Origin: a virus
Lineage: Duplodnaviria; Caudoviricetes
Length of the DNA stretch: 40,549 nucleotides
Virus record (IMG/VR): IMGVR_UViG_3300034130_000054
Span: 1 to 40,549 of that record
Reading direction: 5' to 3' (one strand)
Both the position numbers and the translations under genes were made by a program. Below, one piece after another: positions 1-40,549 of this stretch (the stretch's first letter is position 1; each line of letters starts with the position of its first letter). Under the pieces are notes generated by a model. That model made no database searches, was not told where the DNA came from, and was given only the letters and a program-made list of their open reading frames with translations.

Positions 1-138
1 GGGTGTGCCACTGGGGGGGGGGGGGTGGGCAAGCTGTCCGACAGATATCGACAGACCAGGACAGCCCATGACGGTAAACGATCGCCCCAGCGCACCCAGC
101 GCGCCACGTCTATTGACACCATCCCGCGTCCAGCCCAT
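1..138. repeat. Terminal direct repeat or assembly overlap, left copy
   Basis: Matches 40412-40549. Exact over 13-138, with T/A differences at positions 4 and 12 next to a 13-G run. Confidence 0.95.
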
Positions 139-141
139 ATC
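113..141 (+). promoter_or_regulatory. Putative sigma70 promoter
   Basis: TTGACA, 17-nt spacer, CATATC (a -10 lacking the -7 T, common in alphaproteobacteria), upstream of GGAG and the ATG at 184. Confidence 0.5.
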
Positions 142-183
142 AACCCCGCCGCCCATCGCGGCGACCTCTCTGGAGTTACGCCA

Positions 184-831
184 ATGCCCACTCGCTCACA
201 CCACCGCCGCTTGAACTGGAAAGACACCAAGACGGATATGCTCTGGTATATGCGAGGACTCGCGGCTCTACCCAGTCGCCTTGACACCTTTGACAGTAAC
301 CACGGTACGAAGGCGGAGGTGTTCGCGTTTCGCCAGCGCCTTTATGCTTGGCGCCGGCTCGTCTTAGAAGATCTTGCCGATCCAGCTAACATGGCAGTCC
401 AACAGCCCGCTGTCGAATGGCTGAGACAAGCGATTAGTCCTCGCGTGACGAAAGAATGGCTGGACTTAGTTATTCTTCAGATAGTGCCCTTTGAGGATGG
501 AAGTTTCATCGTTAGGGGGAGGCTTGCGCGGCCGATGTGCGGGCCAGATATTGTATTTGAGGATGATCCAGGACGGCTCGCCGACCTCGACCTAATGCGG
601 CAGGTGGTCGCGCGGGCGCAGCAGGATAAAGCCACGCCATGGGGCGCCGGCCACGTCGGCTCGGCCGCCGCCACCGGCTGCTTGCCGGGCGGCGGCGGAC
701 CATGGGCGACCTTAGCCCAAGAGTTGGCCGTGCCCGAAGCCGCTCTCGCCCGGCGCGCGACTGAACTTGAGGCGGATGGCATTCCGCCGGCGGCCCTAGC
801 GGCCGCCTTGCGGGCGGAGTTGGCGGCATGA
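184..831 (+). CDS. Hypothetical early protein
   Basis: Part of ORF 25..831. ATG 184 has GGAG at 172-175. The stop overlaps the next start (ATGA). Confidence 0.65.
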   Translation: MPTRSHHRRLNWKDTKTDMLWYMRGLAALPSRLDTFDSNHGTKAEVFAFRQRLYAWRRLVLEDLADPANMAVQQPAVEWLRQAISPRVTKEWLDLVILQIVPFEDGSFIVRGRLARPMCGPDIVFEDDPGRLADLDLMRQVVARAQQDKATPWGAGHVGSAAATGCLPGGGGPWATLAQELAVPEAALARRATELEADGIPPAALAAALRAELAA

Positions 832-1400
832 CCACGGTATGCGTCGAGCCGGTAATCGGTTTCCGGTCGCGCAAGGCGGCACAGTTGTGTGCGTGGTTCG
901 CTACGCATGCTGACGGATGCATTGAAAAGTTGAAGCTGATCGAGCTTGTCTATCTTTCAGAGCGGACGCACCTGTCCACTTACGAAGATTCAATGCTGCG
1001 TGATGAGCTATACTCATTGCCTCACGGACCGATTTGTTCGAGCACCCTAGACGGGATAAATGGGGTAATTCATAAAGAAATTTGGGATGACTTTATTGCG
1101 AGGAACGGCAATATAGTCGTGTCTATGAAAAAATTTAGCCGATCTGAATTGGATGACTTGAGCGATATCGAAATTGACATCGCTGAAGAAATCTGGTCAC
1201 GCTTTCGCAATATGACAGCTTCTCAGATTAGGAACTATACTCATAAGAACTGCCCGGAATATACCGAGATAGAGTCAGGTCGTTTGCTAATTTCATATCG
1301 AGACGTTCTCAAAGCTGTCGGAAGTGACAATGCAGACATAGTGGAGCAGGATATAACGACTATGCGAAAAGAAGAAAAAGTGTTAACGCAGTCTATGTAA
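828..1400 (+). CDS. Panacea/DUF4065 (SocA/GepA-like) antitoxin domain protein
   Basis: Motifs KAAQ...[21 protein letters not shown] and [14 protein letters not shown]. Visibly more AT-rich than its neighbours. Confidence 0.85.
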
Positions 1401-1409
1401 TTTCAGATT

Positions 1410-1448
1410 ATGCTTGGGAAAACTTTCCTGATTCCAAATACAGGACCC
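1410..1448 (+). pseudogene. Possible N-terminal stub of the Panacea partner (toxin) gene
   Basis: [13 protein letters not shown] starts 9 nt after the antitoxin stop, then runs into transposase-derived sequence. The resemblance is from memory only. Confidence 0.3.
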
Positions 1449-1591
1449 TTCGCTGCACGCCCGCAATGGCGGCTGGCATTTCTGAGAGGCTGTGGAGCAT
1501 GGACGACATCGTCGCGCTGATCGACACTCGCGAGCAAGCGCCGAACCGTCCGACTGTCTATAAAATGGGAATTTCAAACTGAGACACTACC
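1442..1591 (+). mobile_element. IS1-family remnant: transposase C-terminus plus terminal inverted repeat
   Basis: The frame from 1442 reads [28 protein letters not shown]...ISN*, a typical IS1-family C-terminus. It ends in ATTTCAAACTGAGACACTACC (reverse complement GGTAGTGTCTCAGTTTGAAAT). Confidence 0.8.
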
Positions 1592-1706
1592 TATGCGTCG
1601 GGCGCATGGCTGGCACGGCTTATAGCAATGGTGTATTCTGGGGAATGTGCGATGGTGTCCCTGCCAGCCCGAGACGGGCAGGAAACAATTCCTAATGGAG
1701 CCCCCC

Positions 1707-1985
1707 ATGACAATCCTCGCTAACTTTTCCAACCCCCTTAGCCTCAGCCCTCGGGCAGAAGCCCGCAGCCTGAGTTGTCTTTGCTACGCCCAGGGATTTA
1801 GCCTCTGGCTTTACCGCGCGGATCGCCTAAAAGATGTAATGCAGCCAGGCTTTTTCGATACTTTCGCGCGAGATCTGGTATCGAAGCGAGACATGATCCT
1901 CATAAGCGCGTCTGACGGCTGTAGCATACTCCAGATCAGCGCCGCTTCCTCAACCAGCGTCATCGTAAAGCCGATCACGCTATGA
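1707..1985 (+). CDS. Conserved hypothetical protein of Rhodospirillales type
   Basis: LSCLCYAQGFSLWLYR...GFF...DMILISASDG resembles the LSVLAYANGFTLWHY family as I recall it. GGAG RBS at 1697. Confidence 0.7.
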   Translation: MTILANFSNPLSLSPRAEARSLSCLCYAQGFSLWLYRADRLKDVMQPGFFDTFARDLVSKRDMILISASDGCSILQISAASSTSVIVKPITL

Positions 1986-2440
1986 GCCAGAAACTCAAAG
2001 GCCGGCCGCAGACCGACCAACCAGCGGCCGCAGACCGAGCCGCAAACCGAGCGGCCGCAGGCACGGGCATAATGATCGGCGCGGGCATAATGATCGCCCT
2101 CGCAGCCGACAACCACACTCTTATTTGCCTAACTCCCCACGGCCTTGAGGTGCGTCTACCCTCCGAGCCAGCTGCCCTTGAAGCACAGCTTCGCCAGATG
2201 CTTCTCGCCCTCCGCCGGCCGAAACAAACAATTCCACAGGATTTTTCTATCGTCCTCAGCGAATGGCGACGGCTGGACGAGCTAGGGCCCTCCCGTCACG
2301 GCGCCGGTAAAATTCCCCGCCCTGGCACGGCCACGGCCGCCCAACGGCCCGCGATCGCCCAACGGTCCGCGGTCATTCGTACTCCCTCGGGGACGCGGGA
2401 AAAAAACTTCATACCTCTCGAGCAACTCCCGGACCTTTGA
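1982..2440 (+). CDS. Hypothetical protein
   Basis: ATGA-coupled to the upstream gene. Contains several short in-frame duplications. Confidence 0.65.
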   Translation: MSQKLKGRPQTDQPAAADRAANRAAAGTGIMIGAGIMIALAADNHTLICLTPHGLEVRLPSEPAALEAQLRQMLLALRRPKQTIPQDFSIVLSEWRRLDELGPSRHGAGKIPRPGTATAAQRPAIAQRSAVIRTPSGTREKNFIPLEQLPDL

Positions 2441-2492
2441 CTCCCCCTCCCAAAACCTTGCCGGCCTTTGCCGGCGAACAGGAGCTCCCAAA

Positions 2493-2879
2493 ATGACCAT
2501 TCACCCGTTCAACCCAATCCCCTCGGCCAAGCCGCCGCGTAGCGACGAAGCGCCCACTGGCAATATCTTTACTCCCTTCAATAACGAAACCGTGGGAGAA
2601 ACTCCCTTTGGATTAACGTGCCAGAAGATGAGTCCTCTTATCAACGGGCTATTCTACCAGCTGGCAATAGCTGCTGACGAGACCCCCTTCAAAAGTGGCA
2701 TACCGGCACTCTTGTATGCTTATAGCTTCATCGTTTATTGTGCAACATACTGTATTGCAAGCGATTTTACCGAGAAGCAAAAAGACGCATTGGAAAAAGA
2801 AATATCCCTGTGTGCGACCGCCTCTATCAAGAATGCCCTTGCGGCCGCCTCAAGCGATAGGTCAAGCGAGACGCCATAG
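2493..2879 (+). CDS. Hypothetical protein, probable paralogue of the next gene
   Basis: AGGAG RBS. C-terminal AAASSDR is shared with 2966..3307. Confidence 0.7.
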   Translation: MTIHPFNPIPSAKPPRSDEAPTGNIFTPFNNETVGETPFGLTCQKMSPLINGLFYQLAIAADETPFKSGIPALLYAYSFIVYCATYCIASDFTEKQKDALEKEISLCATASIKNALAAASSDRSSETP

Positions 2880-2886
2880 ACCATCG

Positions 2887-2919
2887 CCACCCTGTACCCG
2901 TGCTGAGGGTACAGGGTGG
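2887..2919. other. Perfect 13-bp stem-loop
   Basis: CCACCCTGTACCC, 7-nt loop, GGGTACAGGGTGG. No U-tract. Overlaps the start of dispersed motif copy 1. Confidence 0.8.
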
Positions 2920-2946
2920 AATGTCGCCCGGTAAACAATCAACCAT
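2915..2946 (+). promoter_or_regulatory. Dispersed intergenic motif, copy 1
   Basis: GGTGGAATGTCGCCCGGTAAACAATCAACCAT. Confidence 0.75.
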
Positions 2947-2965
2947 CCCAAAGGCAATCCCCATC

Positions 2966-3307
2966 ATGCCCCTCGACCCTATCCTCTCGACAAACGTTCC
3001 TGAAGATGACAACTTGAACTTCTTTGCCCCCTTTGAACGAAAGTGCCAAGAGATTATTCCTCTCCTCAAGTCGCAATTTTTTGAGCTGGTGCAAGCTGCC
3101 CACGAAACTAACTTTGCAAATGACTCGCTAGAAATCCCGCTCGCTTTCAGCGCCATTGTTGATTGCATAGCGGGCTATATCGCAAGCATGGTTCCCAAGG
3201 GCCAGGAAGGGATAGCAATGAAAGGACTAACCCAGCTCGCGAACACCACCATTAGGGACGTCTTTGCGGCCGCCTCAAGCGATAGGCCAGATGATGAGGC
3301 CGAGTGA
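2966..3307 (+). CDS. Hypothetical protein, probable paralogue of the previous gene
   Basis: Part of ORF 2900..3307. Similar length and layout to 2493..2879, with 23 identical bp near the 3' end. Confidence 0.7.
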   Translation: MPLDPILSTNVPEDDNLNFFAPFERKCQEIIPLLKSQFFELVQAAHETNFANDSLEIPLAFSAIVDCIAGYIASMVPKGQEGIAMKGLTQLANTTIRDVFAAASSDRPDDEAE

Positions 3308-3519
3308 TGCGCCGTAGCACAATCCACTATATTCCCGTCGGCCGGATCGACCTACCAACCGACCTTGCGCGGGAGGTTAACGACCTCCTTCGCGACCCTC
3401 TCACCGGCCGCAAACGCTACGGCGACTTCCGCACGTTATGCGTGCAACTTTTCTCAAATTGGGTAGAGGAACAGCGTTCTCCCCGCGCGGGCGGGGATGG
3501 ACCTCTGCCTCCTCTATGA
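3304..3519 (+). CDS. Small hypothetical protein, possibly DNA-binding
   Basis: 71 aa, coupled to the upstream stop. Strand-helix-helix-like pattern (RIDLPTDLAREV...). Confidence 0.6.
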   Translation: MMRRSTIHYIPVGRIDLPTDLAREVNDLLRDPLTGRKRYGDFRTLCVQLFSNWVEEQRSPRAGGDGPLPPL

Positions 3520-3534
3520 AGGAACCTTAACAAG

Positions 3535-3759
3535 ATGTCTACAAAACCAATTCCTTGTGATCAACTCGTGCTCGCGGCTCATCTGAACGATCTTCGCAGT
3601 CGCGTGGCGGCGGGGGAGGATGTTCCACCCGAGGAATATGCCGAAATTATCGCTTCCATCCGCCAAACCCGCCTGTCGGCTGCCTCGGCCGCTGCCCATC
3701 CCGCGAAGAAGCGCGGCTTGAGCGTGGCTATCGACCCAGACTCTCTCGCCGATCTTTAA
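3535..3759 (+). CDS. Hypothetical protein
   Basis: 74 aa, AAGGA upstream, operon context. Confidence 0.7.
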   Translation: MSTKPIPCDQLVLAAHLNDLRSRVAAGEDVPPEEYAEIIASIRQTRLSAASAAAHPAKKRGLSVAIDPDSLADL

Positions 3760-3796
3760 AGCCGCCAAGCCGCCAAGCCGCCAAGGGGCCAAGAAG

Positions 3797-3865
3797 ATGC
3801 GCGACTTCTTCCTTCTTCTTTTCGTCTTCATCCTCATCAAGGTCCTCGACCGAACCCCCCTCTAA
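3797..3865 (+). CDS. Putative 22-aa hydrophobic peptide
   Basis: MRDFFLLLFVFILIKVLDRTPL* after AAGGGG. Fills the intergenic gap and is below the ORF-track cutoff. Confidence 0.45.
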   Translation: MRDFFLLLFVFILIKVLDRTPL

Positions 3866-3885
3866 AGCCCTAAAGGAAACCCTCC

Positions 3886-4779
3886 ATGACTCAACTATTC
3901 CCCAGCACTATCGACTCGTCGATGCGTTCTGAGTTTGTTGCCTGCCCCCATTCCTTCTACCAACGATTTATCCTCGACCGCGTTCGCGCTGGCCGCTCAG
4001 TCCACCTCCATTTTGGCGGAGCCTACGCCGCGGGCCTTAAAACCCTTCGCGATCGCTACTATTCCCAAGATAGTGGTGATCAAGAGGCCGCGCTCGCGGC
4101 CGGCGCCGCCGCAATCGTTAAGTTTTGGGGCGCTTTCGAGTCCCCGCGCGACTCCACCAAGACCCTCGACAGGTGCATTGGCGCTCTTGAAGCCTACGTT
4201 GCCCATTATCCCCTCGAGACCGACCACATTAAGCCTGCCCGCGCGCGTGATGGCACGCTTATGACCGAGTTCTCATTCGCCCTTCCCCTTCCAATCCTCC
4301 ACCCTCTTACCGAACAACCCCTCCTCTACAGCGGCCGCTGTGATATGCTCGCCTCGATGGGAGGCCCCCTCTATCTCGAGGACGACAAAACAACCAGCCA
4401 ACTTGGCCCGAGTTGGGCAACGAATTGGCACCTTCGCGCGCAGTTCACAGGCTATACCTGGGGCGCGCGAGCCTTTGACTATGACGTGCAAGGCGTCGTC
4501 ATTCGTGGCATTAGCATCCTTAGAGCCTCCTATGGCCACGCCGAGGTGATCGAGCAGCGCCCGGAATGGATGATTGATAGGTGGTATAATCAGCTCCTCT
4601 GGGACGTAACCCGAATGATCCAAAGCTGGCGAAACAACGAGTGGGGCCAAAATTTCGACAGTGCTTGCGCCGCTTATGGGGGCTGCCCCTATCTTGACCT
4701 CTGTGCCGCGCGTGAGCCCGAAAAGTGGCTGGCGGACTACGAGACTCGCCCCTACGATCCCCTCGGCAAGCAAAGCTAG
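3886..4779 (+). CDS. Cas4/RecB-like PD-(D/E)xK exonuclease
   Basis: N-terminal ACP, SGRCD...EDDKTT, QFTGY, and C-terminal C-x5-CPY-x3-C (Fe-S staple pattern). Confidence 0.85.
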   Translation: MTQLFPSTIDSSMRSEFVACPHSFYQRFILDRVRAGRSVHLHFGGAYAAGLKTLRDRYYSQDSGDQEAALAAGAAAIVKFWGAFESPRDSTKTLDRCIGALEAYVAHYPLETDHIKPARARDGTLMTEFSFALPLPILHPLTEQPLLYSGRCDMLASMGGPLYLEDDKTTSQLGPSWATNWHLRAQFTGYTWGARAFDYDVQGVVIRGISILRASYGHAEVIEQRPEWMIDRWYNQLLWDVTRMIQSWRNNEWGQNFDSACAAYGGCPYLDLCAAREPEKWLADYETRPYDPLGKQS

Positions 4780-4789
4780 GAGTCCCCTC

Positions 4790-5026
4790 ATGGAAAGCAA
4801 AGATATTGTCTTCGGCGCGGAGGTAATAACTCCCGCCGGAAGCCTTGGCCTCATCTGTGGGGTTGATCCTCGTGGTGTATTCGTCTCCCTTGCAGCCGAC
4901 AAGCGTGGTTATGAGTTTGTAACCTACTACCCCCCAGAGCAGCTCAAGCTAGCTCGCAATCCTACCGCCCAAACGAGCGGAACCGCCCAAACGAGCGGAA
5001 GGGCCCCTCTAGGCAAACAAGGTTAA
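4790..5026 (+). CDS. Small SH3/KOW-like hypothetical protein
   Basis: AGGAG RBS. FGAEV...ICGVD...PEQL. Confidence 0.6.
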   Translation: MESKDIVFGAEVITPAGSLGLICGVDPRGVFVSLAADKRGYEFVTYYPPEQLKLARNPTAQTSGTAQTSGRAPLGKQG

Positions 5027-5031
5027 ACAAG

Positions 5032-5232
5032 ATGCGAACCTTCCATGTTGGCGAACGTATTATCCTCCTTCAGGGGCCCTATTGTGGGGAGGAAGTTACT
5101 ATCTGTGGCGTTGATCACGCGGGCATTCGAGTCGCACGGCCTACAACCGAGGGAGTTATTGTAACTCTCTATTTCCCTATCATGCTTGAACAACTGGAAC
5201 AACTAGAACAAAAGGAAATCCCCCCAAGGTGA
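5032..5232 (+). CDS. Small KOW-like hypothetical protein
   Basis: FHVGERIILLQGPYCG (KOW-like). ICGVD is shared with the upstream gene. Confidence 0.6.
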   Translation: MRTFHVGERIILLQGPYCGEEVTICGVDHAGIRVARPTTEGVIVTLYFPIMLEQLEQLEQKEIPPR

Positions 5233-6053
5233 CCAAAGTCAATACCCTCCTAATCGGCCCCGTTGGATCGGGCAAGACTACATCCCTCATGACCTCCGTC
5301 GCGGCCGGTTACCGCACGTTCGTTATCGCGACAGAGCCAGGTATCGACCATATCCTCATCCATGGGGATAAGTGCCACTGGCACTATACTCCCCCCGCCC
5401 ATGTCGAGTGGGATATCCTCGAAAAGAATGCCAATTCCCTCAACACTCTCGAGAAGGGCGTCCTTGAGAAGATGCCCGGCCTCAATCGCACAGCCTACCG
5501 CCAATTCATCGACGTGCTTCAAACCTGTGCCAACTTCAAGTGCGACGTGTGTGGTCAATCCTTCGGCGCGATTGACCACCTCCCCGCCGACGCCCATGTT
5601 GCTCTCGATGGCATGAGCGGGCTAGCGGTCATGGCGATGGATCTTGTCGCGGGCGGGAAGCCTATTAAGTCCCTCCCCGATTGGGGCGCAGCCATGGACA
5701 ACCTCGAGCGTTTCGTCACCAAACTTTGCGCGGACACAAAGTGCAACTTCACCATGATGGCGCATATTGATCGGGAGTTCGACGAAATTACCGGCGGAAC
5801 GAAGGTCATGGTTTCAACCCTCGGCCGCAAGCTCGCCCCCCGCATCCCGCGCTTCTTCGATGAGGTTGTTTATTGCCGGAAGGTTGGCGGGCGCTTCTTT
5901 TGGTCAACGGTCGAGGGCAATACCGATTTGAAGGCAAGGTGCCTTCCCTTCTCGGATGAAATTCCCCCCGATTTTGGCGAGCTTTTCGCGGCCGCCGGTT
6001 TGTATGAAGTTGAGATGACCAACGCGAATCTAGCAGGCTCGGAGGCCCCCTAA
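5229..6053 (+). CDS. P-loop ATPase, Sak4/AAA_24-like recombination protein
   Basis: Walker A GPVGSGKT, Walker B VALDG, MMAH, FFDEV. Lies between the exonuclease and SSB-like genes. Confidence 0.85.
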   Translation: MTKVNTLLIGPVGSGKTTSLMTSVAAGYRTFVIATEPGIDHILIHGDKCHWHYTPPAHVEWDILEKNANSLNTLEKGVLEKMPGLNRTAYRQFIDVLQTCANFKCDVCGQSFGAIDHLPADAHVALDGMSGLAVMAMDLVAGGKPIKSLPDWGAAMDNLERFVTKLCADTKCNFTMMAHIDREFDEITGGTKVMVSTLGRKLAPRIPRFFDEVVYCRKVGGRFFWSTVEGNTDLKARCLPFSDEIPPDFGELFAAAGLYEVEMTNANLAGSEAP

Positions 6054-6054
6054 G

Positions 6055-6249
6055 ATGCCCACAACCCAAATCGAGATCTTCGTTAAGGGAGCCGCAGGCT
6101 CCCCGCGCGAGGGTAGCGCCCGTTCGTTTTCCTTCACGACTGAGATGAATCGAAAGGACCTAATCAATGCCCTCCTCGTGATGAGTACCCTTCTTCACCA
6201 TTTCCACCCAGCCGCCCTTAAAGAGCAGCCAACCGACCTGAAAGGCTAA
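6055..6249 (+). CDS. Hypothetical protein
   Basis: 64 aa, fills the gap between two operon genes almost exactly. Confidence 0.5.
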   Translation: MPTTQIEIFVKGAAGSPREGSARSFSFTTEMNRKDLINALLVMSTLLHHFHPAALKEQPTDLKG

Positions 6250-6255
6250 TCAACC

Positions 6256-6792
6256 ATGCCTAAGTTCAATCCCACCGCCGATTCCTTCCCCCAAGGCCCC
6301 GCGACCGCTGGAACTGCCGGGCAAGGCGACTCCGTCTTCAATCCCGAGCAGTTTATCAGCACGGCCGTCGATAGTGCCGGTAGTACTCAATATTTCCCCT
6401 CGCCAATTGGTGATTGGCCCGGCCAAATCACTCGGATTGACGGCCGACGGATTACTTCCAAGCAAGAAAAGACACTCGGGCAGGAATATACCCTCCTCGA
6501 GGTGACCTGGGAACTTCTTTCGGAGGAGGTTCGGAAGGCTACTGACCTCGCCCACCCATCCGCGCGTCAGTCTCTTTTCCTCGATCTGACGTCGAGTGGC
6601 AGCCTTGACTTCGGGCGGAACAAGAACGTCCCGCTTTCCCGCTTGCGTGAGGCAGTCGGCCAGAATAAGAGTGGGCGGCCGTGGGCACCGTCTCACCTTA
6701 TGGGACAGACAGCCCTCGTCCACGTCGAGCATGACGTGAACAAGGATACAGGCGAGCCTCGCGCGATCATAACGCGTGTGGCAAAGAGCTAA
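6256..6792 (+). CDS. Putative ssDNA-binding protein (DUF669-like OB fold)
   Basis: PIGDWPGQI...LSRLREAVGQN...LMGQTALVHVEH. Fits the exonuclease-Sak4-SSB synteny. Confidence 0.65.
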   Translation: MPKFNPTADSFPQGPATAGTAGQGDSVFNPEQFISTAVDSAGSTQYFPSPIGDWPGQITRIDGRRITSKQEKTLGQEYTLLEVTWELLSEEVRKATDLAHPSARQSLFLDLTSSGSLDFGRNKNVPLSRLREAVGQNKSGRPWAPSHLMGQTALVHVEHDVNKDTGEPRAIITRVAKS

Positions 6793-6806
6793 CCCCTAGC
6801 GAGAGG

Positions 6807-6841
6807 GAGGACGGTTGAAAGACCGTCCTCATTTCGTTCTT
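6807..6841 (+). terminator. Putative intrinsic terminator
   Basis: GAGGACGGT-TGAAAG-ACCGTCCTC stem followed by ATTTCGTTCTT, just after the SSB-like stop. Confidence 0.6.
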
Positions 6842-7014
6842 GTTAATCTCCATCCAGCATATTCCTTCGCGCCCCCGAGAACACTCAGGGAAACATCGAG
6901 CCAATCATCTCCCTTCTTTGTGGATAGTTTTCCTCAATGGTCGAAGGATAGACTCTTTTCTGCACTTTCAGCCAGCCCTTCGCTGCGTAAAGCAAATAAA
7001 GAAGGATCTTTGTA

Positions 7015-8412
7015 ATGCCAATCGTTAACCTCTTCGACGTTATCGTCCCTAAAGGGCGCATTCGTCGGGAGTTCTCCGAGCAAGCGCAGGAAGAACTCAT
7101 CACCTCCATTCTCTCCAAGGGGCTTCTCCATCCCCCTGTTGTCACCTCGGACAATATCCTCCTTGCCGGTGAACGCCGCCTTCGAGCCCTCTCAGCGATC
7201 GCTGAAAGGGGCCTTGATCATGAGTGCAACCACAAGACCCTTCGCCCCGGCCTCATCATGGTCACGCTTATCCGTGATCTTTCCCCCGCGGATCGACTCG
7301 AAGCCGAACTTGAGGAAAACACTATCCGCCAAGACGTGTCTTGGCAGGAGAAAGCCCAAGCCGTCGAGGCCCTTCATCACCTTCGTTCCCTCCAGAAGGT
7401 CGAAACTACTGCCCCTGGCCTCGAGCCTCCGCCTCAAACTATCATCGAGACGGCAGCCGAACTCCACCGAAAGCCTCCCTCCGAAGTTTCCCCCGCCGAA
7501 AAGAGTGATACGCGCGCTGACCTTTTGGTCGCGGCTTGGCTGACTTCCTCCCCCGATGATCGAGAGGTTGCCAACGCTAAGACACGCTCGGAAGCTCTCA
7601 AGCTGATAGAAATCCGCCTGGAGGATGAGAAGCGCGTAGCTCTATCAAAGCGATTCCTCGCGAGCCGCCCAGCCGCCGGGAACATCCTCAAGCAGGGCGA
7701 TTGCATTAACCTCTTGGCCGAGACGCCGGCCAATCTCTATGACGTGATCATCGCTGATCCCCCTTGGGGGGTTGACGCTGATCAATGGACGAACGGGCTT
7801 GCTCAGCGAACACATAGCTATGCCGATGATCTTGCGCTCTCCGATCGCATCAACGAGGCGATCGCTGTTGAGGGCTTCCGGGTCTGCAAGCCCAAGGCGC
7901 ATCTCTATCTCTTCTGCGCTTTTCGCCGCTTCGAAGCCCTCGCGCATGTCCTCCGCTCAGTTGGGTGGGATGTGTGGCCACGTCCCTTGATTTGGTTCAA
8001 GGGAATTAGTACTGCCCCCGACTCTGAGCATGGCCCCGCCTATGCCTACGAGTGTATTATCTTCGCGAACAAAGGGCATAAACGTGTCCTTTCCGTCCGA
8101 CCTGATGTTATCGTTTGCTTTAAGGGCGCGCGCGACGAACGAGCAGCCGTCAAGCCACCTGGGGTTTACTTTGACCTCCTCCGCCGAAGTGTTCTGCCGG
8201 GCGATGAAGTTCTTGACCCTTGTTGTGGGGCAGGACCTATATTCCCCGCGGCCAACGCCCTCGAGGTGCGCGCGACAGGCTACGATATCGCTGACGACGC
8301 CATCGGACTCGCGAGCCAGCGTCTAACCGAGTCCTACGTCCACTTCGAGCCTGAAATCACAACCCGCAGCACACACTCGCGGGGAGGCGTTAGGGTTAAG
8401 AAGGGGGCGTGA
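7015..8412 (+). CDS. ParB-like N-terminal domain fused to a beta-class amino DNA methyltransferase
   Basis: SILSKGLLHPPVV...LLAGERRLRA...EENTIR (ParB). DPPW catalytic motif precedes KP...VLDPCCGAG (SAM binding). Confidence 0.85.
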   Translation: MPIVNLFDVIVPKGRIRREFSEQAQEELITSILSKGLLHPPVVTSDNILLAGERRLRALSAIAERGLDHECNHKTLRPGLIMVTLIRDLSPADRLEAELEENTIRQDVSWQEKAQAVEALHHLRSLQKVETTAPGLEPPPQTIIETAAELHRKPPSEVSPAEKSDTRADLLVAAWLTSSPDDREVANAKTRSEALKLIEIRLEDEKRVALSKRFLASRPAAGNILKQGDCINLLAETPANLYDVIIADPPWGVDADQWTNGLAQRTHSYADDLALSDRINEAIAVEGFRVCKPKAHLYLFCAFRRFEALAHVLRSVGWDVWPRPLIWFKGISTAPDSEHGPAYAYECIIFANKGHKRVLSVRPDVIVCFKGARDERAAVKPPGVYFDLLRRSVLPGDEVLDPCCGAGPIFPAANALEVRATGYDIADDAIGLASQRLTESYVHFEPEITTRSTHSRGGVRVKKGA

Positions 8413-8422
8413 ATGGAGGACG

Positions 8423-8459
8423 TGAATGGTGGAATGTCACCCGGTAAATAATAAACCAT
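8423..8459 (+). promoter_or_regulatory. Dispersed intergenic motif, copy 2
   Basis: TGAATGGTGGAATGTCACCCGGTAAATAATAAACCAT. Confidence 0.75.
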
Positions 8460-8676
8460 GCCCCAAGGTCATAATCAACGCAACCCCTCGATCTATTTCG
8501 AGTTCAGTGTCACCTGGCCCGAGCCCTTCAAGCGGGCTAGCGACCGGCAGGAAGCGCAAAGGAAAATCGAGTTAGCCTTTAGCGCGGCCTGTCGAGTTCT
8601 TAAACTTCCCCCTCCTACTCCCTACGCTCGCGCGGGGCTTAGGCACCGCAAGGATCCTTCGCATGAAATGGATTGA
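8458..8676 (+). CDS. Hypothetical protein
   Basis: 72 aa, between the methyltransferase and the polymerase. Confidence 0.55.
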   Translation: MPQGHNQRNPSIYFEFSVTWPEPFKRASDRQEAQRKIELAFSAACRVLKLPPPTPYARAGLRHRKDPSHEMD

Positions 8677-10321
8677 AAGTGGCAACCCTTCCAGTAGCCT
8701 TTGGATAGTGGGTGAGGCTCCCGGCCGCGATGAGATTGACGGAGGAGCGCCCTTTCTTGGGGCCTCCGGCCAGTTACTAACGCAACTCCTCGGCGAAGCC
8801 GGCTTCAATCGGCGCGATTTCTTCATCACCAATGTCTGCCACGAAAGGCCTCCCAACAATGATATATCCTCGTTCTTCGCTACCAAAACTGCGGCGAAAG
8901 CTGAGCATCTGCCAGATTATAATGGTCACTACCCTCGCGAGCCTGTTCAATCTGGTCTTGCTCATCTTAATAGCCTACTGTTGGAGCACCACCCTTCCTT
9001 CATCCTCGCTTTCGGCAACACTGCCCTTTGGGCTCTAACCGGCCTGTGGGGCATCCTCAAGTGGCGTGCCTCCATCCTTCTAACAACGGCCAATAGTGGC
9101 CGCGAGGGCATTAAGCTAATCCCCACGTTCCACCCTGCAGCCATTCTTCGCGACTGGCCCCTTAGGAATATTGTTCTTCAGGACCTCCGCCGAGCCCGGC
9201 GGGAGAGCCTCTTTCCTGAGATACACTACCCCGCTTGGCAATTTACTATTCGGCCGACTATTGATCAAGCTCTCAATGCCCTTTCAGCCCTTCAAGCACG
9301 CTTACTCGACGAGAATGAGGAGCCTGTTTGGCTCTCCTGTGACATTGAAACGCGCAAGCCCCAAATCTCTTGCGTGGGTATTGCTTGGGATAACCTTCAT
9401 GCTATTTGTATCCCTTTAATGGATAATAAATCCCCCGAGGGTTATTGGTCGGCGGAAGAAGAACGCCTTATTATCTGCGCGCTGCGAGATGTGCTTACCC
9501 ACCCTAAAGTTCGCCTGATCTTTCAGAATGGCGCTTATGATCTTCAATACTTTGCCAAGCAATACGGCTTCCTCCCTCGCATCGCCGACGATACAATGCT
9601 TATGCAACACGTCGCGTTTACTGGGATGCGAAAGGGCCTTGACTTTATCTCTAGCCTCTATTGTGAATACTATCGTTACTGGAAGGATGACGGCAAGGAG
9701 ATTGCCATCACTGGGGATGAGGATAAGCACTGGAGTTATAACTGTGAGGATTGCGTCCGAACGTTTGAGTGCTGGAAAGTGCTACAGCGCATCCTTAAGT
9801 CCTTCGGCCTGAAGGAGCAATATCGCTTCCAAATGGATGATGTTTTTCCAATTGTGCTCAGGATGATGCTCCGCGGCGTTCGTATTGACCAATGTCGAAA
9901 GGCTACTGTCCGCCACGAGCTTAACGACTTTATCCTAAGGGGGCAGGCATGGCTCCGTCAAGTTCTTGGTCATGACCTAAACGTTCGATCGACGCGCCAG
10001 ATGCAACTCCTCTTTTATGGCGACTTCCGCATCCCCCCAGTAATAAGCCGGAAAACCGGCAGCCCTACGCTCGACGACGAAGCCCTCGACAAGATCGTCC
10101 GGAAGCAGCCCTTTCTCCGCCCGCTTATCCAAATGATCCGAGACGTTCGCTCGGCTGGCGTTACCATAAGCAATGTGCTTGATGCTCGGATTTCAAGCGA
10201 TGGGCGCGCTCGCTGCACATATAACCTAGCGGGCACTGAAACCCTTCGCCTATCTTCCTCTGAAGATTCTTTCGGGGAGGGCTTTAACCTTCAGAACCTA
10301 ACAAAGGGGAACGAAGAATGA
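8663..10321 (+). CDS. polA: DNA polymerase A, N-terminal part: family-4-like uracil-DNA glycosylase, 3'-5' exonuclease and thumb
   Basis: VGEAPG, PFLGASG, ITNV, FHPAAILR (UDG). CDIET, QNGAYD, YNCED (Exo I-III). TETLRLSSS, NLQN. Confidence 0.9.
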   Translation: MKWIESGNPSSSLWIVGEAPGRDEIDGGAPFLGASGQLLTQLLGEAGFNRRDFFITNVCHERPPNNDISSFFATKTAAKAEHLPDYNGHYPREPVQSGLAHLNSLLLEHHPSFILAFGNTALWALTGLWGILKWRASILLTTANSGREGIKLIPTFHPAAILRDWPLRNIVLQDLRRARRESLFPEIHYPAWQFTIRPTIDQALNALSALQARLLDENEEPVWLSCDIETRKPQISCVGIAWDNLHAICIPLMDNKSPEGYWSAEEERLIICALRDVLTHPKVRLIFQNGAYDLQYFAKQYGFLPRIADDTMLMQHVAFTGMRKGLDFISSLYCEYYRYWKDDGKEIAITGDEDKHWSYNCEDCVRTFECWKVLQRILKSFGLKEQYRFQMDDVFPIVLRMMLRGVRIDQCRKATVRHELNDFILRGQAWLRQVLGHDLNVRSTRQMQLLFYGDFRIPPVISRKTGSPTLDDEALDKIVRKQPFLRPLIQMIRDVRSAGVTISNVLDARISSDGRARCTYNLAGTETLRLSSSEDSFGEGFNLQNLTKGNEE

Positions 10322-11097
10322 AAAAGCTCGCGATGCCTAACGTCCGAAAGATGATAGTGCCCGACCCCGGCTTTATCCTGGTTGATGCTGATCTAAAGGG
10401 CGCGGATGCTCGTGTGGTTGCTTGGGAGGCTGACGATGAACCCCTCAAGGCTGCCTTTCGGAAAGATGTTGATATCCACGCCTTCAATGCCGAGACACTC
10501 TGGCCGACAGGCCATGCCCTCCGAGATTATAAGTTAAAAACCCCCGAGGGGCACTATGTCTTCCCTGAGCTTGACCCCAAGCGCCACAAGGCCAAGACCG
10601 CAATCCACGCGGTGGATTATGGCTGTAAAGAGCGCACACTCGCATCTCACCTCAATTGCACCACAGGCGAGGCAGCCATCTTCATAACTCACTGGTTTAA
10701 TCACCACCCAGGCATTCTCGCGTGGCAACAGCTAGTTGCCCGAAGGCTCTACCAAAGCCAAAGTATCACCAACGTTTGGGGCTATCGCCGTCCTTATTTC
10801 GACCGGGCTGAGAGTCTCCTCCCCAAAGCACTTGCTTGGATAGGCCAATCAACTACCGCGATCGCGATCAATAAGCTTATCGCCAACCTCGTCAAGTGCG
10901 TTCCAGAGGTCGAGGTCCTCCTCCAAACCCACGATAGTGTAACCTTTCAGGTTGGGCAAGATCGCTTTAGTGCGCTTTGGCCCGCGATAAAGGCGGCCTG
11001 TACAGTCACTGCTCCCTACGAAGATCCACTGGTGATGCCTGTTGAGTTCGCCATGAGCGATAAAAGTTGGGGCGATGTTAAGGAGATCAAGGAATGA
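10318..11097 (+). CDS. polA: DNA polymerase A, C-terminal palm and fingers
   Basis: Motif A DADLKGADAR, motif B RHKAKTAIHAVDYG, motif C QTHDS. Confidence 0.9.
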   Translation: MKKLAMPNVRKMIVPDPGFILVDADLKGADARVVAWEADDEPLKAAFRKDVDIHAFNAETLWPTGHALRDYKLKTPEGHYVFPELDPKRHKAKTAIHAVDYGCKERTLASHLNCTTGEAAIFITHWFNHHPGILAWQQLVARRLYQSQSITNVWGYRRPYFDRAESLLPKALAWIGQSTTAIAINKLIANLVKCVPEVEVLLQTHDSVTFQVGQDRFSALWPAIKAACTVTAPYEDPLVMPVEFAMSDKSWGDVKEIKE

Positions 11098-11325
11098 CCA
11101 AACTTTTTCAGGCAGTTAGACGATTTATCCTAGAGGGTAATCCTCCCTATAAGGAGATAACCCAGCTTTTTTCCCAAGAGGAAGGAAGTGCTATTCTAGA
11201 GGAGCTTGCCCCTAGAGCAAATCTTGATAAAGTAGGTATGTTTTATCTCCTAATATTTCAAGCCAAGGAGCTAATAGCCCTTAGGAAGCGAATAGCTGCT
11301 CTCGAGGAGATCAAGGAATGACCAA
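11081..11325. repeat. 21-bp direct repeat flanking a small gene
   Basis: AGGAGATCAAGGAATGACCAA at 11081-11101 and 11305-11325. Confidence 0.9.
11094..11321 (+). CDS. Hypothetical protein (AT-rich, moron-like)
   Basis: 75 aa, ATGA-coupled, bounded by the 21-bp repeat. Confidence 0.65.
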   Translation: MTKLFQAVRRFILEGNPPYKEITQLFSQEEGSAILEELAPRANLDKVGMFYLLIFQAKELIALRKRIAALEEIKE

Positions 11326-11381
11326 GCGCGAATTGGCCGATATCGCGGGCGAGATTTAACCCCTTGGGAGGTCATCACATT

Positions 11382-12638
11382 GTGCCAAACCGTCGCACTT
11401 TCCCTAACTGGATTACGGCCTATCTCGAGTTCACGGAGCACACGGAGGCCCCGGAGGAATTCAACTACTGGACAGCCGTCTTCACAATTGCCGGCGCACT
11501 CCGCCGGCGGGTCTGCATGGAGATGGGCAACTTTCGGTGGTTTCCCAATTTCTTCCTTTGCTTTGTCGCGCCCGCCGGTATTGCCACGAAGTCCACAGCC
11601 GCCGCCGTTGGAACTTCCCTTCTTCGGCAGGTTCCTGGCATTCAATTTGGCCCAGATGCCATAACTTGGCAAGCCCTCATAACCAGCCTTTCCGAAAGCC
11701 GAGAGGACTATGCCTCATCCGACGGCACCTTTATCCCAATGTGTGCCGTGACATTTGTTGCCTCCGAGCTAGGGACACTATTCCAGCCTGGCGACCAAAG
11801 TATCATCACCGCCTTGACTGATCTATGGGATGGACGAGATAATCCCTTCGGTAAACGCACTAACAAGGATGGCCTAATCTCCGTTGTCAATCCTTGGGTT
11901 AACCTTCTAGGCTGTACCACCCCCTCGTGGATTGCGGAAAACTGGAGTAGCTACTTTATCGGCGGTGGTTTTTCCTCCCGAACCCTTTTCATCTACACTG
12001 ACCATAAGCGCCAGCTCGTCCCCTACCCAATCGACGAGATGCCCGCGAACCATAAGGAAATGGAAGCCCTTCTCGTTAAGGATCTTGAGCTAATCGCGAC
12101 CCTCGAGGGCCCCTTTAGAATGACCCCCGAGGCGCGGGCTTGGGGCCGTCTGTGGTATCGGCAGCACTTTCTCGAGGACAATCCCCTTCGGCTCGACCCG
12201 CGGTTTGGCCCCTACTTTAGTCGAAAGCAAAGCCACATCCACAAGACGGCAATGGTGCTATCTGCCGCGCGCGGCGCATCCCTCGAGATTACTTTGACCG
12301 ACCTCCAACAAGCCGTTACGGCCGTCACGGCCCTCGAGCCAAACATGCTAACGGTCTTTGGGGAAATGAACCGAGAAAAGATTGCGGAGCAGATGGCTGA
12401 AGTCCTCGGAATCCTTCGAGACGCCAAGCGTGTGCCAAAAGAGCACCTCTACGCCCTCTTCATGGCGAAGATGGGTTACGAAACATTTGACAAGTGCTTG
12501 ACGGGGTTGCTACAAGGAGGAATGGCCCTCTTATCCCAAGAGGGCCAAACTCTATTCGTTCGTTATTGCGCGGACGATGTAGTAAAGCGAGTTACTGCTG
12601 CTGCTGCCCAAGTGCCATCGGGGCTGCCTGCCCGATAG
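11382..12638 (+). CDS. DUF3987/YfjI-like P-loop protein, putative replicative helicase
   Basis: TEAPEEF...VAPAGIATKSTA...ASELGT...LTDLWDG...GGGFSSR. GTG 11382 follows GGGAGG. Confidence 0.75.
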   Translation: MPNRRTFPNWITAYLEFTEHTEAPEEFNYWTAVFTIAGALRRRVCMEMGNFRWFPNFFLCFVAPAGIATKSTAAAVGTSLLRQVPGIQFGPDAITWQALITSLSESREDYASSDGTFIPMCAVTFVASELGTLFQPGDQSIITALTDLWDGRDNPFGKRTNKDGLISVVNPWVNLLGCTTPSWIAENWSSYFIGGGFSSRTLFIYTDHKRQLVPYPIDEMPANHKEMEALLVKDLELIATLEGPFRMTPEARAWGRLWYRQHFLEDNPLRLDPRFGPYFSRKQSHIHKTAMVLSAARGASLEITLTDLQQAVTAVTALEPNMLTVFGEMNREKIAEQMAEVLGILRDAKRVPKEHLYALFMAKMGYETFDKCLTGLLQGGMALLSQEGQTLFVRYCADDVVKRVTAAAAQVPSGLPAR

Positions 12639-14658
12639 CCGAGCCGCCAATAGCAGGAGCAAACCGCTTGGCGATTGTCTGAGTGATCCTTGCCATTTGG
12701 GGCGATCCTGGCTTGACTCGGCTTGCAGCTATAATCATCCTCCGCCCAAAGGTGTCGGATAGTACTGAGTCAATCACATGAAAAATCGGCTGCGTAGCAA
12801 AGGCTGCACTGCCAGCGATAGCTGCACCACTAAAGTTGTTGTGGGCTAACCGATCTATCATAGTGAATATCCCATAACCTTGGGGCAAAGCTCCTCTTAT
12901 CCTGGGAGGAGGCGGTCGTGACTCTACTCCGTCAGCCAGCAGGTTTTTAATGCCCCCAACAATACCGTTCATCTCGTCATTCTTCCAAGGCTCAAGCCCT
13001 GGCTTTTTTTCAAAGAATTGCGTAAACTTCACAGGGTCGATCACCCTATCTTTTCCCCTAGCTGCATCGAGGGCCTTCTTAATGATTCCTTGGCGGATGG
13101 CATCTCGCCCCTTTTTACCAACAAGACCTGCTACCGTCTCCGACGCATGAAGGTCATCGCCCAGCGCCACGTCGAGGGCAGTATTCGCGCGGACGAGCGG
13201 ATCCCTCTCTGTGAGGATTTGCTGAATTTGAGAATTATTAAAGCGGGCGAGATACTTATCATAGAACGAGGTCGCTCTCCTCTCTATCCCTTTAATTCCT
13301 GGAGTAGTGTGTTCATCGAGTGCACTCGCTAAAGTTCTTTGAGCATCCCTTACAGCCGTGATGGCGGCGTTCTCCACCGGTGCATTCGCAGGCGGCGGTT
13401 TTACCTTCGCGAGGTAAGCATCCATCTGGGTGACAGCCTGCCGAACTTGAGAATAGTAAACAGGTGGCGGTGGCGTTGTATTGGTCCTAAGTACCCTCTG
13501 TGTAATACGCGGCGGGAGAATCGTTCCATCATTCGCTATATACACCTCCCCCGCCGCCGAACGGTTATAAACTTTTCCTGCGAGTGTTATTGAAGCCGGT
13601 CGGGTGTCGGGCGCCAAGAGCTTCGCTGCATCCTGAAGGATCGCCTTCGCGCCCTCATCCGGTCGAACCATCCCCTTAGTCGAGTCGGCCAATTCCCGAA
13701 GTGTGGGCGCGATCGTAGTCATTGGTATTGGCCCAAGAGCATTTCCCTTGGTATTGGCTTCCGACCCATAGGCGTCAAATTTGTTTTGAAGCGATGCGAC
13801 TTGCTCATTAAGTGTGCCCTTCGCCTGCGCCAGTGCTGGGTCAGCTTCACCATACCGCCTGAGCGTAGCCGCAACCTGCCGCTGGATTTCATCCTCGTTT
13901 AGCCCTCCCACGAAGTGGCTACCAGCAGCCCCAGTGAGTGCTCCGAAGGCGCCCCCTCCGGATGCGCCAATCGCCCTTCCAACCCATCGACTATGCGCAT
14001 CTTTCTCCGGCTGCCAGCTTAGTCCTCCAGCTAATATACCTCGAATGATAGACGATACAACGCTCGCCTCGCCGCCACCAACAGCCCAAGGAAGGGCCTG
14101 CCCAACAAACTGCCCAGCATGGCCTGCCCAGCTATTTGCCGCTATGTTAGGAGGAGCCATACCTGCATCTTCGTAGATTTTTCGCTCCTCTGGTGAAGAT
14201 GGATCGCCTGTTAGCTTACTGACGAATGATGTAAGGCGATCACCCATCTTTGGGTCATAAATATCAAGGCCCGTTTGAGCAATGGCGGCGCCTGCCTTCC
14301 CAAGACCAACTTGTGCGCCTATGGCAAAATCATCCGGTGCATTCCATATTTTCCGCCCAAGGGAGCGTTGATCCCCCTCAGGCATTGACCTAACAACTTG
14401 TCCTGTTGGTCCTGTTGGAGAGCGTGCCATCAAGACGTTTGCAGGCTGGCTCTTCATATCAGCAGGGCCGCGATCTTTTAGAAAACCTTGAACCACTTCA
14501 AGAGGTGTAGCATTCTTCGGCCCTTTAGCTCTTATAGTATCGCCTAGAGGTGTTGTAATAACAAAAGAGCCATTCTCGTCGCCGGACGCGGGAGTGACCC
14601 GTTTCACTTGGAACTTTCGCCCGTCTGGTGCATTTACAGTGGCGGTGTCGTCGGCCAT
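12592..14658 (-). CDS. Internal virion / DNA ejection protein (putative)
   Basis: 688 aa, Ala/Gly-rich helical, last gene of the late operon. Confidence 0.6.
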   Translation of the reverse strand: MADDTATVNAPDGRKFQVKRVTPASGDENGSFVITTPLGDTIRAKGPKNATPLEVVQGFLKDRGPADMKSQPANVLMARSPTGPTGQVVRSMPEGDQRSLGRKIWNAPDDFAIGAQVGLGKAGAAIAQTGLDIYDPKMGDRLTSFVSKLTGDPSSPEERKIYEDAGMAPPNIAANSWAGHAGQFVGQALPWAVGGGEASVVSSIIRGILAGGLSWQPEKDAHSRWVGRAIGASGGGAFGALTGAAGSHFVGGLNEDEIQRQVAATLRRYGEADPALAQAKGTLNEQVASLQNKFDAYGSEANTKGNALGPIPMTTIAPTLRELADSTKGMVRPDEGAKAILQDAAKLLAPDTRPASITLAGKVYNRSAAGEVYIANDGTILPPRITQRVLRTNTTPPPPVYYSQVRQAVTQMDAYLAKVKPPPANAPVENAAITAVRDAQRTLASALDEHTTPGIKGIERRATSFYDKYLARFNNSQIQQILTERDPLVRANTALDVALGDDLHASETVAGLVGKKGRDAIRQGIIKKALDAARGKDRVIDPVKFTQFFEKKPGLEPWKNDEMNGIVGGIKNLLADGVESRPPPPRIRGALPQGYGIFTMIDRLAHNNFSGAAIAGSAAFATQPIFHVIDSVLSDTFGRRMIIAASRVKPGSPQMARITQTIAKRFAPAIGGSAIGQAAPMALGQQQQ

Positions 14659-16376
14659 TATTGACCTTCCTTAAAGGGTGTAAAGGTCCACCCACTATCT
14701 TCTTGGGCTGGTGGGCCCCCACGGGGCACATCAGGACTAGAGGAATATACCCCCCCGTTACCAGGGGCACCTGGCTCTTGAGCCGAGGGGGAAAGGGTCT
14801 CAGGATCAATTGGGGGAGGCATATTAAGGGCGTCAAACGAGGCCAGGTAGGTGTCCCGTAGTTTCTTTGGGGTTGTACCAACTAGCCCTCTTTCCTTATA
14901 GATCGACATAAGATCAGGCGGCACGGCAATTCCTGAAGCAAGAGCAGTATTAACCGTACTCGAGATAATCAAATCAGCCGTCAATTCCGTCGCTTTCATC
15001 TTCTGATCACGGACTTCCTTAGCTTCTGTAGGGCTAGGCGCAGCTAGCTTAATCGCATTGAGGAAAGTTTGCGCGCGCTGCGAAGGAAGCATTAAGGAAA
15101 TGCCCATAATGTGATAGTCGTAAACTGCTTTGTAAGCTTCAAAAAGACTTCTTGCTCGATCAGCTCCGATAGGGGTAAAACTATGGTCAATAAGTGCCCT
15201 ATTAAGTTTCCTAACAAAGACCGTGCCCCCAAGAGGATCGTCCCCCTTGGCGCCGCCATCGGGTATGGCGTCGGAAATAGCCTTCATAGTTTGATTGGTA
15301 TCTTGGAATACCGACGCGCCTGTCGCGCTTCGCAGTAATTGGTCCGTAGTTTTTCCGGGTTTATACTCTAGCGATCCTGGTACCCACTGCTCTTCCCCAT
15401 TTACGAGGCCCTTTTTCCCGATAACACCAGGGGCGTATTGAGCATCTATCAAGTTCGTCGGGGTACCCATTTCTCTCCTTAACCTAAGGGCCTCTGCTAT
15501 ATCCTTCGGCGTTGCCCCACCTGCCCCGCCAAGTGCTCGCATCACAATTTCTTGCTTTTGAGCTGCCGTTAGCTTAACCGGAGGGATAGCCTTGATTGGG
15601 TCACCGCCGTGAGAAAGCAGGTCTATAATGGAGAGAATATTTTTCGGACTGTCGCCTGTATCGCCTGGCGGGCTGTTCTCGGTCCCTGTGGTTGGCGCGG
15701 CAACTGATGTCCCGATTTTCTGGACGACCCCGCCGTTGCCGGTGCTGCCGGGAGTATAGCTCTGCGGTGTCGCAGGGGATTGCCCTTGTCCCGCGGCAGG
15801 CGCTTGTGCTTGGCCATTGTTGAGGTCCCCCATTAGGTTAGTCATAGCTCTATTAGTGATGTCTCCCTGCGTTTGCTCCTGCTTAAGTTGTTGCATTGTC
15901 CGCGCGGTGTCCGCTCGTTTCGCCGCGGCGCCAGCATAGTCTCCCACCGCCGCCGCGTGGCGTTCTTCTACTTCAGATTGTTCCACTCTGTCGTGAAGAG
16001 CTTGTTCGTGACCGGCATTATTGAGCTTAAATTGGTTGAGTTGATCAATTGTTTGCATGTTTTTTATTTCTCTCTGGGCTTTAGCCGTCTCCGCCGTAGC
16101 TCTTTGGCTTTCCGCCGCATTAGTCTGCATCTTCATATAGAGATCGACAAACTTCTCCCCTTGTGGGCCAAATTGGCCCATCTTGTTCAGCATGAAAGGG
16201 GCTTGCTGATCTGGCGGCATTCCTTGAGCTTGCTGAAGGGCCTGCTGAAGAGCTTGCCCCATTTGTTTCTGCTGGTCTTGCTGGTATTGCGCTGTTAGGC
16301 CCTGTCCAAGGGCACCGCCGAGGGCTTGAGCAATTCCATTGAGGCCAGTATTATTGCGATCGACATAGATAACCAT
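14658..16376 (-). CDS. Internal virion / DNA ejection protein (putative)
   Basis: 572 aa, Gln-rich coiled N-terminus (ALGGALGQG). Position typical of podoviruses. Confidence 0.6.
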   Translation of the reverse strand: MVIYVDRNNTGLNGIAQALGGALGQGLTAQYQQDQQKQMGQALQQALQQAQGMPPDQQAPFMLNKMGQFGPQGEKFVDLYMKMQTNAAESQRATAETAKAQREIKNMQTIDQLNQFKLNNAGHEQALHDRVEQSEVEERHAAAVGDYAGAAAKRADTARTMQQLKQEQTQGDITNRAMTNLMGDLNNGQAQAPAAGQGQSPATPQSYTPGSTGNGGVVQKIGTSVAAPTTGTENSPPGDTGDSPKNILSIIDLLSHGGDPIKAIPPVKLTAAQKQEIVMRALGGAGGATPKDIAEALRLRREMGTPTNLIDAQYAPGVIGKKGLVNGEEQWVPGSLEYKPGKTTDQLLRSATGASVFQDTNQTMKAISDAIPDGGAKGDDPLGGTVFVRKLNRALIDHSFTPIGADRARSLFEAYKAVYDYHIMGISLMLPSQRAQTFLNAIKLAAPSPTEAKEVRDQKMKATELTADLIISSTVNTALASGIAVPPDLMSIYKERGLVGTTPKKLRDTYLASFDALNMPPPIDPETLSPSAQEPGAPGNGGVYSSSPDVPRGGPPAQEDSGWTFTPFKEGQ

Positions 16377-16383
16377 GATTGAT

Positions 16384-17265
16384 CTACCCTCCTAAAGAGG
16401 ATAGTGCGCTAAGCACGCTTGAACTACTTGGTAACATGTTGAGCAAGCTTGAACCCGTCCCCGCACTACCAAGCAAGGAGGACAATAGGCCATTTTGGCC
16501 ACCAAGCACCACTGGCTGACTCTGGATTTGCTGTTGCTGGCCAAGTAACTGGAGAATGTCCTGGAGCATCGTCTGGGTGTTGGTGTTGGTTTGATTAACG
16601 CCTGCTGCCGTCGCGGTATCAGCCGTTTGCTGAGCAGTTTGGGCGTTTGTCCCGCCCTGTAGCGTATTTATGAGAGTTGTGATGGGACTTTGCGAGACGG
16701 CCGGCATATTACTGGCAGCCGCCAATCGGTTCGTTGTGTTCGCCTGCCCTGTATCATAAGCCAGAGTTCCCTGCGTCTGCGCTAGTGTATTGCTGAAGTT
16801 GTTCGCCGCTTGGGCGACCGCATTCTGGGCAGCGGTGCTCTGCGCTCCACCTGCGCTTCCCCCGAGCGCGCTAACAACCGTGGGCATCGTTGTTTGGTTG
16901 AAAGTTTGCTTGAGGGGGTTCAATACATTGGTGTTGTAGTAGCCTGTGAGGTCCTGCGGCGTGGAGTTCATCACCCCATTAAGCGTGCTGATGGCGTTCT
17001 GCTGCCCCGCTGAGGTTGAATTGTTACCCGAGGCAAAGTTTTCCAATCCTGCTAGGCTCGTAGTCTGAACTGAGTTCAAAGGCGCGGACGTTTGCGCCGT
17101 ATTCGCCTGAAGGGCCGACTGCGCCGTTCCATTAGACCCTTGAAGGGCAGCCATCAATTCCTGCTCTGCGGTCGTCTGGGACGCGTTGAGGCCACTTTCC
17201 AGCGATGGCATGTAGGATGTAACGCTTGGGGACGACCCAAATATCGAGCTAACAAGTCCGCCCAT
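16384..17265 (-). CDS. DNA ejection / pilot protein (putative)
   Basis: MGGLVSSIFG start, Gln/Asn/Ser/Ala-rich, follows the GNAT gene. Confidence 0.6.
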   Translation of the reverse strand: MGGLVSSIFGSSPSVTSYMPSLESGLNASQTTAEQELMAALQGSNGTAQSALQANTAQTSAPLNSVQTTSLAGLENFASGNNSTSAGQQNAISTLNGVMNSTPQDLTGYYNTNVLNPLKQTFNQTTMPTVVSALGGSAGGAQSTAAQNAVAQAANNFSNTLAQTQGTLAYDTGQANTTNRLAAASNMPAVSQSPITTLINTLQGGTNAQTAQQTADTATAAGVNQTNTNTQTMLQDILQLLGQQQQIQSQPVVLGGQNGLLSSLLGSAGTGSSLLNMLPSSSSVLSALSSLGG

Positions 17266-17746
17266 TTGAGGATACTCCAAAGATGATTACATCGCGCATC
17301 TCTCCCTCGCGAAGAAAGGCGTTATAGATTGCGCCTTCCCTCTGGAAGCCGCACGCCGCCACAAGATGACAAGCTGGCCGATTGAAGGAGGGAATGAGAG
17401 CACTTATCTTTTTCGTCCCGCTCGCAAAGGCAATCTTGATAACTCCAAGCACGGCTGCCCTCTTGAGTTGCCCCGAGGTGCCCCGACGAAATCCCAGGTG
17501 TCCCTCTTCCCATCGTTGCCCCCGGCGGGAGAGCATCACAAAGCCAATCGAGCGCCCCTCGGCAAAAAAGAGCCATACCCGCCGGAAGGGACTACGAGCA
17601 TAACCCTCAAAGTCTATCTTCTCGACTGGAGGGTAGCCATCTTCCATCTGAGGGGCAAAGACTTCTGGAAGTCGCATCAATTCTATGTAGTCCTTCCAGG
17701 GAAACCCCTCATGGCTACTATCAACAACGTCTATAGTTTGGGGCAT
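17249..17746 (-). CDS. GNAT-fold acetyltransferase-like tail-module protein
   Basis: IPSFNRPACHLVAACGFQREG...DVIIFG is a RimJ/RimL-like C-terminus. Confidence 0.8.
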   Translation of the reverse strand: MPQTIDVVDSSHEGFPWKDYIELMRLPEVFAPQMEDGYPPVEKIDFEGYARSPFRRVWLFFAEGRSIGFVMLSRRGQRWEEGHLGFRRGTSGQLKRAAVLGVIKIAFASGTKKISALIPSFNRPACHLVAACGFQREGAIYNAFLREGEMRDVIIFGVSSNGRTC

Positions 17747-17748
17747 CG

Positions 17749-19572
17749 TTACTTCTCCGAGGCTGTCATGGTCTTGAAGGCAAACCATGAGAGCTTAAAG
17801 TTAGGGTCAGTTCCCTCAAGTAAGAGGCGCACGCTTCCCACAGTGAAAGAGCAGTCCACTTCTGCCCGCCCCCAGCTTGTTCCCATTACAAGATTTGTCC
17901 CTAGCACTCTCCAAGTCTGTCCAGCATCCGTCGAGAACTTGACTGAGGCGATAGTCCCCTCGCCGTAGAAAGCTAGACCGTCGAGTGTCTCCCAATCTTG
18001 TGGCAACGTGTAATCCTTCGTGGTGTAAGACCACGGGATGGGTTGACCATTATCGGTTTGAGTTATATAGTTATAGAGATAGACCTGGTGATCAAGCGCG
18101 CCACAGAAGGCTACTTGTGCCTGTGTTGGGAGGGGCACTCGATCAGCCCATGTCTTCGTATTCTCTTGCCACGTCTCACTTCCAAGGTCAATCCAACGAA
18201 GCGAAGCCCCAACGGAATAGAACTCCCCAAGAGCGATGAAGGAAAGTAACCCTGAGAAAACGCGAGTAAACCAAGCACCCGTCTTTAGGTTAAAGCGGCG
18301 TAGTGTGTTTGGCCAGGGCGCTGAGCCAGAGGGATAGAGCACCCATACCTCGTCAAGGGTTGGCACATAGAAGCCAATTACTTGATCAACCGCCTGGGGG
18401 TTAAGATCGCCAAGATAGCCTATAAAATGCTGAAAAATCTTGTCGCCAATATCTTGCACGTTAGAGTCGCCGGCATAGTCGTAGATACCCGAGTCAGAGA
18501 TGATTACTGAAGCCATCTTCGTCGGCGTAACCGAACGTCGGCCAAGTGTACCGATCCGAATAAGCGTATAATTATACCAAAAGACTTGATCGCCTACTCC
18601 ATAGTAATAAGCAACAATCACGGTCTTTCGGCGGGTAATAACCATATTCTGCCCAACAAGAAAAGCCCCCGTAATTTCATCCGAGGTATCAATAAGATCG
18701 TCAAATCCCGCATCAAGTGTCGTCCAGTTTGTAGGGTCGCTAGTCGCGCTTCGTCGAACACGATAGGAATAGAGATTGCCCTCTTCTGTAGTGCCAAAAA
18801 GGCACATAACACTTTGAAAATGCACCGCATAGCGAGCAGCCGCTATACCCGCTGCAACCAAGCCAGGAAGATCGTTACAAAGCGCCCCATCAAAGTATTG
18901 AACGTGATCCACGCCATTGGTGATAACAAGCCAACCATGCAAAGCATCCGGTGCCCACGAAACGGCGAGTGTGCCATTTGTATTGAAGGTTGGTAGGGGG
19001 AGGATAGTGCTTCCTATGGGCAGAGTGCGCCCAACGGGCAAGTCTGTGGCAATACCTACAGGTGATACGGTCCCTTCGGCCACGCCCACAAAATACAGCC
19101 CATTATCTTGCACAATAGCGACTAGCTGGCCAGTTATCCAAGTGGCTGCTCCGGTAAACGGAACATACGGCGCCGTGCCAGTGCCATCAACCTCAGACAA
19201 AGTCGTCGCACTATCGGTGAAACTCGTCGGAACTGGCACCCAATCAGCGAGGGCTTCGTCATAAAGATAAAGGGTTCGAGTCGTGACAAGTAAGGAATAC
19301 AAGATATTATTCGGGCTAACCCAAGCTATCGGAGCTAAAGGCGTCCCTACAACAGGGGAACCAATTGGGGCTAGGCCGAAATCAACGGATAAAACTTTAT
19401 CTCTGTAAGCAAGATTTTGACTAGCGGGCGTCTCGTTATCGGCCAGCTGGTCAGGAGGCACGGAGTCATTGAGGCCCCCCCGAAGATCAGAGATAGTTTT
19501 ATACTCCGGCCGCAGTTGGGCTGGAGTTGGCGCTATAGGGCCGCCAGTCGCAAGAGTAGGGAGGTATACCAA
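17749..19572 (-). CDS. Tail tube / nozzle protein (P22 gp10 or T7 gp12-like)
   Basis: 607 aa, beta-rich. DLRGGLN...PDQL...SQNL N-terminus. Position in the tail module. Confidence 0.7.
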   Translation of the reverse strand: MVYLPTLATGGPIAPTPAQLRPEYKTISDLRGGLNDSVPPDQLADNETPASQNLAYRDKVLSVDFGLAPIGSPVVGTPLAPIAWVSPNNILYSLLVTTRTLYLYDEALADWVPVPTSFTDSATTLSEVDGTGTAPYVPFTGAATWITGQLVAIVQDNGLYFVGVAEGTVSPVGIATDLPVGRTLPIGSTILPLPTFNTNGTLAVSWAPDALHGWLVITNGVDHVQYFDGALCNDLPGLVAAGIAAARYAVHFQSVMCLFGTTEEGNLYSYRVRRSATSDPTNWTTLDAGFDDLIDTSDEITGAFLVGQNMVITRRKTVIVAYYYGVGDQVFWYNYTLIRIGTLGRRSVTPTKMASVIISDSGIYDYAGDSNVQDIGDKIFQHFIGYLGDLNPQAVDQVIGFYVPTLDEVWVLYPSGSAPWPNTLRRFNLKTGAWFTRVFSGLLSFIALGEFYSVGASLRWIDLGSETWQENTKTWADRVPLPTQAQVAFCGALDHQVYLYNYITQTDNGQPIPWSYTTKDYTLPQDWETLDGLAFYGEGTIASVKFSTDAGQTWRVLGTNLVMGTSWGRAEVDCSFTVGSVRLLLEGTDPNFKLSWFAFKTMTASEK

Positions 19573-19884
19573 TTAAGCTGCTGCTCCAAGCGCGTTAACC
19601 CAGCCTGTGCCAGTCCACCAAACGGGCGCTTGGAGGGTTGTATCAAAAAGACTATAGCCTACTCCAGCGCCGGGCATAGTCGCTAGAACCTTCGCTGTTG
19701 GGCGGCCGGCCGTTGGAACATTCGGCGCAAGGTTCGTATTAATGACAGATGCGAGCTTTTGAACCCAAGTAGCTAACGACGCATTAAAACTCTGCAAACG
19801 CTGAAGCAACGCAGGCGAATTCGATATGTCCGAGGCGCTCACTTGAAGGGTGGGCGCGCCACCGAGAAGCATGAAAGGCTGCAT
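19573..19884 (-). CDS. Small virion-associated protein
   Basis: PTAGRPT...FDTTLQAPVWWTGTGWVNALG, a motif common in tail proteins. Confidence 0.6.
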   Translation of the reverse strand: MQPFMLLGGAPTLQVSASDISNSPALLQRLQSFNASLATWVQKLASVINTNLAPNVPTAGRPTAKVLATMPGAGVGYSLFDTTLQAPVWWTGTGWVNALGAAA

Positions 19885-19886
19885 TG

Positions 19887-20750
19887 TTAGGCTCCCGCAT
19901 AGATACAAGTTGTAACAATCATGGTCGGCTGAACGTTTTGGCTCGTGCCCGTGCCTGCGGTAGCTATTGTTATGCCCGTTGCCGCAGTATTTGTTGGGTA
20001 GGAACTACTCTGGGCTTGGCCCGCCTGCGCAGGCTGGCGGCTTAGATCTCCCCCGGAACTATCGTAACTATAGCCTGTAGTAAAGCTATGCAAATGACCA
20101 GGATCGGTTAGCGTGTGCGTGTGGCTCTGAGATAGTTCACTACCTCCTATAACCCCGACTGCCGCAGCTACACCCAAACTTGCACTCGTTAGATGAGTGC
20201 CCGCAGGGTCAGCCCCCGCCCTAACGCAACCAGGTGGTGGAAGGTTGAAGGTATTAGAGCCGTCTCCCGCGCCAAAAGTAGTTCCAATCACCGCAAAAAG
20301 GAGGGCATATGTAATGCGGCTGATCGCCTGCCCGAGGCAAGCAAGACTTCTCGCCGGAGCAATAGGTCCACCGAAATCATAAATCTCCCCGATCTCCTTC
20401 GTAATGAAGGTGCCCCCGCTCGTCAATTGAACGACGTTACCACTCGAGTCCTGGAAGAAAAGCTCTGTATTTGGAGTGCCCCCCGATGTAACGGACTGAG
20501 AAAAGAGGCAGCCATCTCCTACATCGAGGGTAAGAGGCGCGGCGGTTGTGATAGTTGCCGCCTGAACGGGCAACGTAACTTTGTTGTGCTTCCCATCGTT
20601 TGCATCCCCTGCGAGCGCATGGTCTACCTGGAATCTCTCTCCCACTGCGCTTCGAGTATCTCGAATTCTCCCTGCACCGAGACTTTCATACTCCGTATCG
20701 GCGGGCTCTGTCAAGAAGGCACTATTCCACGTAAATACGAAGGAGGTCAT
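19887..20750 (-). CDS. Tail collar domain protein (short fibre)
   Basis: IGEIYDFGG...GQAISRITYALLFAVIGTTFGAGDGSNTFNLP...NVQPT. Confidence 0.85.
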   Translation of the reverse strand: MTSFVFTWNSAFLTEPADTEYESLGAGRIRDTRSAVGERFQVDHALAGDANDGKHNKVTLPVQAATITTAAPLTLDVGDGCLFSQSVTSGGTPNTELFFQDSSGNVVQLTSGGTFITKEIGEIYDFGGPIAPARSLACLGQAISRITYALLFAVIGTTFGAGDGSNTFNLPPPGCVRAGADPAGTHLTSASLGVAAAVGVIGGSELSQSHTHTLTDPGHLHSFTTGYSYDSSGGDLSRQPAQAGQAQSSSYPTNTAATGITIATAGTGTSQNVQPTMIVTTCIYAGA

Positions 20751-21457
20751 GGCATTGTCCTCTGGAAGGGATCACTCCAATAGTCGCCCAAATTGCTCGT
20801 GTCAAGGTCGATACCAATGTCCATGTCCGGCATGTCAGTATCTTGCTTGATGGACGCCTGGAAGTGCTCCTGGGCCTCATGGAGATAGTCATTAGCCTTG
20901 TCCGCCCGGCCAAAAGACTTCCACAAATAGGCGCAGGCCAAGGCAATCAGAATATCGTCTTTCCATTCAAAGTCACTCGTCGCCAGTGGCGCGGTCGCGA
21001 AGTTAAAGGGCCGCGGGAACGAGGTAACTCGCATGAAAACGGGATAGACTTGATCAGGGACGGGATAGAGGATGGCTGTATTACCCCACCTCGAATAAAG
21101 TGCCGGGCGCGACCGCGCTAACGCCTCCGGCATCGGAAATTCCTTATCGAACATCCTCCAAGGCTTCTCGATAAGTTTCCTGCTTGACGTGTTATCGAGC
21201 AAGACGGCGGTATGAATGTGCTTGATATAGGGCGCGAGGGGAAGAAACTTATCGTTAAAAGGGTTCGCCGTGAACTGCGTATTCACGTTGAAAAAGCCCT
21301 TAAACTCCTTAAAGTCGTGACTGCGGCTGATCCTCGCCTGAGCAAAGTTCAGCGCAGTCACGATCCGAGTGTTTGTTGCGTCGCTTGTTAGGTCGGTCCG
21401 GTTGAGGAGGCCCGATTGGACCTCCCCAACGAGAGCCGTCAGTGTTAGGAGGCCCAT
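20747..21457 (-). CDS. Head-tail adaptor / tail tubular protein A-like
   Basis: ALNFAQARI...LYPVPDQVY...DILIALACAY. Follows the capsid genes. Confidence 0.7.
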   Translation of the reverse strand: MGLLTLTALVGEVQSGLLNRTDLTSDATNTRIVTALNFAQARISRSHDFKEFKGFFNVNTQFTANPFNDKFLPLAPYIKHIHTAVLLDNTSSRKLIEKPWRMFDKEFPMPEALARSRPALYSRWGNTAILYPVPDQVYPVFMRVTSFPRPFNFATAPLATSDFEWKDDILIALACAYLWKSFGRADKANDYLHEAQEHFQASIKQDTDMPDMDIGIDLDTSNLGDYWSDPFQRTMP

Positions 21458-21475
21458 AGGCCGCCTCCCTTTGGG

Positions 21476-21958
21476 TTAGTAGGGGAAGTCGGCTATGATG
21501 TTCTTCGAGGTATAATCATAGCAATAACCTACCGACGACGTCGTATAGCCCGAAGCCGGTGTTACCCCCGGAGCGGCAGCACCCGAAGTCGTAAGTGCCG
21601 CGCCGAACGTGGGCGTGTTCTGTGGCGTGGTGCTCAAGGTAGCCTTGCCCTTGATCTGGATCCACCCAACGGCGTAAGCAACCGCGCCCGTCGTCACAAC
21701 TCCAGCTGCCACCGCTGCCATTGCCACGCCCGCCCCGAGCGCAGTGTTGGCGCCGTCCACCACCTGCTCCGCGCCGTCGCTAGCGTAAGCTACGTAGCAT
21801 ACCACATCCCCCGCCGCAACGGCTGTCGTCCCGCTGAACGCCACATACTTATAGACAGAGTTGTTCTCATGCCGGATTGTGCCGGGCTGCTCCTTCCAGA
21901 CTCCCGGATTGTAGTAAACATCAGTAAGAGCCGTCTGAAAAATCTGTTTAGCACCCAT
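21476..21958 (-). CDS. Capsid decoration / cement protein (putative)
   Basis: Immediately after the MCP. YKYV...GVAMAA...GWIQIKG. Confidence 0.6.
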   Translation of the reverse strand: MGAKQIFQTALTDVYYNPGVWKEQPGTIRHENNSVYKYVAFSGTTAVAAGDVVCYVAYASDGAEQVVDGANTALGAGVAMAAVAAGVVTTGAVAYAVGWIQIKGKATLSTTPQNTPTFGAALTTSGAAAPGVTPASGYTTSSVGYCYDYTSKNIIADFPY

Positions 21959-21970
21959 AATCGTTCTCCG

Positions 21971-23017
21971 TCACATCGTGTTGATGTTGTAGATAACGCC
22001 TTGAACGCGCCGCCGGTTGGTGGTGAACGCGCAAGCCGAGGCGATCTGCGCCGCGCGATCGTTCACCTGATCCGGAATAGGCTTCCACTCAGTCATGTCG
22101 AACCACACCGCCGGATCATAGACAAGCTGGAGGGATGGCGTGTGGAGGAAATAGAGCGATCCCGACACCGGCGCCGACGAGTCCTCTCCGTTCAACGCGG
22201 GCGTCCAAACCATCGGGATACCCTTGAAAGCCTGATTCTCGAAGCCAGCATCAGCCAACTTCCTATTCGGCGTCCGGTAGTAGGTCAGAATGCTCGCTTC
22301 ATATTGCTCGTAGGTCCACTGATCCGAGAGGAGAATGTCCGGGCGATCTTCTCGTCGGTTGTTCATGCAGTTGTTGAGCATCGTCCGCATTTGGTTAACG
22401 CCGCCAGTAGCGAAGGACTGGTTAAGCATATTATAGGATTGGTTTCGCCACCAGGCATACTGCGGCTGCGAGGAGTCAATCCCCCCAACGGCCACACCAT
22501 TTCCCCCGAGATTCGCGGCCGGGTTGTTCGCCACAAGGCACTGCAAGCCATCGAAAGCCTGTGCTTGTGCCGTCGTCGAGTTTGCCGTGATCGTACCAGG
22601 ACCGCCGACCAGTCGAGTTTCGAACTCGGTGATGAGCGACTGTTCTGTGTTGTCGAGCTTGCTGTTCATCAGCGACATGATCTTCGCTTTGCCGCTGTTC
22701 TTCTGGTCATCGGTGCCGAAGCGGACCATACTGGCTGCCAAGTAACGCCAGCTGTAGAGCGCGACCGTCAAGAACTCGAAATCATTCAGGCTGACCGTCG
22801 TGCCCTTGTCTACCCAGGTGATGTTGTTGTTCGTCGCGTATTCAAGGTTTTCCTCAATGAACCGACCGCCGCGCTGCTCCTTCAGCTTGCCCTTATCCTT
22901 CATCCAGAACCAGAAGGGCGTTGCATTAAACACGTTGTCGGCGACCCCCTCCATTCGATTTTGCCACGTTGTGGTATAGAGGTTGTCCAGAAACTGCGTA
23001 AGGCTGTTGATAGCCAT
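21971..23017 (-). CDS. Major capsid protein
   Basis: 348 aa. ADNVFNATP...GGRFI...NSGKAKI...FDGL...WWRNQ...AGFEN pattern. Follows the scaffold gene. Confidence 0.85.
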   Translation of the reverse strand: MAINSLTQFLDNLYTTTWQNRMEGVADNVFNATPFWFWMKDKGKLKEQRGGRFIEENLEYATNNNITWVDKGTTVSLNDFEFLTVALYSWRYLAASMVRFGTDDQKNSGKAKIMSLMNSKLDNTEQSLITEFETRLVGGPGTITANSTTAQAQAFDGLQCLVANNPAANLGGNGVAVGGIDSSQPQYAWWRNQSYNMLNQSFATGGVNQMRTMLNNCMNNRREDRPDILLSDQWTYEQYEASILTYYRTPNRKLADAGFENQAFKGIPMVWTPALNGEDSSAPVSGSLYFLHTPSLQLVYDPAVWFDMTEWKPIPDQVNDRAAQIASACAFTTNRRRVQGVIYNINTM

Positions 23018-23023
23018 GGCTCG

Positions 23024-23794
23024 TTACTCCTCCGAGAAGTCAGGCTCGCCGCCCAAGGCGGCAACCGTTTCGGCCCACGCGGTCTTCGCGGCCTCGCTGC
23101 CCCCCATATTTCGAGCCTTCCCGCCCGATCCGCTCTGCGAGGGCGTCAGCCCCCCAAACCCCTTGAAACGAACCCGCCCACTGCCTTCGCCAGTTGGCTT
23201 CTTCTCGCCATACTTAGTGTCTAGCTCCTTCGCCTTGGTTGGGTTATCAGCCCTAGCCAACTGATAAAGGCGCTTCGGCGCCATGCCCCTGTTCTCGTTA
23301 GCGAGCGCGAGCATCTCGGGCTGCCACTCCCAGAAGTCCTTGTTTTGGGCAGCTAGTTCCTTCACCGAGCCCTGAATTTCGTTCCGGGTTGTGTGCTGGG
23401 TGATACTCTGAATTTGTTGGTTGATTGGCTCAACCACTTGCTTGTTCACCGCCTTGAGCACGGCGCTAACGATATGCTTGCCGAAGTCTGCTCGGCTGAG
23501 AGTCTCAAGTTCCTCGGCGGTCGGCTCATCATCGTCATCATCGGCCGACTGGGCCGACTGGGCCGGCTGCGGAGGAGACTGTTGTTCCCGCCGAGCGGCC
23601 AACGTCAAAAGTTCTTTGATCGTGCCTGTCAAACCCCCGACAGCGGTGTTAAGATCCTTTGCCCAAGGTGGGGGATCACCAGCCCCTCCGCCCGCCGTCG
23701 GCGCCGCCGTGCTACCCGTCGGCTCGGTCGTAGAGCCACTCTCGCCGCCTTCAGGCGCCCACGTTGCACCGTTCAGAAGTTGATTGCGCCACAT
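23024..23794 (-). CDS. Capsid scaffolding protein (putative)
   Basis: Acidic, low-complexity N-terminus and helical core, directly upstream of the MCP. Confidence 0.7.
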   Translation of the reverse strand: MWRNQLLNGATWAPEGGESGSTTEPTGSTAAPTAGGGAGDPPPWAKDLNTAVGGLTGTIKELLTLAARREQQSPPQPAQSAQSADDDDDEPTAEELETLSRADFGKHIVSAVLKAVNKQVVEPINQQIQSITQHTTRNEIQGSVKELAAQNKDFWEWQPEMLALANENRGMAPKRLYQLARADNPTKAKELDTKYGEKKPTGEGSGRVRFKGFGGLTPSQSGSGGKARNMGGSEAAKTAWAETVAALGGEPDFSEE

Positions 23795-24162
23795 TACTTG
23801 ATCTCCTCAGCAGCGTGAGCTGCCTGTTGTTCTTCGAAATGCTTCCGCCGCATGATCTGGTTCGCCTGAGCACGGACCCGAACGATCGTAGAATAGATAG
23901 GCATGATTGCTCTCTCAAGTCGGCCCTCTGACATCAGTCCAAGCCGGAGGACGTAGGGAGTAACTTCGCCGTCAGGGGCGAACCTTATGAGGAGCAAGCC
24001 ATCTGTGGGCGCCGTCGTGACGCCGGCATCGTCGGCCAGCGTCTGAAGTGTGTCAAGCCTTTCCCCATGGTTGATTTGTCGAACCCGAACAGCGTTGGCT
24101 GCGAGTTCGCTCCTATTTGCAGTTGAGGGTTTCTCGGTAACAGCGGTTGTATTCATATCCAT
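23794..24162 (-). CDS. Hypothetical protein
   Basis: 122 aa, coupled to both neighbours. Confidence 0.65.
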   Translation of the reverse strand: MDMNTTAVTEKPSTANRSELAANAVRVRQINHGERLDTLQTLADDAGVTTAPTDGLLLIRFAPDGEVTPYVLRLGLMSEGRLERAIMPIYSTIVRVRAQANQIMRRKHFEEQQAAHAAEEIK

Positions 24163-24461
24163 CGTCCTTCCTTCGCCAGAAAAGCGGAGCCCATATCCTC
24201 CGCGTATTGCGAGTAATTGCCGTTATCCCGCGCGACTTTCTTCAGTTCGCCCATCGAAGAGATATGCTGACCCGTCTCGCTTATGTGCTCATAGAAACCC
24301 GCGTGGAACACAATTGGGCGGCCGATCGAAAAGTCCCTCCCAAGAAGCTGCCCACACTGTGGGCAGATATTTAGAAGGGCCTCGAAAGTTTCCATCTCCT
24401 TGATGGAGCACTCCCGCTCAAGACTATGCCCCTCAGAACAGACATAACGGTAGGTTGGCAC
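24153..24461 (-). CDS. FmdB-like zinc-ribbon protein
   Basis: MPTYRYVCSEGH...CPQCG. GGAGG RBS. Confidence 0.75.
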   Translation of the reverse strand: MPTYRYVCSEGHSLERECSIKEMETFEALLNICPQCGQLLGRDFSIGRPIVFHAGFYEHISETGQHISSMGELKKVARDNGNYSQYAEDMGSAFLAKEGRWI

Positions 24462-24475
24462 TTCTACCTCCCTCT

Positions 24476-24512
24476 ATGGTTGATTGTTTACCGGGTGACA
24501 TTCCACCATTCA
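24476..24512 (-). promoter_or_regulatory. Dispersed intergenic motif, copy 3
   Basis: Reverse complement TGAATGGTGGAATGTCACCCGGTAAACAATCAACCAT, 35/37 identical to copy 2. Confidence 0.75.
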
Positions 24513-26324
24513 TCCCCTCTGTGGAACCTGCCCCCCTCCACCCTGTATTGCTCTTAGTTGCGGTAGCATCTGCTGATATTGCTGCGCGCTCATAGGGCTA
24601 CCAGGGCTCATCCCTGGCCCTCCTCCCGCTTTCGCCGCCGCGGAGGCCGCCATCTGGCGTGCCTGCTCGGGCTGGAGCATCATATCGTCGAACTCTGCCC
24701 CGTGGAGTGCCCTCAAAAGGTAACTAGTAAGTCGGTGAGGGTCGATCAAAGGGTTCTTCGAGAGAAGCCCATAGACTTGCACAGCCTTCTGCTCCTTCCG
24801 TTCCTTGGTCTCCGGAAGGCTCGAGTCGGGGTCGATCATCACATTATAGCCACCGTTGCGTAGTTCCTCTGGGCGAAACTTGACCCAAATCTGCACTCCT
24901 CCCGGCCCAACCAGATCAACAATCTGATCCTCCGACCACCGATTGAAGATGATTTGATGGGTCTGTTCCATCAAGGCAACCATAAGGTCAGCTACTGTAT
25001 CCCTTCTCTCGTCCATCCGGATTTGAGTGGCTTGGTTGACAATATTAGCTTCGGTCGCCGATCTATCCGCCGATCCCGGAGCATACTCCCCAAACTGGTT
25101 AGCGCCCAGCCCAAGGATTTCCTGCACGTCCCTCTCAACGAGGGCATCCATCGTTACGAGGCCCTGAGGAATATTTGCCGCTTCCATCGGCCTAACATCC
25201 CCCATTGGCGAGCCATCTACTTGCACAACAGGATCGACACTTTCATCGGTGAGCTTTGCCATTTCATCTGGTGTCAGAGCATCGCGCTTGGCGAGCATCT
25301 TCACGAGCGAAAGCCGCCGGTGTTTCATCGCCAGCGTTCTAATCTCGTTGATTTCCCTCTGCTGGGGGTCGAGTATCTGCGCGTCGGGCACGCCCCAAAA
25401 GTAGCTATCATCCTCATTAAAGATGAGAGGGAAGAAAGGAACATGCTTGTCTGGGCTCAACTCGTCGTCGTCGCAGTAAAGAATTTTATTGTGGTGGTAG
25501 GGCGCGAGGACGAAGACCAGTCCGCTCTTCTTGTCCCTAATTTCTACGAGGTCAACAAGACCCTCTTCCCGAGGCCGACTGGTTTGATCGACTTCGCTAA
25601 AGTAACTCTTCGCAACATTGATATCGGCCGTGTGCTTAAATCGCGGGTCTGCCCTCACGTCATCAACATGCCGCCTAACCCAATGGGCCACCCACCTCGT
25701 GCTGTTAATATCTGTGCATCCAACCGGGACGATGAAAGAACCTGGATGCACCGACATAAACCAAGGCATATTCGGCTGCACCAAGTCGTTAAACTCTGTC
25801 GAGGAATGTAGTTTATCCTTCCCCTCTGGTGCGTCGCTATCAAGAAAGTCAGGCGTCGGCGTAAATTCGGCCCCATATCCAAGTTTCCCCACTCCCGTTC
25901 CGAACATGAAAGCGTTCTGCGTCATTAGCTTAATCGCGCGCTTAACGTGCATCGTCTGGACGAGTTTGTTGTCAATCCGCTCAAGTATCTGGGCAAGCAC
26001 GTAATGATCGTCACCTGGCTTTGTCGAGGAAATTGCGATTGAAGGATTACGGAAATAAACTCGAGGAACGAGCGTACGGACCATCTTAAAAAAGATATTA
26101 ACAGGCAGGACGCCTGACTCATACTCTCCCCGATAATATTTACGCCATGTTTGCCATCTTGCCTCATAGGCACAATGCTTCCGGTAGGCTATCCCTTTCC
26201 GAATTTGGGTGAGCCACCACGAGCCATCAGGCTCCCCGCTACTCTTATAGCCCGAGTAAAGTCGAGTGCCCGGCTTTGCTGGAGCCTGGTCATTGAAGCC
26301 TTGGTTATATCCCGTGTCGCTCAT
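24510..26324 (-). CDS. Portal protein
   Basis: 604 aa between TerL and scaffold. AFMFGTGVGKLGY, FWGVPD...QREIN, RSATEA. Confidence 0.85.
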   Translation of the reverse strand: MSDTGYNQGFNDQAPAKPGTRLYSGYKSSGEPDGSWWLTQIRKGIAYRKHCAYEARWQTWRKYYRGEYESGVLPVNIFFKMVRTLVPRVYFRNPSIAISSTKPGDDHYVLAQILERIDNKLVQTMHVKRAIKLMTQNAFMFGTGVGKLGYGAEFTPTPDFLDSDAPEGKDKLHSSTEFNDLVQPNMPWFMSVHPGSFIVPVGCTDINSTRWVAHWVRRHVDDVRADPRFKHTADINVAKSYFSEVDQTSRPREEGLVDLVEIRDKKSGLVFVLAPYHHNKILYCDDDELSPDKHVPFFPLIFNEDDSYFWGVPDAQILDPQQREINEIRTLAMKHRRLSLVKMLAKRDALTPDEMAKLTDESVDPVVQVDGSPMGDVRPMEAANIPQGLVTMDALVERDVQEILGLGANQFGEYAPGSADRSATEANIVNQATQIRMDERRDTVADLMVALMEQTHQIIFNRWSEDQIVDLVGPGGVQIWVKFRPEELRNGGYNVMIDPDSSLPETKERKEQKAVQVYGLLSKNPLIDPHRLTSYLLRALHGAEFDDMMLQPEQARQMAASAAAKAGGGPGMSPGSPMSAQQYQQMLPQLRAIQGGGGQVPQRG

Positions 26325-27577
26325 TTAAGCCAACCCCATTCTTCAAGTTGTTTAATGTCCCCCTCAACGCGGAGACCGATATCTCGCCGGTATTGCTTAT
26401 CGCCAACCCGGATGTTGTCAAGTGTGCGATAGACTCGTCGACGGGCCATAGCTACGTCTTCACCTCGAGCGGTCGCCACAAGAGTTAATCCATCAGCACC
26501 GCCCGTCTTGAAGAACTTATCCTCCTTATTAAGGCAAACATCACAGAGCCATAAATGGCTGATATTGTTCTCGTTAACCCCAAGAATAGGCTCGCCCCAT
26601 ACACCTTTTAAGCCAGGCGCTTCTGTTGGGTAGGGAGGCACTGTAAGCCGCACACCGATTAGGTAGTCTGGTGAAATCTCCATCTTTTCCATACGGCCAA
26701 GAGCTATTTCTTGGAAAAAATCACCAACACCGCCTCGGACTCCCTCAAGTAGAGCCTCAATAGCATCATACCCCAACCGCGCGGTCGCTTCTAGCGCGAA
26801 TGCGCCCTTCGCGTTAACTATACAGTTCACGTCGAGCGGCCCTCTATAGCCCGCGCGGACGAGGAAGGGCTTCATCCTTTCGACGGTTGCCTTCGTTAGA
26901 CGATTGCTCTCCCGAGCAATTACCACATTCCCCGCGCAGCCCGTGTTAGGGCCAAGATTGCCCTCCATAAAACGCTTTTCCTCGAAGGTGTGGTTAAACG
27001 GCTTAATAAAATCCCGACCGTTAAACCAACCCTCTGTGGAAACCTCAACCCCTTTAATAATCCTTTGCACGATTATACTTGTCGCGGCCTTATACTGATC
27101 AAAGACCCACTCAAGTTGATCAGGGTCCTTCACCAAGCGAGTTGTGGCACAGCCGAGGTTACCATCAGCTTTCACGACAAACCCTTCACCCCAATCTAGC
27201 CCAACAAAGAACCCATGGGCTTTTTCCGCTGAGGAGAAAGACCAAGTTTCTGGCACCTCAATCCCAACCTCCGCGAAAAGTCTCATTCCTTCCGCGCGAT
27301 CAAGCTCAAGTTTATCCATCGCCGGTGAGCAGGCTATGTAAGGTTTACCAAAAGTCTTAAAGGTCTTTTCAAAGGAGCCTACCCCAACCATATCCACAAG
27401 GATGAAGTCGCACCACCGCAGTTTTTCACGCCAGCTCTCGGGTCTTTCAACAATGCCAAAACCCGAGTGCTTATAGGCCGGATCCTTGATCCACATCGCG
27501 ACATGGTGGCCCTCAAAAGCCATCCGCTGGGCTAACCCTTGAGCGTCGCCTAACTTGGATATAATGAGAATATTCAT
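26321..27577 (-). CDS. Divergent PurD (GAR synthetase)-like ATP-grasp ligase
   Basis: KLELDR, FVVKADG, GVEVS, EEKR...GNLGPNTGCAG, EATARLG, C-terminal QYRRDIG. Confidence 0.85.
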   Translation of the reverse strand: MNILIISKLGDAQGLAQRMAFEGHHVAMWIKDPAYKHSGFGIVERPESWREKLRWCDFILVDMVGVGSFEKTFKTFGKPYIACSPAMDKLELDRAEGMRLFAEVGIEVPETWSFSSAEKAHGFFVGLDWGEGFVVKADGNLGCATTRLVKDPDQLEWVFDQYKAATSIIVQRIIKGVEVSTEGWFNGRDFIKPFNHTFEEKRFMEGNLGPNTGCAGNVVIARESNRLTKATVERMKPFLVRAGYRGPLDVNCIVNAKGAFALEATARLGYDAIEALLEGVRGGVGDFFQEIALGRMEKMEISPDYLIGVRLTVPPYPTEAPGLKGVWGEPILGVNENNISHLWLCDVCLNKEDKFFKTGGADGLTLVATARGEDVAMARRRVYRTLDNIRVGDKQYRRDIGLRVEGDIKQLEEWGWLK

Positions 27578-27930
27578 CTCGCATTCCAGGGCTTGAAAGA
27601 AAGAAGTCGCTCCGGCGGGAAATCAGACCACTTCCCTGTGAAGGTCAATGCCCGATCGTCGATCGTCACGAAGGCAGGCGGCTTCTCTTTCCAAAACTCG
27701 ACGCAGGCAGGCAAACCCCATTTAACCCACCAGACTTTCATTGCATCAAGACCTGGCTCTTGCCCAGAACGACTTGAGTAAACCACAAGGCGAAAATGCT
27801 TACTGGCTTCTTGGAGCCAATTCGCAAGTCCCTCAGTCGGACCGTCAGCTATCTCTGCGATACCTTTCCATCCCGAGCTATAACTATGCAATACACCGTC
27901 GAAGTCAAGCACAACGATTGGCTTTCTCAT
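27574..27930 (-). CDS. HAD-superfamily phosphatase / nucleotidase-like protein
   Basis: VLDFDGVLH (motif I), YSSR (II), KPPA (III), IDDRA (IV). Confidence 0.8.
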   Translation of the reverse strand: MRKPIVVLDFDGVLHSYSSGWKGIAEIADGPTEGLANWLQEASKHFRLVVYSSRSGQEPGLDAMKVWWVKWGLPACVEFWKEKPPAFVTIDDRALTFTGKWSDFPPERLLSFKPWNAR

Positions 27931-27934
27931 GATC

Positions 27935-29533
27935 CTACTCCACATGAGGCTCAATCGGCAAAGCTGCTAGCCCGCCCTGGCGATACCGTGCGACTAGCTC
28001 GTCGATCGCGCGCCCCGCCTCGAAGGTCTGCCGCGTTGTTAGAGAGCGCGCCCGCCGATCTCTCTCCCGCGCGCCTGCGAACAGCCGAGCGGCCCTCGGC
28101 CGCGCATAAGCCGCGAGTGCCCCAGCCATAACGCAATCATCATGGCAACCTTCCTCAGCCTCCATTTGCCCCGCTGCCTTTTGGACGAAGGAACTAGTCT
28201 CCATCCGAAAGACCTCGCTGTGGATTGTGAGGTCCTGCCGTAGTTGCTGTTGAAGGGCTCCGATCATGAGCGCCTTCATGACGCTGGTTGTATAGGTGCC
28301 ATATTCGGCAAGTGTAGCTACCTCATTGCCCTCTATCCGACCTGAAGAAGCGCGCCCTTGATGGATGCGCTTTCGAGGATAGTTCGAGGCGAGGAGCTGC
28401 TTAACAAAGAGAATACCCTGGTTGTTCCTCTCGGGGTTTATATAGGCCATATTAAACTCAGTACAAAGTTCCGCCGCAATGTCCGCGAAGCGGTCCGGCT
28501 CTATCCCATTATTACGATACTCAAGAACCTGTTCACCCGTTTCCGCCTCGAAGATCTCGAGAACCTGGAAATCCTGCCCCACACCAGCACTCACGTCCAC
28601 GCCCGCGACGTAGCCAACGCTGGGTTTTGGATGGTCACGCAAGCGACTAAGCCAAGGGCTTTCCGCCTGCCAATCCGGCGTGGAGACAAAATTCACTTCA
28701 GGAAATAGACTAAAGCCCGTCCCCTGGAAGCACTCATCAAGGGTAATAGGATAGTTCTCCTTGAAGAGACGCATGTCATAATTTAGCTCAGCCAACTTCA
28801 TCCGCCGCCACATTAGCTGCCCTGCCGAGAGGCCCGCCGCCGCATAGCGCGGTTCCTCGAGGGTAGCGTCAAGTCGCTTCATGAAGTTAGCAGCTGCGAC
28901 CTCCGTCATATCAAGGGAATACTCTGGAACTTTAAGCCAGTTGAAGAAGTGCAACTTATAACCCACACCAGTCGTCGCCCGCATCACAGCTTTGTGGAAC
29001 CAATTTCCCATGCCATGGCCAGTACTCTCGATTAAGACATTGCCACTCGGAGGAACTGCCTGGAAAAGACCTGAAAGAAGATTATCGACGCCGGCCCACC
29101 GGCTTACCTCACTACAATGCAAATCGGTTATGGTATCTCCCACGCCATAGTCTCCACTCCCGGCGGTCCCGATAAAGATTGAACTATCTGTCTTGTTAAA
29201 GACAATATAGTTCTGCGTGGAGTATTTAAGGTCAGGTTCGGGAGCTTTAAGCCACTTGATCATATAGTGAATGCGATCGAGCAACTTCCGCGTTGTGTCC
29301 GTGTTGTGGGCAATTATAACATGCCGGCGATTTCGATAGCCAAGGCACCGCACTAGCGCGCGTCCGAGGGGATAGGTCGAGAAGCCACCCTGACGATACT
29401 TAGCGATGATATCCCGCCCCGTCATTGCATCGTCGAAGGCAGCTTGATCCTGATTGAGAAGAAAATCTACATCCCGGCCCTCCTTGTCGGGGATGCGGAG
29501 CAATGTCTCGATCAGTAGGCGCTCGGAGGTCAT
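27935..29533 (-). CDS. terL: Terminase large subunit
   Basis: LNQDQ, KYRQGGFST, LHCSEV, IESTGHG, AGVDVSAGVGQD, ERNN, CHDDCVMA. Confidence 0.92.
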   Translation of the reverse strand: MTSERLLIETLLRIPDKEGRDVDFLLNQDQAAFDDAMTGRDIIAKYRQGGFSTYPLGRALVRCLGYRNRRHVIIAHNTDTTRKLLDRIHYMIKWLKAPEPDLKYSTQNYIVFNKTDSSIFIGTAGSGDYGVGDTITDLHCSEVSRWAGVDNLLSGLFQAVPPSGNVLIESTGHGMGNWFHKAVMRATTGVGYKLHFFNWLKVPEYSLDMTEVAAANFMKRLDATLEEPRYAAAGLSAGQLMWRRMKLAELNYDMRLFKENYPITLDECFQGTGFSLFPEVNFVSTPDWQAESPWLSRLRDHPKPSVGYVAGVDVSAGVGQDFQVLEIFEAETGEQVLEYRNNGIEPDRFADIAAELCTEFNMAYINPERNNQGILFVKQLLASNYPRKRIHQGRASSGRIEGNEVATLAEYGTYTTSVMKALMIGALQQQLRQDLTIHSEVFRMETSSFVQKAAGQMEAEEGCHDDCVMAGALAAYARPRAARLFAGARERDRRARSLTTRQTFEAGRAIDELVARYRQGGLAALPIEPHVE

Positions 29534-30298
29534 TTAAGCACCCGCCGCAAAGGAAGCTACATCCTCACACAACCGTTCGTAGTCTATCCCCGCGATAGGG
29601 CGCCAAAGAACAGCATGCGTTTCAACCTTTCGACTTTTAATCCACCGCCATGTCGCTGGGTGGACCTTTCCCCAGGTCGCGAGATAGACCAAATCAGTAT
29701 CCTCAAGACCATTATAGTAAAGTTCATCCGCGCAGTGCCCTCCCCAAGACCCCGGCGTGGAGTCGCCTGCGCTCGCGGGCGTGGCAGTATCCCAAACGTC
29801 TGCCTCCTGGTCAGCTAGGGCAAGATCAAACCCACTATAGCACCATCCAACATTGCTCATAACCCGCGCAGCCATTATACGATCTTGAGGGTCGAAAGTA
29901 GCCCATGGACCTGTCAGCGGCATTTGATCCTCGGCGAGCCAAGCCTTCTGCGATTGACTAGTAAGAACGTCCAATAGGCGAACGCCTTGATCGCTTTTAG
30001 GATCATCCGGCCGGTAGCCAAACCTCTCATAAAGGGCGACCACTTGGTCCGTCGAGATATCAATCGAAAAGTCCTGAAGGGCAGCTTCTGCTCGCGCGCC
30101 ATTTGCTATCCCAACCGCGCCACAATCACCGAGCACGTCGTTCCTATCGAGCCCCGGCTGATATAGAATGTTCTCGCGATGAAGCCGCCAAGGAGGCGCC
30201 GCCAACACTCGGAACCTCCCCTCAAGTTGCGGCGCCCGCGCTACTTGCGCAGAGTCATAGGGTAGCCGACCAAGTTGCATCCCACGAAAGTTTGTCAT
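29534..30298 (-). CDS. Papain-like cysteine peptidase (putative)
   Basis: NDVLGDCG (catalytic Cys), DQG, WGGHC (catalytic His), TWG. Confidence 0.7.
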   Translation of the reverse strand: MTNFRGMQLGRLPYDSAQVARAPQLEGRFRVLAAPPWRLHRENILYQPGLDRNDVLGDCGAVGIANGARAEAALQDFSIDISTDQVVALYERFGYRPDDPKSDQGVRLLDVLTSQSQKAWLAEDQMPLTGPWATFDPQDRIMAARVMSNVGWCYSGFDLALADQEADVWDTATPASAGDSTPGSWGGHCADELYYNGLEDTDLVYLATWGKVHPATWRWIKSRKVETHAVLWRPIAGIDYERLCEDVASFAAGA

Positions 30299-30320
30299 GA
30301 TAGACTACCCCTCTTGAGCG

Positions 30321-30827
30321 TTACTTCACCATTGCGCCCTGAAGGATAAGGCGCGCCTCGGCCGGCGTGTATTCAGGCACCACGATAGAGGGTATCGCGC
30401 TCGTCACGCCATACTCAGAAAGCAGCGACGAAATAAGCGATATTGCCGCGTTGACGAGGGGCGTAACCGTGCTGACGAGCGCAGAGCTCCCAGGAATTAG
30501 CGAAAGAAGCAACGGCGCTGCCACCTTAACGGCAGCCTCTATCGACTGGGCGAGGTTCGCCCCCGTCGCAACAGTTGCCGAGGCGATCGCAGTAGCAGCC
30601 GCCTGGGCAGTCGCGACATAGCCCTGGAGTTGGGCGATGAGCGCGCTTGAGACACCGGGGATAGTTTGCACGGCGGCCAGCGCCGCTGCGATGCCCGAGG
30701 CGATCAATGCGGCATCCGTTGCCCCTTGCGAAACGGTCGTGGTAGAGGTACTACACGCCCCAAGTCCAGCGGCTGTCAGGATCGCGGCGGTAGAGATGCC
30801 CCCGAGGGCGCGACGAGAGATGTTCAT
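30321..30827 (-). CDS. Lipoprotein with twin-arginine-like signal; possible spanin-like lysis component
   Basis: MNISRRALGG...LGAC lipobox. AGGAG RBS. Ala-rich amphipathic helices. Confidence 0.6.
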   Translation of the reverse strand: MNISRRALGGISTAAILTAAGLGACSTSTTTVSQGATDAALIASGIAAALAAVQTIPGVSSALIAQLQGYVATAQAAATAIASATVATGANLAQSIEAAVKVAAPLLLSLIPGSSALVSTVTPLVNAAISLISSLLSEYGVTSAIPSIVVPEYTPAEARLILQGAMVK

Positions 30828-30831
30828 GAGA

Positions 30832-31245
30832 TTACTCCTTGATAATTTCGGCGATCTTCGTCTGACCGACAATGAGTTCAGTATGGTTCGCCGCCGTCAC
30901 CGCATCGACGTGGGTATCGCGAGCAACCTGAGTCGTCTGCGCGACTCTGATAGCTGCCACGTCATGTGCAACAGCGGCGATATCCGCGATAATGGCGGAG
31001 GCAGCGGCCCAATTCCTCGCCGCCACGGCGGCAATCATGTCGCCGGCCAACTTATTCACGTCGGCCTGGGTAGTCGGCGCCTCCGGTAGCACCATGGCGA
31101 GAGCGCCACAGACTCCCGTTGCGATACCCACTGCCAGTGTAGCATTGCCGCTCACCAGATAGGTGACAACGCCGGCGGCAGTCCCAACGAATAGACCAAT
31201 ACCAAGAATGGTAGAGGGCTGTTGCACCCATGTTTTGAAAGTCAT
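30832..31245 (-). CDS. Holin-like membrane protein
   Basis: WVQQPSTILG followed by two hydrophobic segments. Adjacent to the lysozyme. Confidence 0.6.
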   Translation of the reverse strand: MTFKTWVQQPSTILGIGLFVGTAAGVVTYLVSGNATLAVGIATGVCGALAMVLPEAPTTQADVNKLAGDMIAAVAARNWAAASAIIADIAAVAHDVAAIRVAQTTQVARDTHVDAVTAANHTELIVGQTKIAEIIKE

Positions 31246-31733
31246 GCGTCATCTCCTGTTGTTTTATCCGGCGCCTTAAACAGTGCTGTCTCAGCCACTC
31301 GACGCCGGAGTAGCCCAGCTACAACCACCCCGCCGGAGTGATCCCATCGGTCGATCTCTGCGGCCGCGCCCTCATAGTCCCCAGCATTCAACTTCTTTAA
31401 CAACGTCGAGCTACGAAACGCGCCGATGCCGATGTTATAGGCCAAATCCGCAAGTGCAGCCACCTGATCTATTGTAAGCCAAACCCTGACGGACTCCGCG
31501 ACCGCGACCGCGACGCGGTGCAACTCGTTCGCCATCCACAATCGTGCTATAGACAAGGATATTGGCGGATCAGTCAAGCGGATCAGTGTCTTGCCATCTC
31601 CATTTCGTGTCGTCGAGCCAAACCCCTGTGTTACCACGGGGGGATTAGCCATTGTGTCGAGGTAAGGACGCGCCGAAAATCCCTCGAAGGGCTCAGCCAA
31701 GGATTCTGCCTTTTGCTCCGGTGTTTCACTCAT
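31242..31733 (-). CDS. Endolysin, GH24 lysozyme
   Basis: FEG...YLD...TQGFG catalytic region, AYNIG, STLLKKLN, GLLRRR. Confidence 0.92.
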   Translation of the reverse strand: MSETPEQKAESLAEPFEGFSARPYLDTMANPPVVTQGFGSTTRNGDGKTLIRLTDPPISLSIARLWMANELHRVAVAVAESVRVWLTIDQVAALADLAYNIGIGAFRSSTLLKKLNAGDYEGAAAEIDRWDHSGGVVVAGLLRRRVAETALFKAPDKTTGDDA

Positions 31734-32014
31734 TTTCTACCCCTTAGCATGCTTTGTATATCCTCCACGCCGCGCTTAATGCTGCCGATATCCCCGGCAA
31801 CCAAGACTTGGTTACGCTCTAGTGCTTCGAGGCGTTGTGAGTGCTCCTTAACCGTATCATTGAGGGCGGACTCGGTCGCCGCTGATACCCCAGACCCTCG
31901 AATGAGGTCAAACGCCCATCCCAGCGAGACACCGAGAAAGGCAGTCAGCACAATCCCAATAATCCACTTGGAAACGTATATGTTTGCCTCACCGCCCTGA
32001 CCAACATTCGGCAT
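31730..32014 (-). CDS. Membrane-anchored coiled-coil protein
   Basis: One TM segment (WIIGIVLTAFLGVSLGW) followed by a heptad pattern. Confidence 0.6.
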   Translation of the reverse strand: MPNVGQGGEANIYVSKWIIGIVLTAFLGVSLGWAFDLIRGSGVSAATESALNDTVKEHSQRLEALERNQVLVAGDIGSIKRGVEDIQSMLRGRK

Positions 32015-32097
32015 TGTCGATATCCTTTTGGCGAGCATAGTAGGCGCTCTTTATTATTTCCCCACCAAGGGATTCTCGGAGGGCTACACCGTTGAAT

Positions 32098-32256
32098 TCA
32101 CAGCCGGACGCTCAGCAAAAGCACGATCAGCACCAATAGCAAGATACCACCCATACCGCCGAGCCCACTGCAAAGGCCAGGATGCCAGCCAACATGATAG
32201 CCATATCCGCCTCCGAACAGGAGTAGAATGACGATCAGGAGAATGACGAAGTTCAT
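32098..32256 (-). CDS. Small two-TM protein, DUF3309-like (absent from the ORF track)
   Basis: MNFVILLIVILLLFGGGYGYHVGWHPGLCSGLGGMGGILLLVLIVLLLSVRL*, 52 aa. Confidence 0.7.
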   Translation of the reverse strand: MNFVILLIVILLLFGGGYGYHVGWHPGLCSGLGGMGGILLLVLIVLLLSVRL

Positions 32257-32265
32257 GGGTACTTC

Positions 32266-32841
32266 CTAGTGAAAATGCCCGATAAGTGCAACGGCGAGAG
32301 AGATGACAGTAGCAACAAGAACGGCGGCGGCGATGGCAACCCCAGTATCGAGACGATGCTCGTTCTTCTGCGTAGCTGCACCAGTGCCTGTTCCCTCTCC
32401 ACGATCCACTCTGCCCGTTAAGGCACTTAACTGACTGCTAATCCCCGCGAAATTGCTATTGAATAGGGTGGATAGCCCGTCGATTTGCTTCGCCGTGGAG
32501 ATATTTTGCGCGTTCGCGGCTTCTTTCTGGGCTTGTAACGCTGCCGCTGTTGCCGTGCCGGTGTCCTTCTTTTGCTCGTCCACGCGATCGGCTTGATCGA
32601 GGAACCGACGTTCGATCCCCCGAAACCGTTCTTCGAGCAATTCTCGAAGATGCCTGATCTGGCGTTCAACGTCCGTCGATAGCGTTGGAGCGGATGAGGC
32701 AAGAACCGAGATGGCCTTATCCATACCATCCAGCCGCGTTTCGATCAATTCGCGTTGGGCATGCAAACGTTCAGTCAACTGCTCAGTTGTCAGTCGCGTC
32801 GGATCTGGGTGAGGCGTAATATCCTGTCGTGGGTCGTCCAT
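32266..32841 (-). CDS. Coiled-coil protein with C-terminal TM
   Basis: PDPTRLTTEQL...RLDGMDKA...hydrophobic tail. AGGAG upstream of ATG 32841. Confidence 0.7.
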   Translation of the reverse strand: MDDPRQDITPHPDPTRLTTEQLTERLHAQRELIETRLDGMDKAISVLASSAPTLSTDVERQIRHLRELLEERFRGIERRFLDQADRVDEQKKDTGTATAAALQAQKEAANAQNISTAKQIDGLSTLFNSNFAGISSQLSALTGRVDRGEGTGTGAATQKNEHRLDTGVAIAAAVLVATVISLAVALIGHFH

Positions 32842-32915
32842 TGTATTTCGTGCTCCTATCAAGCCGCTGCCCGCAAGATACAAGGCACCTTGTGCCTTGT
32901 GCCTTACGCCTGGGC

Positions 32916-33329
32916 TCAGGTCGGCGGCACAGCCAGGAGCGCGTTCGCCTGGGCCTGGGTCATATACGACTTCGATACGCAATAGTTAAGCAACGTCGCG
33001 AGGGCCGGTTGCGTCACATCAACGATGCCGCCGTTCGTCACCACACCGTTCATCCAAGCATTGTAGTTGTCTGCTAAGGTGGTATCGCTCACCATCTTGG
33101 ACCACATACCCAGGCGGATCGCCTGAGGCACCATAGCCATATACTGTGGCAGCGGCATCACCGGGGAAGGTGGCAGGATCGGCGGAACCCAGTCTGCTGG
33201 GGCCATACCAGAGAAGGCAGCATTTGCCTGGGCCTGACTGCACGGACCCATCATGATTCCTCCACGGCTCCAGGAGCCGTCGGCATTTCCGGTTACGGTC
33301 GCCCCGAAGGCGTCGATGAATGTGGTCAT
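32916..33329 (-). CDS. Hypothetical protein, possible fibre chaperone
   Basis: 137 aa, directly after the Gly-rich fibre-like gene. AGGAG RBS. Confidence 0.6.
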   Translation of the reverse strand: MTTFIDAFGATVTGNADGSWSRGGIMMGPCSQAQANAAFSGMAPADWVPPILPPSPVMPLPQYMAMVPQAIRLGMWSKMVSDTTLADNYNAWMNGVVTNGGIVDVTQPALATLLNYCVSKSYMTQAQANALLAVPPT

Positions 33330-34834
33330 TACAAGGCTCCTTGCGCAGTAGCGCCTACCCCACCTGTGCCGCCAGTGACGCCGGATGGTGCGGTGCCACT
33401 AGTCCGCCCAGTCGCGCCTTGGGGCGTGACAACCAGGGTGCTCGATGGGGCACTAATAACATCAAGTTGGTAGCCGCCGGCCGACGATCCAGCGGAGATC
33501 AAACCACCGCCGCCGGTTCCCACGCCATTTCCGCCATTGCCGGAATTACCTCCACTAACATCTACCGCATTAGCGATCGGGCTGCCGGTCAGAATCTCAG
33601 CAATGATATGCACCCATCCACCGCCACCTCCCTGCCCGCTACCACCACCACCTGCATTGCCGCCGGCAGCGAGGCCCCCATTGCCGCCGTTGCCGCCCTT
33701 GGCTTGGATGATGCTGGTGTTCGTATTCGAGCCTCGGGCGATCACGCGGCAGGCCAGAAGAATATTGCCGCCGCCGAGGCCGCCATTACCACCAGCCCCG
33801 CCTTTGTTGGTGCCATCACCTCCTCCAGCACCTCCAGCGGGGCCAGATGCAGATGAATGAAAGACGCTGCCCCCGTCGCTAAAATTATTCCAAAAGAGCA
33901 AGGGGACTGGTAATGACGCGGTCGTTACTACTGGCGATCCTTGTGCGCCGCCAGCGCCGCCGGCATAGCCGGAACCAGTACCTCCGCTCGATCCAACACC
34001 TGGAGACCCTCCGCCAAAAGCGTTTACAGTAGAAGACCCAGCACCGTTTGCGCCAATCCCAGTGCCTCCCGCCCCCCCGAGCGGGGTAGCATTCAATGGC
34101 GAGTAAGACCCCACCAGTCCAGCAGAATTGATGCCGGGGATATTGACTCCCGACCCCGGTGTAAAGCCCGACGCTGAATTTCCAGCGGGGCCATTATTGA
34201 CTATGGCGGCCGTGGGCGCGGCGGAAAGGTCACATGTGCCAGTCGCCTGAATTGGCTCATTCGCCGTCACGATCTGGCATGAGCCATTAATCGTGACGTT
34301 TGTGTACTGCATCCCTCTCGCCAAGGTTGTCGTACCGGAGGAACAAGTAAGCGCCCCGTCTGAGCCCATCCCGAAGATCGGAGAGTACATGGGAGCTACG
34401 AACGCCGCCGTGGCCACTTTCGTGCTGTTATTGCCCGCTGCTGGCGTGGTCGCTGTCGTGCCATTCGGAAGTACCATCCCCGCTCCACAGCCCGCGACCG
34501 CGCCAGCCGCGCCAGTGCCGCATTCGGGAGCCGAGGTAGCAACCGAGGGGATGGCCGTGGCTAACGCCGCAGCCGGGACTGCTGAGGCCGGGGCGAGAAC
34601 GCCAGCCACGCCCGTGCCAACATAGACCTGCGACGATGTGCCGGAGGGAAGGCCGCCCGCTACGAACGCGGTCGTGGCCACCTTCGTGCTGTTGTCGCCA
34701 ACAGGCTGCGTTACTGCCGTTATGTAGCCCGCTGCTAGACCCGGCCCAAGTCCGCCGGTTGCGGGCTGCCCAAAAGCAAGCCCACTCGCCGCTAAAAGTC
34801 CACCAAGAGCTACACCGCCCCGAAGCCACCTCAT
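33329..34834 (-). CDS. Glycine-rich fibre-like protein with N-terminal signal peptide
   Basis: Two NSTKVAT(T/A)AFV fibre repeats, FGMGSDG, long GGxGG tract. N-terminus MRWLRGGVALGGLLAASGLAFG. Confidence 0.75.
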   Translation of the reverse strand: MRWLRGGVALGGLLAASGLAFGQPATGGLGPGLAAGYITAVTQPVGDNSTKVATTAFVAGGLPSGTSSQVYVGTGVAGVLAPASAVPAAALATAIPSVATSAPECGTGAAGAVAGCGAGMVLPNGTTATTPAAGNNSTKVATAAFVAPMYSPIFGMGSDGALTCSSGTTTLARGMQYTNVTINGSCQIVTANEPIQATGTCDLSAAPTAAIVNNGPAGNSASGFTPGSGVNIPGINSAGLVGSYSPLNATPLGGAGGTGIGANGAGSSTVNAFGGGSPGVGSSGGTGSGYAGGAGGAQGSPVVTTASLPVPLLFWNNFSDGGSVFHSSASGPAGGAGGGDGTNKGGAGGNGGLGGGNILLACRVIARGSNTNTSIIQAKGGNGGNGGLAAGGNAGGGGSGQGGGGGWVHIIAEILTGSPIANAVDVSGGNSGNGGNGVGTGGGGLISAGSSAGGYQLDVISAPSSTLVVTPQGATGRTSGTAPSGVTGGTGGVGATAQGAL

Positions 34835-35139
34835 TACACAACCTCCGCAACAAGATTTGTCGTTCCGTCGCCGCCGGTAAAGACGAAGCGGAGCCGCCTA
34901 AATCTTGCTTGGAACCATGTGTCGCCCACCGAGCCAGCCTGAAGCGCGACCGGAGCGAACCACCTTGCTGCGGCGTCTGAAACGTTCGACCCGTCGGGGC
35001 TATACTGGACCTGGAGAGAGCCTGCGGCTCCCATCGTCCCGCTAATGTAGAGATGCCATGCTTGCACCTGAAAATGGTTGCCGGGGTCTGTTGGGAAGAA
35101 TGAAGGACTTACGCCCGCTGCCGTGAAAGAAGCTTTCAT
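34834..35139 (-). CDS. Small beta-rich hypothetical protein
   Basis: 101 aa. LQVQYSPDG...W...RRLRFVF. Confidence 0.65.
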   Translation of the reverse strand: MKASFTAAGVSPSFFPTDPGNHFQVQAWHLYISGTMGAAGSLQVQYSPDGSNVSDAAARWFAPVALQAGSVGDTWFQARFRRLRFVFTGGDGTTNLVAEVV

Positions 35140-35165
35140 CTTTTAAGCCCTCTATCCTATTTACT

Positions 35166-35273
35166 TTACGGCGCCTTTGGGTCTGCTGGCTTCTGCGCTG
35201 CGTTTATCTGCTGCTGGGCCAGGGTGACGATCGGGAGAACGAGGGAAGCAGCGAGGGCAAGGATGCGCATCAT
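35166..35273 (-). CDS. 35-aa peptide with signal-peptide-like N-terminus (absent from the ORF track)
   Basis: MMRILALAASLVLPIVTLAQQQINAAQKPADPKAP*, ATGA-coupled to the upstream gene. Confidence 0.5.
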   Translation of the reverse strand: MMRILALAASLVLPIVTLAQQQINAAQKPADPKAP

Positions 35274-35875
35274 GGGCATAGTGTGAGAACTCCTGCGATC
35301 ACCGCGACACTATTGGTTGGTTGGCCAGAACAAGTTGTTGGAAGGCCGGTAAGCGTTAGCGTGCCGGTGTGCGTCCCGCCGGAGGCCGGGAGCGCCGCAG
35401 TGGCGATCGAGTAAGCGGCCTCAGCAATAGTGGTGAGGCCACTGAGAGTGCTCCATGCGTTCATGGCTACTAAGCTGGCGTTACTGGCCATCCCCGCCAC
35501 AATGGCAACGGTTGTCGGCACGCCCGCATCCAAGTGCTGCGGTATCGAGTTTGCCTCTATCACGGTAGCGTTGGACACGTCGGTGCCGCTGAGCGCCCCG
35601 CCTGTAATCGTTCCGCCCGGCGTCACGCCTCCGGTTACCCATGCCGTGCCGTTCCAAGTTTCAAGCGCCAAAATCGTTGTATTCCACCCGGTCTCACCCT
35701 GGGCTGGCGACGATGGCCGTGTGGCGGTGGTCCAGTTTCCTAATATAAGGGCGCCGCCGAGGGTGAGGCCGCCTACCCACAGCGATGAAAAGCTTGGTGA
35801 CGGCGCGAACTGCGCGAATGCCCCGCCGCCTAGTGGAGCAAGGGCAAGGAGGATGGCAAGGAGAAGGTTACGCAT
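35270..35875 (-). CDS. Fibre-like protein with N-terminal signal peptide
   Basis: MRNLLLAILLALAPLGGGAFA. WTTATRPSSP...GWNTT...ETWNGTAW fibre motif. ALPASGGTHTGTL. Confidence 0.7.
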   Translation of the reverse strand: MRNLLLAILLALAPLGGGAFAQFAPSPSFSSLWVGGLTLGGALILGNWTTATRPSSPAQGETGWNTTILALETWNGTAWVTGGVTPGGTITGGALSGTDVSNATVIEANSIPQHLDAGVPTTVAIVAGMASNASLVAMNAWSTLSGLTTIAEAAYSIATAALPASGGTHTGTLTLTGLPTTCSGQPTNSVAVIAGVLTLCP

Positions 35876-36327
35876 TAGGGCTGCACCTGACAGAGAAGGC
35901 CATGATCCATGTAGAGGCTGCCAACAGGTAGCGACCTATGGTTCACGATGGGAATGGCACCTGGCGTTGTGGCTTGCGGGAGAGATGAAAGGATTAATGC
36001 GAGTCCGGCGGCTGTAAGCCATTGTGCGAGAGGGAGGGTTTCGCCACTGGCGGCAGTAACTACCAAAGGGGAAGCATCCCCCCCGGTGCTCCCCTGCAGG
36101 AAATTAACCCACTTTGCGGTCGCGCTAGACCCTGTAACGATGCAGATCCAAAGCTGCGCGTTAGTCGAGTCCCACACAATATCAGGCGCTTCACTTGCGG
36201 AGCCCGCTTGACCTGCGAGCTGTCCATTTGGGTTGCCCACCGTAGCGGCGATCATATTAATGACCTTGACGATCTGGACGCCCGCTGTTACCAATCCCGC
36301 AAAGGGCTCCTGGGTGGTGCCGCTCAT
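35875..36327 (-). CDS. Virion-associated hypothetical protein
   Basis: GNPNGQLAG...WDSTNAQLWIC...W motif. Confidence 0.6.
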   Translation of the reverse strand: MSGTTQEPFAGLVTAGVQIVKVINMIAATVGNPNGQLAGQAGSASEAPDIVWDSTNAQLWICIVTGSSATAKWVNFLQGSTGGDASPLVVTAASGETLPLAQWLTAAGLALILSSLPQATTPGAIPIVNHRSLPVGSLYMDHGLLCQVQP

Positions 36328-36848
36328 AGCGCGCTCCCCTCAAGCTCAAGCAAGGGGTCGAGTGCTGGCGTTTCCCTTGCCGGCCCCGCCGTCACGGTGA
36401 GGCTAGCCTGCCCCCGCCGGGCGGCGATCTCGAGCATCTTCTGCACTACATCCTCCGCAGTTGGCCGCTCGTCCACCCGCTTCTCGTAACGTCCCCTCGA
36501 GCGCCAAACCATGTCCGCTGCCCGAAGGGCAATCGCAGGGTCCTCGTCTTGGAGTTTCTCCCCTACGACCTTCGTTGCGCTGGCAAATAGCTCGTTGTCG
36601 ATATCCGTGAAACGGTTTTGAACGACCTCCTTGACAAGGGGATCGTTCAGAACGCGGCTTATGGAGACGGGTGTCATCCCCATAATCTGGGCGATATCGT
36701 TGCCCTTCATCCCGGTGAGGTGGAAGTTAACGATCCGAAGGTGCTTGCCAGTCAAACGGGTAAGGTTAAGCGCGCCTGACTGCCTGCGGCGACCAGAGAG
36801 CTTTTCCTCATCATACCTCGTTAGCCCGCCGCTACCGTCCATCCTCAT
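36324..36848 (-). CDS. HTH protein, probable terminase small subunit
   Basis: GMKGNDIAQIMGMTPVSISRVLNDP (HTH) followed by a helical region with IALRAA. Start uncertain (36848 or 36842). Confidence 0.55.
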   Translation of the reverse strand: MRMDGSGGLTRYDEEKLSGRRRQSGALNLTRLTGKHLRIVNFHLTGMKGNDIAQIMGMTPVSISRVLNDPLVKEVVQNRFTDIDNELFASATKVVGEKLQDEDPAIALRAADMVWRSRGRYEKRVDERPTAEDVVQKMLEIAARRGQASLTVTAGPARETPALDPLLELEGSAL

Positions 36849-37044
36849 CGTCCTCGCGGTCCGACCAACCCTTCTTCTTCCGCCGACCGGCAGCCTTCTT
36901 CGCGACCGCGCCCCGCCCGCGGCCGCCCTTAGAGATGAACTTCGACTTCGCAGCCATCTTCTTGGCGCCCTTACCATCCGCTCCCCGCGCGGAATGGTTG
37001 GCCTCCATAAGGGCATCCGTAAAGGACGAAAGATTGTTGGCCAC
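36832..37044 (-). CDS. Small Lys/Arg-rich protein
   Basis: GGGAGG RBS. KGAKKMAAKSKFISKGGRGRGAVAKKAAGRRKKK. Confidence 0.55.
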   Translation of the reverse strand: MANNLSSFTDALMEANHSARGADGKGAKKMAAKSKFISKGGRGRGAVAKKAAGRRKKKGWSDREDDEDGR

Positions 37045-37047
37045 TCG

Positions 37048-37254
37048 TTAATCCTCCCGATCCTTTGGCTTGCGGCCAGGATGAGCGATATGGCCCTGGT
37101 GCTCGTGGGCCTCCTTAAGCGAAGCATGCCCGTGGGGACCGCTCGAGGCGCTCCTTGGTCCAGCGCCCTGCTTACTTGTCGAGCCTGGACGATGGCCCCC
37201 GGAGGGGCCTTCCTTACTGCTCCCGTTCCCGCCCTTACCGCCAGTGTGTTTCAT
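37048..37254 (-). CDS. Small Gly/Lys/His-rich disordered protein
   Basis: 68 aa, fits the operon spacing. Confidence 0.5.
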   Translation of the reverse strand: MKHTGGKGGNGSSKEGPSGGHRPGSTSKQGAGPRSASSGPHGHASLKEAHEHQGHIAHPGRKPKDRED

Positions 37255-37294
37255 TCCCGGAGTCCTTCTTGTTACCAGACTAAGTGCCGGCCCG

Positions 37295-37741
37295 TTAAGC
37301 GGACTTCGCCCCCTTGAGGAAGCTCACCCAGGCACCGCCCCCGAGGGAGGTAATACCCTGCACCTCGAATACAGCCCGTGCCCCACCACTCAGCGTTGCG
37401 CTAACGCTCGAAGCCCCGCCGTCGATGCTGTCCGCGCCCTGCGTGTCGAGCAAGGCTGCGACAGTCGCATTATTGAAAACGTTCACATCTCCGCCAAGAC
37501 CCACCACCGTGGCCACTGGGAGGCTGAAGTGCGTGGCGCTTGCGCTCACAACCCCAAGGGTATTAACCGCCGCCGCGAGAGTCGGCCCGCCTCCCCGAAC
37601 AGAGCCACCAGCCGCGACACTTGCCACACCCTTCTGCCCAAAGGCCAAAACCTTCGGCAGCGCCACTCGCCCGAGGGCGGGCTGTGGTGTCACCATGGCA
37701 AAGTCAATATCGCTGCCAACTGGAAGAACTTCTACCATCAC
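37295..37741 (-). CDS. Ala/Gly/Val-rich virion-like protein
   Basis: 148 aa, coupled to the upstream gene. Confidence 0.6.
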   Translation of the reverse strand: MMVEVLPVGSDIDFAMVTPQPALGRVALPKVLAFGQKGVASVAAGGSVRGGGPTLAAAVNTLGVVSASATHFSLPVATVVGLGGDVNVFNNATVAALLDTQGADSIDGGASSVSATLSGGARAVFEVQGITSLGGGAWVSFLKGAKSA

Positions 37742-38121
37742 TTTTCCGAACGCTGTGCGTCCGCCTCCTTAACAATTCGATCGTGCTCTGCCCAAGGAAG
37801 CCCTAGTTCCTCAACCACAATCCGCTCGACCCTCGTCGCAAGGACATGCTGCACATGATAGGGCGCGTTAGGTTGGTCGCCCGGCTCGCCCTCTTCGTTA
37901 AACTTAAGGTCGAACGCATCGACCACATCCGCGTTGATGCCTGCTTGCTCGCAGTAGAGGGCTTCCGTTAGCTCATGCAGGATAACGCCAATCTCACTCC
38001 GCCGGTCGGCCATCTGGCTAACCCGCACTCGAAGGGTGCGGCCGTCGGCGGAGAAGAACCAATCCCCCACCGTCGAATACCTCTGTCGCCGAGCGGGAAT
38101 TACCTTGATCTCGATCTTCAT
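37738..38121 (-). CDS. Conserved-looking phage protein with HExxE putative metal-binding motif
   Basis: QRYSTVGDW...ILHELTEA...EPGDQPNAPYHVQH...W. Confidence 0.7.
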   Translation of the reverse strand: MKIEIKVIPARRQRYSTVGDWFFSADGRTLRVRVSQMADRRSEIGVILHELTEALYCEQAGINADVVDAFDLKFNEEGEPGDQPNAPYHVQHVLATRVERIVVEELGLPWAEHDRIVKEADAQRSEK

Positions 38122-38321
38122 TTCGACCCCGGCGGACCGAAAGCTAGCCCCGCGGGAGAGGAAGACTCAAGGCCCCCACCTAAGCCTTCCTCCCCCTTCC
38201 GGCGCGCTCGCGCCAGGAACCCTTCAAGCAACTCTTGTGCTCTCTCCGGCGCCGCCTGCGCGGCCGTGCTTCCCATGAAGCGCGCGAGCCAAGCGGGAGA
38301 AAGATCGTTAAGTTGCATCAT
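38118..38321 (-). CDS. Hypothetical protein, first late gene
   Basis: AAGGAG upstream of ATG 38321. ATGA-coupled to the downstream gene. Confidence 0.5.
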   Translation of the reverse strand: MMQLNDLSPAWLARFMGSTAAQAAPERAQELLEGFLARARRKGEEGLGGGLESSSPAGLAFGPPGSK

Positions 38322-38367
38322 CAAGGGAGGGCTCCTTAGCTGGCCCGCAACGCCGGGGCCTGGGTGC

Positions 38368-38396
38368 ACTGTGGTGGGCATGTAGCACCCGGTCAA
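38368..38396 (-). promoter_or_regulatory. Possible late-operon promoter
   Basis: TTGACC, 17-nt spacer, CACAGT on the minus strand. Confidence 0.3.
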
Positions 38397-38436
38397 GACA
38401 ATTCAGAGGGGTTATTCGGGCGGCACTGCGCGCTAG

Positions 38437-38466
38437 GGTGGAATGTTTACCGGGCGACATTCCATA
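38437..38466 (-). promoter_or_regulatory. Dispersed intergenic motif, copy 4 (perfect-stem variant)
   Basis: Reverse complement TATGGAATGTCGCCCGGTAAACATTCCACC. Confidence 0.7.
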
Positions 38467-38603
38467 ATCGCCCCCCTCCCTTAATCGCGCGTCAGCGCGA
38501 TGTGCGATAGCCCGATAGGGTTGAAAGTGTTTGGAACTCGGGAAAATTCGTGGGGAGGCGCCCCCCTCCCCCAATACTTGCACAAGGGGCCCTCTATACT
38601 GTA

Positions 38604-38904
38604 TCGTTACTTGAGCGTAAGGTGTATTACTATCGTTCGACAGGTCGTTACCTTCTACACCTTAGTAATGACCTTATCATTACGAGGAGTAACTGCTAAC
38701 GTTAATTGGGGATAACGACTTGTCGTTACACTTGAGTACTGCATCGTTACGCTCTCGCAGGACGATCGTTGTTACCACTAAGGAGGTAACAATACTAACA
38801 ACTTGGGGAATACTACTCAGGTATTGCCCAGCGGGCAGGAATTGATTCCTATCGCCTATCGTAACAACACACCCGGAATGATTTCGTTACGCTGCCAGTA
38901 ACTA
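38604..38904. repeat. Array of TCGTTAC-like heptamers in both orientations
   Basis: TCGTTAC at 38604, 38645, 38723, 38744 and 38884. Variants at 38665, 38677, 38689, 38712, 38769, 38786, 38861 and 38898. Confidence 0.75.
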
Positions 38905-39025
38905 CCTGCCCATGCGCCTAGCGCATAGGTCTACGGTAGCCCGCTACGCCGGCCCGACCCACCAGCCATGCGTGCTGCCCACGCCAGCCCTGCGTGTTGA
39001 GCAATCGCCAGTTACCCTTCGCCCG

Positions 39026-39054
39026 TTGCATCCCCCCCAGCTATCTGCTAGGGT
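39026..39054 (+). promoter_or_regulatory. Putative early sigma70 promoter
   Basis: TTGCAT, 17-nt spacer, TAGGGT preceded by TGC. Confidence 0.45.
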
Positions 39055-39127
39055 GCTGGTGTTGGGGCAGAGACGGCCAGCCCGGCCACCCCCCACCCCG
39101 CTAGTCAGCCAGCTAAGGAACACCACC

Positions 39128-39388
39128 ATGACATCATCCAGCCCCAGCCCCAGCCGCACCCCCCACCCCATCTTCGCCAGCCCGCTGGAAGCCGCCACCT
39201 TCTTACTCATCTGGGAGTCCGATCTGGCCGACGGCCGGATTACCCCCCAGCAGCTCGCTTGCATGCAGCCGCTCGTAGGGGCTCTGAGCGGGCTGGCGGC
39301 GTGCTGCCAGGCGGGCATAGCGCCTGCGCCCCGTGCCGGCTGGCCCGCCACTCGCCATCCGACCACTCGCCATCCGACAGTAGTCTAG
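39128..39388 (+). CDS. Hypothetical early protein
   Basis: AAGGA RBS before ATG 39128. 3' part of ORF 38912..39388. Confidence 0.55.
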   Translation: MTSSSPSPSRTPHPIFASPLEAATFLLIWESDLADGRITPQQLACMQPLVGALSGLAACCQAGIAPAPRAGWPATRHPTTRHPTVV

Positions 39389-39397
39389 CCCCTACCC

Positions 39398-39434
39398 TGC
39401 TAGCACCCCGCCCCGCCCCGCCCCGGTGCTAGCA
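39398..39434. other. 10-bp stem enclosing (CCCCG)4
   Basis: TGCTAGCACC...GGTGCTAGCA. Confidence 0.75.
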
Positions 39435-39492
39435 TAGCAGGAACTAGATCCAGCCATCCTGGCCCGGTCACTCCTGGAATAGGAACCTACCA

Positions 39493-40053
39493 ATGTCCGA
39501 TACAGCCACCGCCGCCAAGCGCACTCGCAACCGGCGCGCCCGCATGCAGATCGACCCCGCCGCCCAGACCGTGACCTTCTCTCCGTTTAAGCCAGGCACC
39601 CATGAGCCCGATGGCCGGGTGTTCACCGCGGAACTATCCCGGCTGCCGCCTGCCATCGTCACGCTGCTCGCGCTCGATCGCCTGCGCAACAAGTTGATGG
39701 ATAGCTACGCCGATCCGGAGTCGGATATCCTCACGCAGTGTGGCGAGACTTATGACATGCTCGCGGCGGGCACATGGGCCGCGCCACGGGGCGAGACCGC
39801 CGAGCGCACCACCCTGTTCGCCGAAGCCTACGCCTCACTCAAGAAGATAGATTTGGAAGATGCAAAGGCGCGCATCAACTCAATTTTGGCCGGGGATGAT
39901 GACGATCGGAAGCGGACTCTTGATGGATGGCGCCGCCACCCGCAGATCGTGGCGGAAATGACAAGCATTTCGGCGGCCAAAGCCGCCGAACGGGCGCGCG
40001 TGGCGCGGAAAGCCGCAAAGGGCACTGCCGAGCCCGATTTCGCCGACCTTTAA
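39493..40053 (+). CDS. Conserved-looking early phage protein
   Basis: 186 aa, AGGA RBS, strong GC3 codon bias. KLMDSYA...LAAGTW...LFAEA. Confidence 0.8.
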   Translation: MSDTATAAKRTRNRRARMQIDPAAQTVTFSPFKPGTHEPDGRVFTAELSRLPPAIVTLLALDRLRNKLMDSYADPESDILTQCGETYDMLAAGTWAAPRGETAERTTLFAEAYASLKKIDLEDAKARINSILAGDDDDRKRTLDGWRRHPQIVAEMTSISAAKAAERARVARKAAKGTAEPDFADL

Positions 40054-40116
40054 CCCCCTCGGCCCCCTGCCCGCCCTGCGGGCAGGACGGACGGGCGGAC
40101 GGGCGGACGGACGGGT

Positions 40117-40153
40117 GGCTGGACGGGTTTCCCCGCCCGGCCATTCGTTTTTT
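40117..40153 (+). terminator. Putative intrinsic terminator
   Basis: Imperfect stem GGCTGGACGGG-TTTC-CCCGCCCGGCC followed by ATTCGTTTTTT. Confidence 0.5.
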
Positions 40154-40312
40154 CTGCCCACCCGGCGCGTTCCGCGCCCTGCCCGCCACCACCATGCCAG
40201 TCCCGCCCGCCGGCCGCCAGCAGCCTATCCTAGGCCCGCGCTGCGCTAGCGTAACGAACCGCCCTGCCCCTGGACCCGCCAACTGGCCTGTCAGCTGGTT
40301 TGGTGGTTGGGG

Positions 40313-40475
40313 CTGTCGATATCTGTCGATGCCTGTCGGACAGCCTGCCCATACCCCCCCCCCTTAGTGCTCTCCCTTCCATATTTGAAAATTTTTTTTT
40401 TAAGAGAGAAGGGGAGTGCCACAGGGGGGGGGGGGGTGGGCAAGCTGTCCGACAGATATCGACAGACCAGGACAG
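40313..40475. repeat. Long imperfect inverted repeat around an AT-rich core
   Basis: Left arm CTGTCG x3 then C10. Core ATATTTGAAAATTTTTTTTTTAA. Right arm G13 then (C/G)GACAG x3. Confidence 0.85.
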
Positions 40476-40549
40476 CCCATGACGGTAAACGATCGCCCCA
40501 GCGCACCCAGCGCGCCACGTCTATTGACACCATCCCGCGTCCAGCCCAT
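40412..40549. repeat. Terminal direct repeat or assembly overlap, right copy
   Basis: Matches 1-138. Confidence 0.95.

Follow-up and report, generated by a model that had tools for sequence, protein, structure and literature searches.

A PurD-like ATP-grasp ligase family between the terminase and portal genes of tailed phages, with conserved copies that lack the catalytic residues

Genes between the terminase and the portal

The window, i.e. the whole stretch of DNA that was analysed (40,549 nucleotides; IMG/VR record IMGVR_UViG_3300034130_000054), is the whole genome of a podovirus-type phage of 40.5 kb, with a 138-nt terminal repeat and a completeness of 97%. Its ORFs confirm the gene order given in a preliminary description of this DNA, namely terL, a HAD phosphatase-like gene, a PurD-like ligase gene and the portal gene (Table 1). 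The two ATGA overlaps described there, at 27574-27577 between the HAD and ligase genes and at 26321-26324 between the ligase and portal genes, are both real. The end of terL and the start of the HAD gene are 4 nt apart, and the HAD gene is an accessory gene that is translationally coupled to the ligase gene. Compared with a related strain, 15 of the 19 differences at the 5' end of the ligase gene and 15 of the 21 in the HAD gene fall at third codon positions, as counted over the 40 of 45 strain differences that were listed. Judged from this strain, both genes are under purifying selection.

Table 1. Genes of the ligase locus and two further genes of the same genome.
Gene	Positions	Strand	Remarks
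terL, terminase large subunit	27935-29533	minus	532 aa; PHROG/Pfam support; upstream neighbour in nearly all relatives
HAD, small capless phosphatase-like protein	27574-27930	minus	118 aa; start ATG at 27930 behind GGAG
PurD-like ATP-grasp ligase	26321-27577	minus	418 aa; catalytic set intact, PurD substrate residues replaced
Portal protein	24510-26324	minus	604 aa; PHROG/Pfam support; ATGA-coupled to and co-inherited with the ligase gene
Zinc-ribbon protein	24153-24461	minus	conserved directly after the portal gene in this phage lineage
QRYxTxGDW/HExxE small protein	37738-38121	minus	10 kb from the ligase gene

Fold and substrate residues of the ligase

The alignment-based model of the ligase had a pLDDT of 95.2 (a single-sequence model gave 32.5). 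GAR synthetases made up all of the best matches in a structural search (389 aligned residues with an rmsd of 3.0, Z 37.6 and 21% identity), and the PurD-type four-domain N/B/A/C ATP-grasp fold extends over the whole length of the protein. A Foldseek search against viral structures returned distant ATP-grasp proteins only. The ATP-grasp motifs VVKADG (134-139), GVEVS (176-180), KR..GPNTG (201-213), ExxxR (263-267) and YRRDIG (396-401) are all present, as had been described, and the catalytic set is intact (E91, K136, E199, K201, D249, N251, E263 and R267), with 8/8 family-invariant catalytic-site residues found in this copy. The ATP-binding Lys and Glu and the metal-binding acid are kept (K136, E178, E263, D249). 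From fold and residues, the ligase probably acts by ATP-dependent amide formation via an acyl-phosphate.

In PurD, Arg13 and Glu14 belong to the PRA and phosphate site (PMC2978367), Arg13 and Arg385 hold the phosphate, and Asp295 and Glu297 are among the acids that hold the free amino group of glycine, according to the residue descriptions in PMC2978367 and PMC8449271. The latter two lie in the R[LF]GDPE motif of the glycine site, which is Prosite PS00184 according to PMC3261824. These roles were placed on the ligase by sequence alignment, and its pocket was read from alignments rather than from atomic coordinates. The diverged motifs ISKLGDAQG (6-14) and RLGYDA (267-272) were both found as reported. 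GxGGRE thus reads SKLGDA, with Arg13/Glu14 replaced by D11/A12; the Arg385 position is Leu364; the B-loop GLAAGK reads GNLGCAT; R[LF]GDPE, with Asp295/Glu297, is replaced by RLGYDA; and Y274 is replaced. Asp11, Asp62 and Asp362 sit at or beside the lost Arg13/Arg385 positions. Among 337 active family rows, which are redundant, none contained GGRE or R[FL]GDPE, and D249 and Y270 were conserved in 99% and 94%, respectively.

If the gene encoded a true PurD, it would serve purine supply as an auxiliary metabolic gene. The PurD fold, a Pfam GARS_A match of 34.7 bits (cut-off 27) and the automatic database names agree with this, and phage purD is assigned to purine metabolism in two viromics papers, whose passages may concern another gene family (PMC12043954, PMC11097641). 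However, the ligase scores 75 bits with TIGR00877, where the curated cut-off is 288, the Pfam scan gave no GARS_N match, and R13, E14, Y274, D295, E297, R385 and the GLAAGK loop are all replaced. Nor does the ligase nest with cellular PurD in a FastTree phylogeny that included four true PurD only; these four bacterial sequences formed their own clade (SH 1.0) on a long branch of 1.22. No other purine-pathway gene was found among 56 ORFs scanned with Pfam and PHROGs and 18 scanned with NCBIfam, and cells that hold a paralogue keep their true PurD. We therefore regard a role in purine supply as extremely improbable, in line with the preliminary description, and the lost substrate residues suggest a diverged ligase with other substrates. 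Judging from residues and context, this large phage gene family, automatically named 'phosphoribosylamine-glycine ligase' and countable as a purine auxiliary metabolic gene, is not PurD.

Distribution of the family and its inactive copies

The proposed tie to morphogenesis genes holds: of 80 ligase-anchored loci, 78 have terL and 74 the portal gene at a distance of at most 10 kb. In the reverse direction, 67 of the 72 informative loci anchored on the portal carried the ligase gene; in a second phage lineage, with its unrelated capsid protein as the anchor, the gene was present in 29 of 32 loci. Both counts are inflated, because the alignments used as anchors had been built from phages with the ligase and the loci were limited to the best 80. 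In three phage groups, the ligase gene lies mostly among virion genes: between terL and portal, in the stretch from capsid to tail, or behind the gene of the largest ejection-type protein. Distances in the ligase correlate with those in the portal (rho 0.60 for 50 active copies and 0.80 for 16 dead ones), and the ligase is co-inherited with the portal. At least two podovirus lineages that are not related to each other have the ligase as a near-core late gene. The gene is not essential, since it is entirely missing from loci L330 and L336, probably also from L364, and a complete genome belonging to the second lineage gave no ligase match. A search for long ligase fusions (889-2535 aa) gave none at E 1e-30, which speaks only weakly against them. 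No close cultured relative was found: the sole family member in the phage collection is MW202796, a metagenomic genome, and the other matches that were inspected there are cellular-type PurD. A near-core late gene in such lineages points to a so far unrecognised step in how virions are built or delivered.

The HAD motif set consists of DxD, S/T, K and DD. The HAD protein has all four (D9-F-D11, S52/S53, K83 and D91-D92), invariant in the alignment, its structural neighbours are HAD/PNK-type clusters with a Rossmannoid HAD fold, and its PF18143 (HAD_SAK_2) match is below cut-off. It resembles the small phage HAD phosphatases (PHROG 1238; PF18143), which are capless, carry all four motifs and are widespread in phages, but lie beside the ligase in only a few lineages. 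Its suggested role as a partner of the ligase was not borne out. Only 2 of 80 related loci have the HAD gene next to the ligase gene, and the six nearest relatives (L002-L007) lack it; conversely, the ligase was present in 2 of 18 HAD loci, and the other 16 HAD relatives are in other contexts. The two genes do not form an obligate system. Across 223 ligase-anchored loci, all 13 HAD matches lie directly beside the ligase or are fused to it (chance of adjacency 0.105 per gene), which amounts to about two to three independent events; the fusions, in 10/223 loci, involve a different HAD subfamily and one clade. The HAD protein is probably an optional recruit, an occasional add-on outside the core reaction. 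The QRYxTxGDW/HExxE gene, another suggested associate, was detected by tblastn in 2 of the 80 loci from this lineage and is a neighbour mainly in the second phage lineage.

The nearness of the ligase region to terL and the 13 adjacent or fused HAD genes would fit a packaging-coupled modification of nucleotides or DNA bases, with the HAD enzyme removing a phosphate from substrate or product. This option, also raised in the preliminary description, finds no supporting genes in the genome: Pfam, PHROGs and NCBIfam scans detected no base-modification genes except a ParB-methylase fusion. The ligase no longer has the phosphate-binding arginines, the HAD gene is absent from 78/80 related loci and mostly found elsewhere, and the inactive copies described below would be left unexplained. 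We consider such a modification very unlikely.

Of the 63 full-length copies at the terL-portal position, 22 have no more than three of the eight catalytic residues but still have open reading frames, and the wider family alignment contains 4 further dead copies. Each of the dead-copy records that were searched (7/7) gave one match. In one of two informative pairs, the dead ligase had a dN of 0.113 at a dS of 1.73 (portal 0.078 at 1.06); in the other, it had a dN of 0.117 at saturated dS (portal 0.141). On the basis of these two pairs, the dead copies are under portal-like purifying selection. The portal tree (FastTree) contains seven changes between the active and dead states, at least five of which are forced by well-supported branches, and catalysis was lost at least five separate times in this lineage. 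As the dead copies are intact, under selection and of repeated origin, the protein has a job beyond catalysis. All 38 full-length copies of the second lineage are active, so the dead state is seen in one lineage only. The dead copies also lack Asp11 and Asp362 and diverge faster in the long term (mean identity 0.29, compared with 0.51 for the portal), and no partner gene within 10 kb was seen to be lost along with catalysis. Such dead yet conserved orthologues had not been foreseen in the preliminary description.

Possible functions and relation to known systems

Of the preliminary reading, the parts that stand are that the protein is not PurD, that it has other substrates and that it is tied to morphogenesis genes; the ligase/HAD system does not. 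Our best explanation, with a probability of roughly 0.4, is that the ligase has a virion or assembly protein as its binding partner and, in this phage, couples a carboxylate other than glycine to a cationic, unphosphorylated amine at the expense of ATP. An acyl-phosphate would form as in PurD. The loss of Arg13/Arg385, with Asp11, Asp62 and Asp362 in place, would suit an amine of the polyamine or agmatine type or a lysine side chain, and the loss of Asp295/Glu297 would suit an N-blocked or protein side-chain carboxylate. If one substrate is a phage protein, the enzyme would therefore double as a binding or assembly factor, and such a binding role may be why the folded protein was kept at the same operon position after catalysis was lost.

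Amine-making decarboxylases (AdoMetDC-like and pyruvoyl arginine decarboxylase) are direct neighbours in 2 of 149 scanned proteins (149 of 199 neighbours were scanned, with no racemase among them), a point in favour of this explanation; they are rare, however, and belong to the distant RFGYP branch. Several points speak against it: the cellular relatives are orphan genes, for which there is no virion as a possible target; some phages lack the gene altogether; the dead state is seen in one lineage only; and the dead copies lose Asp11 and Asp362 and diverge faster.

Two more specific candidates were rejected. The C-terminal Gly of a phage protein is not a plausible acyl donor, as neighbouring gene clusters have no conserved terminal Gly or other tag (portal 13/66, with a variable tail), and the conserved terL tail is not a plausible dock for the ligase, as it persists in phages without the gene. 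A complex prediction for terL and the ligase (score 0.00, mark 0.32) was counted neither for nor against binding.

Alternatively, the enzyme could join a metabolite acid to an amine, yielding a packaging counter-ion or an anti-defence metabolite, with dead copies acting as ligand sponges or decoys. Glutathionylspermidine synthetase is the model for such a polyamine conjugate. PurD itself acts on small molecules, and the decarboxylase neighbours and the HAD fusions would fit a metabolite enzyme. The cellular orphan paralogues coexist with true PurD in 5/5 genomes tested; one has two Ddl-like ligases and a lysine 2,3-aminomutase in its vicinity, and another precedes a GNAT gene. However, if the protein were purely a metabolite enzyme, nothing would explain why dead copies stay under portal-level constraint after at least five inactivations; the pocket residues that a sponge would need are lost in these copies, and this lineage has no conserved pathway partner. 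We see this as a possible but rather unlikely alternative. Unlikely, too, and slightly more so, is a host-directed enzyme, either carried in the head and ejected or produced late, that modifies a cell-wall peptide or a defence protein, with dead copies as target binders or inhibitors. In the other two phage groups, the ligase gene often follows the largest ejection-type gene or lies beside cell-wall hydrolases, and other enzyme-like genes, the DUF6932 nucleotidyltransferase-like genes of 8 loci, fill the same interval before the portal. However, co-inheritance with the portal and a fixed position are unlike fast-turnover counter-defence genes, and the ligase has no demonstrated leader or targeting motif; a search for a leader motif common to the genes beside it gave 4 scattered matches only.

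Extending the explanation that the ligase acts on a virion or assembly protein, we tentatively propose that tailed phages of several unrelated lineages may have a dedicated ATP-dependent ligase, derived from PurD, that amidates or cross-links the proteins of their particles in head assembly, and that this lineage turned it at least five times into a non-catalytic assembly factor; as a whole, this broader scenario is rather doubtful.

A literature search found no description of a phage PurD-like ligase family. The closest known system is PurD, or GAR synthetase (EC 6.3.4.13; TIGR00877; PDB 2yw2, 2qk4 and 1gso), which has the same four-domain fold. The ligase keeps the PurD residues Lys136, Glu178, Glu263, Arg267 and Lys201, the GPNTG loop and YRxDIG, with Asp217 as Glu199. 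Unlike PurD, to which identity is about 20%, the phage family has rebuilt GGREH, GPE, GLAAGK, RFGDPE and GGRV motifs, an almost invariant Asp for Tyr274, Thr for the metal-site Asn, an extra C-terminal WGWL helix, a location among virion genes and common dead copies. Among cells, Brown et al. (2011, PMC3261824) described 'extra' PurD-like proteins of Halobacteria (rrnAC0307 and Hlac_1553) that lack the Asp of R[LF]GDPE and have a divergent N-terminal P-loop, and did not regard them as PurD. The Haloarcula family member L284 (RFGYPA) fits this description, on which the comparison is based. These are cellular orphan genes of the RFGYP branch, for which the part of that paper on these proteins proposes no function, phage family or link to virion genes; the 44 neighbours of 15 loci with cellular family members likewise included no recurrent pathway. 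The dead copies recall poxviruses, where enzymes were exapted for structural roles (Mutz et al., bioRxiv 10.1101/2022.11.22.517515). As far as these cases are outlined there, the likeness is that a cell-derived enzyme fold was kept by a virus after its catalytic residues were lost. Unlike the poxvirus cases, active and dead orthologues here occupy one tailed-phage locus, with a structural role that is presumed, and comparing the two forms is a ready way to test whether phages exapt enzymes as structural proteins.

Genome organization and conservation of the ligase gene

The window comprises an entire circular phage genome (138-nt terminal repeat, completeness 97%), with replication genes in the left arm and a podovirus-type virion operon in the right arm. 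Identical DNA was assembled in run X1, possibly the origin of the window. The order terL, HAD phosphatase, PurD-like ATP-grasp ligase and portal, with ATGA overlaps at both ends of the ligase gene, is as the preliminary description had it, and all four genes lie on one piece in a ~95% identical strain (freshwater run X3). Among the differences listed between the two strains, the third codon position is affected in 15 of 19 within the ligase gene's 5' part and in 15 of 21 within the HAD gene.

Features of the genome, in window coordinates
Feature	Position	Strand	Remark
Inverted repeat	14-67 and 40310-40478		imperfect, 82 nt
Panacea (SocA-like) antitoxin domain	828-1400	+	overlaps end of unannotated 268-aa ORF (25-831)
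28-bp element	2916-2943, 8429-8456	+	dyad arms TGGAATGT/ACATTCCA
28-bp element	24479-24506, 38438-38465	-	
ParB-like domain and N6/N4 DNA methylase fusion	7015-8412	+	
Family A DNA polymerase, two genes	8663-10321 and 10318-11097	+	first gene fused to uracil-DNA glycosylase domain
GNAT	17249-17788	-	between nozzle-like and ejection-type genes
Portal	24510-26324	-	
Ligase	26321-27577	-	418 aa
HAD	27574-27930	-	118 aa
terL	27935-29533	-	
Candidate small terminase	36324-37127	-	conserved small protein, 44 loci
HExxE gene	37738-38121	-	QRYxTxGDW/HExxE small protein

The inverted repeat at the genome junction overlaps the terminal repeat and is possibly an origin or packaging site. Each of the four copies of the 28-bp element precedes a gene in the same orientation as that gene, and the dyad is perfect in one copy. 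The element, which is likely an operator or phage promoter, had no match in 80 related loci with up to 6 mismatches allowed. The gene of the candidate small terminase lies upstream of terL at a distance of ~7 kb, and lysis and fibre-like genes are found between the two.

The ligase is a near-core late gene, and the link to morphogenesis genes that had been proposed was found in both directions. In phages related to the window (this lineage), 78 of 80 ligase-anchored loci have terL within 10 kb and 74 of 80 have the portal gene, with contig ends accounting for most of the missing cases. The reverse fractions are upper estimates, since the portal and capsid anchors were derived from phages that carry the ligase and no more than the 80 best matches of each were used. 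Of 80 portal-anchored loci, 8 had less than 400 nt of upstream sequence; a ligase gene is present in 67 of the other 72. Of 80 capsid-anchored loci in a second lineage, whose capsid protein is unrelated, 48 had less than 6 kb of downstream sequence, and 29 of the other 32 have a ligase gene. The identities of ligase and portal correlate across genomes, as expected of an inherited core gene. The gene is not essential; it is absent from two loci (L330 and L336), probably from a third (L364), and one complete second-lineage genome has no ligase match. Two further loci (L377 and L378) carry a 127-aa remnant that resembles the N-domain by eye only. In a sub-clade (L071:6586-7518 and seven related loci), a nucleotidyltransferase-like gene with a weak DUF6932 match lies between ligase and portal; in L466, L472, L496 and L498 this slot is filled by other variable genes, whose products have basic N-termini.

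Fold and substrate pocket of the ligase

The structure model of the ligase (pLDDT 95.2, from a 99-sequence alignment) has the fold of GAR synthetases, which take the top 15 places in the Foldseek list and the top 13 in the VIA-align list (2yw2: Z 37.6, rmsd 3.0, 389 aligned, 21% identity); PurT ranks next, at Z 26. PurD residue roles, taken from passages of PMC2978367 and PMC8449271, were placed on the ligase by alignment to four bacterial PurD. The catalytic set is intact, with Lys136, Glu178, Glu199 (for Asp217), Lys201, Glu263 and Arg267 retained. The substrate pocket is rebuilt: Arg13 is replaced by Asp11, Glu14 by Ala12, Tyr274 by Asp249, Asp295 by Tyr270, Glu297 by Ala272 and Arg385 by Leu364, which Asp362 adjoins, and the PurD loop GLAAGK reads GNLGCAT. 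GGRE and R[FL]GDPE occur in 0 of 337 active family rows (of 359 rows, which are redundant), and GARS_N had no match in the ligase. True PurD, however close in the structural ranking, is highly improbable, since the TIGR00877 score is 75 bits, below the cut-off of 288, the substrate residues are swapped, and the four PurD form a separate clade on a long branch of the family tree. No other purine genes were detected in the genome, in agreement with the preliminary description on this point as well as on PurD itself.

Catalytically dead copies and candidate function

Among the 63 full-length ligases of the portal-anchored set (six further copies are partial), 41 have all eight catalytic-site residues and 22 have at most three; a pattern scan added four such dead copies. 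These are open frames of 342-413 aa at the same operon position, some without the whole lid domain. Each of 7 records searched, four of them 86-97% complete, contained one ligase match. In the 81-row portal tree (FastTree), the dead state requires 7 changes, at least 5 of which are forced by branches with support of at least 95. The dead copies are under selection, as measured in two informative close pairs: in one, dN was 0.113 for the dead ligase (dS 1.73) and 0.078 for the portal (dS 1.06); in the other, the dead ligase had a dN of 0.117 with dS saturated, and the portal 0.141. They retain residues of the N-domain, core and C-domain helix (E22, H24, D62, WFNG, H341, R381, Y383, T385), and the active site is gone, Asp11 and Asp362 included. 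In the second lineage, 38 of 38 full-length copies are active.

Our preferred reading, with a probability of roughly 0.4, is that the ligase would use acyl-phosphate chemistry to join a carboxylate that lacks a free alpha-amino group to a cationic unphosphorylated amine, and that its substrate or partner would be a protein of the phage. The involvement of such a protein is suggested by the retention of dead copies, as a pure metabolite enzyme would offer no reason to keep them; a small-molecule ligase is for the same reason a doubtful alternative. A host-directed or ejected enzyme is rather unlikely, and DNA modification is improbable. Of 199 neighbour proteins listed, 149 were scanned, and two of these are amine-forming decarboxylases, each from the distant RFGYP branch described below. 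A C-terminal glycine tag on neighbouring phage proteins was rejected, with no conserved terminal Gly, as was a terL docking tail for the ligase, with the terL tail persisting where the ligase gene is missing.

Neighbouring genes, family extent and relation to PurD

The HAD protein has all four HAD motifs, and its gene is accessory. It adjoins the ligase gene in 2 of 80 related loci, both from one lineage and on the opposite side, and is missing from the six nearest relatives of the window. Among 18 viral loci identified through the HAD, just 2 contain a ligase gene (the same two contigs), and seven HAD records in a phage collection include none with a ligase match. The partnership that had been suggested for the two enzymes is not upheld by these counts. 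Across 223 ligase-anchored loci, all 13 HAD matches are adjacent (3, the window's included) or fused (10), against a chance adjacency of 0.105 per gene. These represent two or three events, and a recurrent link is possible. In the fusions, which belong to a single clade of the second lineage, the HAD domain is C-terminal and of a different subfamily from the window's (L154:9197-10780, nine related loci and protein P0183). Of the 223 loci, 20 also contain the HExxE gene; it lies within three genes of the ligase in 17 (12 adjacent) and is distant in the three HExxE-bearing loci of this lineage.

One search matched 501 proteins; at E 1e-30 or better, a profile search returned 921 representatives, some of which may be true PurD. 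Long intein-like insertions interrupt three family proteins (P0224, P0236, P0239; also L256:8375-10648) at two conserved motifs, downstream of GPNTG/GPNCG and of E-x-T-C, and an insertion of this kind also gave a LAGLIDADG match. The viral loci form three groups. This lineage is represented by the best 80 of 105 loci, the second lineage by 80 of 120 loci, taken with their flanks, and a distant RFGYP branch by 65 loci. Most ligase genes of each group have virion genes around them (terL-portal, capsid-tail, or after the largest ejection-type gene), with some third-group genes located elsewhere. A GTDB pattern scan gave 29 matches, 26 of them family members, some on phage-like contigs and most orphan RFGYP genes of bacteria and archaea. 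One Bacteroidota genome (G012; L290 and L460) has two PurD-like paralogues plus true PurD, and in an Omnitrophota bin (L281:4909-12312) a fragmented PurD-like gene is found close to genes for lysine 2,3-aminomutase, LD-carboxypeptidase and two Ddl-like ligases.

We found no description of the phage family in the open literature; passages of two viromics papers count phage purD, by name, as a purine-metabolism gene (PMC12043954, PMC11097641). True PurD is also present in 5 of 5 genomes tested with a cellular orphan gene, and 'extra' PurD-like proteins of two halophiles are judged not to be PurD in a passage of Brown et al. 2011 (PMC3261824). The phage ligase descends from PurD and is predicted to work like an ATP-grasp amide ligase, yet it does not itself belong to PurD.
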